Program-made: the position numbers and the translations under genes
NCBI GenBank assembly: GCA_963711565.1
Contig: CAVQEQ010000001.1
Span: 1,248,001 to 1,312,000 of the forward strand
Length of the DNA stretch: 64,000 nucleotides
Direction of reading: 5' to 3'
Source of the DNA: an uncultured delta proteobacterium
GTDB taxonomy: Bacteria > Desulfobacterota > Binatia > Binatales > Binataceae
The notes under the pieces: generated by a model
What the model was told of the DNA's origin: nothing
What the model saw: only the letters and a program-made list of their open reading frames with translations
The model's database searches: none
In this document: piece by piece, positions 1-64,000 of the stretch
Layout of the letters: each line of letters begins with the position of its first letter
How positions within the stretch are numbered: position 1 is the first letter of the stretch

Positions 1-625
1 TCAGTACGTCGCCGCGATGCAGGATGCCGGTAGCCGGGCGCTGCTCCAGCGCCGGCCGCGAATAGAATACCATCTGCGTGCCGCGCATCGTAAACTCGTA
101 GTTGTGTTCTCTCGCGATCCGATGTAGGAACCCAAGGTCCGATTCCTGATTCTGCCGAAGGGCCATGAAACTCACGTCTGGGTTGACGGCCTCACCGCTG
201 ACCGAGAATCCGTGCGCGGTCGCGATGGTCCGCGCCGCTTGAAGGAGCGTTTGACCATCGTAAGCTGTGGACTTCGGGGTGCGTATCGCGGGCGTGATAT
301 ATGCCGCGATGCATCGCAGGTGCACTGCATCGGGCGCGCCCTTAAGCTCGACTTCATCGACCTGAAAAGATGGGCACGGCGCCAATCTCTCATTACGGTA
401 GCCCATCGAGACATCAACCAGATCGCCGCGCTGCGGAAACCACGGCCCCTGCCATCGCTTATCGCGATCCTCAAGCTCGATTTCCAAGTCAGGCGCCGCG
501 CCGCCGGCGTGCGACGTATAGATGATCGAGAGCACCATCTTTTCGATCGCGCCGGTAATCCCTACGCCTCGATAGCTGACTGTCCAGGCGGGCGCGCGGA
601 CCGCGTATGTAGTGACGCCTGCCAT
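1..625 (-). CDS. Phage late control D / baseplate hub-like protein (partial, runs off left edge)
   Basis: Not in the ORF track. Hand translation from ATG at 625 (TGATG overlap with the tape measure stop) gives MAGVTTYAVRAPAWTVSYRGVGITGAIEKMVLSIIYTSHAGGAAPDLEIELEDRDKRWQGPWFPQRGDLVDVSMGY...FQVDEVELKGAPD...QNQESDLGFLHRIAREHNY, a typical gpD pattern (Q..ESD..FL.R.A). Confidence 0.8.
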   Translation of the reverse strand, partial: MAGVTTYAVRAPAWTVSYRGVGITGAIEKMVLSIIYTSHAGGAAPDLEIELEDRDKRWQGPWFPQRGDLVDVSMGYRNERLAPCPSFQVDEVELKGAPDAVHLRCIAAYITPAIRTPKSTAYDGQTLLQAARTIATAHGFSVSGEAVNPDVSFMALRQNQESDLGFLHRIAREHNYEFTMRGTQMVFYSRPALEQRPATGILHRGDVL

Positions 626-2604
626 CATTCAAGATCGGTTCGACTCTTTTCAGCGAGTCGCCGCTCTACCGCTTTCACAAGTTCATAGCGATGCTTTTCA
701 AACGCCGCCACAACCATTTTCTCAAGCGCCGAAGTATCCGATCCGACTGGAGCATTGATCGTAATCGGGGCGTTGATGATGATTCCGCCGCTAGCGCCAG
801 GCACGCCCGCGGCCATCGCGCCGCCCGCGCCCGCCGCGACGATAGTCGTGCTCGCGATCGCGGCGGCCGCGGCCGTCCGCCGTATCGCGGCGATCACCGG
901 CGAAGGCCGGATATGCTCAGCAACCGTTTCCGCAATTGTGATGTGCTCGCCGAGATGGCTCAGCGGGCCGACTTTGGGCGGCGAATGCCCCTCGAAGTAG
1001 CCCAGGATTCCGCTGCCGATTTTCTCGCACGCGGCCTTGATCGAATCCCAATGCTTATAAATCTCGACGCCGATTAGTCCGAACGGCCCCGCGATTCCCA
1101 TCAGCACCGCTTCGCCAACGGTTTTGGCCCAGCCCATCGTCCAGTTGCCGACGCTGGTGAAGATACTCATCACGCCCGACCACAGACCGGAAAAGAAAGA
1201 CTTGATTCCCGACCAATGCTCGTAAATTTCGTAGCCGGCGACCGCGAGTGCAGCCGCGCCGACAACAACCAATCCCATCGGGCTGATCATCGCCCCCAAA
1301 ATCGTTGGGACGGCCTTCAAAATCGTCGGAACATAGCTCAGCGCCTTCATCGCGTTGCCGATACCGATGGTCGCCATGCCGAACGTCGAGAGCGCGGACG
1401 CTGCGCCGCTGAGGCCCACCCCGGCAACCGATAAACCGATAACCAGACCCTTGGTGGCCCACGAATATTTGTCGCTCGCCGCGGTCGCGCCCTGGATCAA
1501 AGTGGTCAGCTCTCCAAATTTGGTCGAAAACCACGGCAGCGCCGGCGACGCCATCGAGTCGTAGAGGTTGTCGAGATTCTGATGCATCTTATCGAGCTGA
1601 TCGGCCGCGTCGCCCGTTGCCGTCGTGAAACCAATGCCCAGCGCGCCAGCCGCACTCGCGCCTCTGCGTGCGGCTGCGGTAACCTTGTCCAGGCTGTCCA
1701 GATATTTGATCAGTCCGCCCGGATCGCCGATGCCCATCTCCTTCAGCGCTTCGATCTTCTCCATCGAGGGCATGGCCGCGAGGTTTTCGCGTAGCTGTGT
1801 CAGTCCGCCGATAATTCCTTTTTGCCAATCGACGCCGCTTTTACCGCTGTCAACCAGATCCTTAATCATCGAGGCGAACCTGATCGCGCCCCGTCCGCCG
1901 CCGCCGAACTGCTGGCTGGCTTCGCCGGCCAGTGCGAGCAACTCCGAAAATGAAGTATGGGTTTCCGCAGCCGTACCGCCCAACTGCCCTACCGCCTGGG
2001 CCAATTGCTGTGTGCTTTCTTTTCCAACGTTGAACTGCGTCGTCATTTTGAAAAATTGATCGCCCGCAGTCTGTGCATCGACGCCGAAATTGGTAGACGC
2101 AGCACCAAACAAGTTCGCCGCCGCCGCACCATCGACGCCGAACCTGGTGAGCATCGCCGCCGAGTCCTCAGCGGCCATGGCTTTGTTCGTATCCTGGAAG
2201 ATCGCGCGCATCCGCGTGAAGCCGGAGACCCACTCCTCGGCCGTGGCGCCCGCATGCGTACCTGAAAAAGCGACGGCATGTTCCTTCAGCTTCGCGAGTT
2301 CTCCACCGGCGAGGCCCGTCATCGCGGCCGTAGTCGCGAGCGATTTCTGCATCGCAAATGCGGGCTCGCTGATCGCGTCGCTCAGCTCGTGCAGATGGTC
2401 CGCGCCGTCCTTCATCAGAGCCGCGTCGAGCGAGATCCGCTCGCCGAACCTGGTCAGACCCTCCCCTGCCGCATCGATCTTGCCGGCAAACTCCTGAACT
2501 TTATCTCCGAGGTTCAGGAATCCGCCGCCGAACGAGCTGAGCTTGTCGCTCAGCTGATCGATCGCCTTGAACTCGACGCCATAGGTGATCATTTTGTCGG
2601 CCAT
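625..2604 (-). CDS. Phage tail tape measure protein
   Basis: 659 aa and Ala/Gly-rich. N-terminal F.AID..S motif, W-spaced repeats (IYEHWSGIKSFFSGLWSGV, IYKHWDSIK), and the HSPPKVGPLS motif typical of P2/Mu-type TMPs. Confidence 0.88.
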   Translation of the reverse strand: MADKMITYGVEFKAIDQLSDKLSSFGGGFLNLGDKVQEFAGKIDAAGEGLTRFGERISLDAALMKDGADHLHELSDAISEPAFAMQKSLATTAAMTGLAGGELAKLKEHAVAFSGTHAGATAEEWVSGFTRMRAIFQDTNKAMAAEDSAAMLTRFGVDGAAAANLFGAASTNFGVDAQTAGDQFFKMTTQFNVGKESTQQLAQAVGQLGGTAAETHTSFSELLALAGEASQQFGGGGRGAIRFASMIKDLVDSGKSGVDWQKGIIGGLTQLRENLAAMPSMEKIEALKEMGIGDPGGLIKYLDSLDKVTAAARRGASAAGALGIGFTTATGDAADQLDKMHQNLDNLYDSMASPALPWFSTKFGELTTLIQGATAASDKYSWATKGLVIGLSVAGVGLSGAASALSTFGMATIGIGNAMKALSYVPTILKAVPTILGAMISPMGLVVVGAAALAVAGYEIYEHWSGIKSFFSGLWSGVMSIFTSVGNWTMGWAKTVGEAVLMGIAGPFGLIGVEIYKHWDSIKAACEKIGSGILGYFEGHSPPKVGPLSHLGEHITIAETVAEHIRPSPVIAAIRRTAAAAAIASTTIVAAGAGGAMAAGVPGASGGIIINAPITINAPVGSDTSALEKMVVAAFEKHRYELVKAVERRLAEKSRTDLE

Positions 2605-2617
2605 CGGACTTTGACTC

Positions 2618-2908
2618 CTATCGGATCGCGTCCTTGCGGAACTCTTCGCGCATCGCGTGGAGCTGACGCGCCAACTCCGCGATCTCCTCGTCAGTCGGCA
2701 GACGCGACATCAGCCCATGCATTCCCTCTCGAAACACCTGAGCGTGGACCGCCTCAACTTCCGGCGAAAACTCCATCTCTCCGATCGCCTCGATCGTTCC
2801 GAGGATAAGATTCATCGGCCGGCGAAAGCCCGACTCGACGCGCGCCGCCATCTCGTCCATAACCTCGGCGAGCGGCCCATGATTTTTCTTTTTTCCCGGC
2901 TTCCCCAC
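2618..2908 (-). CDS. Hypothetical phage protein
   Basis: 96-aa ORF co-oriented with the operon, GAGG upstream, ends 13 bp before the TMP start. Confidence 0.55.
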   Translation of the reverse strand: MGKPGKKKNHGPLAEVMDEMAARVESGFRRPMNLILGTIEAIGEMEFSPEVEAVHAQVFREGMHGLMSRLPTDEEIAELARQLHAMREEFRKDAIR

Positions 2909-3143
2909 CCCTCACCTCGTCCTAGCCGTGATTCACGGCCACAGAGCGCGCCGCAAGCGCGGCGATCGCTATTCCTGAGAGTCCTTCAAACAAAGCGCGC
3001 GCGCTTTGCTGGCGGCCCGTGCCGCCCCGTTTCGTCGGCGCGGCGACCTCACACCCGTCGAAGCCGTTAGTAACGGGCACAGCGCCCGTCGCAAGCGCGG
3101 CGCGAGCCATCCGCGCCGCGAGTCTCCCTAAAGAAAATAAGGT

Positions 3144-3233
3144 GCTGGCGGCGCGTGCGACTACGGGAGGAGTTGTCCCGAAGCCGCCAGCCGCCCAAGG
3201 CGATGCGGTGATATGAGTCCGCACGCCGCCAGC
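3144..3233 (-). ncRNA. Candidate structured RNA module 1 (four-way junction)
   Basis: Closing stem GCTGGCGGCG/CGCCGCCAGC with three internal hairpins. Near-duplicate of 3253-3339 with compensatory changes. Confidence 0.5.
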
Positions 3234-3252
3234 GAGTCGAATGTGAGGAAAT

Positions 3253-3339
3253 GCTGGCGGCGCGGGCGACTTTGGAGGAGTAGTCCAAAGTCCATCCGCC
3301 GCCCAAGGCGATGCAGTGACACCTCCGCATGCCGCCAGC
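3253..3339 (-). ncRNA. Candidate structured RNA module 2 (four-way junction)
   Basis: Same closing stem and internal hairpins as 3144-3233. Stem CGGGA/TCCCG is replaced by TTGGA/TCCAA with pairing kept. Confidence 0.5.
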
Positions 3340-3567
3340 GAGTCTAAAAACAGATGCGCGCGCCGCCGGCGAACCGGAACGTCGGACGGCGCGCTCAGCG
3401 CGCCGCGACCTTTCGACGCGCGCAAGATTGGGATGCCGGCGGGAAGATGAGATGCGCAGCGCCGACGGCATTGCACCATGCGCCACGTATCGCGAGGCGG
3501 AGAACCTACTACTAGAACCCCCCCCGCATCCCGCCGGCAAGCAAATCATTTTTTTGCGGCGTTCCGA

Positions 3568-3975
3568 CTACGGCAGTTCCAGAATGACCAGGCCCGTTTG
3601 CGTATCCGGCGTGCAGCTCGCGCTCGCCGTGATGAAGCTGTACGGACCGCTCGGAACGATCGAATCGTGAACGTCCCAACTCTTCGATGCGCCTGCCGCC
3701 AATAAATAGCCCTGGCCGAACACCGCCGCAGTGCCGCGAAACTGAATGGTCACAGCGCTCGCGCACTGGTTCTGAATCTCCAGATGCTCCACGAATTGAG
3801 GCTGCGAAAGCGACGAATTAACTGAGACGGCGGTCGCGCTGGCCGCGATCGGCGTGTACACGCCAGTCGTCAGCGCAGTCGGATTTGCGAAAGCAAATGC
3901 TTGAGCTGCCGAGAGCAGCATCGCCGCTACTACTGCGAAAACTGTTTTCCTCATCCTCATCCCCATCATCCTCAC
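3568..3975 (-). CDS. Secreted beta-rich hypothetical protein
   Basis: Signal peptide (RKTVFAVVAAMLLSAAQAFA), two Cys, beta-strand-rich mature part. Confidence 0.65.
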   Translation of the reverse strand: MRMMGMRMRKTVFAVVAAMLLSAAQAFAFANPTALTTGVYTPIAASATAVSVNSSLSQPQFVEHLEIQNQCASAVTIQFRGTAAVFGQGYLLAAGASKSWDVHDSIVPSGPYSFITASASCTPDTQTGLVILELP

Positions 3976-4014
3976 TTTATTGCCGCCGATTTTTCTGGCG
4001 GAGTTTTCAGACCG

Positions 4015-4500
4015 TCAAACTTTGCGACCCTCGCGATCGTCGCGTTCCGGGTAGGGCGGCACCATTCGTTCCAGGAGCTGCATGACATAGAGCGCTCCGT
4101 CGAGAAGCCGATCGTACATCTCGCCGTCGTCGCTATTAGTGTCGCAGTCCTTCAGTGCGGAGATGGCTGCGTCTCGAAGTTCGAGATCCGAAGCGCTTTC
4201 CGCAAACTTGGGATCGGCGTCATAGGCGGCCTTGTGCGCGCGATCAACTTCCTGATGCGATAGAGATAGTCCCGGTTTACCCACACTCGCCCGCGCGGTC
4301 TCCCCGCCAGACTGTCGAGCGAGCGCCGCGGCAAATGCGCGACGGCCTATGCCGAAAGACCGCGCTACGGCCAATTCATCTCGCGTCAAGCCGTGGGTAT
4401 TTTCTGATCGCGAGAGGCGCGCGACCCTCGTCGCTAGCTGTTCGGGCGGGATTCCGAAGGTCGCCGCGATCTTCTTTTGGTCCGCGGTAAGAGTACTCAT
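4015..4500 (-). CDS. Hypothetical protein with two Mu scaffold-like (LT..E..VA..FGI) motifs
   Basis: AGGAG RBS before ATG at 4500. Motifs LTADQKKIAATFGIPPEQL and LTRDELAVARSFGIGRRAF. Confidence 0.65.
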   Translation of the reverse strand: MSTLTADQKKIAATFGIPPEQLATRVARLSRSENTHGLTRDELAVARSFGIGRRAFAAALARQSGGETARASVGKPGLSLSHQEVDRAHKAAYDADPKFAESASDLELRDAAISALKDCDTNSDDGEMYDRLLDGALYVMQLLERMVPPYPERDDREGRKV

Positions 4501-4628
4501 CAAATTCTCCTGATTGCGGCTGCCCCGAGCCGTCCTCGTTTCATGGGCTGTCAGCGGACTGAGGACTCCGTCGTAACAGGTCTCGATCTCATCTGGCCGA
4601 AATTCCCTCATCTCTCAAAATTCCGCGC

Positions 4629-5249
4629 TTACCACTGGCGGTGATGCGTGCCCTCGCCGCGCTCGCGCCGAGCGTCGTTATCCCGTTCGTGCTGAATCGC
4701 CGCGGCTTCCCGTTTTTCGAGCCCTTCGATGTGCGCGTTGGTCAGGATGCCGGGAACCTCTCTGCGCGTGACTTCGCGGTCGCCCAGCTTCACGGAAGAG
4801 ACCCGAATAGCGCTGATCCGATCTCCATCTCGGAAAAACTTCTTGAGCCCGTCGATCTCCTCTGCGGTCCAACTCGCCTGCTGAAATACAGGATGAGTTC
4901 GATACAACTCTTCCTGGAAGCTGGGCGCCTTTTCCGGGATGCTCAGTCGCCGGCAAGCCTCTTCCATCTCGAAGACCTTGCTCCGAAGGGTGTTTAGATC
5001 GGCACCGTTTCGGATCAGATCGTCGATCATCTTTGAGTGCGAAGCCATGTTGCCCACGGCGGCGCGTTCCCGCTCAGAAGTCGGAAACTTCAGCGCCGCG
5101 ATGCGCGCCCGCGCCGCTTTGACGATCTCGATCGGATCGCGCGCTTGTCGGAGCCGCTCAGTTGCTTCATCGCAATCCGTCGCCATCGCCTTGACCAGAG
5201 TTCCGTTCTCCGGAGCCTGAGCCTCGTTGTTCTCTTCCGCCGCCTTCAT
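4629..5249 (-). CDS. Hypothetical phage protein
   Basis: 206-aa ORF, ATGA overlap with the upstream GemA stop, GAGG RBS. Confidence 0.65.
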   Translation of the reverse strand: MKAAEENNEAQAPENGTLVKAMATDCDEATERLRQARDPIEIVKAARARIAALKFPTSERERAAVGNMASHSKMIDDLIRNGADLNTLRSKVFEMEEACRRLSIPEKAPSFQEELYRTHPVFQQASWTAEEIDGLKKFFRDGDRISAIRVSSVKLGDREVTRREVPGILTNAHIEGLEKREAAAIQHERDNDARRERGEGTHHRQW

Positions 5250-6115
5250 AGGTCACCTCTCGTCGAATTTTTATTCCGCGGGCCGCGAACCGCGCCCGGA
5301 GTTTCTGTCTCGTCCGCGTCGGCCTTCAACGCCGAGCGCATGCCTTCTGCGATCGTCCGATCCACTTCCGCGACGCGCCCGACGAGCCAAAACAGCTCGC
5401 CCCGAACCTTCTTAAAGTCCCATTTCAAAAGAGCTTGCCGGGCTCTCTCCCCAAACTCGCGCACCAGGTCCGCGACTTGCGCCGCGATCTGCGCGTCGGC
5501 GAAATTCTGCGCGTCGAGAAGCACCAGGACGTTGCGGATTCCCTCGATCGGAGTCCCGGCTTCACCGACCAGGCGCATCGCGTCGAATACGCCGGCCTTC
5601 ACGATCGCGCTCGCGGGGATCGCGACCGCGGCCGGCTGGTTCTCCGCGATCGGGTGTTTGATCAGCCACTTTTTGCGCCAGCCCTTGAGCGCTTCGATCA
5701 CCTTGTTCGCATCAGTCGCGTCGAGCCACTGAAGCCTCTCGACGCCGGTGATTTTCCGCACGAATTTTTGCAGCCATCGTCCGGTCGAATTGGCCTTGAC
5801 CGCGCCGACGCGCTCCAGCTCATATGCACAAACGAGCAATTTCTTGAGATGCTGCGCGCCCGGAGATTTCGGATCGATGCGAATCCAATCGTCCTCGCGA
5901 GCGCGCGGCGGTGCCGAGTTAAATCCCTTGCGCGCAAATTCGTCGAGCAGCGCGCGTCGCTCCGCCTCTGTCATGTTCGCCGACGAATCGGTGCGCCCTT
6001 TCGTGATACGCTCGATCATCATGCGATACGCTTCATCGTCCAGGCAGAGCTGTTTTTTCGCGAGATGAATCTTCGCGAGTTCAGCCTGTCGGATTTTCTG
6101 CGGCGGCGTTCTCAT
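5246..6115 (-). CDS. gemA: GemA-like (Mu gp16/DUF1018) regulatory protein with C-terminal extension
   Basis: LAKIHLAKKQLCLDDEAYRMMIERITKGRTDSSANMT...FVRKITGVERLQWL...ANKVIEALKGW is the gp16/GemA signature. Start coupled to the AlpA-like stop. Confidence 0.85.
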   Translation of the reverse strand: MRTPPQKIRQAELAKIHLAKKQLCLDDEAYRMMIERITKGRTDSSANMTEAERRALLDEFARKGFNSAPPRAREDDWIRIDPKSPGAQHLKKLLVCAYELERVGAVKANSTGRWLQKFVRKITGVERLQWLDATDANKVIEALKGWRKKWLIKHPIAENQPAAVAIPASAIVKAGVFDAMRLVGEAGTPIEGIRNVLVLLDAQNFADAQIAAQVADLVREFGERARQALLKWDFKKVRGELFWLVGRVAEVDRTIAEGMRSALKADADETETPGAVRGPRNKNSTRGDL

Positions 6116-6363
6116 CACGGTTCTGAATCCTTGACCTGCTTGATCGTCGCTCCCGTCACTTCCCGCTCCGCCAGCCAAGCCAACACGCGCGCGCGCGAAT
6201 ATCGGACCACTGCTTTCGAGACCTGGAAGTAAGGCGGCCCCGATCCCTCGCGCCGCATACGCTTGAATGTTTCGTCCGCAACCCCTATGAGCCGCGCGCA
6301 CTCTTCCTGGGAAATGATCTCATCATTGAGCGATAGCGCCGGTCTGTTTGTTTCGTCCGACAT
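6115..6363 (-). CDS. AlpA/excisionase-like HTH DNA-binding protein
   Basis: IISQEECARLIGVADETFKRMRREGSGPPYFQVSKAVVRYSRARVLAWL is a HTH_17/AlpA pattern. Confidence 0.8.
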   Translation of the reverse strand: MSDETNRPALSLNDEIISQEECARLIGVADETFKRMRREGSGPPYFQVSKAVVRYSRARVLAWLAEREVTGATIKQVKDSEP

Positions 6364-6891
6364 TTAGCTCTTTGCCGTTTTCCGCGTTCGCGCGGCTACC
6401 CTCGGGCATGTCGTTTCCAGCAGCGCCAATGCGATCGATGCGCGTAGAATCAATTCCCCGCAAAGCTCCGATGATGGGACTTCGTCCTCGCCCACATGCC
6501 ACGTTAAGGCAGCACAACCCTCGATATATCGCGATCCGAGAGCGGTGGTCGGTGCGTTCCCAATCTCATAGAGGTTACGACTACAGTTTTCGTGAACTGA
6601 GAAGACCATTTCTTCTAAGAGCCGGCGCAGCTTGCTAAAAGCGTCGGTGGTATTCTGAGATGCCTTTCCGATCGAAATCGTGATCTGATCGCGCGCTGGG
6701 CACCATTGGTCTATGTGCCGAAAATGCCTCGCCGATCTGAGCACCGGCCATGCCGTCGCCCAAACGTCATCGTATTTGGCGCGAGCGACGATGAACGCTT
6801 GGAGCGCGGACCGCACTTTGCCGATAGTCGCCGGATCTAAAATGCTTTCCGGTTTGAAGAGCGGGGTTGTTTTTTGCTCGGCTTTTTTCAC
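6364..6891 (-). CDS. Hypothetical phage protein
   Basis: Likely GTG start at 6891 after GAGGAGG, overlapping the upstream stop. Abuts the AlpA-like start. Confidence 0.6.
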   Translation of the reverse strand: MKKAEQKTTPLFKPESILDPATIGKVRSALQAFIVARAKYDDVWATAWPVLRSARHFRHIDQWCPARDQITISIGKASQNTTDAFSKLRRLLEEMVFSVHENCSRNLYEIGNAPTTALGSRYIEGCAALTWHVGEDEVPSSELCGELILRASIALALLETTCPRVAARTRKTAKS

Positions 6892-7319
6892 GGCTGTCCT
6901 CCTCTCTGACGTTCCACGAACGCGCCCAATCGAGCGAGCCGTTTGTCGCATGAGACAATTTGTGCCGCGCACTCCGCGCGCAGATCGCGCAGCGCGGAGA
7001 TTTCTAAATTCGGGTCAAGCGTGAGCCCCTTCCTGCCAACCCTCGGAGCAAAAGGTCCGGTGTTGCGGATCAGCGCATAGACGCTGCCATCGCAGCCGCG
7101 CGCATGCTCGGCAACTCTCAGATAACCCGCGCGCGTCAAGTCCTGGAGGAAGCGCTCAGCCGCCTTGCGCCCCGCGATCTCGGCGACTTGAATCAGATCG
7201 CGAATGTGGAACTGCCGAAGGATGCGCATCGCGCGCCACATTCGTTCGCGCGCGGCGCTCGGCGCGCCGGCGAGATTCACGCCGGCGCCGCGTCCACGTT
7301 TATTTTTGACGGTTTCCAT
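6888..7319 (-). CDS. Winged-helix protein conserved downstream of the ATPase in B3/BcepMu-like transposable phages
   Basis: RERMWRAMRILRQF...YLQ-like...LTRAGYL...YALIRNTGPFAP motif; coupled to the ATPase stop. Confidence 0.7.
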   Translation of the reverse strand: METVKNKRGRGAGVNLAGAPSAARERMWRAMRILRQFHIRDLIQVAEIAGRKAAERFLQDLTRAGYLRVAEHARGCDGSVYALIRNTGPFAPRVGRKGLTLDPNLEISALRDLRAECAAQIVSCDKRLARLGAFVERQRGGQP

Positions 7320-8059
7320 CAGGCCGCCGCCGCCGCGAGATCAGCGCGCCGGTTGACTGGCGGCGGCGTCGAATCGTCCATCGGATAATCCGCCAGCGCG
7401 ATCTGCTTGAGCGCCCGCCTGCGGCAGAACGCTTCCACCGCCGCCAGCTCCTTGACGAACAGTCCGGCCGATCCGCGCGTCTTTTTGTGAAGCGCCTCGA
7501 TCAGGTCATCGCCGAGCCGCACTTCGGCCAGCTCGGTCGCGAGCAGCCTGCTATCGTCGAGCGTGGAACTCTTAAATTCTACTTCGCGGAGTATCCGCCG
7601 CTCGATTTGCTCACGCCGCTTTATTTTTCCGCGAAATTCCGCGGTACCGCCAATGAGGACAAGCGGAATCGCCGTCATGTCGTGAATGGCGCGCAGAGTC
7701 TCGACGAGATCCTTTTTCTCTACGATCCCGTCGGCTTCATCGACATAAATCGGCCGCGGCAGATCCGTCAGGCCGCGCACGATTGTCTCGTACATCGGCC
7801 GCAGTTCCCGCGATGGCTTTTCGCCCATCTCGCGGCAAATGTCGCTGAGCATCCAGCGCGGATTCCACAAATGAAGTGCCGTCAGAAAGATCGCGCCCTG
7901 CTTCAGAGCCTGATGCGCAGCGATGCAGGTCTTTCCTCTTCCGCTTCCGCTGCTATGAATCAGGATGATGCCCGGTAGCGATGGATCGCGCGCGATCGCC
8001 GCGGCGATGGCACCGATTCCCGCCTTGTAATTACTCGTCGCACAGATTTTTACCCGCAT
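7319..8059 (-). CDS. MuB-like AAA+ transposition ATPase
   Basis: Walker A (SGSGRGKT), Walker B (IYVDEAD), ETLRAIHD..IPLVLIG; directly after the transposase. Confidence 0.88.
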   Translation of the reverse strand: MRVKICATSNYKAGIGAIAAAIARDPSLPGIILIHSSGSGRGKTCIAAHQALKQGAIFLTALHLWNPRWMLSDICREMGEKPSRELRPMYETIVRGLTDLPRPIYVDEADGIVEKKDLVETLRAIHDMTAIPLVLIGGTAEFRGKIKRREQIERRILREVEFKSSTLDDSRLLATELAEVRLGDDLIEALHKKTRGSAGLFVKELAAVEAFCRRRALKQIALADYPMDDSTPPPVNRRADLAAAAA

Positions 8060-10113
8060 TTTTTGACCTCCTCGGTCCGTTCGTTACTTGAAGCCGGGAC
8101 GCGCTCAGCCCACCGCATCGCGCGAAAGTCGCTCGTCATTTCGTAGCCCAAAGCCCAACTGTCGGGCGTATTTTTGTAATGCGCGAGAAAGCGCTGTTCA
8201 CGCAAAGTCAACGCCCGGTGCTCGCGCCGAATCGCGATCCAGAGCTGATCACATTCGTCTTCGCTCAACTGCAATTCTCGGATTTCACGCCGCCGCTCTA
8301 TTTCCTGTAGCGCGATATTTCCATCGCGCAGTACCTCGTCGCTATGCGGTTCCGGTTCGGCCGGCGCGTCGAGCGCTTGCAGCGCCGCCGCCGCCGCCGC
8401 GATACCCGGTGAGCGATGCGGCAATGCAGTGATTTCAGTTCCGGGCGCGGGAAGCTTAACGGCGTCGCGCGCAGCGCACGATTCGATAATGTCGCGGTAT
8501 GTGGTTTCAGGCCGGTGCTTTCGCTTGAGCGCGCGCAGCTCGTCCATGCCCTCGCGCATCTTCCTGTTCTGATCCTGCTTGGCCGCTATCGCCATCACCT
8601 GCCGGTCGAGGCCGGCGGACTCAGGATTGATCGCGACGCAGATAAACTTCGTGCCGTCGCCGCTGAAGATGATCAGCTTGCCCTGGTCGCGCGTGCGCAC
8701 GTACTGAACGCCCTGTTCGATATACGCTTCGAGTGCGTTGCCCTCGTCCCAATAGAATGCGTTATCGACACGGATACCCTTCTTGCCGACCGTCGCGGTG
8801 CCATCTTCGCCCAGCAGCACGTCGAGCAGCCGCTCGTCGGCCACGCGCCGAACCTGTCCGCGCCGATCCGCCTCGGCAAAAACCTCGTTGGGAGTCCGCC
8901 CGCCGAGCCCCGAATGCTTTTTGTTGCCGTAAACATGCTCCAGCCACTTGTCGAGCAGGTCTTGCAGCTCGGGCGCGGTCAGCTCGATTCGATAGAGCCG
9001 CCGCATATTGCGCCGCGCGCCGCGGCCGGGCGCATAGCCGGCGCGCTCGCGGATTTTCGACGCCTCTTTCACATCGTGGCCGATGTAGCCGGGCAGGTTG
9101 ACGAAAAAAGAGTGGAGCACCGTGCCGATTCCGCGCTCGATGTGTGGTTTTCGCCATCCCGAATAAGCTGGCGTCGCCGGCCACGCGATCCCGAGCCGCG
9201 CGATTCCGCGCTGCGTGCGCGCCGAGACGAACCCGGCGCCGTTGTCGTGCGAAATCTCGTCGGGAACGCCGCGCAGCGAAATCCCTTTGATCACCATCTC
9301 CGCAACCGCGTTAGAAGACTCAACCGGCGCCAGATGGGCGGTAATCACGCGCGAGCAAACGTCGATCTGCCCCATCACGTGCAGCCTGCCGCCCGGCGTC
9401 TCGACCGTGCCGAGCACATAAGAGTCGGCCGGCGTGCCGTCTATCTCCCAAAGCTGATTTACCCGCGTGATATTCGCGTCGGCATCGCCGATCGCGAGCA
9501 TGTGGCGGTTTTTCCAGCCGGCAGGGTCTTCGATCCGCACATACAGCGAATGGTTCTGCTGCTTCCAATCGCGGATGAACTTCTGCACCGCGTCGATGCT
9601 CGGAATCCGATCGTTTGGAAACCGAGCCTCGATTCCTTCGAGCACGAATTGCGCGTTAACCTTCGGGTTGTGCGCGATCTGGGCGATCACGAACTCACGC
9701 ATCAAGGAATTGCGCGCGATGATCGAGTCGCCGCGCCGCTTGCCATAGCCCGGCACCAGGCCGGCAATGCCGGACTTCTCGAATCGGCGCCAAGCCTTTT
9801 GCAGCGTCGGCCATTCGATGCTCTGCCAGAGTTCGCGCGCGTTGGCACTCACTTCGATCTGACCGTGATTAAAGCGCTCGCAGAAATCCTTGCCCGCAGC
9901 GTTCAGCGCCTTGCACGATCGCTTTCTGAACGCACGGAACGCCGCGACGATCTCCGCCATCGCCAGCGCGCGCGCGGCAATCTTCGTCGGAATACCATCG
10001 AGCGGATCGAGAGGAGCGAGCGGCGCGGCAACAACCGGCAGCGTGACAGCGCGCGCGTCGTCCGACAGCGCCGGCCGTTCCACGAGCTGCACGCTGCGCG
10101 CCGCCTCACTCAT
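8050..10113 (-). CDS. MuA-like DDE transposase
   Basis: 687 aa. Catalytic motifs LWEIDGTPAD, HDNGAGF and KPHIERGIG, plus YGNKKHSGLGGRTP and the Mu-transposase C-terminal TVGKKGIRVDNAFY. Confidence 0.92.
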   Translation of the reverse strand: MSEAARSVQLVERPALSDDARAVTLPVVAAPLAPLDPLDGIPTKIAARALAMAEIVAAFRAFRKRSCKALNAAGKDFCERFNHGQIEVSANARELWQSIEWPTLQKAWRRFEKSGIAGLVPGYGKRRGDSIIARNSLMREFVIAQIAHNPKVNAQFVLEGIEARFPNDRIPSIDAVQKFIRDWKQQNHSLYVRIEDPAGWKNRHMLAIGDADANITRVNQLWEIDGTPADSYVLGTVETPGGRLHVMGQIDVCSRVITAHLAPVESSNAVAEMVIKGISLRGVPDEISHDNGAGFVSARTQRGIARLGIAWPATPAYSGWRKPHIERGIGTVLHSFFVNLPGYIGHDVKEASKIRERAGYAPGRGARRNMRRLYRIELTAPELQDLLDKWLEHVYGNKKHSGLGGRTPNEVFAEADRRGQVRRVADERLLDVLLGEDGTATVGKKGIRVDNAFYWDEGNALEAYIEQGVQYVRTRDQGKLIIFSGDGTKFICVAINPESAGLDRQVMAIAAKQDQNRKMREGMDELRALKRKHRPETTYRDIIESCAARDAVKLPAPGTEITALPHRSPGIAAAAAALQALDAPAEPEPHSDEVLRDGNIALQEIERRREIRELQLSEDECDQLWIAIRREHRALTLREQRFLAHYKNTPDSWALGYEMTSDFRAMRWAERVPASSNERTEEVKKCG

Positions 10114-10427
10114 ACGGCCGCCTCGCGCGCCGGTTCTTTCAACACCTTCCGCGCTCGCCGTTCAGCGCGGAGCCGTTCGCGCTCGGGCCACAATTCCTCC
10201 GGCGTTCGGCCGATCGCGGCGGCGACTATGCGTTCTGCGATCGGCCAAGGCCGGTCGAAAACATGACTGAGTGTGCTCGGATGCCAGCCGCGAGATTTTG
10301 CTAGAGCTGCGAGAGAAGTGCCGCGCCGGCGAAGTTCAGCTAGAATGGCGAAGCGATCTATTCCGCTTGACGCGGAAACCGCGAGGCGCTTAGATCGCTC
10401 TGCTCGCTTTGGTCGATGCCGTTCCAT
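10110..10427 (-). CDS. ner: Ner/Nlp-family transcriptional regulator
   Basis: ILAELRRRGTSLAALAKSRGWHPSTLSHVFDRPWPIAERIVAAAIGRTPEELWPER is the Ner signature; ATGA overlap with the transposase. Confidence 0.9.
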   Translation of the reverse strand: MERHRPKRAERSKRLAVSASSGIDRFAILAELRRRGTSLAALAKSRGWHPSTLSHVFDRPWPIAERIVAAAIGRTPEELWPERERLRAERRARKVLKEPAREAAV

Positions 10428-10467
10428 TGGCAGAATATATTCGTCTGAAATCAGGAGATTGTCAACT

Positions 10468-10974
10468 ATGAAGAGTAGACAAGCTCCCTCATCGAAAGAT
10501 CGGGCCGCGCCTTCCGATCCCATGTCCGACCGAATCGAATATTGCTTTCGCGTGGCCGGCGGCGTGCGCGCGGTTTCTAAAGCCACCGATCTGGTTGAAT
10601 CCCTGCTCTACCGTTACCGGAAACCGGGCGCGTCAAGGCGAACCGACGTATTGTCGCTGATCGCCAAGGCGGCCAATGTGAGCGAGGCGTGGCTTCTAAC
10701 CGGCATCGAGACCGATCCATCGAAGAGCACTTCCGCACGGCCGAAATATCATTCCCTGGCGGATTTGCCCTATCGCATGTCGGCTGAATATGAGATGGAC
10801 GCCGCCGCCCGACGTGAGTTGATCTTTGAGCGAGAGGGCGGCGCCGAGTTCAAGGACGCAACCCTTCGAGCGCTCGAAGAAGAGCTGCACCGTCTCAAAG
10901 GAAGGATCGAGGTTTTGGAATCGCAATTGGCCGCCAGCAGACCGCGCGGCGGAAAAAAAGCTGCACGCGCGTAA
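10468..10974 (+). CDS. Phage repressor (Cro/CI-type HTH)
   Basis: Divergent from ner, AGGAG RBS, HTH ending IAKAANVSEAWLLTG, C-terminal coiled coil. Start could be 10521. Confidence 0.8.
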   Translation: MKSRQAPSSKDRAAPSDPMSDRIEYCFRVAGGVRAVSKATDLVESLLYRYRKPGASRRTDVLSLIAKAANVSEAWLLTGIETDPSKSTSARPKYHSLADLPYRMSAEYEMDAAARRELIFEREGGAEFKDATLRALEEELHRLKGRIEVLESQLAASRPRGGKKAARA

Positions 10975-10989
10975 AAGAGGGTTCACGAA

Positions 10990-11328
10990 ATGGGGGCAAA
11001 AGCGTTCGCTCGACTATTGGTACTGATCGGCTTTGTCTCAATGGGCTGCTCGCACGGCAGCTTGCCGCACGATCGCCTCAACGGAACCTGGACCAGCGAC
11101 ATTATGACCATCACGATCGATTTCCCCGCCCACAAATATTCGGGCGTTGCGATGGGCGAGCCGTTTTCGCACTACCTGGACCTGGTGAGCGAAAACGCCA
11201 ACGTCGTGGTCTTCAAAGAGAGCGACGCAACCATCGTCTGCCAGATTCAGGACGACGGCAGCATTATGATCACCAAGCAGGGCTCCGAAGGCGGAATCCC
11301 TATGATCCTGCACCGCGCCAAAGACTAA
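10990..11328 (+). CDS. Lipoprotein (moron-like)
   Basis: Lipobox-like VSMGC after a hydrophobic stretch; LNGTW lipocalin-like start; GAGG RBS. Confidence 0.7.
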   Translation: MGAKAFARLLVLIGFVSMGCSHGSLPHDRLNGTWTSDIMTITIDFPAHKYSGVAMGEPFSHYLDLVSENANVVVFKESDATIVCQIQDDGSIMITKQGSEGGIPMILHRAKD

Positions 11329-11336
11329 CCGGAAAA

Positions 11337-11750
11337 ATCAAAGTTCCCTTCCGAAACTTTGATCATTGTTCGCCTAGGGAACAATGATCCCGAACCCCGC
11401 CAGAATACCGGCCCGGCATTTTGATTTTCGCGATCACAGTCGTCCTCGACGACTATGATTTTAGCCGCGCCAAGGCGCGCCTAGACCAGGCGTTCGCGTA
11501 TGTCGCGGACGACGGCATGCGAAATCAAAGTCGTGCTCGACGATTTTGATCTTTCCGAGATCAAACTCGCGGACGACGAGTTTGATCGGCCGGCCCCTTT
11601 TCAAGATCGCTAGAGACGATCTTGAAATCACCCTCGCGCTCGACGAGGGTGATTTCCTCCGGTTACGTCGCAGGCTCATGTCGTAGGCGACGACATGATA
11701 AGTGTCGTGGCCCCGCGACACTTCCATCATGTTCCCGAAGGGAACATGAG
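11337..11750. repeat. Array of about 10 imperfect palindromes, consensus ATCA-N3-TCG-N7-CGA-N3'-TGAT
   Basis: 27-bp units start at 11337, 11362, 11433, 11524, 11560, 11600 and 11627. 25-bp variants start at 11675 and 11726, and related hairpins at 11494 and 11700. Confidence 0.9.
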
Positions 11751-11906
11751 AAGTCATAAGCCCCACTAATTTATCGAGCCGCGCAGACGATCCGGTTTTC
11801 AGGGTTGTGAGCGCTCATTGGCCCTTCGCGACGAGGCGCGGGCGCTTTTCGGTCAAAAGTGCCCTAACTATCCGATTTTGCTAGCGAATCATATCAAATG
11901 GAAAAA

Positions 11907-12178
11907 ACCGCTCTTAGTTGGATCTAATTCCTAACTAGGGATGCGTTAGCGCGACACGGCGCGTCGTGGCGCTATCAGTTTCCAGACTGGCCCGATTAGA
12001 CGAATCCTACTCCGAACTTAGCCCCTGCCCCACGGCTTTGCGATGAGCGCTCGCGTCAGAAAACCCCGTCCAGACGCGGGTTTCGATGCGTCCGTCGTCC
12101 CATGATGTCCCCCCCAGTCCCACGAAATCCCGCGAATTGCCTCGGAAGAGTTTAGATCCAACCATGAGCGGTGTCACA
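11907..12178. repeat. Element terminus with inverted 21-bp putative transposase-binding sites
   Basis: ACCGCTCTTAGTTGGATCTAA (+, 11907-11927) matches ACCGCTCATGGTTGGATCTAA (-, 12172-12152) at 19/21. The outer site starts 6 bp inside a TG...CA-type end. Confidence 0.75.
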
Positions 12179-12510
12179 CCACCGTTACCAGGCGATTTAC
12201 TTTGGATTCTCTCCTTCGAGAACAGAGCCGGTGCTCTTCGCATCACTGTCCGCCAAAAACGTCTTCGCCAGGACATCGCCTTCAAGCGAGGGAAATCCAT
12301 ACGAGGCTTCTTGAGTCCGCCCGACCTGGGATTCGGTAATCGCCGTGCAGCTTGAAGCGGCCCGTCTGTGGCGAATTCCAATTCATGCGGCAATTGGGGT
12401 CTGAAACAATCCGTTTGCAGTGTTGCCGCCAGCGATATGAGTGAAGGTTTGCGATTGGAGGAGGAACTGCGCCGTTGCGTTGAGCCGGCGTGGCTCCGGA
12501 GCTGCTGCGT

Positions 12511-15300
12511 TTACCGCTCTTTCAGTTCGGCCAAGAAGACGGCCGACCTGCCAACCTCCAGGAATTCCTTAGCATCGAGGGTATCGAAAAGCTGGATAGT
12601 CTTGGCCACGAGGCCGGTCCATCCAGTCTGATGGCTTGCGCCGAGCCCGGCGCCGTTGTCGCCGTGGAAGTACTCGTAGAACAGAATATAGTCGCGCCAA
12701 TGCGGGTCGGACTGAAATTTCTCGCTGCCCCCGTACACAGGACGACGGCCATCTTTGTCACGCAGAAAGGTAGCGCCAAGCCTACGGGTTATCTCGTGGC
12801 TCACTTGAAAAAGATTCATTAGTTGGCCGGAACCAGTAGGGCATTCGATCTTAAAGTTGTCGCCGTAATAGAGATAGAACTGCAATAGTGCCCGAATAAC
12901 TATGATATTCACCGGAAACCACACTGGGCCTCGCCAGTTTGAGTTACCGCCAAACATGCCGGTGTTCGACTCCGCCGGCAAGTAGTCTACGCGATACTCC
13001 CGGTCACCGACGTTCAGGATATAGGGATGATGCTCGTGAAACTTCGATAGAGAACGAATGCCGGTAGGACCCAGAAATTCGTTCTCATCGAGCACTCTAG
13101 AAAGGATTCGGCGCAAACGCTCGGGACCAACCAAAGCTATGATGCCGCGCTCGTAGATTCCGAAATGCCCGGGCCCGGTAGGATGAATGTAATTCCATAG
13201 CTCGGGCATCCGCTGGCGCCGTCTATCCAAGAGAGTCATCGCCGACGGCATCCGTTCGCGTTGCCATCGCTCGACGACAGTGGTTGCGCAGAGCGGCAGC
13301 AGCCCTACCATCGATCGCACCTTGAGCCGTTTGGCGCTGCCGTCCGGGAGTCGCAAGAGATCGTAGTAGAAGCCGTCTTCCTCGTCCCACATCCCGTCGT
13401 CGCCGGGACGGTTCATAGCTGTAGCGATGTAAAGGAAGTGCTCGAGGAACTTGACCACCATATCTTCGGAGGTGTGGTCGTAGGCAAGGAGTTCTATCGC
13501 CAGTTCTGCCATGTTTTGGCTGTACAGCGCCATCCATGCGGTGCCGTCGGCCTGCTCGAGGCTGCCTCCAGTGGGCAAAGGTGCGCTCCGATCGAAAATC
13601 CCGATATTGTCGAGACCCAGGAAACCACCTTCGAAAACATTCTTGCCGAACCGGTCCTTGCGATTGATCCACCAAGTGAAATTCAAGAGGAGCTTTTCAA
13701 AACACCACTTGAGGAAATCGATATCAGTTTCGGCCCCCAGGGCCTGCTCCGTGCGATGCAGGAATAGAGTCGCCCAGGCATGGACCGGCGGGTTAACATC
13801 GCTGAAGTTCCACTCGTAGGCGGGAATCTGGCCGTTGGGGTGCATATATAACCCCTTGAGCATGAGACGTATCTGCTGACGGGCGAACTCCGGGTCCACG
13901 GTCGAAAGCGCGACGGTATGAAAGGCGAGGTCCCAAGCCGCATACCATGGATACTCCCATTTGTCGGGCATCGAGATGACGTCGTCGTTGAGCATGTGGT
14001 ACCACTCCTGGTTGCGGGAGTGCCGGATTCCGTGTTTCAACGGATTGGCGCGATGTTCGTCCAACCACTTATCCGCGTCCAGGTAGTAGAACTGCTTAGT
14101 CCACAGCATTCCAGCGAGCGCTTGACGCATCACATTGGCCGCGTCCGGGGACGCCGCAGCCGGGATCACCGACCGGTAGAACTCGTCGGCCTCGTCCAGG
14201 CGGGCTGCAAAGATCTCATCAAAATTCTTCCCGAACGAAAAAGCATCTTTCCCGCCGCCCTTTGACTGTTCCCCGAGCGCTTGACCAGTCAAGCGTAATC
14301 GCGCCGTTGCCGATTGCCCAGAGTTTATCGTGAATCGGTAGCGCGCCGCGGCTTTGGTCCCGCGCAGGTCCGGATTCACCGTTGGTTTCCCATTCGTCAC
14401 GAAGTCGTTGATGCCGTCTTTCACATAGGGGCAGGCGTTGGGATATTCGGGAAAGAGGCGCTGGTTGTTGGTCTCGTTCTCGGTAAAGAGAAGCGGCACC
14501 TCACCTTCGCAATACAGATGGTACTTTCCGAGTTCGCGATGCTCAGCGGCTATGGCTGTGCTACCAGACGGAGCTTCGATCCACTTGAGAGTCGGTCGCT
14601 CGGCGGGTCTAGAAATCCATGATGACCAGTCATTGCGGAACCAGAGAGTCGGCAACAAATACAGTGGCGCCGGTTCGGGTCCCCGGTTCCACACCGTTAT
14701 CCTTATTAGAATGTCGTCGGGGGCGGCCTTGGCATATTCTACAAAAATGTCGAAATAACGGTCGCCGTCAAAGATTCCCGTGTCCAGAAGCTCATACTCT
14801 GGGTCGTTGCGTGTGCGGCGCGCATTGACTTTTATCAGGTCGCCGTAAGGATAGGCCGCTTGGGGATACTTGTAGAGGTACTTCATGTACGAGTGTGTCG
14901 GCGTACTGTCAAGGTAGAAGTAGTACTCTTTCACGTCCTCGCCATGGTTTCCCTCGCTGTTCGTGAGTCCGAAGAGCCGCTCCTTTAAGATAGGGTCCTT
15001 GCCGTTCCATAGAGCTAGTGCAAAGCACAGCGCTTGCTTGTCGTCGGAGAGACCTGCCAGGCCGTCCTCGCCCCATCGGTAGGCACGCGAGCGGGCCTGA
15101 TCATGGCTGAAGTAGTTCCAAGCGTCGCCCGTGTCGCTATAGTCTTCGCGTACGGTGCCCCACTGGCGCTCGCTAAGGTAAGGACCCCACCGCTTCCACG
15201 GCGTTTGGTGAATGCGCTCCTGGTAGAGACGTTCTCGCTCGGCGGGCATGTTGGTCTCGCTCCTCAGGATCCGGTTTTGCTTAGGTGTCGCGTGCGCCAA
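12511..15300 (-). CDS. MGH1-like / GH63-like glucosidase
   Basis: WKRWGPYLSERQWGTVREDYS, SMPDKWEYPWYAAWDLAFH and EYFHGDNGAGLGASHQTGWTGLVA motifs. Start may be 15249. Confidence 0.88.
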   Translation of the reverse strand: MAHATPKQNRILRSETNMPAERERLYQERIHQTPWKRWGPYLSERQWGTVREDYSDTGDAWNYFSHDQARSRAYRWGEDGLAGLSDDKQALCFALALWNGKDPILKERLFGLTNSEGNHGEDVKEYYFYLDSTPTHSYMKYLYKYPQAAYPYGDLIKVNARRTRNDPEYELLDTGIFDGDRYFDIFVEYAKAAPDDILIRITVWNRGPEPAPLYLLPTLWFRNDWSSWISRPAERPTLKWIEAPSGSTAIAAEHRELGKYHLYCEGEVPLLFTENETNNQRLFPEYPNACPYVKDGINDFVTNGKPTVNPDLRGTKAAARYRFTINSGQSATARLRLTGQALGEQSKGGGKDAFSFGKNFDEIFAARLDEADEFYRSVIPAAASPDAANVMRQALAGMLWTKQFYYLDADKWLDEHRANPLKHGIRHSRNQEWYHMLNDDVISMPDKWEYPWYAAWDLAFHTVALSTVDPEFARQQIRLMLKGLYMHPNGQIPAYEWNFSDVNPPVHAWATLFLHRTEQALGAETDIDFLKWCFEKLLLNFTWWINRKDRFGKNVFEGGFLGLDNIGIFDRSAPLPTGGSLEQADGTAWMALYSQNMAELAIELLAYDHTSEDMVVKFLEHFLYIATAMNRPGDDGMWDEEDGFYYDLLRLPDGSAKRLKVRSMVGLLPLCATTVVERWQRERMPSAMTLLDRRRQRMPELWNYIHPTGPGHFGIYERGIIALVGPERLRRILSRVLDENEFLGPTGIRSLSKFHEHHPYILNVGDREYRVDYLPAESNTGMFGGNSNWRGPVWFPVNIIVIRALLQFYLYYGDNFKIECPTGSGQLMNLFQVSHEITRRLGATFLRDKDGRRPVYGGSEKFQSDPHWRDYILFYEYFHGDNGAGLGASHQTGWTGLVAKTIQLFDTLDAKEFLEVGRSAVFLAELKER

Positions 15301-15323
15301 CTCTATGGAGACGAACTAGGTCG

Positions 15324-18300
15324 TCAATTCGAGGGCACAGCTGGCCCCTGACGCGGAGCGCCGGGTGCTACTGCTGGCGCTGATAGCGGTCCGAAGATGT
15401 GGCGGACGGAGACAAAGAACACCGGCACGAAGGGGATCGCAAGAAGAGTCGAAGCGAGCATTCCGCCGAAGACTACCGTACCTAATGACTGCTGGCTCGC
15501 GGCGCCGGCGCCGGTGGCGGTCAACAGCGGAACCACGCCGAGAATGAACGCGATGGACGTCATTAGTATCGGCCGAAAGCGTCGGCGGGTTGCTTCCACG
15601 GCGGCTTCCATGGTTCCCATCCCTTGCGCCGCAAGATCACGAGCAAACTCGACAATAAGGATCGCGTTCTTCGCTGCCAGCGCGATCATAAGGACCAGTC
15701 CTATCTGCGTGTACAGATCCACAGGAAACTTCCGGATAACCAACGCTACGAGGATACCTATGAGAGCCGTCGGTACTACCAGGATAACTGCGATAGGATC
15801 GGTCCAGCTCTCGTACTGCGCCGCGAGGACCAGATAGACGAGCGTGATCGACAGTGCAAAGATAAAGTAAGCCTGACTCCCGGTTTGTTCTTCCTGATAG
15901 GCAAGTCCCGTCCATTCGTAACTCATACCTGCAGGCAGCGTTTCATCGGCGAAGTTCGCCATCATGCTTAGTGCCTGTCCGGAGCTGTACGAGGGCATCG
16001 GAATTCCGGTCAGGATAGCAGCGGGATAAAGGTTGTAGCGCGTGACCAGCTCGGAGCCCAGCATCCTGCGGACCGAAAGCAGCGCACCCAGGGGCACCAT
16101 CTGGCCTTCCTTGTTCATCACGTCGAGATTTTGTATGTCGGCCAGTGCGCGACGAGAGTCGGCCTCGGCCTGAACGCGAACCTGAAAGGCCTGGTTGAAT
16201 TTGTTGAACTGATTTACGTAGGTCGAGCCGAGATAGGTTTGCAGAGTCTCGGAAACATCGTTGACCGGAACACCAAGCGACTCGGCCATCGTTCGATCGA
16301 TGTTGAGATAGATCTGCGGACTGTTATCGCTGAAGGTGGTAAAGCCGAGGCGCAGAAAGCCATCCACGCTCTGCGCCCGATCGAGCAACACGTGAGTGGC
16401 CTTCTGCAATTCGCGGAGTCCATTGCTGGCGCGATCCTCGACTACCATCTGAAATCCGAACGCCGTTCCCAGGCCGGGAATCGGAGACGGCGGCATCACA
16501 TCGAATGAAGCTGTGCGAATAGACTGAACCTTTTCCTGAATATGTTTAATTATTCCGGCCTGGGTCAGACCTGCTGGACGCTTGCTCCAGTCATCATAGA
16601 TGCAGAACACCGTGACGTAGTTCGAAACGTTGGCGGAGTCCAGCGCCGAGAATCCACCCATCGTAACCCAGCCCTTGATGCCGGGACTCTCTTTCAATAT
16701 CGCGTTGATTCGGTCGGAGACCTCTCTTACCCGGGGCTGAGCGGATCCCTCGGGTAGTTCAGCCGAAATGATGCAGTATCCCTGGTCTTCGAGCGGCAGC
16801 AAGGAAGTCGGGTAGATCGAGAAAGCAAATCCAACCAGGAACAATACGGCGAAGAACCCTGCTACCATCGTGAAAGGGCGAGCGACCATCCAGCTGACAA
16901 GTCCTATGTAGCGATCCTCGACGGCCGCAAACCCTCGATTGAACTCACTGTAAAACCAGTTGGGTTTGTAGTCCTTAGGCCTGGGTCTGAGATAGAGCGC
17001 ACACTGTGTGGGCTTGAGCGTGAGTGCGTTGGCAGCGCTGATAAGTGCGGTCGATGCGATCACCAGCGCGAACTGACGAAACATCTGTCCGGTGATACCG
17101 GGCAGGAAAGAAGCCGGCAAGAAGACTGAAGTAAGAACCAGGGTGACGCCAAGAACAGGGCCAGTGAGCTCGCCCATGGCTTTGATGGCCGAGTCCTTGG
17201 GACTGAGTCCTTCTTCTATGTAGTGCGTACAGTTCTCGACAATGACGATAGCGTCATCCACTACGATTCCGATCGCAAGGATCAAGGCGAACAGAGTCAT
17301 CAAGTTGACCGAAAAACCGAGCAATGCCATCGCCGCAAAAGCGCCTATTATCGTGACTGGTACGGTCGTAGCGGGAACCAGCATCGCGCGGAAGTTCTGA
17401 AGAAAAATTACGATGACGATCAGAACGAGGATGCCCGCCTCGCCCAGCGTCACATACACCGCGTGAATTGCCTGGCCAATGAAGACGGTGGTGTCATAGA
17501 GCGGAGTGTATTTGAGTCCTTCCGGGAAGGTGCTGCTCATCTTCGCCATCAGTGCGCGCACGGCGGACGCGACCTGCAGCGAATTTGCGCCGGGCAGCGC
17601 ATAGATCGCGATATGGCCTGCCTTTTTGCCGCTCAGATTGGAGAACAGCGTGAACTGCTGCTGGCTCATCTCGATCTTTGCAACGTCTTTGAGCCGCACT
17701 ATCGAGGCAGTCTCGCTCGGTTGAGCGCTGTTAACGGTTTGTCCTGCCAGGGTCGGCGCAAGGCGACTTTTGATGATGATGTTTTCGAACTCTTTCGGAT
17801 CCGACAGGCGTCCCTGGGTGTTAACCGTGAACTGGAAGACCTGGTTCGATGGAACCGGCGGCCCACCTATCTGACCCGAGGCGACCTGGTTGTTTTGAGA
17901 CTGAATCGAGTTCTGTACATCGAGCACGGTCAGCCCGAAGGTTTTGAGCTTGTTGGGATCGAGCCAGATGCGCATGCTATAGGCACCGGCGCCTATGACC
18001 TTGACCTGACCTACCCCTGGGATGCGAGCGATAGGATTAACCAGGTTGATGGTCGCATAGTTGCTGAGGAAAGTTTCATCGAAGCGGTTGTCATCCGAGT
18101 AAAGACTCTCCATCAGCAGGATGTTGGTGGTGACTTCCTTGACGTTCACTCCCTGGTCCTTCACGGGCGCAGGCAGTTCCGAGAGCGATCCGTTGACCGC
18201 GTTCTGGACCAGCGCGAGCGAGGTGTCGAGATCGGTTCCGATCGTGAAGGAGACGGTCAGCGTATAACTTCCGTCGCTGCCGCTGGTGGATTGCATGTAG

Positions 18301-18527
18301 ATCGCGTTCTTTACGCCGTTGACCGACTGCTCGATCGGTACGCCCACCGTCTTGGCGACAGTTTCAGCGCTCGAGCCCGGATAGTTCGTGGTCACCTGGA
18401 TCGTCGGCGGCACGATTGGCGGATACTGTGAGACGGGCAAGGAGTAGAGACAAACAAACCCGAGCAGTACGATCACTACCGCGAAGACGTTCGCGAGGAC
18501 CGGCCGCTCGATAAAGAACTTCGACAT
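15324..18527 (-). CDS. RND efflux permease (HAE1/AcrB family)
   Basis: MSKFFIERPVLANV, GIVVDDAIVIVEN, KNAILIVEFA, RFRPILMTS. Confidence 0.95.
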   Translation of the reverse strand: MSKFFIERPVLANVFAVVIVLLGFVCLYSLPVSQYPPIVPPTIQVTTNYPGSSAETVAKTVGVPIEQSVNGVKNAIYMQSTSGSDGSYTLTVSFTIGTDLDTSLALVQNAVNGSLSELPAPVKDQGVNVKEVTTNILLMESLYSDDNRFDETFLSNYATINLVNPIARIPGVGQVKVIGAGAYSMRIWLDPNKLKTFGLTVLDVQNSIQSQNNQVASGQIGGPPVPSNQVFQFTVNTQGRLSDPKEFENIIIKSRLAPTLAGQTVNSAQPSETASIVRLKDVAKIEMSQQQFTLFSNLSGKKAGHIAIYALPGANSLQVASAVRALMAKMSSTFPEGLKYTPLYDTTVFIGQAIHAVYVTLGEAGILVLIVIVIFLQNFRAMLVPATTVPVTIIGAFAAMALLGFSVNLMTLFALILAIGIVVDDAIVIVENCTHYIEEGLSPKDSAIKAMGELTGPVLGVTLVLTSVFLPASFLPGITGQMFRQFALVIASTALISAANALTLKPTQCALYLRPRPKDYKPNWFYSEFNRGFAAVEDRYIGLVSWMVARPFTMVAGFFAVLFLVGFAFSIYPTSLLPLEDQGYCIISAELPEGSAQPRVREVSDRINAILKESPGIKGWVTMGGFSALDSANVSNYVTVFCIYDDWSKRPAGLTQAGIIKHIQEKVQSIRTASFDVMPPSPIPGLGTAFGFQMVVEDRASNGLRELQKATHVLLDRAQSVDGFLRLGFTTFSDNSPQIYLNIDRTMAESLGVPVNDVSETLQTYLGSTYVNQFNKFNQAFQVRVQAEADSRRALADIQNLDVMNKEGQMVPLGALLSVRRMLGSELVTRYNLYPAAILTGIPMPSYSSGQALSMMANFADETLPAGMSYEWTGLAYQEEQTGSQAYFIFALSITLVYLVLAAQYESWTDPIAVILVVPTALIGILVALVIRKFPVDLYTQIGLVLMIALAAKNAILIVEFARDLAAQGMGTMEAAVEATRRRFRPILMTSIAFILGVVPLLTATGAGAASQQSLGTVVFGGMLASTLLAIPFVPVFFVSVRHIFGPLSAPAVAPGAPRQGPAVPSN

Positions 18528-18536
18528 TGGCTAGCC

Positions 18537-19733
18537 TTAGTGACTACTCGCTGCCTGGCCGGCGTCCTGTGCGGTGCCCTGCGATTGCAGTTCGGGATTG
18601 ACTTCGCGGCCTGGAATAGCTTGCAGCAGCCCCTCGGTAACAACTCGATCCTGCGGACTCAGGCCTTCATCAATCACGTACTGTTGACCGATCTGAGTAC
18701 CGGTTTTTACGCTTTTGCGCCGAACGATGTTCTGGCTATCTACAACCAGGACGTACTCACCCTGTTCATCGAAGCTCACGGCAGTGGCCGGGATCAGCAG
18801 AGCAGGATGCTTCTCGGGCGCGACCACCCTGACCCGCACGAACAAGCCGGGAACTATGAACGACCCCGGATTGGGAAAGATGCCTCGCAACTGCAGTGTG
18901 CCCGTGGTCGGCGCGACGCTGAGCGAAGCGAAATCGAGTTTCCCTTGATGCGGATAGCCTTCCTCATCCGTAAGGCCGAAGTAGAACGGGATCGGCTGCG
19001 ACGGGAGTTCGCCGCCGGAGGGTTCTTTCATGCGCCGGCGAATCTTGAGCAGTTCGGTCTCAGCAACCGTGAAATAGACGTACATGGGATCGACGCGGTT
19101 GATCTCGGCTAGCTGTATGTTGGTGCCAGCGCCGACCAGGTTGCCGGGATTTACCAGGTGACGTCCCATCCGGCCATCAAAAGGGGCGCGCACTTCAGTG
19201 TAACTGAGGTTCAGCCGGTCAAGACTGGTCTGTGCCTGGGCACTGGAGAGACCGGCAGCCGCGGCCGCCCGCTCGTACTGCCAGTGATCCACTTCCGTTT
19301 GCGTGGCAGCGCCCTGCTTTTCAAGGCCCTTGTAGCGCGCCAGCTCAGTGGTCGAATGGAATAGTGCTGCCTTCTGCGTCGCGACCTGCGCCAGTGCCTG
19401 TTGTAACTGATCTTTGTACTGTTGCTGTTGAATCGTGAACAGCAGGTCGCCCTTCTTAACCAGCGCCCCGTCGGTAAAGTGGACCTTGTCCAGATAACCT
19501 TCCACCCGCGCGACCAGCGTCACAGAATCCACCGCTACCGTGTTGCCGGTAAAGTCGAGGTGATCCGCTACGTCCTGTGTAACCGGAGTCGCGACCGTAA
19601 CGGTGGGAGGCGTGATGGCTGGGCCGGTCTTCTTTCCGCATGCGGAAATTGCAATCGCCGCCGCCATCAATAAGGCACAATTTCGCAATCGACACGTCCG
19701 CAAAGTATTCAAGCTATTCAATGAACTGGTCAC
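18537..19733 (-). CDS. RND periplasmic adaptor (MFP)
   Basis: Lipobox ISAC, ARVEGYLDKV, VKKGDLLF, LSYTEVRAPFDG. Confidence 0.93.
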   Translation of the reverse strand: MTSSLNSLNTLRTCRLRNCALLMAAAIAISACGKKTGPAITPPTVTVATPVTQDVADHLDFTGNTVAVDSVTLVARVEGYLDKVHFTDGALVKKGDLLFTIQQQQYKDQLQQALAQVATQKAALFHSTTELARYKGLEKQGAATQTEVDHWQYERAAAAAGLSSAQAQTSLDRLNLSYTEVRAPFDGRMGRHLVNPGNLVGAGTNIQLAEINRVDPMYVYFTVAETELLKIRRRMKEPSGGELPSQPIPFYFGLTDEEGYPHQGKLDFASLSVAPTTGTLQLRGIFPNPGSFIVPGLFVRVRVVAPEKHPALLIPATAVSFDEQGEYVLVVDSQNIVRRKSVKTGTQIGQQYVIDEGLSPQDRVVTEGLLQAIPGREVNPELQSQGTAQDAGQAASSH

Positions 19734-19740
19734 CGGGTTC

Positions 19741-21359
19741 TCACCATTCGGGCGGCCGGATCAGGGAGCCCTCGTCCTTGGGTGACGGCACCCCTGGCGC
19801 GCGTGGCTGCAGGAGTTCGGGCGAAAGCAGGGTTCCCCAATTTGTGCGATTCGCCATCGTGGCCTGCACCTCTCGCGGCACAAAATCATTGCCTTCCCGA
19901 ATCTGCCAACCGCCACCGAGCGCGCGATATGTCGCGATCAATGCCTGCGGAACGTCTCCCATCTCGATCGCGAGGCTGTTCTGCGCCTGGTAGAGGTTCT
20001 GCTCCGCCGTCAGCACGGTCGTGAAATCCAGGATGCCCTGGTTGTACTGGATCATCGCGATGTTCAAAGCCCCCTCCGCCGCAATCACGCTTTTCTGGAG
20101 AAAATCGACGGCAAGCCGCGAGTCCACAAACGCGATGATTCCGTTCTCGACCTCCTGCTGAGCCGTCAGCACCTGATTCTGATAGGTGATCTGAAGCTCC
20201 TGAAATTTCGCGTCCTGCACGCGAACGTTGTTGGTGATCTGCCCATAGTTGAGGATATTCCATTGCACGTTGGGACCGACATTCCACGTCAAGCTGCTTC
20301 CTGTGAAGACGCTTGCCAGAGTGCCTCCTGATATCGTTGCCGCCACCGTCGAGATACTACCCGTTAAGTTGAAGGCGGGCAGCAGATCGGCCTTGACGAA
20401 ACCTATCTGCGCGCATTGGGCGGCGGCCTGCAGTTCTGCCTTGCGAAGATCCGGTCGGCGCAGGAGCAGGTCCGCCGGGATACCCACCGCGACCTTGTCC
20501 GGCGCAGTGGGAATCTCCGAACTACCCGCCAGGTATTGGTCCAATGTTCCCGGCGGCATCCCCAGCAGCACCGACACTGCGTTCTTGGTCTGTTGCAGTT
20601 GAAGATCCAACTGCGGGATCGATGCTTGCGTCGTATCAAGAACGTTCTCCGACTGATAGACGTCTCGCTTGGTCGCCGCGCCGCCGCGATACTTTGCGAG
20701 CGCGATCTTGTATGCATCTCGTTGCCGCACCACGTTGTCGCGCGCAATCATGATCTGCTTTTCGATTGTGCGGATTTGTACATAGTCACTGGCAACGTCG
20801 CCGGTCAGCGTCACCAGCACATCGTCATAGTCGGCTACCGAGGCCAAAAACGAGTAGTCGGCCGTCTCGATTCCGCGCGCAACTTTCCCCATACGTCCAG
20901 TTCCCAACCGGCTTGTGCGCCGAATGAATCCGACCAGTAAGTGTTGCTGAGCAGATGGTACGGCACCGAAATAGGAAGCCGGTTGTAGCTGACCGACGCT
21001 CCCACCGACTGCTGTTGCGGGAAGAATTCACCGATAGCCACGCCCAGTTGCGCACGGGCTTCGAGCACGCGCACACCGGCAGTCATCAGGGTCAGGTTCT
21101 GCCGATACGCTACGTCGATTAGCCGCGTCAGCACTGGATCGTTAAATACCGACCACCAATCCCGATACTCCTGTCGTCCCGTATCGACCGACGCCTTCCC
21201 GCCCTCCATCCAAACTTTGGCGACGGGCGTGGGTGGCGGTTTGTAGTCCGGACCAATCATGCAGGCGCCGGCAACCGCGCTGAGCCCGAGCGCCATCAGC
21301 CGAACCAAACCGACAAGTCTTATTGGTTCGCGGTGCTTAGGCAGTGAATTCTTCAGCAT
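19741..21359 (-). CDS. Efflux outer membrane factor (NodT/OprM-like), one frameshift near 20880
   Basis: Lipobox AGAC-MIGPDY, WELDVWGK, PADLLLRRPDLRKAE, YRALGGGW; split over ORFs 20835-21359 and 19741-20907. Confidence 0.88.
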
Positions 21360-21727
21360 CCAGATGATCCAGGCAGGACATCAGGACAACCAGTGCGAGG
21401 GGGCAAGGAGCAGTAGGCCGGAATTTCTTTTTTGGCTTTCAAAGCTCGATTCCTGCCATTCACCAATCTCAGTGTCAAGTCGCGACCTCCGTGACGATCG
21501 CGGCAGGCTCCGGGATTCGCGGGTTATCAAAGTTCGAGCCGTTCGACCGCCCGGCGCACGCTCACTCGTGTGCCGACCAGAAACTCGGGCGCACGGCAGA
21601 GACACAGGTGGCCGCATCGGCCGGTCCATAGGAACGGATCCATTTTTTCGCGTCCGCGTCGTTGTAATTGCCCGGCGTTGGAGCGCAGAGTGCGCGAAGC
21701 AGAGTTGAATGCCGAGTTGAAAACAAA

Positions 21728-24700
21728 ATGACGCTTGTCATCTTGATAGCTTTCGGAATTCCGATCTGGTTAATTGCCCGCGCCGTTAAAGCAAGGAATC
21801 GCCTGGAGGAAGTTTCCCATCGGCTCGACGCGCTCGAATCCGAAGTTGCTCGACTAAAACGTGAGAAGGAATCGCCCCCGACTGTGGTCGAGCCTTCCGC
21901 TCTCGGTCCTTGGGCTGAGTCAGACTCAGCGCGCACCGCACAACCGACGACTGTCACTCCCGCTCCTTCTGTCACGCCGCCAGCAGCAATCGCTGCTGCT
22001 CCCCAGCCGGTCTTTGCGCCTCCACCACCGCCGACCATCACGTCGCCGCCCGTTTCCAAGCCGCCGCCCCTGCCGATTCCGAAAATCAATTGGGAACAAT
22101 TCATGGGGGTGAAAGGGTTTGCGTGGATTGGCGGACTCGCGCTGTTTCTCGGCGTCGCATTTTTCGTCAAATACTCATTCGACAACAATCTCGTCCCGCC
22201 CGAACTGCGCGTGGCGATCGGCTTCCTCGCCGGTCTCGGCCTGCTCGTCGGCGGCGTGGTGATGTCGCGCAAAAATTTCCCCGCTCTTTCGCAAACCTTG
22301 TGCGCGACCGGCGTTGTCATTCTCTACGCCGTCACGTTCGCCTGCCGTTCGATTTATCATTTCGAATTCTTCGGGCCGATTCCGACGTTTCTGCTGATGG
22401 CGCTCATCACGACCACGGCTTTCCTTCTGGCCGTCCGGCTCAACGCCCTCGTCGTCGCCATTCTTGGAATGCTGGGTGGTTTCCTCACGCCCGATTTTGC
22501 TTTCGACCGGCCAGGACAATCCGCTCGGACTTTTCGGCTACATCGCCATCCTCGACGCTGGACTGATTGTCGTCGCGTTGCAACCGACGCTGGTATTTTC
22601 TCACCGCGCTCGCCGCGCTCGGCACTGCCATCATGCAGATCGGCTGGGCGGCAAATTTTTCGTCAGCGAAAAATATTTTGAAGGAAACAAGATTTTCGTC
22701 GCGCTTGGCGTGCTGCTTGGCTTCAACGCGCTTTGGCTCGCGGCGAACTGGTGGGCGAAAGGCAGCCGCCGATACAAGATCCTAATCCTGGATGGCTTCG
22801 CGGCTGGCTCTCGGCGCACTTGGCCTGGTGGCCGTCGCGCTCGCGTTCACCGCGTGGTTTCTGGATTTCGCATCCGCTCGCGCAACGCCCGTGGTTGATG
22901 TTCGGTTTTGTTTTTCTCATTGATCTTGTCGCCATTGCGCTCGTGCTGACTCGATGAAACAATCTGCCGTCGCCCAATCGATTTCCGGCTTCGCCGTTTT
23001 TGGCATTGCTCGCATTTTGGACGGAAGAATCCCTGTCCGAACGAATACTCAACGCCGCGCTGGCGTTTTATTTCATCTTCGCCGTTGTCCATTCGGCTTT
23101 GCCCGCGTTGCTCGCAGCGCCGGCGCGGCGTGACAACCCAAACATGGGCGAATCACATCTTTCCCGATTTTTGCGCTGGCGCTGGTGCTCGTGCCGGTTT
23201 TCAAGCTCGCGGAAGTCTCGTTCATCGTCTGGCCGTTTATTTTGCTGGTGGATTTGCTGGCCATCGCGCTCGCCGTGCTGACGGCCACGTTGTTGCCGGT
23301 GCTGGCGGTGCTGTTGCTCACGCTCGCCGCGACCGGCGCGCTCATTTTCAAAATTCCGTCCGATCTCACCGGCCTGCCCGTTTCATTTTTCCTGCTCGGC
23401 GCATTCGTCGTTTTCTTCGTCGCCGCCGGCATTTGGCTCGTGAAAAAATTCAAGCCCGATGCGCTGAAAACCGGGATCAAATTTGGCAACGACCTTGCCG
23501 CGCCGGGGGATTTGGCTGCGATTCTGCCGGCGTGCTCCATCGTGCTGCCGTTCCTGCTGCTCATCATGGCGACGCTGCGATTGCCGCTTGATAAATCCGT
23601 CGCCGGTTTTCGGCCTCGCGCTGCTGCTGGTCGTGTTGTTGCTTGGCGTCACAAAATTATTTTCGCTCGACTGGATGCCCGCCGTCGGCCTCGCCTGCGT
23701 GACCGCCCTCGAATGCGCGTGGCATTTCAGCCATTTCGATCCCGCGAATCCGAGCCAGCCGCTGAATCTGGTCTTGGCGTGGTATTTGATTTTCTTCGCC
23801 GTGTTCGCGCTGTTTCCGTTTTTATTTTTGAGACAATTTTCCGGCAAAGTTGTTCCGTGGGCGGCGGCGGCAATGGCCGGGCCGCCGCAATTTTTTCTCA
23901 TCCATCGTTTCGTATCCGCCGTTTATCCGAACCAAATGATGGGCTTGCTGCCCGCTGCGTTTGCGATTCCCGGATTGTTGAGCCTGGTCGCCGTCCTGAA
24001 AAACATTCCCGCCGAAAACAAATCGCGCATGGCGCAACTCGCGTGGTTCGGCGGCGTGGCGTTGTTTTTCATCACGCTGATTTTCCCGATCCAGTTCGAC
24101 CGGCAATGGATCACCATCGGCTGGGCGCTGGAAGGCGTGGCGTTGCTGTGGCTGTTCCATCGCGTGCCGCATCCGGGTTTGCGGCTGACCGGCGTCGGCC
24201 TGCTCATCGCCGCGTTCATCCGGCTCGCGTTCAATCCCGCCGTGCTGGAATACCATCCGCGCGCCGCCATCGCCGATTTTCAACTGGTATCTCTACGCCT
24301 ACGGCATCGTGACGATTTGTCTGTTCGCCGGGACAAGGCTGCTCGCGCCGCCGCGCAACCTCGATTTTGAAATCAAATGTTCCGCCGATTCTTGCCGGAC
24401 TGCGGCACGGTGCTGGCTTTCTTGTTGTTGAACATCGAAATCGCCGATTATTTCAGCGCGCCGGGCTCGACGCTCACCTTTGAGTTCGGCGGCAATTTTG
24501 CGCGCGACATGACCTATTCCATCGCATGGGCGTTGTTCGCGCTCGGCGTTGCTCGTTTATGGCATTCGTCAAAAAAATTCCCGCCGCGCGCTATGCCGCG
24601 ATGGGCTTGTTGTGCGTGACGCTGCTGAAACTTTTCTTCCACGACCTCGCGCAACTCGGCCAGCTTTATCGCATCGGCGCGTTCATCGGCGTGGCGGTCA

Positions 24701-24786
24701 TTGCGATGCTCGCGTCGTTCGCGTATCAAAAGTTTTTCGCGGCCGGCAACAATCAGAAAGAATCAAAAGATGAAACGCCTCAATAA
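21728..24786 (+). CDS. DUF2339-like multi-pass membrane protein (multiple frameshifts)
   Basis: NWEQFMGVKGFAWIGGLALFLGVAFFVKYS at the N-terminus and KLFFHDLAQLGQLYRIGAFIG at the C-terminus; spread over several overlapping ORFs. Confidence 0.8.
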
Positions 24787-26768
24787 TTTTCCGGCAGCTT
24801 GCTCTGCATTTTCGCGCTGCCTGTCGGCGTTTCAGCCATCGCCGCGAATCTGCCGTCCGACTGGCAGCACGAGCAATCGTTTGACGTTTCCACAACCGGC
24901 CTTGTGAAAATCAGTCTGCCGGTTGAAACACTCGATGCCGCGCGTCCTGCGCTCGAAGATTTGCGGCTCTACGACGACGCGGGAAATGAAGTGCCGTATT
25001 TGATCGAACGTCCCATGCCGGCCGCAGAAGGTCGTGCAAGCGGCAAAATCATTTCAAGTTTCGCTCAACGCAAACACGACAGTCATCACGCTCGAAACGG
25101 GACTGGCGCAGCCGCTCGATAGCCGTCACGCTCGAAACTCCGGCGATGGATTTTATCAAAGCCGTGCGCGTTGAAAGTTCCGACGACGGCAACCGCTGGC
25201 AAACACTCGCGCAAGGCCAGCCGATTTTTCGCCAGCCCGACGGCGCAAGTCATTTGCAAATTTCCTTTCCGCCAAGCTCTTCAAAATGGCTCCGCCTTAC
25301 CGTGGATGACGAGCGTTCGCCGCCGGTCCCGTTCACCGGCGCGCTCGTCCATGCGGCCACTGGCGAGCCTGCGCCTGGAGAATTGATCCCGGCAACGATC
25401 TCCGAGCGTGACGAAAATCCCGGCGAAACGCGGCTGGCGCTGAACCTCGGCGCGGCAAATTTGAGTGTCGCTTCCGTCCAAATTGAAACCTCCGAACCGC
25501 TTTTCATGCGCCAGGTTTCAATCGCCGTTCCTAAATGTCCGAAGACTCCATCAGCGAACAAACCATCGGGCAAGGTACCGTTTATCGCGTCGCTGTCGAA
25601 GGCCAGACGCCGTCTGAAAATCTTTCCGTGCCGCTGGACAATCTGGTGCGCTCACGCGAATTGTTTGTTCTCATAAAAAACGGCAACAGCCCGCCGCTGC
25701 CGATTTCTGCCGTGCGCGTGGAGCGGCGTCCGGTTTATCTGGTTTTCCTCGCGCGGCAAGCGGGCGCATATCATTTGCTCACCGGCAACGCTCATTGCGA
25801 TGCGCCACGATACGATTTGGCCGCGCTGGGCATGAATCTCAAAGACGTGGCCGTTTCTCCAATTCAAATCTCGCCGCCTTCGAACAACCCGGATTTTCGC
25901 GCAGCCGGAGGTTTTGCCTGGTCTTGAAGTAACCGGCGCGGCGCTCGACGTTTCGGATTGGAAATTTCGCAAGCCGGTGAAAATTTCCAGCGGCGCTGGA
26001 GCGCAACAAATCGAACTCGATCTGGAAGTGCTCGCTCACGCGAGGCCGGGCTTCGCGGATTTGCGCGTGTTGCATGGCAGCAACCAGGTGCCTTACATCA
26101 TCCAGCGCACCTCCATCAACCGCGCGCTCACGCCGACCGTCACCGCGACGAAGGACGAGAAAGATCCAAAGTTGAGCCGCTGGATCATCAAACTTCCCCA
26201 GAGCGGTTTGCCGATCACACGACTGACTTGCGTTACCCGAACGCCGCTGTTTGAACGCTCGGTGTCGCTTTACGAAGAACTCACGGATGAGCGAGGTGAC
26301 AAATATCGCCGGGTCCTAGGCGGCGCGACCTGGACGCAAACTCCGGAACGGCAGTCGAAAGATTTCACGCTGACGCTGGACGGCCCGGTACAGAGCGACA
26401 CGATATTTCTCGAAACGGATAACGGCGACAATCCGCCCATCGAACTGGAAAAGTTCGTCGTCTTTTATCCGGCCACGCGAATCTTGTTCAAAGCAAACCC
26501 AGGCGACGAACTGTTTCTCTACTACGGCAACCCGCAAGTAGCGCCGCCAAGTTATGATTTGAGCCTCGTCGCCGAACAATTGCTGTCGGCTGAAAAAAAT
26601 GACGCATCGCTCTTAGCTGAAGAACAACTCAAAGGCTCTTCCTGGTATAAAAATCAGATGCCAAGTCAGGGCGGCGTACTCCTATGGGGAATCCTCGCGT
26701 TGGTGGTCGTCGTATTACTCTTCATCATTTCACGCCTGCTGCCGAATTCGCAGCCACCCGCGTCGTAA
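24770..26768 (+). CDS. DUF3999-like exported protein with C-terminal membrane anchor (frameshifted)
   Basis: Signal peptide, repeated DLRL...VPY and NGDNPPI modules, LYYGNP...YDL, C-terminal TM helix; overlaps the DUF2339 stop. Confidence 0.65.
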
Positions 26769-26876
26769 GAATCCCAGTAGAGCATCGCCGCCGTTCATGC
26801 TCATGCGGATCCGACCTTCTGCACAGTCGGCACAATCGCTGCTCTACCTTGAACGAGAAGTTTAGGTCCATGCGGC

Positions 26877-27698
26877 TTAAGCAACTCGGCCATGGTCGGG
26901 TCGTCCGCGCTCAAACCGATATCGGCTCCAGACCTTAATCGCCCGGAAAACGAAGTAATCGACAGGCTCAACGACTGGTTCAAGCGCTGCAGTCGCGGCG
27001 TGTTTCCGAAGAGCCTCAAGCCCTCTCTGAAAATGGGAGTCGTTCAATTGAGCCAGGATCGAGTCCGCGCGGAGAGCGAGGCGCTCCGCATAATCAGACC
27101 AGTCTCTAGCGGCTTCACTTTGAATAAGCTCATGCCGCATCGGCTCGAAACCGGCTGTCACGAACGTCAACTCGATAACCGCCCGCCGATTCAGGCTCCT
27201 TTCGAGCATATCTCGGGTTTCGGGGAAGAACGGGACGAAGGCGTAATTGTCAATCTGTTCAATCGTGCCCGCTCGCAGACAGGCGACGCGATCACGCCGC
27301 AACACTCGGCGGCATTCTCGTATCGCCGCGGCAGCGTCTCTGAAATGGTGGAAAACCATCGACAAGAAGACCATCTCTACGGTTTCGTTGGCCAATGGGA
27401 GCGATTCTCCGGAAGCACGGACGAGCGATACCCGGCTACTAGATTTCCTCTTCGCTTCCGAAAGCATTTTCTCCGATGGTTCTATTCCGATGACGTGCGC
27501 GTTCAATCAACTCGAGAGCCCAGCCGAATAGCGACCCGTTCCGCAGCCAAGGTCCAATATAACTCTGACCGATGCGTTTCCGAGCGAGTCGGCGAGGACC
27601 TCCAGCCACCGGCCGAGTTGCTCAGGACTATAACTCCGACCACGATCGTAACCGGCGGCCATATTCGTTTTGTCGTAATCCACTCTGCTGACTGCCAA
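26877..27698 (-). CDS. Class I SAM-dependent methyltransferase (frameshift near 27506)
   Basis: VILDLGCGTGRYS motif I, GIEPSEKML, SMVFHHF, ECRRVLR. Confidence 0.85.
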
Positions 27699-28057
27699 AT
27701 AACAACTATAAGCGGGGCACTCCAGGGAAATGGTCCGCTACTTGCTGATGATCCGTCCGTCGCCGGCACGAATTATGGCGAACCGCATCGGATGGAACAG
27801 CGACTCACCTCTGTCAGCGTCAGAATGCAAGATCGTCGAAGTCTTCTTGTGCTCCTTTGACGATCCTGGCGTACTCTCGATATTCAGGACGTAATTCAGC
27901 CGTTAACTCAGAGAATGTCTTCAGAGTAGCATCTTTCGATGCGACGAGAGGCGGTGTCGATTATCAGAACGGGATAGAATTATTCCCGAGGGGAGTTGGA
28001 GGTAATCATGAACAATAGAGGTTCCCAGCTCACAAAGATCGCGCTTGCCTTGTCTCT

Positions 28058-30044
28058 GTGTATCGCGATCCTCGCGGGTCCGAGCCTGTCGACCTTGCGC
28101 ACATCGCCGATTTCAACCTCGGCGGCCTGGAGGTCAGTCCTTCAAGGCGCCAGGTAGTACGCGGGGATGATCGCGAAACGCTGGAGCCCCGGGTGATGCA
28201 GGTTCTGGTGGCCCTCTGGCAGGCGAATGGACAGGTCGTTTCCCGCGACGATCTGATCGCCCGTTGCTGGGAAGGCCGGATCGTGGGCGAAAGCGCCATC
28301 AACCGGGTCACGTCCCTGTTGCGCAAATTGTCCGAGAGCAATGGTGGCGTCGACTTCAGCATCGAAACGATTCCGCGGGTCGGCTATCGGCTGACGGCTG
28401 GGTCTGAAGTCGGGCCACTTGGCCGCCGATCCGAAACGGAGATTGAGGCGGCGTGGCCGATGCTTCGGCGGCGCTGGGCGACTTCGCGCGCTTCATGGGC
28501 CGTTATGGGCGTCGTTCTCGCTACCGGGGCAGGTCTTTGGCTCTCGCACGATCGGTTGCCCTGGATGCCCGGCCCCGGGAAGCCCGGGTCGCCGTACTGC
28601 CATTCGACATCATCGGTCCGGGAAAGGAATTGCACGGCCTCGCCGACGGCCTGCTCGACGAAATCGTCGGCCAGTTATCGGATAGCCAGATACAGGTGGT
28701 TTCCCCGGCGAGAGCAAGACTCTGCGCGGCAAGGATCCCGAGGCAATCGACCGGTTGGGCGCCGACATGGTGCTCGATGGCACAGTGCAAGGCGATGGAA
28801 AGGCCATCGACGTTCGCATCCATCTCAATGACGTCCGCGAGCATGTGGTTCTCTGGTCCGGCGAATTCCATGGGTCTGCCGACGCAACCGAGACACTTGA
28901 GGCAAGCGTCGCCGCCCAGGCCGCCGATGTCCTCTATTGGGCCAGGACCGGGCGGTCCGGAAAGGTGAAGCTAGATGCGGCAACTTTTGCTGCCTTCATC
29001 GCCGGCCGCGAGGGCACGACCGGGGTGCGCAATACCGGCGACGGCGTGGATTTGGCCGACTATCGCAAGGTCGTTGCCGCGGCGCCGGACTTTTCGTGGG
29101 GCCACTCCGGGGTCGCGGCAATGGAAGGGTTTGAGTTGCGGGAATCTAGCCGGCATTGTACGCCGGCAACGATGCCCTGCGCGCCGATGCGCGGTTGGAG
29201 GCAAAACGAGCCCTGGCGCTGGATCCCCACAATGGAGAGGCCTGGATGGCGCTGGAGTTGTCCGCGCCGCTACGCGATTGGCAGGGACGGGAGGCATTAC
29301 TGCTTCATGGCATCGCCGCCGATCCGAATTTCGAGCCGATCGCGATGATGGAAGGCCGCCTGCTCTGGGCTGTCGGTCGCGGACAGGGACGCGCTGTTTG
29401 GCTCCGACGCGCGCACGATATCGATCCCCTTTTTAACGGCGCGACCTGGTCGCTGGCTATAAACCTGGCGTCGGAGGGCCGTCTGGCGGAAAGCCGCGCG
29501 ATTGTCGCACGGATGGAGCTTCAATGGCCCGATCATGGCGCTACCAAGGATGCGCGCTTCTGGACGAATGTCCTCGCAGGCGCGACAGACGACGCCCTGG
29601 CTCTGCTGGCCGATCCCCCACACGCCCCCCCGAAATGGATCAGAAGTCGGCCGACGCCTGGCGCGCGGCGCTGAAGGCCAGTGCCTCGAAGGATCCAGCG
29701 GCCAAGACCGGTGCCATTAGAGAGGTAATGGATGCGGCCAACGCCGGTTCACTCGAGCCCGGTCAGGCGCTGACGCTTCTGGCGATGCTGGGCGATCTCG
29801 ATGGCGCCTTTGCCCAGGCACAGCTTTACGAACCGCTCGACTTTCTGCGCCGCCCTATCTGTTCCTGTCGACGACCGCGGCCATGCGTTCCGATCCGAGG
29901 TTCATTCCCCTGGCGCGCAAGCTCGGCCTGGTCGCCTACTGGCGCGCCACCGGCCAATGGCCGGACTTTTGCAACGAGCCGGGCCTGCCTTATGACTGCC
30001 GCGTCGAGGCGACCAAGGTTGTCGCCCAATTACGCCGCCCCTGA
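28058..30044 (+). CDS. CadC/OmpR-type winged-helix regulator with TM, TolB-like and TPR domains (frameshifted)
   Basis: LEPRVMQVLVAL...VVSRDDLIARCW...IETIPRVGYRL, RVAVLPF, ALALDPHNGEA, and C-terminal LGLVAYWRATGQWPDFC. Confidence 0.8.
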
Positions 30045-30086
30045 ATACGCCAGAGGTCTGTTGAGATCGACCAGCGGCGGCCGGCC

Positions 30087-30120
30087 CGAATGCCGGCTTT
30101 GGGTTAAAAGCAGTCATTCG
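30087..30120. repeat. Palindromic repeat (TCCGCTTT-N-AAAGCGGAC family), copy 1
   Basis: CGAATGCCGGCTTT-GGGTTA-AAAGCAGTCATTCG. Confidence 0.6.
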
Positions 30121-30170
30121 GCCTGTATTAATTGCGGGCAGTCTAGGCGTAGCACCACGTTAACGGTCGT

Positions 30171-30482
30171 ATGAGAACGTCGGCGCCTCATCTGTTTGGG
30201 CCCGCAAGCATGGAGTTCCTGGTTGCTATCCTGGCCTCATGCTTCGACCCGATCCGCCTCGGCCTAGCGGTCGCAGTCGGATGCCTATTCTACGCGGAAA
30301 TGCCCAAACTGGCATGGGGCATTTTTCTCTTTGTTCTGCCAGGTGTGGCCGCGCTTGCAGTGAGAAATGGTCACGGACTGTTATTCGATTCGGTAGCGCA
30401 ATTCATTGCTGCGGGCTTGGTAGTGCTGGCTATTTACTGGTTCCTGGAATTCCGTAAGGCTCGTTCGAGCCGCAAGGTCTAG
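30171..30482 (+). CDS. Small membrane protein
   Basis: About three hydrophobic segments, basic C-terminus. Confidence 0.55.
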   Translation: MRTSAPHLFGPASMEFLVAILASCFDPIRLGLAVAVGCLFYAEMPKLAWGIFLFVLPGVAALAVRNGHGLLFDSVAQFIAAGLVVLAIYWFLEFRKARSSRKV

Positions 30483-30585
30483 CTCCCAACAGTCTAATTT
30501 TAGAGACCACCCACGAGCGAGACTGTTAGGCCAGCCCGAGAAAAAATGAATGACGGCCTAGCGTGTTGATGATAGTATTTTCGAC

Positions 30586-30807
30586 ATGCTCCAATTCACT
30601 CGCAATACGGCTGCCTCCCTTGCTACGGAGGGGCACATATTCTGCGCAGGAACGCTCGCTCAGTGCCTACACCGCTGGAATAAACTGCCGCCTGAAAAGA
30701 AGGCATTAGCGTTCTTAAAGATGGGACGCGATGGGGTCGCGCCCACTATTTTGCGGGGCGAGCAAGTTGCCGAACTCGCCGGTAATCCAGAGCTGCTACG
30801 AGCCTAA
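30586..30807 (+). CDS. Small hypothetical protein
   Basis: 73-aa ORF, protein-like composition. Confidence 0.45.
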   Translation: MLQFTRNTAASLATEGHIFCAGTLAQCLHRWNKLPPEKKALAFLKMGRDGVAPTILRGEQVAELAGNPELLRA

Positions 30808-30890
30808 GCTGCTAATTGGATGCGCGGTCTGGCAATAATTGCTGTCAAGCACGGCGATTTCAGATCGCTTCGAATGTTAATAACCATTGG

Positions 30891-30917
30891 CGGCCGCTTT
30901 GCACCAATAGCGGACAT
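30891..30917. repeat. Palindromic repeat, copy 2
   Basis: CGGCCGCTTT-GCACCAAT-AGCGGACAT. Confidence 0.7.
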
Positions 30918-30919
30918 CC

Positions 30920-31358
30920 CTACCGACACGCGAAATCGTCGGCGCCGACGGGATGGCAGAATTCTGGCCAGCCGCGCGCGCGCCAATATTCGACCAAATG
31001 GGCTTTGCGCACGAACGCCTTGAAGCGCTCCGTTTTGCGCAAGGAAGCGCTTGGGGGCCACCAAACCTTTTCAATAGCCCAGTGGACGTAATCTGCCGCA
31101 AATCCGCGTTCAGCAAATTCGAGGGAGCGGCCCTCCGCGCCGATATATAGATAGACGAACTCCACGTCCGGCCCCAACGCAGGGAGCGTATCCGGTGCGC
31201 TGGCCTTCGCAGGAGCGGACCGCATAAGCCTCGCCCCATCGTCCAGGGGCCGACGGAAATCGATGTTCCGTCGAGGCCATGGAGTTGAGGCTATAAGCGT
31301 ATCGGCCGCTTGCGCATAGCGACCCGCCGCCGCATATGCATAGGCTAGGGCCTTTAGC
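30920..31358 (-). pseudogene. 5'-truncated C-terminal fragment of a TPR-type regulator
   Basis: LAYAYAAAGRYAQA and RFKAFVRKAHLVEYWRARGWPEFC resemble the C-terminus of 28058-30044; no N-terminal part. Confidence 0.7.
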
Positions 31359-31360
31359 CT

Positions 31361-31582
31361 CAATCGCACGCCCTCACCGGTGGAATTGCCATCTTACTTA
31401 AAAGCACCTTCGGCGCCGTTGCGGATTTCAGCTTCCTATCCGAAAAGGATTGGGCAAATCTCGATATCGAAATTGCGGCCATGATGGGAGCGGAGGACGC
31501 GCCGTGGCCATTCGTTGCGAAGCGAAAAGGAATTGCTCTTCTTATGGCATTCGCATTGCAGGGCATCGAACAAAACACCTAG
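31361..31582 (+). pseudogene. 5'-truncated paralog of the 121-aa protein at 32674-33039
   Basis: Hand translation QSHALTGGIAILLKSTFGAVADFSFLSEKDWANLDIEIAAMMGAEDAPWPFVAKRKGIALLMAFALQGIEQNT* aligns with HARSGAIAILL...DWKSFNDEIARM...KGIALLMTWAVEGI; in-frame TAG at 31355. Confidence 0.7.
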
Positions 31583-31773
31583 CCGATGTTCCGCCCACGG
31601 GCCCTCTCCCAACCAAGCGCCACAAGTGTAACGTCGTGATCTAAACGAGCCCTAAGGCTGGCCGTTTGCGCTGCACCTGAAGTTAGCGCAGGATAAGTCG
31701 TACGCATGAGCCGATCAGGGGGCCGGCTGCGTTGGTTGACATCCGCGCCCTCCGCGCTGGCCAGTGGAAAGCA

Positions 31774-32613
31774 ATGAAGACCCCTTCCAAAGTTCGTATC
31801 CCGGGGAGGATCGCAGCGGAAATCGGCAGCGATATCGTTTCCGGTCGCCTGCTACCCGGAACGATCCTGGAAACGGAATTGGAGGCAAGCAGTGGGCGCA
31901 ATGTGTCCCGCTCGGCCTATCGCGAAGCCGTTGGCAAGCTGGTCGCAAAGGGCCTGGTCGCGTCCCGGCAGAAAGTCGGTACGCGCGTCACGGAAGCCAC
32001 GCAATGGCACCTTCTGGACCCAGATGTCCTCAGCTGGATGTTCAGTAGTGAGCCACGGAGGGACCTGCTCGCTTACCTCTTTGAACTTCGCAAAATGGTT
32101 GAGCCCGAAGCAGCGGCTCTGGCTGCGGCGCGGCGCAGGACGCAGGAGCTGCACGCCATGGCGCGGGCGCTAAAAATCATGACAGAGGAAACCCTGCATA
32201 CCGACCGCGGACGGCTTGCCGATCATGACTTCCACGCAAGTCTTTTGGCGGCTTCGGGTAACCCGTTTCTCATTTCACTGTCCACAAGCGTCACCGCCGC
32301 GGTGACCTGGAGCACGAAGTTCAAGGATCGCACTCATCGCCTGAAGCGAAATGCCATACCGGACCATGTTCGCGTCTATGATGCCATTGCGGCGGGTGAT
32401 GCGAAGGCCGCACGAAAGGCCATGACACGGTTAATCGAACTGGCCCTCTCGGACTTCGATCCAGGTGCGCCGGAAAACTCCGCCGGCACGCTCCCACCGC
32501 TGATCTCTTTAAGGCGGGCGGCACCACCGCAGCGGCGGACACCTGACCCTGGGTCACAAATGCGTCTCTCATTTTGTCCGACTTTATTACAGGCAGGTCA
32601 TTTGGCAAGGTGA
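31774..32613 (+). CDS. FadR/GntR-family transcriptional regulator (DgoR-like)
   Basis: NVSRSAYREAVGKLVAKGLV...GTRV...WHLLDPDVLSW, ELRKMVEPEAA, DHDFH...ASGNPF; the C-terminal tail may be frameshifted. Confidence 0.88.
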   Translation: MKTPSKVRIPGRIAAEIGSDIVSGRLLPGTILETELEASSGRNVSRSAYREAVGKLVAKGLVASRQKVGTRVTEATQWHLLDPDVLSWMFSSEPRRDLLAYLFELRKMVEPEAAALAAARRRTQELHAMARALKIMTEETLHTDRGRLADHDFHASLLAASGNPFLISLSTSVTAAVTWSTKFKDRTHRLKRNAIPDHVRVYDAIAAGDAKAARKAMTRLIELALSDFDPGAPENSAGTLPPLISLRRAAPPQRRTPDPGSQMRLSFCPTLLQAGHLAR

Positions 32614-32630
32614 CAGGGTGCCCGCGTTGC

Positions 32631-32649
32631 CGTATTGTCCGACAATACG
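32631..32649. promoter_or_regulatory. Putative FadR/GntR operator
   Basis: Perfect palindrome CGTATTGTC-C-GACAATACG; partial second copy TTGTCCGAC at 32574-32582; fits the TNGT-N3-ACNA FadR-type motif. Confidence 0.6.
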
Positions 32650-32673
32650 TTCGGTTATTAAGCGGCGCCTTGC

Positions 32674-33039
32674 ATGACCTTGGGGACTGATAACAGCACT
32701 TTGGAGACTGATACTGGTCGCGCCGACTCGAACGCGGAAAAGTATCGATTGCTCCTGTCAGAGCTCATTGCGCTGGTGGACACAAGAAGATGCGAGGAGC
32801 TGAACGTCGAGGACGTAATGCTTCATGCCCGCAGTGGCGCAATCGCCATTTTATTGGGCGAGCTATTTCAGAATACGGGTAGCTTCAACGTCTTCACCCA
32901 AAATGATTGGAAAAGCTTCAACGATGAGATTGCGCGCATGTCGAATGCGGCCGATCCGCCTCAGAAGATCACGGTGACAAACAAGGGCATTGCCCTCCTC
33001 ATGACCTGGGCGGTCGAGGGGATACGGCGACAAGCCTAG
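32674..33039 (+). CDS. Hypothetical protein
   Basis: 121 aa; a nearby paralogous fragment supports coding status. Confidence 0.65.
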   Translation: MTLGTDNSTLETDTGRADSNAEKYRLLLSELIALVDTRRCEELNVEDVMLHARSGAIAILLGELFQNTGSFNVFTQNDWKSFNDEIARMSNAADPPQKITVTNKGIALLMTWAVEGIRRQA

Positions 33040-33315
33040 TAACAGTGACATTCCACCGACGACGAGAGCCGACGCTGGTCTTCACCCCTTAGCGCAAAGG
33101 TAGGACGCCGATCGGATCACGCTCTACTCCATAGGCCTGTCTTAATGTCGAACTTCACCTTGCCTGCAGACCGCATTTGCATCAGAAGATCTTGCTGCTG
33201 CCTGGGTCGAGCAGTTTTTGTAGCGCATAGACGGCGCGAGGTTTGTCCAGCGCCGCCAGCACGTCTTGTTCTCGTGTCACGAACAATGCCCTCTCGATTT
33301 CTTCATCATTTCGCT

Positions 33316-33349
33316 CGAATTCCGCCTTTGTGCCAATAGCGGACATTCG
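33316..33349. repeat. Palindromic repeat, copy 3
   Basis: CGAATTCCGCCTTT-GTGCCAAT-AGCGGACATTCG. Confidence 0.7.
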
Positions 33350-33396
33350 GACCTTGCCGACGCGCTGATGTAAAGGCGCTCTGACGACTGCGTCTG

Positions 33397-34778
33397 TCAA
33401 TCTTGCGATAGCTGCTCCTTGAGCAATTGTTGCATCCGGTCGCGAAAAACCTTGGGCGGGCGCTTTGCTTTTAAGGGGCCAAACTTGGCGCGGGCGGCTT
33501 TCATTCGCTCCTGCATATCCGCAAGCGCCGCCGGCTGGATGGCGGCGACGCTGTAGCTCTCGGAAATATCCTTGCTGACGTCATACAGCTGCGGATAGCC
33601 CACACCTTCCGTCGAAGCGAGCGCCCCCCGATAATGCGAACGGGTGGCATACTTCCAGCGCTGGGTGCGGACCGCCACGACCTCCTCGTCATTGAACAGC
33701 AGCAATTGATCGTGCGGCGAGGCGGCGCCGTTGGCCAGGACCGCCGAAATGTCGAGGCCATCGAGCTCGACGCCTGCCGGATTGGCAATGCCCGCCATCG
33801 CGCAAAAGGTGGGCAGAAAATCGATACCCATCGCGATGGAATTGGTGCGTATTCCCCGTTTTACGACACCGGGCTGGCGGGCAATGCAGGGCACGCGATA
33901 GCCGCCATCATAGGCCGCGCCGCCCTTGCGATCGCGCAGACCGCCGGTCGAGCCTTCATACCAGGGGCCGTTATCGGACGTGAAGATCAGCAACGTGTCG
34001 CGCTCAAGTCCCAGAGCCTTCAAACGCTCCATGAGGCGGCCGACAATGGTATCGATTTCCACCACCGTGTCGGCATAGAGCCCTTGCATGGTTTTGTCGC
34101 GGAACTTTGCATTCGGATAGTTCGGCAAATGGGGCGCACTCAGCGCCAGTTCGACAAAAAATGGCTGGTCCGCATGATCGGTGATGAATTTTCAGTCGGG
34201 CGTAGAACCGTTGCTGCAGCTCGTCTTCAATCGCGTCTTCTCGCGTCGGCTCCTGATCCGGGCCGTTGTCCGTGTACAGCGCCAACGGCTTCATGTCGTG
34301 GCTGTACTGCAGGCCAAAGAAATGATCGAAACCGTGGTGGGTCGGTGCCCAAGTGGGGCCGGTATGACCCAGGTGCCATTTGCCGAATAGCGCGCTGACA
34401 TAACCCGCCGGTTTGAGCGCCGCCGCAATTGTCACTTCGGAAAGTGGCAGGCGCCGGTCGTCATTCGGCAAGATCACGCTATAAGCCAGGCCGGTGCGGA
34501 TCGCGTAACGCCCCCAGTCAGCAAGCCAGCGCGGGAGGGCGTGCAAATATTCTGCGGCGCGTAATAATCCGTCAGAACATTTCCCTCCTGCGCCAACCGG
34601 TTGATGTTCGGCGTATGGATGGCCTTTCCGCCTTCCGGTTCGATATCCCCCCAGCCCAGGTCATCGCAGAGGACGATGATGAAATTAGGCTTACGCCGGC
34701 TCTCAGCCACCGCCTCGCCATTGACCGTTAGCGCGGCCACGGTTGCGGCCGTTGCACTCAGAAACCCCGGCGCTCCAT
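33397..34778 (-). CDS. Arylsulfatase-family sulfatase, Tat-exported (frameshifted)
   Basis: MERRGF Tat-like start, [27 protein letters not shown] (CxPxR), GKWHLG, FTSDNGP. Confidence 0.88.
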
Positions 34779-34824
34779 TCTTCGATCTCCCTTGATCTGC
34801 GGCGAAAATGTGAAATGTCCCTGC

Positions 34825-36434
34825 CTACTTGGCCGCTGCGGGCTCGGCGCAGATGAAGCTCGACGCGTCATTGATGTCGCCGGTTCCTCTGTATTTCGCG
34901 GCCTTCGGGAAAACGCATAATGGCCGGGTCATCTCGACACCTTTCGCGCGGTCGTTGTCGACGATATTTCGTCGCGATGATCCGTTTCGGCGCGTACGCC
35001 TTTTTCGACCCACTGTTCCAGCGCGGCCACCACATCATGGTCCGCGTCGCCATCGCCGCCGGTCTGACCGAATTGATTGGGGCCGGGGCCGCCCCCGCAA
35101 TGGCCCATGCCGGGCACCATGAACAGGCGATAGAAATCCTGGGTCTTGTCCCAGCCGCCCGCGCCTTTCTGGGCGGCCACCGCGTTTTTGTAATAGTCCA
35201 CTGTTGCAAATGGCGAAATGTCCGAATCCGCCCAGCCGTGATACGAGATGAGTTTGCCGCCATGCGCCTTGAACCCGGTGAAGCGTCGGTCGGTCGCATC
35301 CATGATCGTGCCCATCGCTTTTTTGGAGTCGCGCGGGCCTTTTGTCTGGATCAAAATTCATGAAAGTCCCATTTCGGGTCGTGATAAACTAGGTTTGCGA
35401 AGGTCTCGTTTGCCATTATGCCCCCGCCTGGCTTTGTCATGGGCCTCCGCGAAGTTGGGGCCCGCGAAATACTGGGCCCACCCGACGCTTTCGCTGCCAA
35501 ACGGCATGCCTGGGAAAATCTGGCTTGCCCGAGCTTGTCTTCGGCCCGTCATGCAGGGCCTGGTAGGTCTTGAGCTGCGCCGGAGTCAGCGGAAGCGACG
35601 CCGGATCGATGCGGCATTGCCTGGGATCGGCAATCAGGCCGTCTTTGACGCCGTCCGCCGCGTCGCATGCTCGATCGACCGCGTCGCCGACCTTCTGGAT
35701 GTCGGCCGGCGAAATATAGCCGGCCTCGGATGCATAGGAATGCCTTCATGTTCGCGGCATCGCCGGCGTGCTGACTCGGCCCATTGGTTCCCCGGGTCGC
35801 CGGCGGCAATGCCGTCAAAATCATCCGGATAGCGCTGCGCCTCCGTCAGCGCTTCCCGCCCGCCCGTGGAACAGCCAATGAAATAGGAATATTCAGGTTT
35901 CCTGCCATAGAACGCAGCGGTGACAGCTTTGCCGACTGCGGCCGTCAAGTGGACGGCGCGGTAAGCCGAAATCGATGAGTTTCTCCGGATGCCCCAGGGC
36001 CCATTCCGCGCTGCGTGTTCGTGGCCGTCTCATGCCCGTCGTCCGTGCCTGCCACGGCAGATCCCGCCTTAAGGGGGCGCGGCCATGGCGCCAAGAGGAT
36101 ATGGCTCCCGCGAAGCCGCCATTGCCGACGGATTCATAACGCCCGGTCCAGCCCGTCTGCGGCAGCCAGACCTCGAATTTGATGTCGGAATCGCCGGTCG
36201 GCTTGATGGTGCCGCCGACACGGCAAAAGGCGACCGGTAAGGGTTTTGTCCCGGCCCCGGATCTGGCGGCGTGAACGTGCCGGCGGCCTCCGGCTGCGCC
36301 ATGGTGATCGTCGTTCCCGGCAGCTTGAGGTCGGTTAGGCTCTCGCAGCTTGCTGCGAAAGCGGGATTTTCTGCGAACGCTGCCGAGGCCAGCAGGAACG
36401 CGGTCAGACCAAGCGGCATGCGATAGTTGGTCAT
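34825..36434 (-). CDS. Tannase/feruloyl esterase family hydrolase (frameshifted)
   Basis: IKFEVWLP, VGNGGFAG, YFIGCSTGGREAL..AQRYPDDFDGIAAG, GGKLISYHGWAD, FMVPGMGHC, TRPLCVFP. Confidence 0.88.
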
Positions 36435-36490
36435 GGCATTTTCCCATCTGAATGATTGGCAAACAAGATCAGTCTTTTCGATATCGGTTT

Positions 36491-36517
36491 CGTCCGCTTT
36501 GCGCCAATAGCGGACAT
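36491..36517. repeat. Palindromic repeat, copy 4
   Basis: CGTCCGCTTT-GCGCCAAT-AGCGGACAT. Confidence 0.75.
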
Positions 36518-36536
36518 TTTTCGGCAATTAAATGCC

Positions 36537-37022
36537 CTAAGGCGCGGCCTGGGCCATCTCGCGGATGGACTGCCAGCCGGTCGGGCTTTCCTTTGACTTC
36601 ACATAGACCACCATGGCGCGTCCGCGGGCAACGGTCGGGCTGCCGCCCGTTTTCGGCGTAGTCTTTATCGTAAAAATGCTCGTTTCGACCGCGGTATCGC
36701 CGAGAAAGACCATGCTTTCCAGCCGGTGCTCCACGAACTCCATCTTCACATTGCGGAATGTCTTAGCCAGGCCGCGCTGTAGTTCTTGCCGGCCGTTCAC
36801 GACATTTGTTCCGCCGAAATATTTCATTACATCCGGACGATGCAGGGCAACGATTGCCGCCACGTCCCCGCGTCCGAAGCCATCGCGTATCGCCTGAGTG
36901 GTGCGCTCCAACGATTGCCGGTCCGAGCGGCTCCCGCCGGAAATAGCGTCCGGCGGTTCCTGGGCCTTTGCCGGGCTATTCAGGCCGCCAGCAAACAAGC
37001 AACGCAGCGAAGATAGCGCCAT
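36537..37022 (-). CDS. NTF2-like / SnoaL-DUF4440 (YybH-like) protein
   Basis: GFGRGDVAAIVALHRPD...GDTAVE...GRAMVVY...GWQSIRE. Confidence 0.75.
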   Translation of the reverse strand: MALSSLRCLFAGGLNSPAKAQEPPDAISGGSRSDRQSLERTTQAIRDGFGRGDVAAIVALHRPDVMKYFGGTNVVNGRQELQRGLAKTFRNVKMEFVEHRLESMVFLGDTAVETSIFTIKTTPKTGGSPTVARGRAMVVYVKSKESPTGWQSIREMAQAAP

Positions 37023-37190
37023 ACCGCATCGTCCACCTTCCTGTTTGACAATGAAGCGAAGCCCCTTTCGTCGGGCCAGAACCCGGAAATCATCGCTGCC
37101 GCCAAGATGGGCATCGCAAATTGGTTTCGACCTGGCGGCGTGTCAAGGTCAGGCGTCAGAAAATTCACTTTTGGGGCAAAATGGAAATAC

Positions 37191-37214
37191 CTCCGCTTTG
37201 GGTCGGGAGCGGAC
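37191..37214. repeat. Palindromic repeat, copy 5
   Basis: CTCCGCTTT-GGGTCGGG-AGCGGAC. Confidence 0.6.
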
Positions 37215-37369
37215 CTGTCCCGTGGGTGCGGATTGCGTGCAGCATAGGGAAGGCCCACCGGAACGTCGCCATGTTGTGACCGATTGATTTTGACTGTCCT
37301 TCCTTAGACCATGGGGTTATCGGGGGCAGATGGCGCATCGATTGAAATGAACCGAAGCAGGAGAGATCA

Positions 37370-38364
37370 ATGCAAAACTTCTGGAAAATGGCCGGGCGCG
37401 CCGCCCTGGCGGTCGCGATCCTAATGGGCGCCGCAGGTTCGATGGCAGGCTTTGACGGCGCCAGAGCGCAAGGCTCGGCGCCAGTCAAGAAAATCGTCTT
37501 CTGGGCGGGACCGAAGGAGCACGGCGTTCCCGGCCGGCATGAATATGAGCGGGACTTGACCGAGCTAGCCTGGCAACTTGAACACGCCACCAATCTGCGC
37601 GGCGTAAAGACGTTGGTGAAGGTCGTCACCAAACCGCCCCGAGATATCAGCGAACTCGACGATGCTGATGCCCTGGTGATCTTCGGCAACGGCGCCTGGC
37701 TCAAGACCGAGACCGGCATCCTTTTCCCGCAAGATCAGGATACCGACGGGCGCACCTATGACGCGGAGCATACCGACTGGCTGAACAAGCTTGATGCGGT
37801 GATAAAGAGCGGAAGATGGGTTTGGCGATCTTCCATTACACCATGTGGGTGGATAACTGGGTCGGCAAGCGCTTCCTGATGGACTGGTTCGGCGGCAACT
37901 GGCTACCCTATTCCTCACACAATCCGGTGGACACCTGGACGGTATCGCCGCTGCCTGTGCGTCATCCCATCCTCAATGGCATACAGCCCTGGACGTATCG
38001 TGACGAAATGTTCTCGCGTTATTTCCTCTACCACGATCCGCGTCGCACCGAGTTGATGCAGGCCATGCCCGCCACAGCGAGCAACGGCGGGCCCGATCCG
38101 GTCTCCTGGATTTTCAATCGTCCCGATGGCGGCCGTTCTTTCGTCTGGGGCGGCTCTGACTTCCACGACAACATGCACAATGTCGCCGCCTACCGGAAAT
38201 ACCTGCTCAACGGCATCGCCTGGATCGCCGGCCTCGAAGTGCCTGCAGAAGGGGTCAACGCACCGGCGCCCCCTGCAGATGATCCGCCCATTCCAGCGAC
38301 ACCACCCGGACGCCATGGGCCTGGGCCCGGGCCGGCTGGAACGCCAGTAGCACCTGCGCCTTGA
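37370..38364 (+). CDS. ThuA-like (trehalose utilisation / class I GATase-like) exported protein (frameshift near 37815)
   Basis: Signal peptide, KKIVFWAGPKEHG..GRHEY, HPILNGI...DE, RPDGGRSF, LLNGIAWIAGLEVP. Confidence 0.75.
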
Positions 38365-38391
38365 GGCGCCGGCAATCGTTCAGATCCGCAA

Positions 38392-38410
38392 TTCCGCTTT
38401 GGTCAAAAGC
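38392..38410. repeat. Palindromic repeat, copy 6 (partial)
   Basis: TTCCGCTTT-GGTCA-AAAGC. Confidence 0.5.
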
Positions 38411-38644
38411 ACGCCAAAAGACCACTCACTCTGATTTATTTATCAATTTGAACACGCGCCAACAGCGGCGGATTGTAAGACGGTGCCCCTGGATGTCACT
38501 TAATTGGGCGGCTTTTCGTAGACCCCTTTGATACCCGGGCGCACGTGGGCGATGACCCTTGCCGGGGAGCCATTTCTTTCAAAAAAATACAGCAGCCCGC
38601 GGTTGGACCGGACGGGCCGCCGTGCGTGATCCCCTTCCCGACCT

Positions 38645-39040
38645 TCAGTTCGCACCCCGTTGGCGGCCGGAGCTTGGCGTGTAGTTGGGTGACCAGGGGC
38701 CTGCCGTCACATGGCCCTGCGTATTCCAGAGCGGGCCGAGATCTTTCTTTTCGGCGGCATCATAGGCCGCCTGGAGATCAGGCGTTGAAGCCGGATCGAG
38801 CTGGCCGCCCGGGCCCTGGAAGCATTTGAAGTCCGGACGATTGACCCAGGCATAGGGACCGCACAGATATTTGTGGGCGCGCAACGCCGCGTCATGGACG
38901 ATATTGATCTCGCGCTCGTAATCCGGATCGCCCTGCTTGTAGCCGGCGAAATTGCCCAGGTCCGAGGATGCGGCAAACACCCCGTCGACGCCCGGCAGGG
39001 CCGCTATTTTATCCGCGTCCTTCAGGCCATCGAGCCGGCG
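38645..39040 (-). pseudogene. 3' fragment of a HpcH/HpaI aldolase-like gene
   Basis: (DGLKDADKIAALPGVD)..VFAASSDLGNFAGYKQGDPDYEREINIVHDAAL; the 5' half is missing. Confidence 0.55.
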
Positions 39041-39073
39041 TCATGCAAATCGGGGCAATCGGCGTTAAGATGA

Positions 39074-40177
39074 ATGGGTGAGGATTGCTGGATGGCTTTA
39101 GAGGCTGCTTACCTTCCGCGAGTGTGGCTGGGCACGAAAGTATCGGAAAAGTTGTTGCCGGCTGCGGCGCGTCCTTTGGCTGCGCACATAAAGCTGACGG
39201 AAAATTGCCAAGCTAAGTGCGTTAGCTGCGATTACTGGAAATCGCGCTGGGAAGATCATATCGATACGGACCGAGCGATTGATTTGATCAATCAGATCGC
39301 GGCCGCGGGAATCCGGAATTTGCGGCTGACCGGCGGCGAACCCTTGCTGCGCATGGATTTGTTTCGGGTACTGAAAGCGGCGAACACTTCTTCTTTTCAC
39401 AAAATAATTTTGCAAACCAACGGGCTGCTGATCAAGAAATTACACAAAGAGATCAACGATTCGCCGATTACCCATGTAGCGGTGTCCATCGATGGATTGA
39501 AAGAGACCAACGATCAGATTCGCGGAATTCGCGGATATTTTGATCTGGGCATGGAAGGGTTGCGGCTGCTGAAGGATAAGGATCTGGCGATTTCGATTAC
39601 ATTGAATAAGGTTTCGGCGGCGGAGTTGACGCGACTACACGAAACGGCGCGCAGCGTGGGCGCGCGGATGGAAACGAATATTTTGAGCCGCAGCCTGTTC
39701 TTTTTTAAGGATGCGGATATTGATTCGATCTGGCCGGCAAAAAACGATGTGCCGCAGATTACCAATTTTATGCGGGACACTTTACAACGGCCGAGCTACG
39801 AAGTGGATTACATCACGGATTATTACAATCACGAGGCCGTGAACGAGCCGGCCTGCGTGCTGGGATTTCTGCAGGTTTTCGTACTGTCCAACGGTGATGT
39901 TTTGACGGGATGCTACCCCTTGCCGCCGGTTGGGAATGTGTTGAAGGATTCGTTGGCGAATATTCTGGCGTCGGACGCGTATATGAAGCAGAGCGCGGCG
40001 ATGTTGCGGCGGGAATGCCCGGGATGTACTTGCGGGGTGGAGAGTTCGTTGGCGATGCAGCATGCGGGATCCAGCGCGTTTTATGAGCTGGGGAAATTGA
40101 TGAATCGCGGAAAGAAGAAAACCCCGCCTCCGGTGCGTGTGCCGGCGGAGAATGATTCGCAGTTGCGGGTGCTTTGA
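39074..40177 (+). CDS. Radical SAM protein with SPASM/twitch domain
   Basis: CQAKCVSC (CX3CX2C), LTGGEPLL, LQTNG, VSIDG, C-terminal C...GDV..C...GN...CPGCTC. Confidence 0.9.
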   Translation: MGEDCWMALEAAYLPRVWLGTKVSEKLLPAAARPLAAHIKLTENCQAKCVSCDYWKSRWEDHIDTDRAIDLINQIAAAGIRNLRLTGGEPLLRMDLFRVLKAANTSSFHKIILQTNGLLIKKLHKEINDSPITHVAVSIDGLKETNDQIRGIRGYFDLGMEGLRLLKDKDLAISITLNKVSAAELTRLHETARSVGARMETNILSRSLFFFKDADIDSIWPAKNDVPQITNFMRDTLQRPSYEVDYITDYYNHEAVNEPACVLGFLQVFVLSNGDVLTGCYPLPPVGNVLKDSLANILASDAYMKQSAAMLRRECPGCTCGVESSLAMQHAGSSAFYELGKLMNRGKKKTPPPVRVPAENDSQLRVL

Positions 40178-40183
40178 GGCCGC

Positions 40184-40445
40184 AGGGGCTAAAGCCCCTC
40201 GTGTGATGCGTCGTTAACGGCCCGACTAAAGTCGGGCCCTCCTGAAAACCCTTCGAACGATCGGCCGACTCAAGACTGCCCGACTAAGGTCGGGCCCTCC
40301 CGAAAACTCTTCGAACGAACGACTGACTCAAGTTAGGCTCCCCAAATCCTTCGAATGATCGGCCGACGTGAGTTGCCCCTCCGAAAATCTTTCAAACACG
40401 GATCGACGCAAGAGCGGCCCGACTGAAGTCGGGCCCTCCCGAAAA
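40184..40445. repeat. REP-like cluster (GGCCCGACTRAAGTCGGGCC x3, AGGGGCTAAAGCCCCT) in a degenerate tandem array
   Basis: Hairpins at 40184, 40219, 40278 and 40416; recurring CCCTCC-GAAAA-TTCGAA linker. Confidence 0.75.
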
Positions 40446-40452
40446 AAAAGAC

Positions 40453-40490
40453 AAAAAAAGCGAGCCGCGGTTGGCGGCTCGCTTTTTTTT
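40453..40490. terminator. Bidirectional rho-independent terminator
   Basis: A7-GCGAGCCGC-GGTTG-GCGGCTCGC-T8 between convergent genes. Confidence 0.85.
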
Positions 40491-40552
40491 GTGAAAAACA
40501 GTTTTACAAAAACGGCGAACTACTTGAAATACCGTTTTACAGGTGCGGCGAA

Positions 40553-41266
40553 CTACTTGTTGGCGGACTTGTTCACGCGCGCGTGCACATTGAGCGTGCT
40601 AACCAAACGCTGGCCGGAGGGCGGGGTGCGAACTGCGCCTCCGAAGATAATCTCTTTGGCGGAGACTTTCTTGCCATAGAGGCGTTCGTTGGCGTCATTG
40701 TCCGGGCGGACGGTCGAGCCTTCCAAAGAGATACCGGCGAACAGGCCGCGCGAACGGGAATAGGAAAGAATCTCCGCGCGCATGGTTACGTCAGATTCCG
40801 CGGATGCGCTGCGGCCCTTGGGGCCAGCGGCGACCGACGCGTCACCACCGAGCTTGACCTTGCTGCTGAGAATGCCTTGCGCGCCGCGGTCGTTCATGAC
40901 CAGTAGTACGAAGTCGGTGGCTTGGCCGCCGATTTGGAAGCCGAAACTGCCGCCTTCCAGAGCCATCATCGAAGGAGCGCTCCAGGGGCCTTTGAAGTTG
41001 GTGCCGGTGCGGCAGGTCATTGCGCCGCGGCCATAGCTGCCGCCGACGATAAACGCGGCCTTCAGCACGGAGGGGTACACGATGACGCATTCCGCTTTGC
41101 TGAGCAAATCCTGAGGAATGTCGTCTGGTACGTTCAAAATTTCCTTCATGACGGTGCCGCAGTTGAGCAAGCGGTCGGCATCTTTGGTGGTGTCATCATC
41201 GGCAGCCAAGATCGGCGCCACGCACATGGCAAAAGTCAAACATCCAGCTATCCATCGCTTCATCAA
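40553..41266 (-). CDS. Lipid-binding SYLF (Ysc84) domain protein
   Basis: KAAFIVGGSYGRG, GGSFGFQIGGQATD, LGGDASVAAGP, YSRSRGLFAGISLEG. Confidence 0.92.
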   Translation of the reverse strand: MMKRWIAGCLTFAMCVAPILAADDDTTKDADRLLNCGTVMKEILNVPDDIPQDLLSKAECVIVYPSVLKAAFIVGGSYGRGAMTCRTGTNFKGPWSAPSMMALEGGSFGFQIGGQATDFVLLVMNDRGAQGILSSKVKLGGDASVAAGPKGRSASAESDVTMRAEILSYSRSRGLFAGISLEGSTVRPDNDANERLYGKKVSAKEIIFGGAVRTPPSGQRLVSTLNVHARVNKSANK

Positions 41267-41565
41267 AATCTCCTTTATATTCGACGCCGATATTCAGAGT
41301 CGGCCTCAGTGGGCATATTCCAGGGCGGCGTCCATCATAATGACTTCTGGGGCGGGCTGCAATCGCTGAGGCAACTTTGCACTCGGAACGGCCTAACTAG
41401 CGGGGTGCGGGCCGATGCAATCCAGTATCCGGCTACGAACCTTGAAACCGGACGGTGGAGTCACCCTCGGGCTTATCCATGATGTCCATGACCGATAGTT
41501 GGGCGAACGAACTGGCCATTGCGATGCGACTCGACGCTTGAAAAGAAATACGGATATACTTTCTT

Positions 41566-42516
41566 ATGCGTTTTTTACAACTACGAGTTGACTCTCGAAT
41601 GGCGATAGCGTTTTTCTTTGCGAGCTTCGCGGTGATGCTGGCCGCTGCTGCGCCGGCGGACCAGGACGCGAAATGGTCCAGTGATTTGGCGGCTTGGCGC
41701 GCGCAGCATGCCAGCGAATTGCAGAAACCGGCGGGATGGCTGTCGCTGACGGGACTCGACTGGCTGGAAGTGGGCGACAATACGTTTGGCTCGGCGCCGG
41801 ACAACAAGATCAAGCTGGTGGGTTGCCCCGGGCATTTGGGAATTTTGCACCTCGAAAACAATTCGGTGCAGTTGCTGCCGCCGAAAGGCGGAGATTTTTC
41901 GCCGGATTTTCTGGTTGCGGGAATTCCTGCCAAAAAGCAATTGATTCCAGTGACTCCGGACGACGATAAGAATGCGCCACATTTGACGATTGGCTCGCTG
42001 AACATGTATGTGATTCAGCGCGCGGATCGTTTTGCGCTGCGCGTGAAAGATGCAAAATCGCCGGCACTGACGGGATTTCACGGACTGAAGTGGTACCCCG
42101 GAGATCCGGCGTTTCACGTTATTGCCAAGTGGATTCCCTACTCTCCGGCGAAAACGATTACGCTGGCGACCCTGGCGGGGACCACTTACGACGCGCCGGT
42201 GCCGGGAGTGGCGGAGTTTACCTTGCAGGGAAAAACCTATCGGCTGGAGCCGGTATTGGAAGATCCGAAGGCGACACAATTATTTTTTGTGCTGCGGGAC
42301 CCGACCAGCGCGACTACGACCTATCACGCTTGCCGGTTTCTTTACACGGTGTTGCCGGACCATGGTTTAGACAAGCCGGGGACGTTGTCGCTGGATTTCA
42401 ACCGGCTGGAGAATCCGCCGTGCGCGTATACGCCGTATGCCACCTGCCCGTTGCCGCCGGCCGGTAATCGCTTGCCGGTGGCGCTGCCGGTGGGCGAAAA
42501 GCGCTATCACGAGTAG
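41566..42516 (+). CDS. DUF1684 domain protein
   Basis: GWLSLTGLDWL, LFFVLRDPTS..TTY..RFL, LDFNRLENPPCAYTPYATCPLPP..NRL. Confidence 0.9.
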   Translation: MRFLQLRVDSRMAIAFFFASFAVMLAAAAPADQDAKWSSDLAAWRAQHASELQKPAGWLSLTGLDWLEVGDNTFGSAPDNKIKLVGCPGHLGILHLENNSVQLLPPKGGDFSPDFLVAGIPAKKQLIPVTPDDDKNAPHLTIGSLNMYVIQRADRFALRVKDAKSPALTGFHGLKWYPGDPAFHVIAKWIPYSPAKTITLATLAGTTYDAPVPGVAEFTLQGKTYRLEPVLEDPKATQLFFVLRDPTSATTTYHACRFLYTVLPDHGLDKPGTLSLDFNRLENPPCAYTPYATCPLPPAGNRLPVALPVGEKRYHE

Positions 42517-42584
42517 AAGAACGTTTCTGACGAATGTTACGATTTTGAGGATCGAATTCGAGAATTGCGAGCCAACTGCTATCA

Positions 42585-43049
42585 ATGCCCACTGATAACA
42601 ATACACCCCGTCCGGATGCCAACGCCGATGCCAACGAAGGCGCCTCGCCACAGCGCGAAAAATTGACGCTGCTGCGGCATGCGCTGCTGCGCATCCACAA
42701 AACGCTCCTGAATATGGAGCGCCAGGATTATGAACGGGATCACGGCGCGGTGAATACCGGCGAGCTGTTCCGGCTGGTGATCGATGATCCGCAGTTTGCC
42801 TGGCTGCACAACATTTCGGAATTTGTGGTGCGCATTGACGAGACTCTGGCGGGCAAAGAGCCGGTGACCGTGGAATATATGCGCGAATCTTTCGTGCTGG
42901 CGCGAAAAATGTTTACGCCCACGGAAGCGGGCGATGCGTTTCAGAAAAAATATTTTGATGCGATTCAGCGGGACCCGGCGGTAGTGATGGATCACGCGGA
43001 GCTGGCGCGACTGTTTAACACCGAACCGATGGACTCAAGCGCGGCATAG
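42585..43049 (+). CDS. Conserved hypothetical protein
   Basis: 154 aa, helical; LLRIHKTLL..ERQDYE...DPQFAWL motif. Confidence 0.7.
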   Translation: MPTDNNTPRPDANADANEGASPQREKLTLLRHALLRIHKTLLNMERQDYERDHGAVNTGELFRLVIDDPQFAWLHNISEFVVRIDETLAGKEPVTVEYMRESFVLARKMFTPTEAGDAFQKKYFDAIQRDPAVVMDHAELARLFNTEPMDSSAA

Positions 43050-43069
43050 ATTTTCTGGAACTTACTCGC

Positions 43070-43369
43070 TTGCTCAATCTAGACAATTTCCCGGTTACGC
43101 ACGATGAGGATGGCCAGCAGTTTTTGCTGACGATCGACAAGCAGGTGGCGCTGCTCGCGTACAGCCGGAGGCCCGGAATCCTTTCGCTGGATCACACTAG
43201 AGTTCCGCCCGCGATCCAAAGTCAGGGTGTGGCTGCGAAGTTGACGCGCGCGGCGCTGGATTTTGCGCGCGCGGAGAATTTGCGGGTGGTTCCGGCTTGT
43301 TCGTATGCGGCGGCGTTTCTTCGGAAGCATACGGAGTATGCGGATTTGGTGGCGTCGCCGAAGAGTTAG
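43070..43369 (+). CDS. GNAT acetyltransferase (YjdJ-like)
   Basis: LDHTRVPPAIQSQGVAAKL...ARAENLRVVPACSY. Confidence 0.85.
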   Translation: MLNLDNFPVTHDEDGQQFLLTIDKQVALLAYSRRPGILSLDHTRVPPAIQSQGVAAKLTRAALDFARAENLRVVPACSYAAAFLRKHTEYADLVASPKS

Positions 43370-43442
43370 TTTTTGCTCATTTCCTATTTCTCGCGGCTTT
43401 AATTTTCAGAAAATACCGTTGAGTCGGAATGCTTGCCGAGAT

Positions 43443-43467
43443 GGGGCGCAGCATGCTGCGCCCCTAC
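43443..43467. repeat. GTAG-type REP-like palindrome
   Basis: GGGGCGCAGC-AT-GCTGCGCCCC-TAC; related copy at 58711. Confidence 0.7.
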
Positions 43468-43501
43468 AAAGGCGTTGCTTGATCGACGATGGATCGATTT
43501 C

Positions 43502-44222
43502 ATGGCTGTTACTTCAAAACTTAAGATTCGGCGGTTGCGGCGGGCGGAGTTGCCGCACGATACGGTGGACCTGGCACGATATTTAATCGGGAAAGTTGTA
43601 GTGCAGGAGCTGGCGTGCGGGCGATTGAGCGGGCGAATTGTGGAGACGGAGGCCTACCCGCCGGGCGATCCTGCGGGGCATCATTTCCGGGGACCTACGC
43701 CGCGGATTCGCTCGATGTATCTGCATCCCGGGCACGCTTATATATATTTTAATTATGGCGTGCACTTCATGTTGAATGTGGCCAGCGAACCGCACGGCCA
43801 AGCCGGAGGGATATTGATTCGGGCGCTGGAGCCGCTGGAGGGCGTGGAGTGGATGCAGAAGCATCGCGCAGGATCTCGCGGCCGACGACCTCAGACTGGT
43901 AGACCTGACGCGGGGGCCCGGACGATTGGCGGCGGCTTTGCAGATTGACCGCCGGCACGATGGAGTGGATTTATGCAGCGCAAAGAGTTCGTTGTGGCTC
44001 GGCGAACTGGTGGGGGATGCTACCGCGCAGGATGCTGGAACGGTGCGGAAGGACGTCGTGTCCAAGACCGTGCGTATCGGGATCACGCAGGCCGCAGACA
44101 AATTGTTGAGGTTTTATGAACGGGGGAATCCGTTTGTGAGCGGCCCGAAGCGACTACTGGCACTGAACAAAAAGAAACTCCCGGCAAACCGGAAGAAAAA
44201 TACTCGCCGCGAATCCAAGTAA
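43502..44222 (+). CDS. mpg: DNA-3-methyladenine glycosylase (MPG), frameshift near 43890
   Basis: GRIVETEAY, GHAYIYFNYGVHFMLNV, ILIRALEP, RIGIT...RFY. Confidence 0.9.
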
Positions 44223-44224
44223 AG

Positions 44225-44998
44225 CTATTTGTAGGTGGTTACCACTTCCCCGTTTTCAATTTTCAGGTTGGTGACGTCCGCCGGAAGGCGAAGCTTTTCG
44301 CGATTTTCCGGAGAATCCATCAGGCGCTGCACGGCGTTCTGCAGCGCGGAGAGTGGCAAGGGCAGCGCGCCAATCTGTCCGCTGAGCGGCTCGAAGCGGA
44401 TGTAGCCATTCTCGGAACCCAGCTTGCCTTCGAGTTGCAGCGTCATATCTTTGCCATGGACGTCGAAGACAACGTAGGCGATAACGCGGTCGCCGACCAA
44501 TTGGACTTTTACGTCTTTCACGTTGGAGCGCATCTGGTCGATGTCTTCGGCGGACGGCATCGAGGGATTGCTGAGAGTGTTGTCAGGTGCCGGGGTGCTG
44601 GCAGGGATAGCCGGCGCATCGCTGGAAGCACTCCCTGAGTTTCCGGGACTTGGATTTGCCGGCGGGGCGGCTGCGTATTGCAGGCGGGCGCTGCCGGGAA
44701 GTTCAAGGTGCGAGGCCAGGTAGGAGTTTAGCTCGGTCTGGTCCATGTGCATCGCGGCGGGCTGGCCGTTGGCTACGGCTTGTTCGACTTGCTGAAATTT
44801 TTCGTCGACGCGGGCAGCGGCTTGGGCGGTGACCTGAATATCCGGCGGCGGAGATTTGTGGAGCAGTAGAACCAGAGTGATTGCAGCGGCGGCGTAAGTG
44901 CTCCAGCGGAACAGGCGGAAGGCCAGCTGCCAGGTGTTGCGAGGGGACGCGGCGTGGAGCGAGGAGCGCTCGTCGCTAGAAGGCAAATTGTTATTCAT
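44225..44998 (-). CDS. Membrane-anchored hypothetical protein
   Basis: N-terminal TM, Pro/Ser-rich insert, ELNSYLA motif; GGAG upstream of ATG 44998. Confidence 0.7.
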   Translation of the reverse strand: MNNNLPSSDERSSLHAASPRNTWQLAFRLFRWSTYAAAAITLVLLLHKSPPPDIQVTAQAAARVDEKFQQVEQAVANGQPAAMHMDQTELNSYLASHLELPGSARLQYAAAPPANPSPGNSGSASSDAPAIPASTPAPDNTLSNPSMPSAEDIDQMRSNVKDVKVQLVGDRVIAYVVFDVHGKDMTLQLEGKLGSENGYIRFEPLSGQIGALPLPLSALQNAVQRLMDSPENREKLRLPADVTNLKIENGEVVTTYK

Positions 44999-45186
44999 AC
45001 CAGGTTCTCCCGCAGCGCCCGTACAGCGGCCCAAAAGCAAAAGACCGCGAATATGTCGCTATATGTAACGTAGGCGCGAGGACCGCAAGGTACAAGGGAA
45101 CGGAAGTACTGGCGGCGAGATGGATACCTGTCCGGAAGTACTTGGGAGCGTGTGCGATACTGCTTTTCACAATTTTCTGCACGTAA

Positions 45187-46143
45187 ATGAGCCGCACTGC
45201 GCTAATGACCAAGCCGAAAGACGCGCCGCACAACGTGAATGACGAGAGCCGAGTATGGCCGTACCTGGCGCTCGCGGCGGGAATTGCGTGCATTGGATGG
45301 TCGGCTATTTTTGTGCGCTGGACGGATATGCCGGGGCCGGCTTCGGCGTTTTACCGGATGCTGATTCCCGTGGTGGTGCTGGCGCCTACGTGGTTTGTGG
45401 GGCGCGGAGCTACCCGATTGGACCGGCGCGCGTTCCTGATCATCGCCCTGGGCGGGCTTTTCTTCTCGCTGGATCTGGCCTTCTACAACACCGCTATTTT
45501 GCGAACGACGGCGGCCAACGCCACGCTGTTCGGCAATTATTCTCCAGTGGTCGTGGGTTTGCTTACCTGGCTGATTTTCGGCCGCAGACCCAGAATAACT
45601 TTCTGGCTCGGTTTGCTGCTGGCCCTGGTTGGTACAGGCGCGATCGTTTGGACTGATTTGCGCGCGCATGTCGGCTTTGGCGCTGGGGATGTGATGGCGT
45701 TAGCGGCTGCCGCGTTTTTCGCCGTGTATTTGATGGTGACCGAGCAAGTGCGCTCGACCATCAGCACTCTGGTTTTTCTGCGACTGGCCATGCTCACCAG
45801 CGCCGTGTTTCTGTTGCTGATGAATTTGGGCATGGGCGTTTCGCTGCGCATTCCCCCAGGACACTCCTTGCCGGCGTTGCTGGCGCTGGGGTTAATTACG
45901 CAGCTCGGCGGTTACATGGCGCTGACGTATGCCATGGGACATTTGCCGGCGACGGTAACCTCAGTGAGCTTGCTGTTGCAGATACCGTTGACGGCGGTGC
46001 TGGCGACGCTTTTGCTCGGAGAGAAATTAAACGCGGCGCAGATCCTGGGCGGTGTGCTGGTGCTTGCGGGAGTGGGACTGGCCAACTGGCGAAGCGCTCC
46101 GGAACAAGAGGCGAACACTTTGCTGGCCGGAAGTGATGCGTGA
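45187..46143 (+). CDS. DMT/EamA family transporter
   Basis: About 10 TM helices, two EamA repeats, LLGEKL...GGVLVLAGV. Confidence 0.9.
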   Translation: MSRTALMTKPKDAPHNVNDESRVWPYLALAAGIACIGWSAIFVRWTDMPGPASAFYRMLIPVVVLAPTWFVGRGATRLDRRAFLIIALGGLFFSLDLAFYNTAILRTTAANATLFGNYSPVVVGLLTWLIFGRRPRITFWLGLLLALVGTGAIVWTDLRAHVGFGAGDVMALAAAAFFAVYLMVTEQVRSTISTLVFLRLAMLTSAVFLLLMNLGMGVSLRIPPGHSLPALLALGLITQLGGYMALTYAMGHLPATVTSVSLLLQIPLTAVLATLLLGEKLNAAQILGGVLVLAGVGLANWRSAPEQEANTLLAGSDA

Positions 46144-46168
46144 ACTACTCGCTGTCGAGGAAAACCGT

Positions 46169-46531
46169 TTAATTCGTGACGGGGGACTTGGCGGGGGCGT
46201 CCGCTAGCGCGAGAATTTCCACGTTGTTGCCGTTGGGATCCTGAATGTAGACCGAGGACGTGCCGTCGCGGTGTTTTTTTGGCAAGCCGTATACGCTGGG
46301 ATCGCCGAGAACCGCGAAATGATCCGGATGCTGCGACGGCAGCACAAAAGCCAGCCGAATATTGGCGAATTCCACCAGCGCCCAAGTGTCGTCCTGATAG
46401 GCCACCTTGCATTGAAAATGCTGCTGGTACCACTTCACCGTCTCCGAAATATTGGCCACGGAAACCGCTACATGGTCCATGGTGTCCAGCGAACCGCTGT
46501 TGAGTGATTTATTTTCCAAGGAACCCGGCAT
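46169..46531 (-). CDS. VOC/glyoxalase family protein
   Basis: DHVAVSVANISETVKWY...HFAV...YIQDPNGNNVEI. Confidence 0.85.
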   Translation of the reverse strand: MPGSLENKSLNSGSLDTMDHVAVSVANISETVKWYQQHFQCKVAYQDDTWALVEFANIRLAFVLPSQHPDHFAVLGDPSVYGLPKKHRDGTSSVYIQDPNGNNVEILALADAPAKSPVTN

Positions 46532-46849
46532 ATACCGCCTCCCACGCTGCACGCGCAGAAACCCTGAGTAAGAGTACTCGTTTTGTGGCCGCGCTGGCTA
46601 CGCAGCTGCATACGCTTTTTCACCGCGCTCAAATGTGGAGCCGAGGAATTCACCTTCGTAAATGGCGGCACATTGCGTGTCCGAAATACCCGGGGCCGTT
46701 GCGAATGGCGCCAAACGATTCGCAGCGGGAGACTTGCCGTCCGACAACCGCTAAGGGAAACTCATAACGTCTTCGAGGGACAAAAGCCGCCCGACTTTTG
46801 TCCATGATGCGCTGCTTCAAATACGTAGTTTTCACCAAGAGGAACTCCC

Positions 46850-49123
46850 ATGCGACGATTTTTGAGCATTTTCACCGCGTTACTTTGGCCTTTTCTGGCG
46901 GGCGCGCAACAGCCGGCTGGGCCGATCAACACTCCGCTGCCCGCCGAAAGATCGTCCCCGTCAGGCGCCGCGGGTGCCGCAACTTCTGTGGCAGCGAGCA
47001 CTGCGCCAAATTCACGATTGCGGATTGGGATTGCGCTGGAAGGCGGCGGAGCCCTGGGGTTGGCGCACATCGGCGTATTGCAGTGGTTTGATGAGCACCA
47101 CATCCCCATCGATTACGTGGCCGGCACCAGCATGGGCGGATTGGTCGGGGGCTTTTATGCCACGGGAATGGATCCCGCGGAGCTGCGGGCGTTGATTCAG
47201 AGCATCGACTGGAACCAGGTGTTGAGTGGGCGGACGCCGTACGAAGACCTGTCCTTTCGCAGAAAAGAAGATCAGCGCGCGTACCCTAACGCGTTGATCC
47301 TGGGCTTGCGTAAGGGCTTGAAGCTGCCGGGCGGACTAAATTCCGGACACCAGATCAGCCTGTTGATTGACAAGGTGACGCTGCCCTATTACGAAGACAA
47401 ATCGTTCAACGATTTGCCGACGCCGTTTCGCTGCGTGGCTACGGATCTAGTAAGCGGTAAGCAGGTGGTCTTCAGCGGAGGGCGGCTCAGCGAAGCGCTG
47501 CGCGCGTCCATGTCGATTCCCGCGGTGTTTACCCCGGTGTATCGGAAAGATCAGGTTCTGGTGGACGGCGGGCTGGTCAATAATCTGCCGTCAGACGTCG
47601 CCAGGCAAATGGGCGCGGATATCGTCATCGCCGTGCACCTGGACACGCAGGCGGTGGACGCTAACGACATTCAGTCCTTGTTTAGCGTGCTCCAGCAGTC
47701 GGTGCGCGTAGTAGTGGCGCAGAGCGAAGTACGCGGCATGGCCCAGGCGGACATGGTGGTGTCGGTACCGCTGAGCGAGTTTGGCTCGTCCGATTACGAA
47801 AAAGATGTCGCGATTATGGCCAAGGGCTATCAAGCCGCGACAGATAAATCGCGCTTGCTTGAGAAATTCGCATTGAACGATGAGCAGTGGCAGGAATACG
47901 TCCGCGAACGCAACTCCCGCAAACGCACGGTGGATCCCGTTCCGCAATTCATTCAGGTGCGCGGAACCACGACCATACAGCATACGGACGATATCGAACG
48001 TTTTCTTGCGCCATTTGCGGGGAAAACTCTGGACACCGAGGCGCTGGATCGGGCCCTGACTCGACTCACCGGCGTAGGCCGTTACGACACGGTGGGTTAT
48101 CAGATCATCGAGAAGGATGGCAAACAAGGATTGCGCATCGAGGTCAACGAAAAAAATTACGCGCCGCCAACGCTTCAGCCAGCATTTGAGGTCAATGGAG
48201 CGGAAACCGGGGATGTGGGTTTCACCATGGCGTCGCGACTGACGTTCCTGGATGTTGCGGGATTCCGCTCGGAGTGGCGGACGGATTTCTCGTTCGGGCA
48301 GACCTATGGAATCGCCAGCGAGTTGTACCGGCCGTTCACTCCGGTGAGCAAGTGGTTCTTTGCGCCGCGGGCCGACGCGGTCGACCAGAATTTTAATATT
48401 TACTACAAGACTAATCCCATAGCGGACTACCGGCTGGTTCATGCGGCTATTGGAGGCGACTTCGGCTACGGCTTCAGCCGCTTCAGCGAGCTACGCGCCG
48501 GTTACGAAGTGGGATATCTCAGCGCCGACTTGCGATTGGGTAGCCCCGAGTTCCAATCGGTCAGCGGACGAACGGGAGATTTGCGGGTGCACTATTTAAT
48601 GGATCACACGGATGATCCGATAGTTCCCCGCAGCGGATTTCGTACTGAAAGTACTTTCCGCTGGTTTGATACCAGCCCCGGCGCGCCCAGTGCATTTCCC
48701 TCGCTGATCACGCAGCTCGAATATTTTCGACCGGTGTCCGAACTTGGATCTGTTTTTGTCCAAGCTAGCGGGGGTTCTACTTTTGGCTCAACGAATACGG
48801 GGATTCCGCAATTCTTCCTGGGAGGACCCTCCACGCTGGGCGCATACGGTTTGAACGAGTTGCGCGGCGATCAATTCTACTTGTTCCGCGCCGGCTATCT
48901 GCATGACATTTTCACGCTACCGACTTTTGTGGGCACCAAGGTCTATGCCATCGGCGCTTACGAATTCGCAAAAATGTATGGCGTCACGAATGAAAGTGGC
49001 TTCCCGAACGATTTCTCTGCCGGCGTGTTGGCGGAAACCTCGCTGGGGCCATTGTTCATCGGTGGCGCGGTGGGCGACACCGGTCATCACAAGTGGTTCT
49101 TTCAACTGGGGCGTGTTTTCTAG
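46850..49123 (+). CDS. Patatin-like phospholipase fused to POTRA/Omp85 barrel (PlpD-like)
   Basis: Signal peptide, GGGALGLAHIG, GTSMG, DGG motifs; C-terminal beta-barrel ending FFQLGRVF. Confidence 0.88.
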   Translation: MRRFLSIFTALLWPFLAGAQQPAGPINTPLPAERSSPSGAAGAATSVAASTAPNSRLRIGIALEGGGALGLAHIGVLQWFDEHHIPIDYVAGTSMGGLVGGFYATGMDPAELRALIQSIDWNQVLSGRTPYEDLSFRRKEDQRAYPNALILGLRKGLKLPGGLNSGHQISLLIDKVTLPYYEDKSFNDLPTPFRCVATDLVSGKQVVFSGGRLSEALRASMSIPAVFTPVYRKDQVLVDGGLVNNLPSDVARQMGADIVIAVHLDTQAVDANDIQSLFSVLQQSVRVVVAQSEVRGMAQADMVVSVPLSEFGSSDYEKDVAIMAKGYQAATDKSRLLEKFALNDEQWQEYVRERNSRKRTVDPVPQFIQVRGTTTIQHTDDIERFLAPFAGKTLDTEALDRALTRLTGVGRYDTVGYQIIEKDGKQGLRIEVNEKNYAPPTLQPAFEVNGAETGDVGFTMASRLTFLDVAGFRSEWRTDFSFGQTYGIASELYRPFTPVSKWFFAPRADAVDQNFNIYYKTNPIADYRLVHAAIGGDFGYGFSRFSELRAGYEVGYLSADLRLGSPEFQSVSGRTGDLRVHYLMDHTDDPIVPRSGFRTESTFRWFDTSPGAPSAFPSLITQLEYFRPVSELGSVFVQASGGSTFGSTNTGIPQFFLGGPSTLGAYGLNELRGDQFYLFRAGYLHDIFTLPTFVGTKVYAIGAYEFAKMYGVTNESGFPNDFSAGVLAETSLGPLFIGGAVGDTGHHKWFFQLGRVF

Positions 49124-49334
49124 CTTTGGGATGGCTTGCGGCCAGATTCCAGGCCACGCTCCTGTCGCGTAATTTGCAGCATTCAAGCAACATAGCCGGA
49201 TTTCCACAGACCGCGCCGAGCTGTGAACTTCCATCCACGCGTTATTCATACCGCTGTAACACAGCTCGCGCTATAACTCTCCCGCCAAAGACCAATCGCG
49301 CTATTCGGCAAATATTACAGAGGACTGGAGTGTC

Positions 49335-50960
49335 ATGGCCACAGCCACATCAGCGGTCGCACCAACGACTGCACCCGCCGCGCCGCACGCGTTACACGAG
49401 AAAATGGCCAAGGGCCCCGGCGCCATCGGAATGCTGATATTCGGCGTGGTGCTGATCGCCGGGATCATTTATATCGGCGTCAGCTTGTCGCACGATTTGA
49501 TTGCGTTGCAAGGCGGCTCGGTACTGCCGTATGTGTTGCTGGGCGTAGCGCTTTTCGTGGCGCTGGCTTTCGAGTTTGTGAACGGCTTCCATGACACGGC
49601 TAACGCGGTGGCTACGGTGATTTACACGCATTCGCTGGATCCGCAAATCGCGGTGACCTGGTCGGGATTCTGCAATTTTGTGGGCGTGGTGCTGTCGTCC
49701 GGCGCGGTGGCCTTCGGGATCGTGTCGCTGCTGCCGGTGGAGCTGATTCTGCAAGTGGGGAGCGGCGCGGGTTTCGCGATGGTCTTTGCACTGCTGGTCG
49801 CCGCGATCATCTGGAATCTGGGCACCTGGTGGTTCGGACTTCCCGCATCGAGTTCTCACACTTTGATTGGCTCGATCATCGGTGTAGGCATAGCTAATCA
49901 GCTGATGCAATCGCGCAGTGGAACCAGCGGCGTGGACTGGGCGCAGGCCGCCAACATCGGCAAATCGCTGGTGCTTTCGCCGATCGTGGGATTTTTTCTG
50001 GCGGGGCTGTTGCTGCTGGTCATGAAAGCCATTATCAAAGATAAGCGCTTGTATGAAGCCCCGAAAGGTAACGAACCACCGCCCTGGTGGATTCGCGGGC
50101 TGCTGATTCTCACCTGCACGGGCGTTAGCTTTTTTCACGGATCGAACGACGGGCAAAAAGGCATGGGCCTGATTATGCTCATCCTGATCGGCACCGTTCC
50201 TACGACCTACGCGTTGAATCATGCAGTGACCGCGCAACAATCCCAAGACTTCGTGGCGGTTTCCCAGCAGACCGCCAACACTTTGGATAAATATGTGCAA
50301 ACTGGCGCAGTGGTTGGCGATCCTCGTGAAGATGTGACCGATTTCATTCGCACCAAAGAATTCAAGCCAGCCACCATGCTGGCTTTGCGCGAGATGGTCA
50401 ACCAGGTCGGTACCGAAATGGCCATCTTTAAAGAGCTGTCTAAGGTTCCTAACAATGAAGTGCGCAACTATCGCAACGACATGTATCTGGTCGGCGAAGC
50501 GATTCGCCTGATGCTCAAGTCCAATGTGGCCAAAATTTCCGCGGCGGATGCGGCGGTCCTTGCCAACTATAAATCGCGCCACATTGACACGGCCACCCGT
50601 TTTATTCCCATGTGGGTGAAGGTTGCGGTGGCGCTGGCGCTGGGCCTGGGCACCATGGTCGGTTGGAAGCGCATTGTCGTTACCGTGGGCGAAAAAATCG
50701 GGAAGAACCATTTGACCTACGCGCAAGGGGCGGCTGCGGAAATCACCGCCATGTTTACCATCGGCGCTGCCGATACCTTCGGATTACCGGTGAGTACCAC
50801 TCACGTGTTGTCGTCCGGCGTGGCTGGGACCATGGCGGCTAACCGTTCAGGAATCCAGATGTCCACAGTGCGCAACCTGGCGCTGGCTTGGGTGCTTACT
50901 TTGCCGGTCGCCATGATGCTTTCGGGATTTTTGTTCTGGACCTTCCGCAAGATTTTCTAA
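49335..50960 (+). CDS. pit: Inorganic phosphate transporter (PiT family)
   Basis: NGFHDTANAVAT, GLPASSSH, HGSNDGQKGMG, GLPVSTTH. Confidence 0.93.
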   Translation: MATATSAVAPTTAPAAPHALHEKMAKGPGAIGMLIFGVVLIAGIIYIGVSLSHDLIALQGGSVLPYVLLGVALFVALAFEFVNGFHDTANAVATVIYTHSLDPQIAVTWSGFCNFVGVVLSSGAVAFGIVSLLPVELILQVGSGAGFAMVFALLVAAIIWNLGTWWFGLPASSSHTLIGSIIGVGIANQLMQSRSGTSGVDWAQAANIGKSLVLSPIVGFFLAGLLLLVMKAIIKDKRLYEAPKGNEPPPWWIRGLLILTCTGVSFFHGSNDGQKGMGLIMLILIGTVPTTYALNHAVTAQQSQDFVAVSQQTANTLDKYVQTGAVVGDPREDVTDFIRTKEFKPATMLALREMVNQVGTEMAIFKELSKVPNNEVRNYRNDMYLVGEAIRLMLKSNVAKISAADAAVLANYKSRHIDTATRFIPMWVKVAVALALGLGTMVGWKRIVVTVGEKIGKNHLTYAQGAAAEITAMFTIGAADTFGLPVSTTHVLSSGVAGTMAANRSGIQMSTVRNLALAWVLTLPVAMMLSGFLFWTFRKIF

Positions 50961-51092
50961 AAGGTTCGGCGAGGAATCTGACAGACAGGGGCACGGAGTC
51001 ACCGCGCCCTCTTTTATTGCGCCAAGTGAATTCCCTTGCAATGAGAAGAAGGCCAAACCACCTGATTCGGCAGGTGGCAATAATCCTGTGGC

Positions 51093-51140
51093 GAATACAA
51101 AGCGAAAACATGTTGACTTTCGCCTTTTGTTCTCTATAAT
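51093..51140 (+). promoter_or_regulatory. Sigma70-type promoter overlapped by two putative LexA boxes
   Basis: TTGACT (51113) - 16 bp - TATAAT (51135). TTTC-N7-GTTC at 51118-51132 and inverted GAAT-N7-GAAA at 51093-51107 resemble the GTTC-N7-GTTC box. Confidence 0.6.
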
Positions 51141-51258
51141 GGCCCACGGTAGAGGAAACGGGAAACGGGCGCTGCACCTGCTCCATTGCCGATTCTGGCT
51201 CTCACGAACTGGCGTAGCGTCCGTTATTACCGTCCCCCAGCCTCTGCAAGGAGCGGTC

Positions 51259-51984
51259 ATGGACCTATCGGTTGGCAGCGTCTTCCGGGCCCCACAAATC
51301 TCTCAACGCCTCGGCAATCAACTTGGACACATTGAAAAGACCTCCCGGCGCGCCTCGCGGAAAGCCGCTACTTGGCTTGCCCATCGGCGCATCTGGTCGC
51401 CGAGGATTGCGGTCCCAGCCAGCAGCTCGCACGTTACTCGGTCCGCGGAGTTGGCCACGGAGCTGGCTGCGGCACAGTGCGAAATGCTGCTGCGGACAGG
51501 CTTGGATGTGGCTCTCGGCGCGTCCCGCTCGCGTAGTGTGGCGCGGACGGCTTCGCGCTGCGCTGGCGCCGCCAAGGTCCTAGTGGTAGAGCCTGGGCGG
51601 GAGTCCGCTTTCCTGGCTCCCTTGCCACTGCAGAGGCTTGAGGGTCTCTCAGCAGCCACCTGCGAGGTATTGCGGGCGAGTGGGCTAGTCACCATCGGCG
51701 AGCTCCAGAGGGTTCCGAAGGCTGCGCTGCAAGCCGAGTTTGGCAAGCGGGAAGGGCTCCAAGTGTGGCGGACGGCCCGTGGCATCGATTACGAACCAGC
51801 GCCAGAGCCGGCCGCTTATTCCGACGCTGCGTTCGCTGCGGGAGCGGAAACGCACTTTGTGAGCGGATCGCTGCGCAGATTGCGAAATGCCAGCCTGTTT
51901 GCCGATTGGCGCGCTTTCAAGGCTTCCCTGTCCCGCCGGGTGCGCTTGATGGCCGGAGTCTTGATGGCAGGTGTATTGAGGTAG
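51259..51984 (+). CDS. Short ImuB/DinB-like Y-family polymerase homolog lacking the catalytic N-terminus
   Basis: VEPGRESAFLAPLPLQRLEGL...LRASGLVTIGELQRVPKAALQAEFGKREG..VWRTARGID is a thumb/HhH region; AGGAG RBS. Confidence 0.65.
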   Translation: MDLSVGSVFRAPQISQRLGNQLGHIEKTSRRASRKAATWLAHRRIWSPRIAVPASSSHVTRSAELATELAAAQCEMLLRTGLDVALGASRSRSVARTASRCAGAAKVLVVEPGRESAFLAPLPLQRLEGLSAATCEVLRASGLVTIGELQRVPKAALQAEFGKREGLQVWRTARGIDYEPAPEPAAYSDAAFAAGAETHFVSGSLRRLRNASLFADWRAFKASLSRRVRLMAGVLMAGVLR

Positions 51985-52050
51985 CACAACCGACAACTAA
52001 CGCGGGGCTGCTGTTGCGGGAGGGGCGGGCGGAGCGGCATACTCGCAACA

Positions 52051-53169
52051 ATGGACGAACTAGGTACTCGAAACGAACCACGTACTCGCGGAACGACGCA
52101 TCTGGGTGCGCCAGCCGGGCATGCGCGCTCGAAGCGTCGCGCGGCGGTTCTGGCTGTGTTGCTGACGGCCACTTTCACGCTGGCCAATTGCGCCAATGCC
52201 GACGAAATTCGCCTGAAGGATGGGAAAAAACTCTACGGCGAAATCGTGGCGCTCGACGACAACATGTACAAGGTGAAGACGGACTTCGGCTACGTCCTCG
52301 TCGAAAAAGACAAGATTGCTTCGATCATCCCGAACTCTTCGGGAACCTCGGAACCCAAGCCAGCTGCCAAGAAGGAAGCGCCGGTAGTGAAGCGCCCGCC
52401 AACTAAGACCACGGCAGCCTCCCAGCCGCAGACGGAACCCAGTAGCCCGTCCGCAGACGCGGCGGAAGCACCGAATGCCGAGAATCCGCCCCCAACAGAA
52501 GTAAGTAAGCGGGAAAAGACGCAAGCCATCGTCGCTACTTCAGCGACGGTGAAGCCGGAGGCGCGTACGACCGCGCCGAAACAAATTGTAGCGCCCGCGC
52601 TGCGCCCCGTGGCCGCGCCGGTCACTGGCGGCCCCAGCATCGTCGCGAATTCCGCTGCGCCGTTGCCCCCGCCGAAAGAAGCCGCGCAAGAAGAAGTCCG
52701 CGGCAACCTGTACATCAATCACGCCAGCAACTTTCGTATCTACAAAGCGCCCAGCTGGAATTTGATCGAGGATGCACGCAAAGCTCTGCCCAACGCGATC
52801 GTCGCCATGGGAACGTTCAACGAGTCGACACTCTTGGTGGTAGGAAAAGAAAAAAACAAGGAAGCGCTGGAACCGGCAGCCGCCGCCGTGGAACACCGCG
52901 TACGCGAAGTCTACGAAAACTACCGGCAAATTTCGCGGCGGACCACCACGGTTGGCGGTCTTCCCGGCATCGAGTTTCGCTATCGCGGAATGGCGGACGA
53001 CCATGACTGGTCGGGAACGCTGGTGGTGCTCGCGCGGGGGAATGAGATCTTTACGATTTTAGGAATGACTTACGCCGACACCGACCTGATTCAAATTCAA
53101 GAAAACGTAATCGCTCGCTCGATCGCCAGCCTGGATTTCTCCACCATCAGCCCTGCGGCAGGCAACTAA
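52051..53169 (+). CDS. Exported hypothetical protein with Pro/Ala-rich linker
   Basis: Signal peptide, DEIRLKDGKKLYGEIV small domain, low-complexity linker, PsbP-like C-terminal domain. Confidence 0.7.
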   Translation: MDELGTRNEPRTRGTTHLGAPAGHARSKRRAAVLAVLLTATFTLANCANADEIRLKDGKKLYGEIVALDDNMYKVKTDFGYVLVEKDKIASIIPNSSGTSEPKPAAKKEAPVVKRPPTKTTAASQPQTEPSSPSADAAEAPNAENPPPTEVSKREKTQAIVATSATVKPEARTTAPKQIVAPALRPVAAPVTGGPSIVANSAAPLPPPKEAAQEEVRGNLYINHASNFRIYKAPSWNLIEDARKALPNAIVAMGTFNESTLLVVGKEKNKEALEPAAAAVEHRVREVYENYRQISRRTTTVGGLPGIEFRYRGMADDHDWSGTLVVLARGNEIFTILGMTYADTDLIQIQENVIARSIASLDFSTISPAAGN

Positions 53170-53242
53170 AAATAAAATTGCCCAGCGCAGCGCCTGCAGT
53201 AACTGCGTTTGTTATTTTTAGAACCTTGCAATTAGAAATGTA

Positions 53243-54154
53243 CTAGTGGGCCGCGGCGTCGGCTGTTTCGCTTCCCTTGCGATGCTCGCGGATCATGGTG
53301 ATCAATGCTTGCGCAGCGCGCGGCAAGCTGCGGTCGCGGCGATAGACCAGGCCCAGCTCGCGGAATAATTCAAGGCCTTCCACGTTAATCAGTTTCACTT
53401 CGCCGGCCTTTACCTGGTCTTTAGCGAAGCTCTCGCTAATTAAGGAAACGCCGACGTCCGCCGCCACAAAGCGCTTGATCATGCCAATGCTCGGCAATTC
53501 CATGGTGACTTGAATGCGCGAACGATACGGGCGGAAAAGTTTGTCCAATACCTGGCGAGTGTAACCGGTCCGCGGGAAAATTTGCGGCTGCGAAGCCACC
53601 TCTTCGAGAGTCACTTTGCCGCGATGGGCCAAAGCATTCTTCGCGCTGACCATGAAGCGCATCCGGTCTTTGTAAATGTGATGCACTTTCAAATTGGGCG
53701 ACTTGGTTGGCAGCGTGACGATGCCCACGTCCACCGTGCCGTCTTCCACGCGCTGCAATATTTTATGGCTGAAATTCCGGTAGATACTGACGTGCACCAG
53801 CGGGTATTTGCGCTGAAATTCCGCAAAAATATCCGGCAGCAAATACAAGCAGGTTGCTTCATTGGCGCCAAAGACTACGCGACCCTGCACGATATCGCCG
53901 CGGTCCGCCACACCCTGCACGGATTCATCGCGCAAGCGCAGCAATTTCTCGGCGTATTCGAACAGCACTTCGCCGGCCGGCGTCAATTCCACGGACTTCG
54001 CCGAGCGATCCAGCAGCTTGGCGCGGTAGGCCTGCTCTAACTGGCGGATCTGCGCGCTGACTGCGGACTGCGAGCGGAAAACCTTTTGTCCCGCGCGCGA
54101 AAAGCTTTTAAGTTTTGCAACGTACACGAATGTAGCGAGTTGGTCGAAATCCAT
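53243..54154 (-). CDS. LysR-family transcriptional regulator
   Basis: MDFDQLATF...SFSRAG...SQSAVSAQIRQLE...LTPAGE. Confidence 0.95.
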   Translation of the reverse strand: MDFDQLATFVYVAKLKSFSRAGQKVFRSQSAVSAQIRQLEQAYRAKLLDRSAKSVELTPAGEVLFEYAEKLLRLRDESVQGVADRGDIVQGRVVFGANEATCLYLLPDIFAEFQRKYPLVHVSIYRNFSHKILQRVEDGTVDVGIVTLPTKSPNLKVHHIYKDRMRFMVSAKNALAHRGKVTLEEVASQPQIFPRTGYTRQVLDKLFRPYRSRIQVTMELPSIGMIKRFVAADVGVSLISESFAKDQVKAGEVKLINVEGLELFRELGLVYRRDRSLPRAAQALITMIREHRKGSETADAAAH

Positions 54155-54221
54155 AGGCAGAGTTCTCGGCGAGAATTATAGCGGATTCTGCCCGCCGAGT
54201 GGACTGTGAATTGCGATCCTT

Positions 54222-57200
54222 TCAGACGTGCAAGCCTGCGGAAGAGGCTTGCGCCGCATCATTCGAGGTCAAAATCAGGGCATGATCACTCAGCCGCGCC
54301 AGCAGCGGCCGCCAGGTATTCTCGATCGACCCCTGGAAGTGGATGGGCTGTACGCGCAAGAGCGGTAGGCCCGCGCGGCGGGTCAGCAGACGATTGGCGC
54401 AAGGGCTGGCCGTAAGCTCCACGTGCTGTTCCAGAACGCGCCTGAGCCACATTTCTTCAGCGTCGGTAATCTCGTGCAAGCTCACAAAATCACGATGCAC
54501 CACTTCCTCGGCGCCCGCGCGCAACACATACGCCAGGCCGCCAGTCATTCCCGAGCCAAAATTCATCCCCATCGTGCCCAGCACCAGCGCGACTCCGCCG
54601 GTCATGTACTCGCAGCCATGCTGCCCAAGGCCTTCCACCACCGCCAGCGCGCCGCTATTGCGCACCGCAAACCGTTCACCGGCGCGTCCGGCGATGTACA
54701 GCTGTCCTGAAGTTGCGCCATACAGAACCGTGTTGCCAGCCAACACGTCGCCGCGCCGCGAGGCCGCCGAACCCGCCGAAATGCTGATCGTTCCGCCAGA
54801 GAGTCCTTTGCCAACGTAATCGTTCGCTTCACCGGTGAGCTTCAGCGTTAGCCCATCCGCGAGAAACGCTCCAAAACTTTGTCCTGCGGACCCGTGAAAC
54901 TCGCGACGGATGTCCGCAACGAATTCAGGATTCTTGCTGCGCCGCCGCATCACTTCGCCGCTGATGCCCGCACCCACGCTGCGATCGGAGTTGCGGATGG
55001 GTTGCGATTCCGGTTCATGATCCAGCGAGCCGCTGAAATGCATGGAATCTTCCAGCGCGGCAGCGTGAACGGTCGGTGTTTGCTGCGGCGCAACACGGCC
55101 CGCAGCGGAGATCGGCACCACCATAAGCGGATCCATTCCAGATCGCGCCGAAAGCCGATCGTACCAGCCGGTAAGTTCGCTCAGCGAACGTACACCCAGT
55201 TGCGCGAGCCGCGCGCGGACCTCATCGGCCAGCGAGCGGAAATACGCGACGACCATTTCCGGCTTCCCTTTGAATCGCGCGCGCAGAGTTTCGTCCTGGG
55301 TGGCAATTCCTACGGGACAGGTATTCAGGTGACACTGGCGTGCCATAACGCAGCCGATGGCCAGCAGCGAAGCGGTGCCAAAACCAAATTCGTCCGCGCC
55401 CAAAATCGCGCCGAGCACAATGTCTCGCGGAAATTTGAGGCCTCCGTCCACGCGGAGAGAGAGACGTGAACGAAGGCCCGCGCGAACCAAAGTGTCATGA
55501 GCTTCGCGCAAACCGATTTCCCAGGGCAGCCCGGTGTTCTTGATCGAAGTCAGCGGCGACGAACCCGTCCCGCCATTGTGTCCGCTGATGGTGATCACAT
55601 CGGCTCCCGCTTTGGCCACGCCCGCCGCGATAATGCCGACGCCCGACCCGGAAACCAGTTTCACGCCGATGCGCGCTCGCGGATTTACCGCGCGCAAATC
55701 GTGAATCAACTGCGCCAGATCTTCGATGCTGTAAATGTCGTGATGAGGCGGCGGAGAAATCAACGGCGTTCCGGGATGTGGCGTGCCTTATTCGCGCGAT
55801 GTACGCCGTAACTTTCTTGCGCCGGAAGCTGTCCGCCTTCGCCGGGCTTCGAGCCTTGCGCCATCTTTATTTCCAATTCTTCGGCGTGTACCAAATAATC
55901 CGCGGTAACTCCAAAACGCCCCGAAGCGACTTGCTTAATTTTGTTCGCCGCGTGCGGTTCAGTGATGATACAGGTCGGGGTCTTCTCCGCCCTCTCCGGT
56001 ATTGCTGCGCGCGCCGATGGAATTCATCGCCTCTGCCAAGGGTCCGATGCGCTTCGGCGCCCAGCGATCCCAGGGACATTGCCTGCGTGCTGAATCGCCG
56101 CAAGATGGATTCGCCCGATTCCACTTCTTCCAGTCGGCACCGGCGTGTCCGGCGCAATCTCCAGCAGATCGCGCAAGAAGATCGGTCCCTGGCTTCTCCG
56201 CCAGTTCCTCAAACGCAGAATATTTCTTCGCGTCCGGGGCCTTCACGAACGCGTGCAAGCGCCGCAAACTTCCGGTGAATTGGCGTGCAGCTCCGCGCCT
56301 TTGCGAAAGCGATACAGACCGGAGTCCGCATAGCATCGTCAGCCGCCTGGCCGAACGCTGTGGTGTGCATGCGCAGATAATCGGCAAACAAATCGTCCGC
56401 TGATTTTCTGCCCCGGAAAATCGGCGGCATCTTCAAAGAACTCGGTGCAGAAGTCTTCCGCCAGGCCAACAATCTCAAACAAATGGCTGTTGCGGTAACT
56501 CGCCAGCGTCGAAACGCCCATGCGCGCCAGCACTTTGCGCAAGCCCGCATTGATGGCTGTGCGCACCGCCTCCATCGCCTGCGGCTCCGCGCAGAACTTC
56601 GGCGCCGTAGCAAATTGCAGCGCCAGGCTCGGCACCACCGCGCTCGCCCCGCTCGCCACCAGCAAAGCGACGTGATGCGTATCAAAAACTTGCGCCGATT
56701 CCACGATCAGCGGAACGTCCCACCAGTCCATTCCGCACCATCGCTTTCCACACCGCTGCGGTTGCCAACAGCGCCGGCAACGGCGCGCGCTCCGCGCTGA
56801 TCGCGCGGTCGGAAAGGAGGAGGAGTCCCGGGCGCTCACCACTACTCAGAGGGGTAGTTAAAAGCTGAGTAACCGCGTGGCGCGCGCCCGGAACTCCCAT
56901 GGCGGCAGGAAAAGTCAAATCGATCTGTTGTACGGGGCCATAGGTCGTCCCCAGTTCCGCAATCAACGCGGCAAGTTCCGCGGCATTGATCACCGGTCCC
57001 GGCAGCGCCACCCCTTCGCGCAAATGCACGTCCAGCGACATCACGTGTGCCTCCCGCAGTGGGTCGATCGGCGGATTCGTCACCTGCGCAAAGCGCTGCT
57101 TGCAGTAATCCCACAGCGTGCGCGGCAACGCAGAAAGAAACGCCGGCGGAGCGTCGTCACCCATGCTCCAGTCCGCTTCTTTGCCATGCGTCAGCGCGGA

Positions 57201-58599
57201 AAAAAGTATTTTGAATTGGTCGTCCGTCCAACCAGCGGCGGTGGCTACGCGTTTCGGATCGGCGAATTCCGCTGGCACCGGCGCGGCTTTTCCAGGCACT
57301 GGGACCGCCGCGGGGATCGCGTTGCGCAGCGGCGCTGCCGCGGTAAGCTCGGCATGCTTTTCCGCCAGTCGCTTCAGAATGTCGCGCCAACGCAGGAAAA
57401 TTCCTTGTTCCGGATTGGCGAGAATCATTTCCCCGGGACCAAGTTTTGCGCGCTCGGCGATCTGCGATTCTTCCAGATCGATCAGGCCGGTTTCCGAACC
57501 CGCCATGATCAATCCGTCATGCGTTACGGTGTAACGCAGCGGACGCAACCCGTTGCGGTCCAGCTTCGCGCCCACGAAATCCGCCCATCGAAAAAATCAA
57601 TGCCGCCGGGCCATCCCACGGTTCACCCTTCCGCGAGACGCGCCCGCAGCGCCGCGCGCACATCCGGCGAGAGATGCGGATCCTTCTCAAACGCGGGCGG
57701 CACCAAAGCCAACATCGCCGCCGCCGGGGTCTGACCCTCCAGCAGGCGTAACTCAAACGCGTTATCAAAACTTGCGGAATCGCTCACGCCTTGTTCGAGC
57801 GCGGAAAACCAACCATCCACACCAAGCCGCGATCGCAGCTCTCTTCTTTCGCGCGCGTCCAACGGCGATTAGATAGGATCGTATTTATTTCGCCGTTGTG
57901 CGCCACGTGCCGGAAAGGCTGCGCCAAATCCCAGGAAGGCTGCGTATTGGTCGAATAGCGCTGATGAAATACCGCGAATGTAGCCGCAAAACTTCCATCG
58001 CGCAAATCTTCGTAGAATTGCGGAAACTGCCAGGGCGTCAGCAATCCTTTGTAAACAATAGATTTCGAAGACAGTGAACAGATGTAGCACCGCGGCGGCA
58101 ACATCGATTCCGCGCGCTTGCGCAGCAACGACATTTGGCGTTCAAAATCCTCAGCCGGCTTCTCGGCCCCGACAAAGAACTGCCAGATCTCCGGCATGCT
58201 TTCGCGCGCCCGCGCTCCCAGCGAACTGGGATCAACGGGAACCCGCCGCCAGCCGAGCACTTCAAGGTTCTGGAATTCTGCCGCCGCGTGAATCGCCGAG
58301 CGTGCGTGCAGCGCAAATGGCGAGTACAGAAATGCAAAACCCACGCCGAATTGCCCGGGCAGCTCGACGCCGATTTCTTTGGCGCGCGCACGAAAAAAAC
58401 TTTGCGGAAGCGAGGTCAGCAGGCCCGCGCCGTCCCCGCTGGCGCCATCGGCGTCCACACCGCCGCGATGGGTAAGCCGCTCAAGAGCCGTCAGCGCAAA
58501 CTGCACGATATCGTGCGCGGGAGGCGCGCCAAGACGCGCCACAAACCCCGTACCGCAAGCGTCGTGGTCTGGGTGCCCCCAATTGGGATGCCGACACAT
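54222..58599 (-). CDS. gltB: Glutamate synthase large subunit (several frameshifts)
   Basis: [86 protein letters not shown]. Confidence 0.93.
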
Positions 58600-58710
58600 A
58601 CCCGTTTATAGAGGCACGAGGAGGTCCAAGTACAACGCAGAATTTCAATTTGCCAAATTGGTTTTCTGACGAGGCCGTAAACCCTGCGAGGACGGTAAAT
58701 TGCTGCACTT

Positions 58711-58736
58711 GTAGTGGCGCAGCATGCTGCGCGCCA
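58711..58736. repeat. GTAG-type REP-like palindrome
   Basis: GTAGTGGCGCAGCATGCTGCGCGCCA. Confidence 0.6.
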
Positions 58737-58793
58737 GATTACCCGGATCTCCCGGACGTATTGAATCTTCGAGCGCTTAGACCGGAAACCACT

Positions 58794-60200
58794 TCAAAAC
58801 TTCGTCGCTTCCGTAAAGTGAAAATCCCGAATTTTCATCGCCGGCATCACCATCTCAAACGCTTCTTCCCCGCTCGCCCGCACCGCCGGCCCCAGCATCT
58901 CCACGTTGCGCAAAGCCTCCAGCAGCGACTGGTTAAAACGGAAGTTGCGTACCGCGGACGTAACGCGGCCCTTTTCGACCAGGAATAATCCGTCCCGCGT
59001 CATACCCGTCATGATCTTTTCGTACGGTTCCACTTCGCGGATGTACCAGATGCGAGTCACCAACAAACCGCGGTCGGTAGACGCGATCATTTTCTCCAGC
59101 GACGAATCCCCCCCCAGAAAACCAGATTCATCGGCGCTTCGCCGTATTCATTCGGCAACAGGAAGCCGTGCCCAGTCGGACTTTTCCGCGCGTCCTTCGC
59201 CGCCCGCCGCGAGTACACCAGATTTTTCGGTACGCCACGATCCACCAGCATCACGCGCTGCCGCGGCGTCCCTTCCCCATCAAACGGCGCGCCCATCTGC
59301 AACGGGTGATACACATCGTCTGCAATAGAAATGTTCTTGCCAAAGAGCGGCTTGCCCATCCGGCCATTTAAGCAAGAGCGCTTATCGGCAAGCGCAGTCG
59401 CCGCAAAATCGTAAAAAAGAAATCCCACCAGGTCGAGTGCCGCCGCCGGTTCGAGAATCACGGTGTACTTCCCGGTCGGCAACTCTTTAGCGTCGACGGC
59501 CAGGTACGCTTTGTGACTCGCGCGCGCGGCCAGCTCTTGTGGATCAAACTGCCGCACATCGCCCGCATTCGCTTTCGCCCAGCTGGCCGCGGGCGATTGC
59601 TGCATCGTTATCGAAAATTCCGCATGCGTTTCGCGGTAAGACGCCGCAAGGCCGCGCGAATTTCCCACCATGGCCTGCGATTGCCCGGTAGAAAAAATGC
59701 CCGCGGCGACTTGTCCGCGCCGGATCGCCAGGTCGCAGGCGCGTCGCACCGCGCGGGCGCGATCTTCGGGCGTGATAGCAGCGGTCGCTCGCGAAAAGCG
59801 TTGCACCCCGCGATAGCGTTGCTTCAAGGGCAGCGGTAAGAGCTTCGCATCTTTCGGTTGGCTGGCCGCCAGCGACAAAGAAGAATCAATCGCCGCCCGC
59901 AGCGAATTTTCATCGATGCGATTCGTGCGTGACCCGCGCGGTGCGCCCTTCGGCAACCGTGCGCAACGAAACTGTCACGCCATGCTCCGAGACATTTTGG
60001 TGAATCGCATTGTTGGCAAAGCGCGTCAGGTCGTCGAGCACTTCATCGACGTGGACTTCCGCTTCCTCCGCTCCAGCGGCCTTGGCCAGGCGCAATGTGT
60101 CCTGAATAATTGCGTGGAGACGTCGTTCGTCGGACAGCGTCGCCCGCGGTGCTTTTGTGCCGGGCGTTGCCACTCCGCGATTTTTTTTCGGGGAGCTCAT
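58794..60200 (-). CDS. TldE/PmbA-family protein (frameshifted)
   Basis: LTRFANNAIHQN, GKYTVILEPAA, PFDGEGTP, TGMTRDGLFLVEKG..NFRFN; TAATG-coupled to tldD. Confidence 0.85.
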
Positions 60201-61657
60201 TATTCGGAAAACGCCGTTCCAATCTGCACGTTGCGAAACCGCGAAGGCGAAGCCCCGTGGCCGGTTCCCATCGTCTGCATCGGCTGCCCCTTGCCGCAAT
60301 TGGGCGTGCCCCACAAGGTCCAATCCTTCGCGGAAGAAATGGCGTCGCAGGAATTCCAGAACTCCGTGGTAATCCCGCCATAACTGGGATTTTTCAGCAT
60401 CCGAACTTTTTTGCCGCCCTTAATTTCCCAACCAATCTCGGTAGAAAACTGAAACTGATACCGCCGGTCGTCAATCGACCAGGACTTATTGGTCTCCATC
60501 AAAATCCCGTCGTCCGTATCGGCAATCAAATTTTCGTATACCCACGAGCCGGGCAGCAGGCTGATATTCGTCATGCGGATAATCGGCAAGCGGTTCCAGC
60601 TTTCGGTGCGCATCGTCCCGGAAGAGCGCTTCAGCCCAATCAATTTCGCGGTCTCGCGATTCGAAAGATACCCGCGGAATTGCCCGTCCTTGATGATGTC
60701 CGTGCACTGCGCCGGTACGCCCTCATCATCAAACGCAAAACTCCCCAGTCCCGGACCGTGTGCAATCGTCGCATCCGCCACCACGTTCACGATGTCCGAT
60801 CCATACCGCAGGTGATTCAATTTTTCCAGCGTAAGAAAACTGGTCCCCGCAAAATTGGCCTCTTCACCCAGCACGCGGTCGAGTTCAATCGGATGCCCCA
60901 CCGACTCATGAATCTGCAAGCCCAGCTGCGACCCGCCAAGTATCAGCGTTCCAGTTTTCTGCGGACATTGCGCAGCCGAATGCAGCGCTGCGGCCTCTTC
61001 CGCGATCAGTGGCGCATGCTTTAACAATTCCAGCGACTCAACCAGCTCATATCCAGCCAGCGCATGTTGCCCGCCGAAACTATTCGGATAGGAGCGCTTC
61101 TGAATTTCATCACCCTGGAACGCGGTAGCCACAATCCCACAACCAGAAATCACCTTGCGCTGATGAATTCGCGAACCGATGCTCGACGCAAACCACGAAT
61201 CAATCTTGCGAAACTGCATATCCGTTTCCGTCAGCGTCACGCCCTTAACCCGCCGCATCTCGGCGTCGGCGGCCAGCAACAGAGACAGCTGCGATTCCAG
61301 CGGAATTTCAAACGGATCTTTGATGAAAGGGCTCTGCCAGCTATCCACAAACGCAATTTCATCCACCATAGAAACTTCATGCCGCTTGGCCAACGCCGAA
61401 GCTTTTCCAATCGACACCGCGTGGGCCGCGCAAGCGGCCACCCCATCCCGCGTCAAGCGATCCGTCGACGCAAATCCCCAAGCCCCATTCGCCAGGACGC
61501 GAATGCCCAACCCGATCGATTCGGACTGCGCCAGAGTTCCCACTTGTCCATTTTTCGTGGTCAAATCGCGCTGCCGCAAATGCATCACGCGCACATCGGC
61601 ATACGTCGCCCCGCGCAGCTTTGCGATATCCAGAGAATGTGTCGCCAGGTCCCACAT
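60200..61657 (-). CDS. tldD: TldD-family metalloprotease
   Basis: GIRVLANGAWGFAS, IHESVGHPIELDR (HExxH-like), FDDEGVP, NCGKGQP. Confidence 0.9.
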   Translation of the reverse strand: MWDLATHSLDIAKLRGATYADVRVMHLRQRDLTTKNGQVGTLAQSESIGLGIRVLANGAWGFASTDRLTRDGVAACAAHAVSIGKASALAKRHEVSMVDEIAFVDSWQSPFIKDPFEIPLESQLSLLLAADAEMRRVKGVTLTETDMQFRKIDSWFASSIGSRIHQRKVISGCGIVATAFQGDEIQKRSYPNSFGGQHALAGYELVESLELLKHAPLIAEEAAALHSAAQCPQKTGTLILGGSQLGLQIHESVGHPIELDRVLGEEANFAGTSFLTLEKLNHLRYGSDIVNVVADATIAHGPGLGSFAFDDEGVPAQCTDIIKDGQFRGYLSNRETAKLIGLKRSSGTMRTESWNRLPIIRMTNISLLPGSWVYENLIADTDDGILMETNKSWSIDDRRYQFQFSTEIGWEIKGGKKVRMLKNPSYGGITTEFWNSCDAISSAKDWTLWGTPNCGKGQPMQTMGTGHGASPSRFRNVQIGTAFSE

Positions 61658-61660
61658 AGC

Positions 61661-62386
61661 TTAGTGTGAATCCGCAGTTCCGTCCGACCAGTTGCGAACG
61701 GGAATCAGGAAAATGGTCAAGTGTTCCGACTTGGCGGGGGCCGCGATGATAGGGGAACCCGGCAGATTGGCGCCCCAGGCTGCCGCATCCGTTAGCGGCG
61801 TGAAAAACATCACGTGCGGATGCCAGTGCGGGTCATCGTCAGCCAGATACGCCTGCTTAGACATCATGTAGCACATTGCACCGGGTTCCGGCGTCGGCAA
61901 TTCCTCGCGGGTGATGGCGGCGTCGATCGCCACGCCGATCTGCTCTGCGGTGCGCCCCGCCAATACCCACTCAGTCTTCTTGAGAATCAGCGGCATGTAG
62001 GAGTGCGCGGCCGCTGCATTAAAACAGATCGGGGAACGTATCTTGGCATTCCAGAACTCGGGGAAGTCTGCTGCCGCGGCCCAACCTCGTAGCACCATGC
62101 ACGCGAAGCCATTCTTCCCTTTCATCGCTGTCTCGTAACCATGGCGGGAAAGAACCAGCACCTCCGCGTCGCTCGAGATGGCGTCCGGCGCCGCACCGCG
62201 TGCCAGAGCGATCTCGGCGTCGCGGTCCGCGATGAGGTATTGTTCGAGCGGCGCCATGGTGGCGTAAGTACTTAGGGCGTTGGATGCCTGCGCGTTGGGT
62301 GCCTGCGCGCTGGCCGGCCCAGCCACCACGAACAAAGCGAACACGGCGATTGTGCTCGCAGTGAGTTTAAGAATGTTGGGCTTCAT
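61661..62386 (-). CDS. Exported hypothetical protein
   Basis: Signal peptide; AEIALARGAAP, GKNGFACMV, MCYMMSK, HWHPHVMFF motifs. Confidence 0.7.
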   Translation of the reverse strand: MKPNILKLTASTIAVFALFVVAGPASAQAPNAQASNALSTYATMAPLEQYLIADRDAEIALARGAAPDAISSDAEVLVLSRHGYETAMKGKNGFACMVLRGWAAAADFPEFWNAKIRSPICFNAAAAHSYMPLILKKTEWVLAGRTAEQIGVAIDAAITREELPTPEPGAMCYMMSKQAYLADDDPHWHPHVMFFTPLTDAAAWGANLPGSPIIAAPAKSEHLTIFLIPVRNWSDGTADSH

Positions 62387-62494
62387 GCGTTCTCCCGGAA
62401 AGGAGAGACATTGTAGCGCAGCAGTGCTCGCCGCGGACACCAGCTCGGTCCGCCGATGGATTCTTCTGAAGAAAACGAAATACGCGTCTTCTGC

Positions 62495-63774
<1,280 letters not shown>

Positions 63775-63870
63775 CGGTAGAGCTCCTAAATTTTCTTCGA
63801 TTGGATATTTCTGTAGCGATTCAAATCTGCGCGAAAACCATTGGCCTAAATTAAGTAGCTAGGAAAAGAA

Positions 63871-64000
63871 TTACCGCCGCGCCCCAACTTCCGCCGCAGC
63901 CGTCTGCGCCGGTGCGCCCAGTCCCGCAGCCTTCCGCAACGCATCCGCGCGGTCCGTGCGTTCCCAGGTGAATGCCGGGCCGTCCGCCCAAAGTGCCCGT
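63871..64000 (-). CDS. metK: S-adenosylmethionine synthetase, C-terminal end (partial)
   Basis: Hand translation GHFGR...FTWERTDRADALRKAAG; directly upstream of ahcY. Confidence 0.8.
   Translation of the reverse strand, partial: RALWADGPAFTWERTDRADALRKAAGLGAPAQTAAAEVGARR

Follow-up and report, generated by a model that had tools for sequence, protein, structure and literature searches.

A transposase-mobilised mini-Mu element with its own tape measure gene as a putative phage satellite in Binataceae

An intact transposable element of 13,300 bp, carried by an uncultured member of the Binataceae (genome G000), is described here as a probable phage satellite, a reading well supported by comparative genomics. 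It is small and self-mobilising, lacks a full virion gene set, and keeps genes that modify particle assembly. Such a satellite had been proposed in an earlier note on the window, the 64,000-nucleotide stretch of DNA that was analysed; the proposal is upheld on genomic grounds by the recurrence of the element, a reduced layout shared with its relatives, selection, and the lack of capsid and terminase genes in the part that extends left of the window. As to how it spreads, the element would probably leave the cell in a particle taken over from a Mu-like helper; the favoured source, with chances that seem about even, is a domesticated virion cluster resident in the host chromosome. A natural satellite family multiplying by Mu-type transposition would widen both satellite and transposon biology, to which this family adds insertion directed in part to tRNA genes and target duplications of unusual length.

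Extent and insertion site

Leftward extension of the contig placed the left end 1.1 kb outside the window, at window position -1121 (G000:C1:1,246,879). The termini are 28-bp TG…CA inverted repeats (25/30 matching), and a 7-bp direct repeat, the target duplication, flanks the element, which is inserted 106 nt behind a tRNA-Ser(GGA) gene. A matching left end had been predicted, and an inverted-repeat end was indeed found there; the predicted 5-bp duplication, the length made by Mu itself, gave way to one of 7 bp. The empty site is represented by a metagenome contig (run X1) that skips exactly 13,307 bases, the length of the element together with a single duplication copy. The element ends are also present at another site in G003, and in run X3 the right end is joined to other DNA. 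Apart from the tRNA, nothing in Rfam was matched.

Gene content

The early region is intact as first described: searches of PHROGs and Pfam recovered the repressor, Ner, MuA-like, MuB-like, and GemA genes, unbroken and in that order (Table 1). The repressor, though present, proved to be a short HTH protein of 168 aa, while relatives such as that of G034 have 254 aa. The catalytic triad of MuA is intact, D225/D290/E326 being invariant in alignment A1. Coordinates confirmed translational coupling by ATGA/TGATG overlaps at Ner/MuA, MuB/HTH143, GemA/ORF206, and TMP/gpD, and the regulator likened to AlpA corresponds to the 82-aa HTH_17/excisionase-like gene. The 2.6 kb between GemA and the tape measure protein (TMP) do hold four called ORFs (206, 198, 135, and 96 aa), together with ~430 bp of three imperfect ~108-bp repeats; a homologue of the 135-aa ORF (58%) occurs alongside virion genes in the Mu-like cluster G333:C51. 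The succession of a tape measure and a gpD-like hub was likewise verified, the hub matching phrog_52 over its whole 339-aa gene (E 5e-79).

Extension to the left adds just a Mor-like activator of 114 aa (phrog_836, E 1e-12). No head, terminase, portal, capsid, or tube gene was found between the window and the left end, and a rearranged complete phage is not supported; within the window, PHROGs and Pfam detected no terminase subunit in the element. Set beside transposable phages, the element thus has the DDE transposase, MuB ATPase, repressor/Ner, GemA, Mor, TG…CA ends, and target duplication, and is without a head, packaging, tail, and lysis gene set of its own.

Table 1. Features of the element in window coordinates; negative positions lie to the left of the window.
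Feature	Position	Strand	Remarks
Left inverted end	-1121, outside window		7-bp duplication, then tRNA-Ser(GGA) ending 106 nt further left
Mor-like activator	-760..-416, outside window		phrog_836
gpD-like baseplate hub, 339 aa, 5' part	1..628, runs on to -391	-	
Tape measure protein, full-length, 659 aa	625..2604	-	phrog_28 E 1.5e-25; dN/dS 0.24-0.31
96-aa ORF directly upstream of TMP	2618..2908	-	in 4 elements of the window's clade
Three imperfect ~108-bp repeats	2918..3350		overlying 185-aa ORF probably spurious; no Rfam match
135-aa ORF, hydrophobic N-terminus	3568..3975	-	
ORF198	4015..4611	-	likely start near 4500; predicted scaffold mimic
ORF206	4629..5249	-	core gene common to the minis and to integrase islands unrelated to them
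GemA with C-terminal extension, 289 aa	5246..6115	-	PF06252 E 1e-24
HTH_17/excisionase-like regulator, 82 aa	6115..6363	-	
Variable ORF, 175 aa	6364..6891	-	
HTH143, 143-aa HTH protein after MuB	6888..7319	-	phrog_2030; candidate target selector
MuB-like AAA ATPase, 246 aa	7319..8059	-	phrog_296, AAA_22; Walker A/B present
MuA-like DDE transposase, 687 aa	8050..10113	-	phrog_310 E 1e-72; rve, Mu-transpos_C
Ner-like regulator	10110..10586	-	phrog_769, HTH_35; true start probably downstream of longest ORF start
Divergent repressor (HTH), 150-168 aa	10468..10974	+	phrog_4
Lipoprotein-like 112-aa ORF behind repressor	10990..11328	+	in 4 elements of the window's clade
Internal end-motif copy	11907..11927		inverted relative to right end; likely transposase binding site (putative)
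Right terminal inverted repeat, ends in CA	12151..12178		
7-bp target-site duplication	12179..12185		exact repeat of the 7 bp that precede the left end

The mini-Mu family across Binataceae

Clustering yielded 25 mini-Mu elements from 21 Binataceae genomes, 12 of them in 10 genomes of the genus to which G000 belongs. MuA was present in 24 (in the fetched DNA), TMP and ORF206 in 23 each, a protease/scaffold-type gene in 21, and gpD in six, while queries with capsid, portal, large terminase, sheath, and tube proteins gave no tblastn match in any of the 25; the minis were additionally covered by a scan of 58 further ORFs. Reduced loci of the kind that the earlier note had proposed to look for, without a recognised capsid or large terminase, thus recur, 23 of them with a full TMP. 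The two minis without TMP are those of G034 and G151, and the only neck-type gene is in G016. An IMG/VR scan with the window's MuA returned no relative. G063, first taken as a mini, was set aside on account of its full head module.

The 13 end-mapped minis span 9.8-15.0 kb (the calls for G027 and G028 being based on weaker inverted repeats), and eight of them lie no more than 110 nt behind a tRNA; no convincing pair of ends turned up in the scans of G070, G344, G302, and G375. Duplications in the tRNA-Ser group measure 7 bp, and once 17 bp. HTH143, the candidate target selector, scored highly in all seven tRNA-Ser elements, five of which were in the training set; it was absent from the tRNA-Sec element and weakly present in two non-tRNA elements.

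Each copy might instead be a decayed Mu-like prophage whose late region was deleted. The transposase tree does place the minis on several branches, where they interleave with full Mu-like prophages (at least four label changes; the MuA and TMP trees were both quick, midpoint-rooted IQ-TREE runs with no bootstrap), and a few copies carry lesions, namely a frameshifted MuA (G003:C12) and a truncated hub (G061). Yet the reduced content is conserved at different sites, each with its own duplication, among relatives from several genera whose transposases are only 41-79% identical. The ends are intact and duplications fresh, purifying selection acts on TMP (dN/dS 0.24-0.31) and gpD (0.15) as well as on ORF198 and ORF206, the MuA and TMP subtrees are congruent for the window's clade, and neither the full phage G369:C22 nor the resident cluster was found to carry the core gene ORF206. 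A one-off internal deletion is hence not borne out, and decay appears highly improbable as a general account.

ORF206 and the scaffold-helix mimic

Both ORF206 and a scaffold-helix mimic are common to the minis and to unrelated integrase islands. The ORF206 family comprises 425 clusters at 50% identity; it reached no Pfam family over cut-off and no convincing PDB sequence match, and its confident model (pLDDT 85.7) matched no fold in the viral or PDB libraries at E<=0.001. As a new protein family it could serve to flag satellites in this abundant lineage of uncultured soil bacteria. Another 18 ORF206 loci, most of them integrase islands, gave no TMP match, which, together with the two minis that have none, indicates that not every ORF206 element has to supply a TMP.

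ORF198 is a predicted scaffold mimic, with two helices similar to the Mu-type protease/scaffold's C-terminal helix, followed by a conserved helical hairpin. Alignment-to-alignment comparison of the scaffold helix gave a match of 84.6% (E 6.7e-6, 24 columns), and a scaffold profile built from helper types only scored >=6 bits downstream of 18/49 ORF206 matches, as compared with 0/49 on the opposite strand and 2/49 upstream of ORF206. With this helper-type profile the window's own scaffold-like helices received a poor score (-0.7 bits), and a narrow profile made from resident sequences picked up none of the element copies. In the reverse direction the resident helix was the top non-self match in one of four profile variants (E 0.07), the motif pattern being resident-informed. 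Pairwise BLAST of ORF198 against the resident protease gave nothing, and complex prediction of the resident capsid with the ORF198 helices gave a score that was not separated from the control.

The resident domesticated virion cluster

A Mu-like virion cluster devoid of transposase is fixed in all 47 genomes of the genus. Its gpT-type capsid is 82-97% identical over full-length matches in these 47, and occurs in 121/165 genomes of the family and in 2/214 genomes of the other families of the class. The cluster adjoins murF-purE in G000, G033, G017, G088, and G249, and its head, tail, and packaging genes have dN/dS of 0.03-0.24. It has its own regulator and lysis gene; no replication or integration gene was found in it, nor any MuA/MuB match near it in G000. 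Judged from synteny and dN/dS, these are fixed, vertically kept, and selected virion genes without a replication module, as in gene transfer agents. About 130 IMG/VR 'viral' contigs with a gpT-type capsid are probably chromosomal. Some genomes show decay, the cluster of G017 lacking the genes from the chaperone to gpW.

The TMP slot was surveyed in 50 loci of the cluster where tube and gpU are both present (28 being IMG/VR contigs, some of them duplicates): it holds a short ORF (257-496 aa) in 35, none in 11, a broken one in two, and a full-length one in two. The short remnant is kept open, with dN/dS of about 0.5. Across the genus, the TMP profile matched in 13/47 genomes, in nine of them through mini-Mu elements, in three through integrase islands, and in one through an unrelated prophage. 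A gpG gene (PF05069) was found in 0/47 genus genomes, with phrog_5 absent in G000, and gpF was not found in the resident cluster of G000.

Helper and proposed life cycle

From these data it is tentatively proposed that the Binataceae disarmed a set of domesticated Mu-like virion genes, through truncation of the TMP and loss of gpF and gpG, and that a guild of mini-Mu elements and integrase islands re-arms them with a TMP of its own, the two together making a two-part virus with no helper phage. Once the repressor/Ner switch is lifted, MuA and MuB would amplify the element by replicative transposition, and its Mor (and GemA) would turn on the late genes of the helper. ORF206 and ORF198 may then adapt the assembly of the head, or its size, to a genome of 10-15 kb, in the manner of the small-capsid cassettes of PICIs. 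The full-length TMP, here with the element's own gpD hub, would replace the short remnant to give a DNA-delivering tail; in the available part of PMC12987554, chimeric tails incorporate the TMP and baseplate hub of PLE11. After delivery to a new cell the element would be inserted by MuA/MuB, within the window's clade mostly at a short distance behind tRNA-Ser. Should this hold, a mobile element turns a tamed phage infectious again, with a bearing on why clusters resembling gene transfer agents persist and on who exploits them. The pairing may nonetheless fail to give infective particles, since the resident has neither gpG nor gpF and only the mini of G016 supplies a neck-type gene; the short remnant may, for its part, suffice alone.

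The same satellite could be served by a free Mu-like phage, autonomous like G369:C22 and encountered by infection or as a prophage. TMP and hub would then go into chimeric tails as in PLEs, the resident being a bystander with a different job, or both helpers could be usable; this account is possible and held with some doubt. Complete Mu-like prophages with MuA do occur among the Binataceae, namely G369:C22, in part G327:C207, and, with a different type of head, those of G063 and G167. G369:C22 carries gpF and gpG, its virion proteins are about 50-70% identical to those of the resident, and a full TMP occupies the same slot. Satellite-like elements also occur where the gpT capsid was not found (G318, 100% complete; G308, 82%; G322, 94%; G326, 99%), and the interleaving of mini and full transposases fits this account as well. 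Against it, a second, divergent gpT capsid was seen in only 1/47 genus genomes (G015), as opposed to the 12 minis there, and the complete co-resident Mu-like prophage sought on the strength of the earlier note was not found in G000, which has the transposase-less cluster instead. A free phage alone would also leave unexplained why nearly all minis keep the very gene that is truncated in the resident.

A further possibility is an unpackaged transposon that spreads by other routes, its TMP, hub, and scaffold mimic poisoning the assembly of incoming Mu-like phages as a defence. The window's element having no terminase subunit, and relatives bearing fragments of virion genes (protease N-termini, TerS N-termini), would suit such a role; the tight size range, the Mor activators, the small-terminase domains of several minis, and the integrase islands' own large terminases fit packaging, and no conjugation gene was recognised in the minis. 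This reading is regarded as unlikely.

Comparison with known systems

With transposable phages (Mu; B3/RS138/HS6-like) the element has in common all the transposition and early functions listed above, and its MuA is nearest, among isolated phages, to those of Pseudoalteromonas HS6 (34%) and Ralstonia RS138 (33%). It differs in its 13 kb as against 35-42 kb, in lacking genes for the head, terminase, sheath, tube, and lysis, and in its group's strong tRNA-adjacent insertion with 7-bp (once 17-bp) duplications. Engineered mini-Mu and mini-D3112 likewise consist of ends and transposition genes and obtain particles from a helper, whereas the present elements are natural, diversified, and equipped with virion-modifying genes. 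PICIs, SaPIs, and P4 are also of 10-15 kb and use tRNA-adjacent sites, and the cassette with the predicted scaffold mimic is a further point of likeness; unlike them, the element has no integrase, primase, or att repeats, and its duplication is made by transposition. The scanned ORFs gave no match to PICI/P4/PLE/EPIP markers (tyrosine or serine integrase with att sites, primase/replication origin module), capsid and packaging genes of its own, as in cf-PICIs, are absent from the element, and TnsA and TniQ/TnsD, as in Tn7-like elements, are absent among its ORF families.

PLEs of Vibrio cholerae are integrase-mobile and parasitise the lytic phage ICP1, while the element has MuA/MuB and no integrase. 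According to the part of PMC12987554 available, PLEs likewise encode a TMP (PLE11 also a hub) and form chimeric contractile tails. EPIPs of Mycolicibacterium are similar in size (about 11 kb) and in carrying TMP and scaffold genes, and their tails are longer than those of the helper; they differ in having a serine integrase and small terminase, being circular, and having no transposase (PMC12822802). The satellites in these two papers, as far as their accessible text goes, move by integrases or as plasmids, and the literature search found no paper on natural mini-Mu satellites. The resident cluster resembles gene transfer agents and other domesticated clusters, as treated in the available part of PMC8987985, in its fixed locus, vertical spread, and purifying selection, and differs in its Mu-type myophage origin and truncated TMP, with gpF/gpG not found. 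Closest to the minis in accessory content are PICI-like islands of the same hosts, which share with them ORF206, the scaffold helix, and sometimes TMP.

The element in the window

The early and tail genes that the earlier note had named were all present with intact reading frames, and matches were obtained to a repressor, Ner, MuA (phrog_310), MuB (phrog_296), an HTH protein (phrog_2030), an excisionase-like HTH protein, GemA, the tape measure protein (TMP; phrog_28), and a gpD-like hub (phrog_52). The DDE triad of the transposase and the Walker motifs of MuB are intact. Head genes further left would have spoken against the satellite reading of the earlier note; extension past the window revealed the end of the hub gene and then a Mor-like gene before the element ends at 1,246,879. 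The anticipated matching left end was recovered, with 28-bp inverted repeats at both ends, but the flanking direct repeat is 7 bp rather than the predicted 5 bp. The full element measures 13,300 bp, with the 3' end of tRNA-Ser(GGA) 106 nt before its left end. An empty allele, with 13,307 bases absent at its place, was found in one contig of metagenome run X1 (possibly the source sample), and in run X3 the right end is joined to other DNA.

Short palindromes cluster between a 112-aa ORF and the right end, as also in genomes G003, G034, and G061, and possibly constitute an operator or enhancer region. A 9.3-kb stretch encoding a glucosidase and an RND pump occurs in two copies (98.8% identity), each adjoined by a mini-Mu element; duplication, transfer with the element, and strain mixing in the assembly are three options.

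Coordinates of the features discussed
Feature	Location	Content
Window	G000:C1:1,248,001-1,312,000	
Palindrome cluster	window 11,340-11,750	
Repeat, copy 1	window 12,226-21,560	
Repeat, copy 2	G000:C2:279,159-288,491	
Second G000 mini-Mu (L004)	G000:C2:291,035-304,180	TerS N-terminal domain, kelch-like gene, protease domain, gpD, TMP
Paired mini-Mu (L171)	G183:C17:1-16,500	two elements head to head
G308:C2 mini-Mu	L183:4,544-15,801	
Resident cluster (L005-L007)	G000:C4:1,523,000-1,565,000	
Resident cluster, genes from repressor to gp36/37	G000:C4	repressor, Mor, endolysin, TerS, TerL, portal, protease/scaffold, cement, gpT capsid, gp36/37
Resident cluster, genes from sheath onward	G000:C4	sheath, tube, chaperone, gpU, gpX, gpD, gpV, gpW, gpJ, gpI, fibre genes

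A family of mini-Mu elements

MuA and TMP profiles were run against 47 genomes of the genus and 165 of the family, and candidate loci were gathered from the matches. The one-off deletion that the earlier note had considered gave way to recurrence, and 25 mini-Mu elements from 21 genomes entered the clustering. MuA was found in 24 (the exception being cut by a contig end), TMP and ORF206, a 206-aa gene behind GemA, in 23 each, a protease/scaffold-type gene in 21, GemA in 20, and gpD in six. Neither query searches nor a PHROG scan of 58 ORFs matched capsid, portal, large terminase, sheath, or tube in the 25 elements. Extras in some include TerS N-terminal domains, protease domains, a tail chaperone, a cement gene, and a neck gene. 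Several strong MuA matches on short contigs (e.g. G019, G369:C70, G183:C2) were left unclassed and uncounted, and the loci in G063, G167, G327, and G369:C22 were set aside as full-type prophages. The second element of G000 follows the same logic with a transposase of another lineage, 20% identical to that of the window; a contig end cuts off one side and an IS21 abuts. Genome G183 holds at least three mini-Mu elements, including the pair whose TMP genes face each other.

The 13 elements with both ends mapped span 9.8-15.0 kb, with target duplications of 5 bp in eight, 7 bp in three, 17 bp in one, and none in one. Eight of them follow a tRNA 3' end at a distance of 11-109 nt (six Ser, one of these a 3' fragment, one Sec, and one Val); the comparable share of the genome is about 0.1% for each site. 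The 17-bp repeat, unusual for a DDE transposase, flanks the G308:C2 element 50 nt behind tRNA-Ser(GGA). An unclassed MuA-type element on a short contig (L015, G019:C274) starts about 250 nt downstream of glmS, the classic Tn7 site.

Element genes mostly show dN/dS of 0.1-0.4. A quick transposase tree interleaved mini-Mu elements with full prophages (at least four changes) and placed the window's element in a 100%-supported group. Besides one unclassed locus, this group contains seven mini-Mu elements, which come from four genera; the TMP tree recovered it as well. The window's element is real, intact, recurrent, and selected. Decayed prophage copies fit this picture less well than the satellite readings and are very improbable; a purely defensive role, also the poorer fit, is unlikely. 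The genomic evidence points to phage satellites, probably moved by transposition and packaged by a Mu-type helper: the element would spread by transposition and leave the cell in helper particles.

Satellites carrying a TMP, as most of these do, are already known: PLEs build their own TMP into chimeric tails, PLE11 also a baseplate hub (PMC12987554), and EPIPs encode TMP, scaffold, and serine integrase (PMC12822802). Full-text literature searches, mostly outside subscription journals, turned up neither natural satellites driven by a transposase nor a Mu-like cluster described from Binataceae.

The ORF206 cassette

ORF206 occurs in 44 of the 165 family genomes. Its protein family spans 425 clusters at 50% identity, and comparisons with Pfam, PDB, and viral folds yielded no match. 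A profile built solely from mini-Mu copies matched integrase-primase islands (E 1e-10 to 1e-20); neither the retrieved DNA of G369:C22 nor that of the resident cluster gave a match. Of 18 further matches retrieved, the majority sit in integrase islands close to tRNA genes; a terminase-sized gene accompanies many of them, a TMP match none of the 18. Six integrase islands, located through TMP, carry both TMP and ORF206. PICI-like integrase islands at tRNA genes constitute a large family (L069, L070, L072/L073, L173, L176, L182, L190, L227-L244); they bring their own terminase genes along with ORF206, a scaffold-like helix, and RRM genes, and in some cases a TMP.

The gene behind ORF206 often opens with a predicted helix resembling the C-terminal helix of Mu-type scaffold. 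A helper-only scaffold profile reached at least 6 bits in 18 of 49 regions downstream of ORF206 (one of the 49 belongs to a false ORF206 match), versus 0/49 and 2/49 in controls; the window's own helix scores poorly. By analogy with PICI small-capsid proteins, the cassette may have a role in head size.

The resident cluster and candidate helpers

Genome G000 also contains a resident, domesticated Mu-like virion cluster near which no MuA or MuB match was found; 16 kb of other genes separate portal from protease, and an RNA-recognition-motif gene precedes its TMP remnant. Its capsid type occurs in 47/47 genus and 121/165 family genomes, with weak matches in 2/214 genomes of other families, and in five genomes, drawn from two genera, the cluster adjoins murF-purE. 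Structural and packaging genes show dN/dS of 0.03-0.24 (lysin 0.30, Mor 0.38). In G017:C2 (L083), chaperone to gpW are gone with head genes still conserved. GTAs are described as domesticated phages (PMC8987985). Quite apart from the satellites, the cluster is a candidate GTA-like system that had not been described.

Across 50 loci, the TMP slot held a short ORF in 35, nothing in 11, a broken frame in two, and a full TMP in two, both from divergent clusters. The short ORF evolves fast (257-496 aa) and ends in a TMP-like tail; in G018 the remnant has been relocated. TMP profile matches occur in 13/47 genus genomes, nearly all via mobile elements.

That the resident cluster is a usable helper is the more striking possibility, at about even odds. 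Its constant co-residence in the genus and a truncated TMP matching the gene carried by 23 of 25 mini-Mu elements speak for it. Against it, gpG (0/47 genus genomes) and gpF (absent from G000 by search) are rarely supplied by the mini-Mu elements, elements occur in four genomes without a gpT match, mini-Mu elements and islands without TMP exist, and the TMP remnant is still open and weakly selected. In a less probable alternative, autonomous phages alone would serve as helpers.

A possible helper of that kind is G369:C22 (L169, L207, and L208), a full Mu-like prophage with the gene order of the resident cluster and virion proteins about 50-70% identical, which retains MuA/MuB, gpF, gpG, and a full TMP; such a prophage was likely the kind of ancestor from which the cluster arose. 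It is the closest full prophage to the cluster, and its MuF protein has an ADP-ribosyltransferase domain.

In public sources, the relatives' capsid proteins bear the names Candidatus Binatus or Binataceae. Resident-type capsids are present on 134 IMG/VR contigs (L089-L168); MuA matched in 0 of the 80 fetched, which makes it probable that many are chromosomal copies classified as viral.

Follow-up and report, generated by a model that had tools for sequence, protein, structure and literature searches.

The CI RNA of P4, an integrase satellite and not a transposable one, is a structured RNA of about 80 nt that is encoded in a satellite operon, presents two short pairing segments and provides immunity by acting in cis on its own leader. 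The cuckoo/CcsR RNAs are chromosomal, consist of simple hairpins with an invariant loop and bind many Shine-Dalgarno (SD) sequences. In the C4 RNA, as outlined in PMC5320573, one loop occludes a ribosome-binding site (RBS) and the other confers specificity, and the motifs itemised in PMC2864571 include both C4 and c4-a1b1. The account given of SviR in PMC13595925 presents it as a small RNA of PLE, a satellite of Vibrio cholerae that makes its own scaffold and tape-measure proteins. Here we describe two tandem RNA-like units in a 64,000-nt stretch of DNA (the window) from an uncultured member of the Binataceae. They belong to a structured module with swappable loops that is real, conserved and apparently undescribed: a search of the literature found no description of the module RNA or of transposable Mu-like satellites in this group, and motif catalogues outside Rfam may list the RNA.

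Two folded units within a Mu-like element

Both units lie on the minus strand exactly where an earlier reading of the sequence alone had placed them (Table 1). Each is predicted to fold into a four-way junction in which a 9-bp closing stem leads into hairpin 1, then a mini-hairpin and finally the long hairpin 2, with folding energies of -51.0 kcal/mol for unit 1 (z -4.65) and -53.6 kcal/mol for unit 2 (z -4.21), and in neither case was any of 200 shuffled sequences equally stable. The 650-nt non-coding stretch that holds them also folds strongly overall (z -7.0, 20 shuffles). The units are 80% identical to each other over 99 nt (E 5e-16), and no third copy was found across the 4.84 Mb host genome. 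The loop of hairpin 1 (loop 1) occupies positions 3324-3317 in unit 1 and 3218-3209 in unit 2, while the loop of hairpin 2 (loop 2) lies at 3283-3277, with an anti-SD core that extends into the stem, and at 3175-3169, which contains the core. Beside loop 2, two compensatory pairs match the description given by the sequence-only reading. Its preference for the minus strand is only slight within the window (-51.0 versus -48.9 kcal/mol for unit 1; -53.6 versus -53.3 kcal/mol for unit 2, plus-strand z -4.38) but is upheld by the six other units tested, all of which have better energy and z on the operon-sense strand, and by the stem changes, as the one-sided ones turn G-C into G-U when read on the minus (operon-sense) strand.

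Table 1. Features of the Mu-like element and its RNA cluster, in window coordinates
Feature	Positions	Strand	Remarks
Mu-like element	1..12178	-	13.3 kb, G000:C1:1246879-1260178; right end and Mor gene outside the window
Repressor	10273..10974	+	
Ner-like winged HTH	10110..10586	-	
MuA-like transposase	8050..10113	-	rve, Mu-transpos_C
MuB-like AAA ATPase	7319..8059	-	
GemA-family protein	5246..6301	-	
Helical marker protein of the element family	4015..4503	-	possibly scaffold-like
Small protein encoded just upstream of the RNA cluster	3568..3975	-	
Module A	3434..3539	-	closing stem and two hairpins, the first variable; z -3.6; kept here in related elements
Module B	3356..3424	-	closing stem, variable hairpin, small hairpin, then U-rich linker; z -2.4, 5/200 shuffles
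Module C unit 1	3253..3339	-	87 nt; closing stem, hairpin 1, mini-hairpin 3310-3300, hairpin 2
Module C unit 2	3144..3233	-	90 nt
Module D copy 1	3056..3119	-	hairpins; weak folding signal, z -0.2
Module D copy 2	2918..2964	-	81% like copy 1; z -1.75
Tape-measure protein	625..2604	-	659 aa
gpD-like tail protein	2..628	-	runs off the window

The surrounding element is delimited by intact terminal inverted repeats 13.3 kb apart and a 7-bp target duplication. Its genes run in the order repressor, Ner, MuA, MuB, HTH proteins, GemA, two unknown ORFs and a small virion-type protein, followed by the RNA cluster, a 96-aa ORF, the tape measure, the gpD-like protein and Mor. The helical marker protein matches weakly to 23 columns of a protease/scaffold C-terminus (E 0.046); it has no match in the Atlas, and its middling structural model (pLDDT 63) gave no fold match. 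A 58% homologue of the small protein next to the RNA cluster is encoded among head/neck genes in the Mu-like virion cluster of L327; in two related elements (G034 and L080) a DUF2190 protein takes its place. The sequence-only reading had considered a guide role for the units; no candidate effector protein was identified in the element, in which no RNA-binding or nuclease family was found and several ORFs are unannotated. Beyond its last ORF, towards its left end, the element contains five imperfect 30-nt repeats (11334-11653), and similar repeats are present in G034 and G070. The glucosidase-like and RND efflux genes beside the element (12511-18527) recur at G000:C2:284000-288200, near a second element on contig C2.

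Conservation of the scaffold and exchange of the loops

The units are not a private duplication of the window lineage but a conserved folded module of related Mu-like elements, hereafter module C. Using a model built from three units, we found seven distinct module C units in six related Mu-like elements, always at the conserved position: besides the window, homologues occupy it in G003, which carries two copies identical to the window's pair, in G034, G070 and G376, and in the metagenome loci L080 and L081. Three further loci (L077-L079) repeat the G034 unit, and the element in G016 holds a diverged eighth candidate (18 bits, fold z -6.2). In L082, L083 and G380 the neighbouring modules are present and module C is absent. 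In line with the co-occurrence with MuA-like genes that the sequence-only reading had raised, the module is conserved in homologous MuA-bearing elements; the duplication of the unit is restricted to the G000/G003 lineage.

Across the seven units, 97% of the cells at 20 core pairs of the scaffold are paired, versus 28-62% in slid-partner controls. Thirteen of these pairs are invariant and three vary on both sides; formal covariation is weak because 24 of 500 shuffles reach as many two-sided changes. Of the covariation measures computed on the core, three were reached by 18-28 of 500 shuffles and a fourth by 82 of 500. RNAalifold arrived at the same structure, and 6 of its 26 consensus pairs change on both sides. 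Although the sequences of the inner stem of hairpin 2 defy alignment, the stem re-forms in every unit.

Wider searches yielded no further loop variants from DNA contigs. In 151 family genomes, model R2 matched nothing strongly apart from the units on which it was trained (next best 28 bits); it had no match in 150 other genomes of the phylum and nothing above 21 bits among loci of helper-type or second-class elements. Pattern scans of IMG/VR for the scaffold returned 48 and 46 stretches with no genuine unit among them, the module A pattern returned a single IMG/VR stretch that is not a module, and the five stretches from a GTDB pattern scan comprised two with known units and three within coding sequence; INPHARED phages gave no match. 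A complete Mu-like prophage contains a three-way junction (L230:4200-4298, plus strand; z -4.8, 18.9 bits with R2) with a pyrimidine-rich loop, which falls within the linker-coding part of its MuA gene.

Both loops vary among the seven units while the scaffold stays. The anti-SD loop that the sequence-only reading took to be constant is indeed shared by the two window copies, but across the homologues the core is kept in five of seven distinct units (units 1 and 2, L080, L081 and G376), in these despite a replaced stem. The units of G034 and G070 lack it and have a different loop 1 in common. The 3' tail of the host 16S rRNA contains the same core as loop 2, and in units 1 and 2 part of the core is taken up by pairs of the predicted stem. 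Loop 1 of unit 2 contains a perfect anti-ATG triplet, and by eye positions 4-6 of loop 1 could pair with ATG or GTG in all four short-loop units with an anti-SD core, with G-U pairs required in unit 1, L081 and G376. Read 3' to 5', loop 2 followed by loop 1 would thus resemble an SD sequence, a spacer and a start codon in antisense order, the polarity being such that the start codon would face the 5' loop and the upstream SD the 3' loop. This pattern was spotted by eye after the idea had arisen and depends on wobble pairing; as the loops share a common ancestry, they are not independent instances of it. Module A of L083 shows an equivalent arrangement in other letters (anti-ATG loop 1, anti-SD loop 2), and L082 has the anti-ATG loop.

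Module C is itself the third module within a larger cluster of folded modules (Table 1), in which the order A, B, C, D with U-rich linkers between them is conserved among the elements; in the window lineage C is duplicated, as is part of D. Two diverged elements have an extra conserved folded module between A and B (L082:7720-7800 and L083:375-460). After module D, a small four-cysteine zinc-finger ORF is found at L080:9065-9220 and in the same place in G034, G070, G376, L081, L082 and G380; none was seen in the window element.

Capsid-less elements and a resident virion cluster

Six elements of 9.8-14.0 kb could be delimited, with varying sets of transposase, tape-measure, gpD-like and Mor genes. 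Their marker protein occurs in 8 of 401 genomes of the class, all of them Binataceae, and in at least seven metagenome loci; no relatives of it or of GemA were found in IMG/VR. When all six elements were compared with 29 proteins of the host virion cluster, the only matches were gpD, DUF2190 and Mor-like proteins, with none to terminase, portal, protease, major head, sheath, tube or baseplate. The elements are mobile, with intact ends, and combine some virion genes with the lack of terminase, portal, major capsid and sheath genes; because of this combination we consider these small capsid-less Mu-like elements to be probably satellites.

The virion cluster (G000:C4:1523480-1564000) encodes lysin, holin, terminase, portal, protease, DUF2190, major head, sheath, tube, baseplate and fibre proteins, has host genes inserted and contains only a short tape-measure-like ORF. 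Its major head gene is found in 120 of 165 family genomes, mostly in single copy, and in 46 of 46 other genomes of the genus, with an identity of 80-95% in nine of ten compared and 57% in one. GemA, which we took as the mark of mobile Mu-like elements, is present in 25 of the 165. We infer that this Mu-like cluster has been domesticated, and it could possibly specify a gene transfer agent (GTA) or a similar particle. Capsid-less Mu-like elements with their own tape-measure gene coexist with a virion cluster that most genomes of a common soil family possess, and the two form a candidate satellite-helper or satellite-GTA pair; no such pair was found described in the literature search.

Four of the six delimited elements were found near complete or partial tRNA-Ser genes, at distances of 37-203 nt from the 3' end and in either orientation (at G000:C1:1246680-1246879 and in G003, G034 and L080). 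Target duplications measure 7 bp in G000, G003 and L080 and 5 bp in G070 and G376, and G034 has none. Together these data suggest a biased target choice and a duplication length unusual for a Mu-type transposase. The idea that the modules guide homing was rejected because they are present with or without a nearby tRNA-Ser and their loops match element ends or the tRNA inconsistently. A second class of compact Mu-like elements was also encountered (G000:C2:291300-303500, which is L073, and L220, L221, L222, L225, L226, L233, L234 and L237). Several of these carry the C-terminal (scaffold) part of the protease together with a tape-measure or gpD gene; the fetched stretches contain no capsid gene and gave no strong module C match.

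Possible function and relation to known RNAs

Searches for pairing partners gave no outstanding site. Two-helix scoring of the host genome produced a smooth tail with many middling sites and no outlier, as did, again with no outlier, eight loop pairs scored against related DNA from prophages, clusters and elements (946 kb). A contiguous complement of unit 2 with at most three mismatches occurs at 14 places in 12 of 165 family genomes, versus 11 for the reversed control. The best contiguous host match of unit 2 (16/20), at the start of a 49-aa gene that is presumably pqqA-like, was no better than the control, and a 15/16 match to hairpin 2 of G376 has only a 10-codon ORF downstream. When the split complements were matched to IMG/VR, many of the sites coincided with the starts of ORFs of at least 50 aa (13 of 14 and 15 of 25), but the phages concerned are unrelated, with 26-65% GC, and an SD is built into the search pattern. 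A C4-style search in cis gave no site pair in the window element for either of its units and only scattered, chance-like pairs in the other elements; in P1, exact 7-8 nt sites lie within 90 nt of its C4.

The reading that we favour, and on which our judgement is evenly poised, is that the units are processed split-loop antisense RNAs that block translation initiation. They would be transcribed with the operon of the element and released as small RNAs at the U-rich linkers, whereupon loop 1 would pair with a start-codon region and loop 2 with the SD, silencing the target gene. Targets might be genes of a helper Mu-like phage, of the virion cluster or of rival elements, and the duplication in the window lineage may have added a second specificity. 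This proposal builds on what was observed: a conserved fold, a fixed scaffold on which both loops and the hairpin 2 stem are exchanged, a place among modules separated by U-rich linkers, and elements with the genes listed above. It is favoured by the kept scaffold, the anti-SD core retained despite the stem swap, the appropriate polarity, the possible pairing of loop 1 with start codons, the equivalent arrangement in module A of L083 and the precedent of C4; against it stand the lack of a target, the G034 and G070 units without an anti-SD core, the partial pairing of the core and the weak covariation. The missing target weakens the antisense reading without refuting it, because the segments are short and the helper perhaps lies outside the sample. 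A bolder and decidedly doubtful version holds that Mu-like satellites carry reprogrammable, protein-free antisense guides whose swapped or duplicated loops would spell the SD and start codon of helper genes, possibly those of the host's domesticated virion cluster, so that the tape-measure and head proteins of the satellite enter the particle.

The empty target searches would equally be expected if the modules acted in cis on the operon mRNA, where they would attenuate, stabilise or help to process it and so adjust the level of the tape-measure, gpD and Mor message relative to that of the early genes. The modules lie between early or head-related and tail or Mor genes in all six elements, and in most homologues a U-run comes directly after the strong stem that closes off modules B and C. 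We nevertheless hold action in cis to be unlikely: it needs neither two exchangeable loops nor a retained anti-SD core, a terminator scan limited to simple hairpins found no minus-strand site in the window cluster, and in G034 the cluster is followed by neither a tape-measure nor a gpD gene. It is also rather unlikely that the units are protein-binding or structural RNAs, such as decoys that bind a nuclease or RNA-binding protein of the host or components used in virion assembly, with the loops as recognition tags. One loop 1 sequence does recur in G034, G070, the diverged G016 unit and, less exactly, module A of G380, whatever the scaffold, and short-loop units keep the first and last A of loop 1. 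Short loop-loop complementarity, judged by eye, is possible in some units but is not kept across them, and among the annotated ORFs of the element none belongs to an RNA-binding or nuclease family.

That the units are broad translation dampers which bind many SD sequences in the manner of the cuckoo/CcsR RNAs, with loop 1 adding little specificity, would fit both the anti-SD core in five of seven units and the many middling sites in the host genome; we regard it as improbable, as each unit has a single anti-SD loop, which is partly buried, two units have none and no Rfam match to a cuckoo family was obtained. Least credible is the view that GC-rich DNA underwent a neutral tandem duplication, or that the feature serves transposition as a DNA structure. 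The limitation of the duplication to the G000/G003 lineage and the complementarity of 8 nt of loop 1 of unit 1 to the left end of the element speak for it, but the fold conserved in diverged homologues, the changes of the G-U type and the strand bias largely refute it, and by eye the match between loop and end is not repeated in other elements.

No strong match to a known family emerged from Rfam at E <= 1 or E <= 5, as the proposal of novelty in the sequence-only reading demanded: window positions 1-10000 gave nothing at E <= 1, and 10.7 kb of homologous loci gave four weak, unrelated matches, all below gathering scores. Mu-gpT-DE and other Rfam phage motifs had no match at gathering score, and ARAGORN found no tRNA in the window, the units belonging to neither tRNA nor tmRNA. 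The C4 model (RF01695, clan CL00128) had no match in any of five genomes, its P1 control scoring 68.8 bits. Because both the C4 model and the in-cis target test fail, module C is not a member of the C4 family. The claim of an unrecognised, C4-like family with a scaffold and a variable loop holds as to structure, the lack of an Rfam match and C4 as the closest analogy, but requires amendment in that loop 2 varies too and the units are part of a larger module cluster.

Several described systems share traits with module C. Like the cuckoo/CcsR RNAs of Alphaproteobacteria, it is tandem and modular with anti-SD-type loops; unlike them, it has a variable second loop, lacks an Rfam match and does not belong to that group. 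SviR, as described in PMC13595925, is likewise a small RNA of a satellite with its own tape measure, but is a single RNA rather than a cluster of modules with swappable loops, and there is no evidence of homology. The P4 CI RNA has a similar size, a satellite operon and two short segments in common with the units, which have no Rfam match. The resemblance is closest to the C4 RNAs of P1 and P7 (RF01695; c4-a1b1, RF03163), which, according to PMC5320573, the P1 annotation and the C4 consensus, are likewise tRNA-sized, closed by a stem, furnished with a mini-hairpin and two short single-stranded segments, and situated in a phage-type operon. The units have a closing stem and hairpins presenting two short pairing segments within the range of about 77-90 nt. 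In five of seven units the anti-SD core might serve as a segment complementary to an RBS, although no specific RBS was identified. They depart from C4 in the order of the helices, in that both segments are hairpin loops, in that the variable loop would meet a start codon downstream of the SD and not an upstream site, and in lacking the in-cis target pairs that P1 has within 90 nt. Should the antisense reading be true, module C would constitute a new family of phage-type regulatory RNAs whose specificity is altered by exchanging two loops on a fixed scaffold; it would offer a natural template for compact programmable translation blockers and would extend the principle of C4 and CI to transposable Mu-like elements.

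Follow-up and report, generated by a model that had tools for sequence, protein, structure and literature searches.

The palindrome array considered here lies in a Mu-like mini-phage of 13.3 kb, which takes up positions 1-12178 of the window (the whole 64,000-nucleotide stretch of DNA analysed) together with the 1121 bp before it, and is bounded by 28-bp inverted repeats (Table 1). The genome that carries it (G000) is 4.84 Mb and 95% complete. Mu-like phages have a repressor divergent from Ner, transposase A, B and GemA, and TG...CA ends; the target duplication of Mu is 5 bp. The element resembles Mu in its gene set, with a DDE transposase, an AAA B protein, Ner, a repressor and GemA, in its inverted TG...CA ends and target duplication, and in having several insertion sites, but it is 13.3 kb long and duplicates 7 bp. 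The protein scan covered 13 element proteins, two ORFs before the window start lying outside it; among these 13 there was no match to a capsid, portal or terminase, a tape measure protein alone being recognised, and at least five had no family of any kind. Soil runs contain empty-site contigs and show a second site of insertion, so the element is mobile; a related transposase is present in 20 of 165 genomes of the host family. Similar compact elements are possibly an undescribed class of transposable phage satellites.

Table 1. Genes, element ends and palindromic units in the window; for units, pairs are counted between the two arms.
Feature	Position	Strand	Remarks
Tape measure protein gene	625..2604	-	
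GemA-family gene	5246..6301	-	
AAA transposition protein B	7319..8059	-	
Mu-type DDE transposase	8050..10113	-	Directly after Ner; no methylase-fusion gene between
Ner-like HTH gene	10110..10586	-	Pfam HTH_35, E 1.5e-19; true start likely inside ORF
Repressor gene	10468..10974	+	PHROGs transcriptional repressor, E 1e-6; start codon inferred
112-aa small protein	10990..11328	+	Lipoprotein-like by eye; no family match
Palindrome array, about 12 sites (10 clear, 2 decayed)	11337..11751	.	Non-coding, 3' of repressor operon
27-bp unit, GTTC-type core, 9/10 pairs	11337..11363	.	1/20 arm bases off gene L480 site
27-bp unit, GTTC-type core, 10/10 pairs	11362..11388	.	Closest sampled gene site 4/20 off
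Decayed unit, about 6/10 pairs, by eye	11399..11425	.	Minus-strand peptide remnant
27-bp unit, GTCG core, 9/10 pairs	11433..11459	.	
Decayed unit, 7/10 pairs	11496..11522	.	Perfect in G001 and G002
27-bp unit, GTCG core, 9/10 pairs	11524..11550	.	2/20 off gene L457 site
27-bp unit, CTCG core (Y-D helix class), 10/10 pairs	11560..11586	.	1/20 off gene L525 site
27-bp unit, ATCG core (small-residue class), 10/10 pairs	11600..11626	.	Closest sampled gene site 3/20 off
27-bp unit, CTCG core, 10/10 pairs	11627..11653	.	Closest sampled gene site 5/20 off
25-bp unit	11675..11699	.	9+9 arm bases equal site in G052 methylase-fusion gene
Unit with 8-nt centre	11700..11723	.	Centre 7 nt in G030 and one short-read contig
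25-bp unit, GTTC-type core	11726..11750	.	Also the array's last unit in G001, G002 and G030
Internal copy of terminal motif	11908..11927	+	Likely transposase site
Left terminal inverted repeat	12151..12178	-	Partner 1121 bp before window start
7-bp target duplication	12179..12185	+	Identical 7 bases at other end; empty-site contigs in runs X1 and X4

The array begins 9 bp after the operon of the repressor and small gene, about 430 bp before the left end of the element. In the near-twin of the element in genome G030 (locus L023), the repressor and Ner are wholly different from those in the window, whereas the small gene, array and element end hardly differ; in soil contigs this small gene is joined to a repressor side of the G030 type, which points to immunity-region swapping. 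Both elements lie near a tRNA-Ser gene (L023:16946-17037 in the twin; 100 bp before the element's other end in its own genome), inserted at different bases and in opposite orientation, a possible target preference. Outside the element, 9.3 kb of the window (12226-21560, with glycoside hydrolase and RND efflux genes) is duplicated on contig C2 at 98.8%, and the C2 copy adjoins an IS21-like element that also interrupts a second Mu-like element.

An earlier note, made from the letters of this DNA, had described seven 27-bp palindromes and two 25-bp variants. All were found in place, four of the seven pairing at 10 of 10 arm positions and three at 9 of 10, and the two shorter variants containing perfect 8+7+8 cores (11676-11698 and 11727-11749); the two decayed units and the one with an 8-nt centre are additions to its list. 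Under a fixed definition (10+7+10), 10 units lie within 450 bp, compared with at most two in 1000 dinucleotide shuffles, and the frame pattern has six matches in the window where 0.14 are expected (0 of 100 shuffles). The array is real, neither a tandem repeat nor a CRISPR, and tied to the Mu-like element, as the earlier note had it. Short-read contigs from two runs cross the array without gaps and with 0-1 differences; the four runs available belong to a single study, with the source sample possibly among them.

The units cover several inner cores (GTCG, CTCG, ATCG and GTTC), and the centres differ among nearly all of them. In shufflon-like banks of tyrosine-recombinase sites, partner sites have the same 6-8 bp spacer and a recombinase is linked to them; the array, with differing centres and no recombinase match in the element, does not fit this kind. 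REP and BIME sequences are clustered extragenic palindromes with many near-identical genome copies, whereas the window array is not dispersed in the genome and its arms differ between units. Genome-wide there are 380 perfect palindromes with a 7-nt centre, 34 of them with the core, and only two clusters: the window array and one on contig C2, 3' of the repressor in a second, distant Mu-like element. With each cluster in a Mu-like element, a genome-wide REP unrelated to the element is not what is found; when the definition is relaxed, C4 contributes three matches in one GC-rich hairpin repeat, which is unrelated. Two other ideas about the centres were dropped: by eye they miss the conserved U needed for mimicry of an anticodon loop, and as would-be copies of the element's 7-bp target duplication they do not match it (one C2 centre does, which is taken as chance). 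Near 11461-11487, a second kind of imperfect palindrome lies between units; it turns up in several arrays, twice in L024 and also in L029.

The exact pattern of one unit matched four viral contigs, and in three of these the match is in frame inside ParB_N or Dam genes, directly 3' of a GGDRKS motif. Among loci with GGDRKS codons (80 of 98 fetched, 69 distinct), 53 of the 69 have at least 8 of 10-11 bases paired close downstream, compared with 90 of 472 control stretches. Since these palindromes occur in all three reading frames, the DNA palindrome, not the peptide, is the conserved part. The GGDRKS genes (L129-L208) include 26-, 27- and 28-bp palindrome classes, each with different domain types.

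The pattern of the shorter units matched 44 distinct viral loci, 12 of which we read as one family, with the order a helical N-domain, a linker encoded by the palindrome and a predicted recognition helix (T-L-x-D-L-G-I-S-x-x-Q-S-S-x-W-Q), followed by a C-terminal partner: Dam, MT-A70, an N6/N4 methylase or DUF4326. Bro-N genes, considered as a source of the units, were rejected: the genome has none, and by eye one of the 44 viral loci is Bro-N-like and one KilA-N-like. The N-module matches only phrog_33995 (function unassigned) and forms 17,031 clusters at 50% identity. Pfam searches of 99 members gave nothing above noise, ParB_N included, PDB sequence searches gave no match, and the 30 of 30 matches in the ESM Atlas share no common Pfam family. 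Its predicted structures are confident and helical (pLDDT 87-88); fold searches with them returned generic helical matches (best Z 5.1) without confirming a helix-turn-helix, the VirB core, of the ParB family, coming in at rank 20 (Z 3.9, rmsd 3.7, 58 aligned). The family gene is present in 7 of 165 genomes of the host family, so that partners are rare in assembled hosts, and was not found in G000, G001, G002 or G030; a six-frame profile search of G000 gave none either. The one ParB_N gene of the host genome is away from the element.

For a further set of genes, the helix codons were the sole criterion. It began with 141 loci, made up of 61 of 61 from viruses and 80 of at least 119 from metagenomes; three were too short, and 126 distinct ones were kept. 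In this set the best palindrome 10-55 nt upstream of the helix codons is odd-centred in 117 of 126 genes (343 of 725 controls) and has at least 7 of 8 pairs in 79 (58 of 725 controls). Where at least 6 of 8 bases pair (109 genes), the inner bases are mostly GTCG-N7-CGAC; outer positions 5-9 use all four bases and pair at 0.81-0.97, where about 0.3 is expected. The gene sites share the form of the array units: 10+7+10, a T-Y-S inner core, and variable, complementary outer arms.

The inner bases follow two variable residues of the helix, whose codons sit outside the palindrome. In 103 genes, position 4 goes with the first residue, K or R with G (163 of 166 half-sites), Y or H with C (22 of 24) and A, P or N with A (10 of 16), and positions 1-2 with the second, D corresponding to CG in 86 of 94 half-sites. 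On an N-domain tree (82 rows, 77 columns; quick and poorly resolved) the nine genes of the Y/H class require nine changes, of which strong branches force three or more; scattered in this way, they are not one clade. In eight held-out genes, found by profile in bacterial genomes, 16 of 16 half-sites fit the code, seven of the genes being of the common G class; three further genes were unscorable, among them one of the Y class (L590) in which no site contains the core, and nine other genes were excluded from this test as having been found by the site itself. Near-identical N-domains (L424, L466) carry different pairs of site and helix. We infer that the predicted recognition helix reads duplex DNA directly. 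The outer arms, at positions 6-10, pair at 0.64-0.97, yet the three helix residues tested have little predictive value for them (z at most 3.2). These arms may be read by the linker peptide or elsewhere in the protein, or the pairing may matter in itself, or template switching may keep the arms perfect.

How close are the array units to these gene sites? The seven 27-bp units sum to 19 mismatches to their nearest gene sites, where shuffled arms reached a minimum of 27 in 300 trials; three differ from sampled sites at 1, 1 and 2 of their 20 arm bases, and the other four at 3-5. In the closest gene site seen with the centre included, 2 of 7 centre bases differ from the array unit. The G052 gene matching the unit at 11675 is a methylase fusion, frameshifted, between Ner and the transposase of a related element. 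For the best-conserved unit (11600..11626), whose arms are identical in G001, G002 and G030, a scan for a cognate gene found none in 61 distinct loci (102 matches, 80 fetched, mostly chance coding matches in a helicase). One frame of the unit at 11524..11550 resembles the linker peptide of the source genes, the G002 array retains vestiges of GGDRKSK and of the helix region, and the G151 array and a single site in G054 retain linker remnants. By this sequence resemblance, the array units are derived from the coding sequence of other phages' genes and are non-coding here; the conserved coding repeat that the earlier note had named as its own refutation is half true, for the ancestry of the units and not for their present state.

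Arrays are present at nine of 24 element loci, with 2-10 units each and in two places, after the repressor or after GemA. These nine have no family gene; three loci have the gene and no array, 12 have neither and none has both, in a small tally with several loci interrupted by contig ends. The array is missing from 15 of the 24, close relatives included. Paired-unit scans gave, among the matches listed, seven in viruses and 76 in genomes, and 12 of these 83 have at least two truly palindromic units: three arrays like that of the window, one prophage pair (L122), and for the rest apparent tandem repeats. A transposase search of the viral contigs gave no match. In non-coding DNA by terminase-like genes of unrelated prophages there are two units (L122:6000-6082) and one (L042:1500-1528).

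Unit order and arms are kept between elements (G000/G030, G001 and G002): in matched units, arms are identical at 184 of 192 positions and centres at 40 of 84, with units paired across elements by arm sequence and order, so that arm identity is partly built in. The small gene directly 5' of the array in G001, G002 and G030, whose 112-aa product is a candidate exclusion protein, is 80-91% conserved compared with 42-79% for the transposase, and recent module exchange could thus mimic selection. In the G030 array (L023:16125-16470, against window 11337-11700) there are three deletions, each with one end inside a 7-nt centre or at its border, and one of them yields a hybrid unit, a real hot spot or an assembly error. 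Where a cargo gene of the G158 element ends (L040:4200-5310), the family gene occurs a second time, broken and with another site, perhaps an array in the making.

On balance, the array is probably functional: a putative bank of foreign docking sites, of several specificities, recruiting or soaking up the proteins of other phages. For each protein of the family, the binding site would be the palindrome of its own gene, where two helix residues would read four inner bases per half-site. By analogy with M.SsoII and BisD, each family gene likely bears the docking site of its own product, either for autoregulation or to keep the methylase on self DNA, and a helper-dependent mini-phage that lost the gene, or never had it, would profit from a panel of sites. 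Such a mini-phage may have collected sites of several specificity classes from these genes and retained the palindromes while their coding context decayed. The array would then bind a family protein expressed by a helper or rival phage; such proteins are mostly adenine methylase fusions in the host family. The likeliest benefit would be that a foreign methylase is drawn onto the element's own DNA; titration of the protein off its own genome would be the other side of the same capture event, and the evidence fits recruitment and titration alike. The partners of the array are likely not the element's repressor, Ner or transposase, but another protein family, absent from the genome. The "sponge" or bank of 10+7+10 sites of the earlier note comes close to this.

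A neutral origin is the first alternative to be weighed, and a rather unlikely one: the palindromes would be hot spots of recombination or slippage in these genes, and scraps centred on them would gather without function at the variable end of the element. Array scraps do retain coding flanks, G158 has its broken second gene copy with another site, the three G030 deletions, with the window as reference, have ends that fall within centres or at their edges, and L424 and L466 have different site and helix pairs behind near-identical N-domains. Mere accumulation fits less well with units that are mostly still perfect though their coding flanks are gone, with unit order and arms conserved between elements while centres differ, and with arrays of several specificity classes having arisen at two places in the element (after the repressor and after GemA).

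It is doubtful that the sites act as extruded hairpins (cruciform, ssDNA or RNA), with a protein reading the loop-proximal core, outer arms that need only to pair, and the array as a hairpin sponge. The outer arms in the genes vary freely with complementarity kept, the array region folds far better than shuffles on the two strands (z -9.2 and -8.9), and template-strand mismatches in gene sites favour G-T by 31 to 12, where base make-up gives about 1.2 to 1. On the coding strand these mismatches are A-C 31 against G-T 12, opposite to mRNA wobble, and those of the array, G-T 6 against A-C 3 on the repressor strand, favour no clear strand. The 7-nt centre is moreover rigid, a hairpin would be destabilised by the asymmetry conserved in some cores (in 26 genes, for example, C stands opposite T at position 2), no promoter-like site was found within the array region, and none of the Rfam 15 covariance models fits the array (one chance match, E 0.79). 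Selection on RNA hairpin shape alone, one form of the inference in the earlier note, also conflicts with inner bases that track protein helix residues in the source genes and with matched sister units that keep their arms and change their centres; the idea still stands for the outer arms, where the helix residues give no account of the pairing.

A silent cassette store, its units donors to be swapped into a gene-bearing relative and so to alter linker and site, would account for the joint movement of site and helix between near-identical genes and for hybrid units such as the first of G030. It is very improbable: the window units have no helix codons, so a swap would uncouple the site from its reader, and the genome has no recipient gene. 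That the array serves the element in cis, to enhance transposition, to direct packaging or to bind the element's own repressor, Ner or transposase as an operator, is hardly credible. It does lie 400-800 bp from the element end and occurs in several relatives; but it is missing from 15 of 24 loci, close relatives among them, it was retained while the repressor gene was exchanged (window versus G030 type), and its units are unlike the terminal motif and accounted for by a foreign gene family.

The bank of docking sites has partial counterparts among known systems. M.SsoII-type methylases have an N-terminal regulatory domain that binds a palindrome distinct from the methylation target, with two proteins per site (PMC3978073). 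The phage family is alike in having a methylase fused to an N-terminal domain, with palindrome binding predicted; the SsoII site is 15 bp and intergenic (PMC3978073), whereas the sites here are 27 bp with a 7-bp spacer, intragenic, variable gene by gene and hoarded in a gene-less element, with no restriction partner seen. ParB-parS, KorB-OB and BisD-bisS likewise join mobile-element proteins to palindromic docking sites, some of them intragenic (PMC12409273, PMC11790492, PMC7383237): BisD loads at palindromes inside genes of its own element, bisS lying in inrR and ssb (PMC12409273), and ParB/Noc specificity is set by helix residues (PMC12409273, PMC11790492, PMC7383237). Some ParB_N genes bear the same palindrome after the same linker motif as the family, but in the best-matching family the N-domain is helical and matches nothing in Pfam, ParB_N included, and the site is in the protein's own gene, and the parS consensus is a 16-bp palindrome without spacer (PMC12409273), compared with array units of 27 bp with a 7-bp centre. 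TIGR arrays are also phage arrays of variable yet consistently palindromic units; inside each of theirs lie two spacers of 8-12 nt along with box C and box D, and a Tas gene is adjacent (PMC12045711). A stem-loop array of the TIGR kind was rejected, a 7-nt centre being too short for two such spacers, and no Tas-like (Nop-domain) match was found among the 13 element proteins, at least five of them without a family. No account of the gene family, of its intragenic sites or of such arrays was found in the open-access literature, supplements aside. The array appears to be a protein-plus-palindrome system with, possibly, a new use.

For the gene family, a large phage module without a Pfam family, the analysis predicts a DNA target and a code from residue to base that can be tested, both relevant to the targets and control of orphan phage methylases. 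The array brings such sites together naturally, as a panel within 450 bp, and a single plasmid could serve to put the main questions. Do family proteins bind the units? With what specificity? Are they recruited or titrated? A wider and more tentative idea is that transposable mini-phages assemble and maintain a collection, of several specificities, of the sites by which other phages address themselves, and use it to commandeer or disable the self-targeted methylases and effectors of a family with 17,000 clusters. If true, this would be a DNA-level parasite of phage self-recognition, with the two-residue code predicting which protein each unit catches. If the array is functional, it would represent a conflict between phage and satellite that is waged by means of captured binding sites, not of proteins or RNAs.
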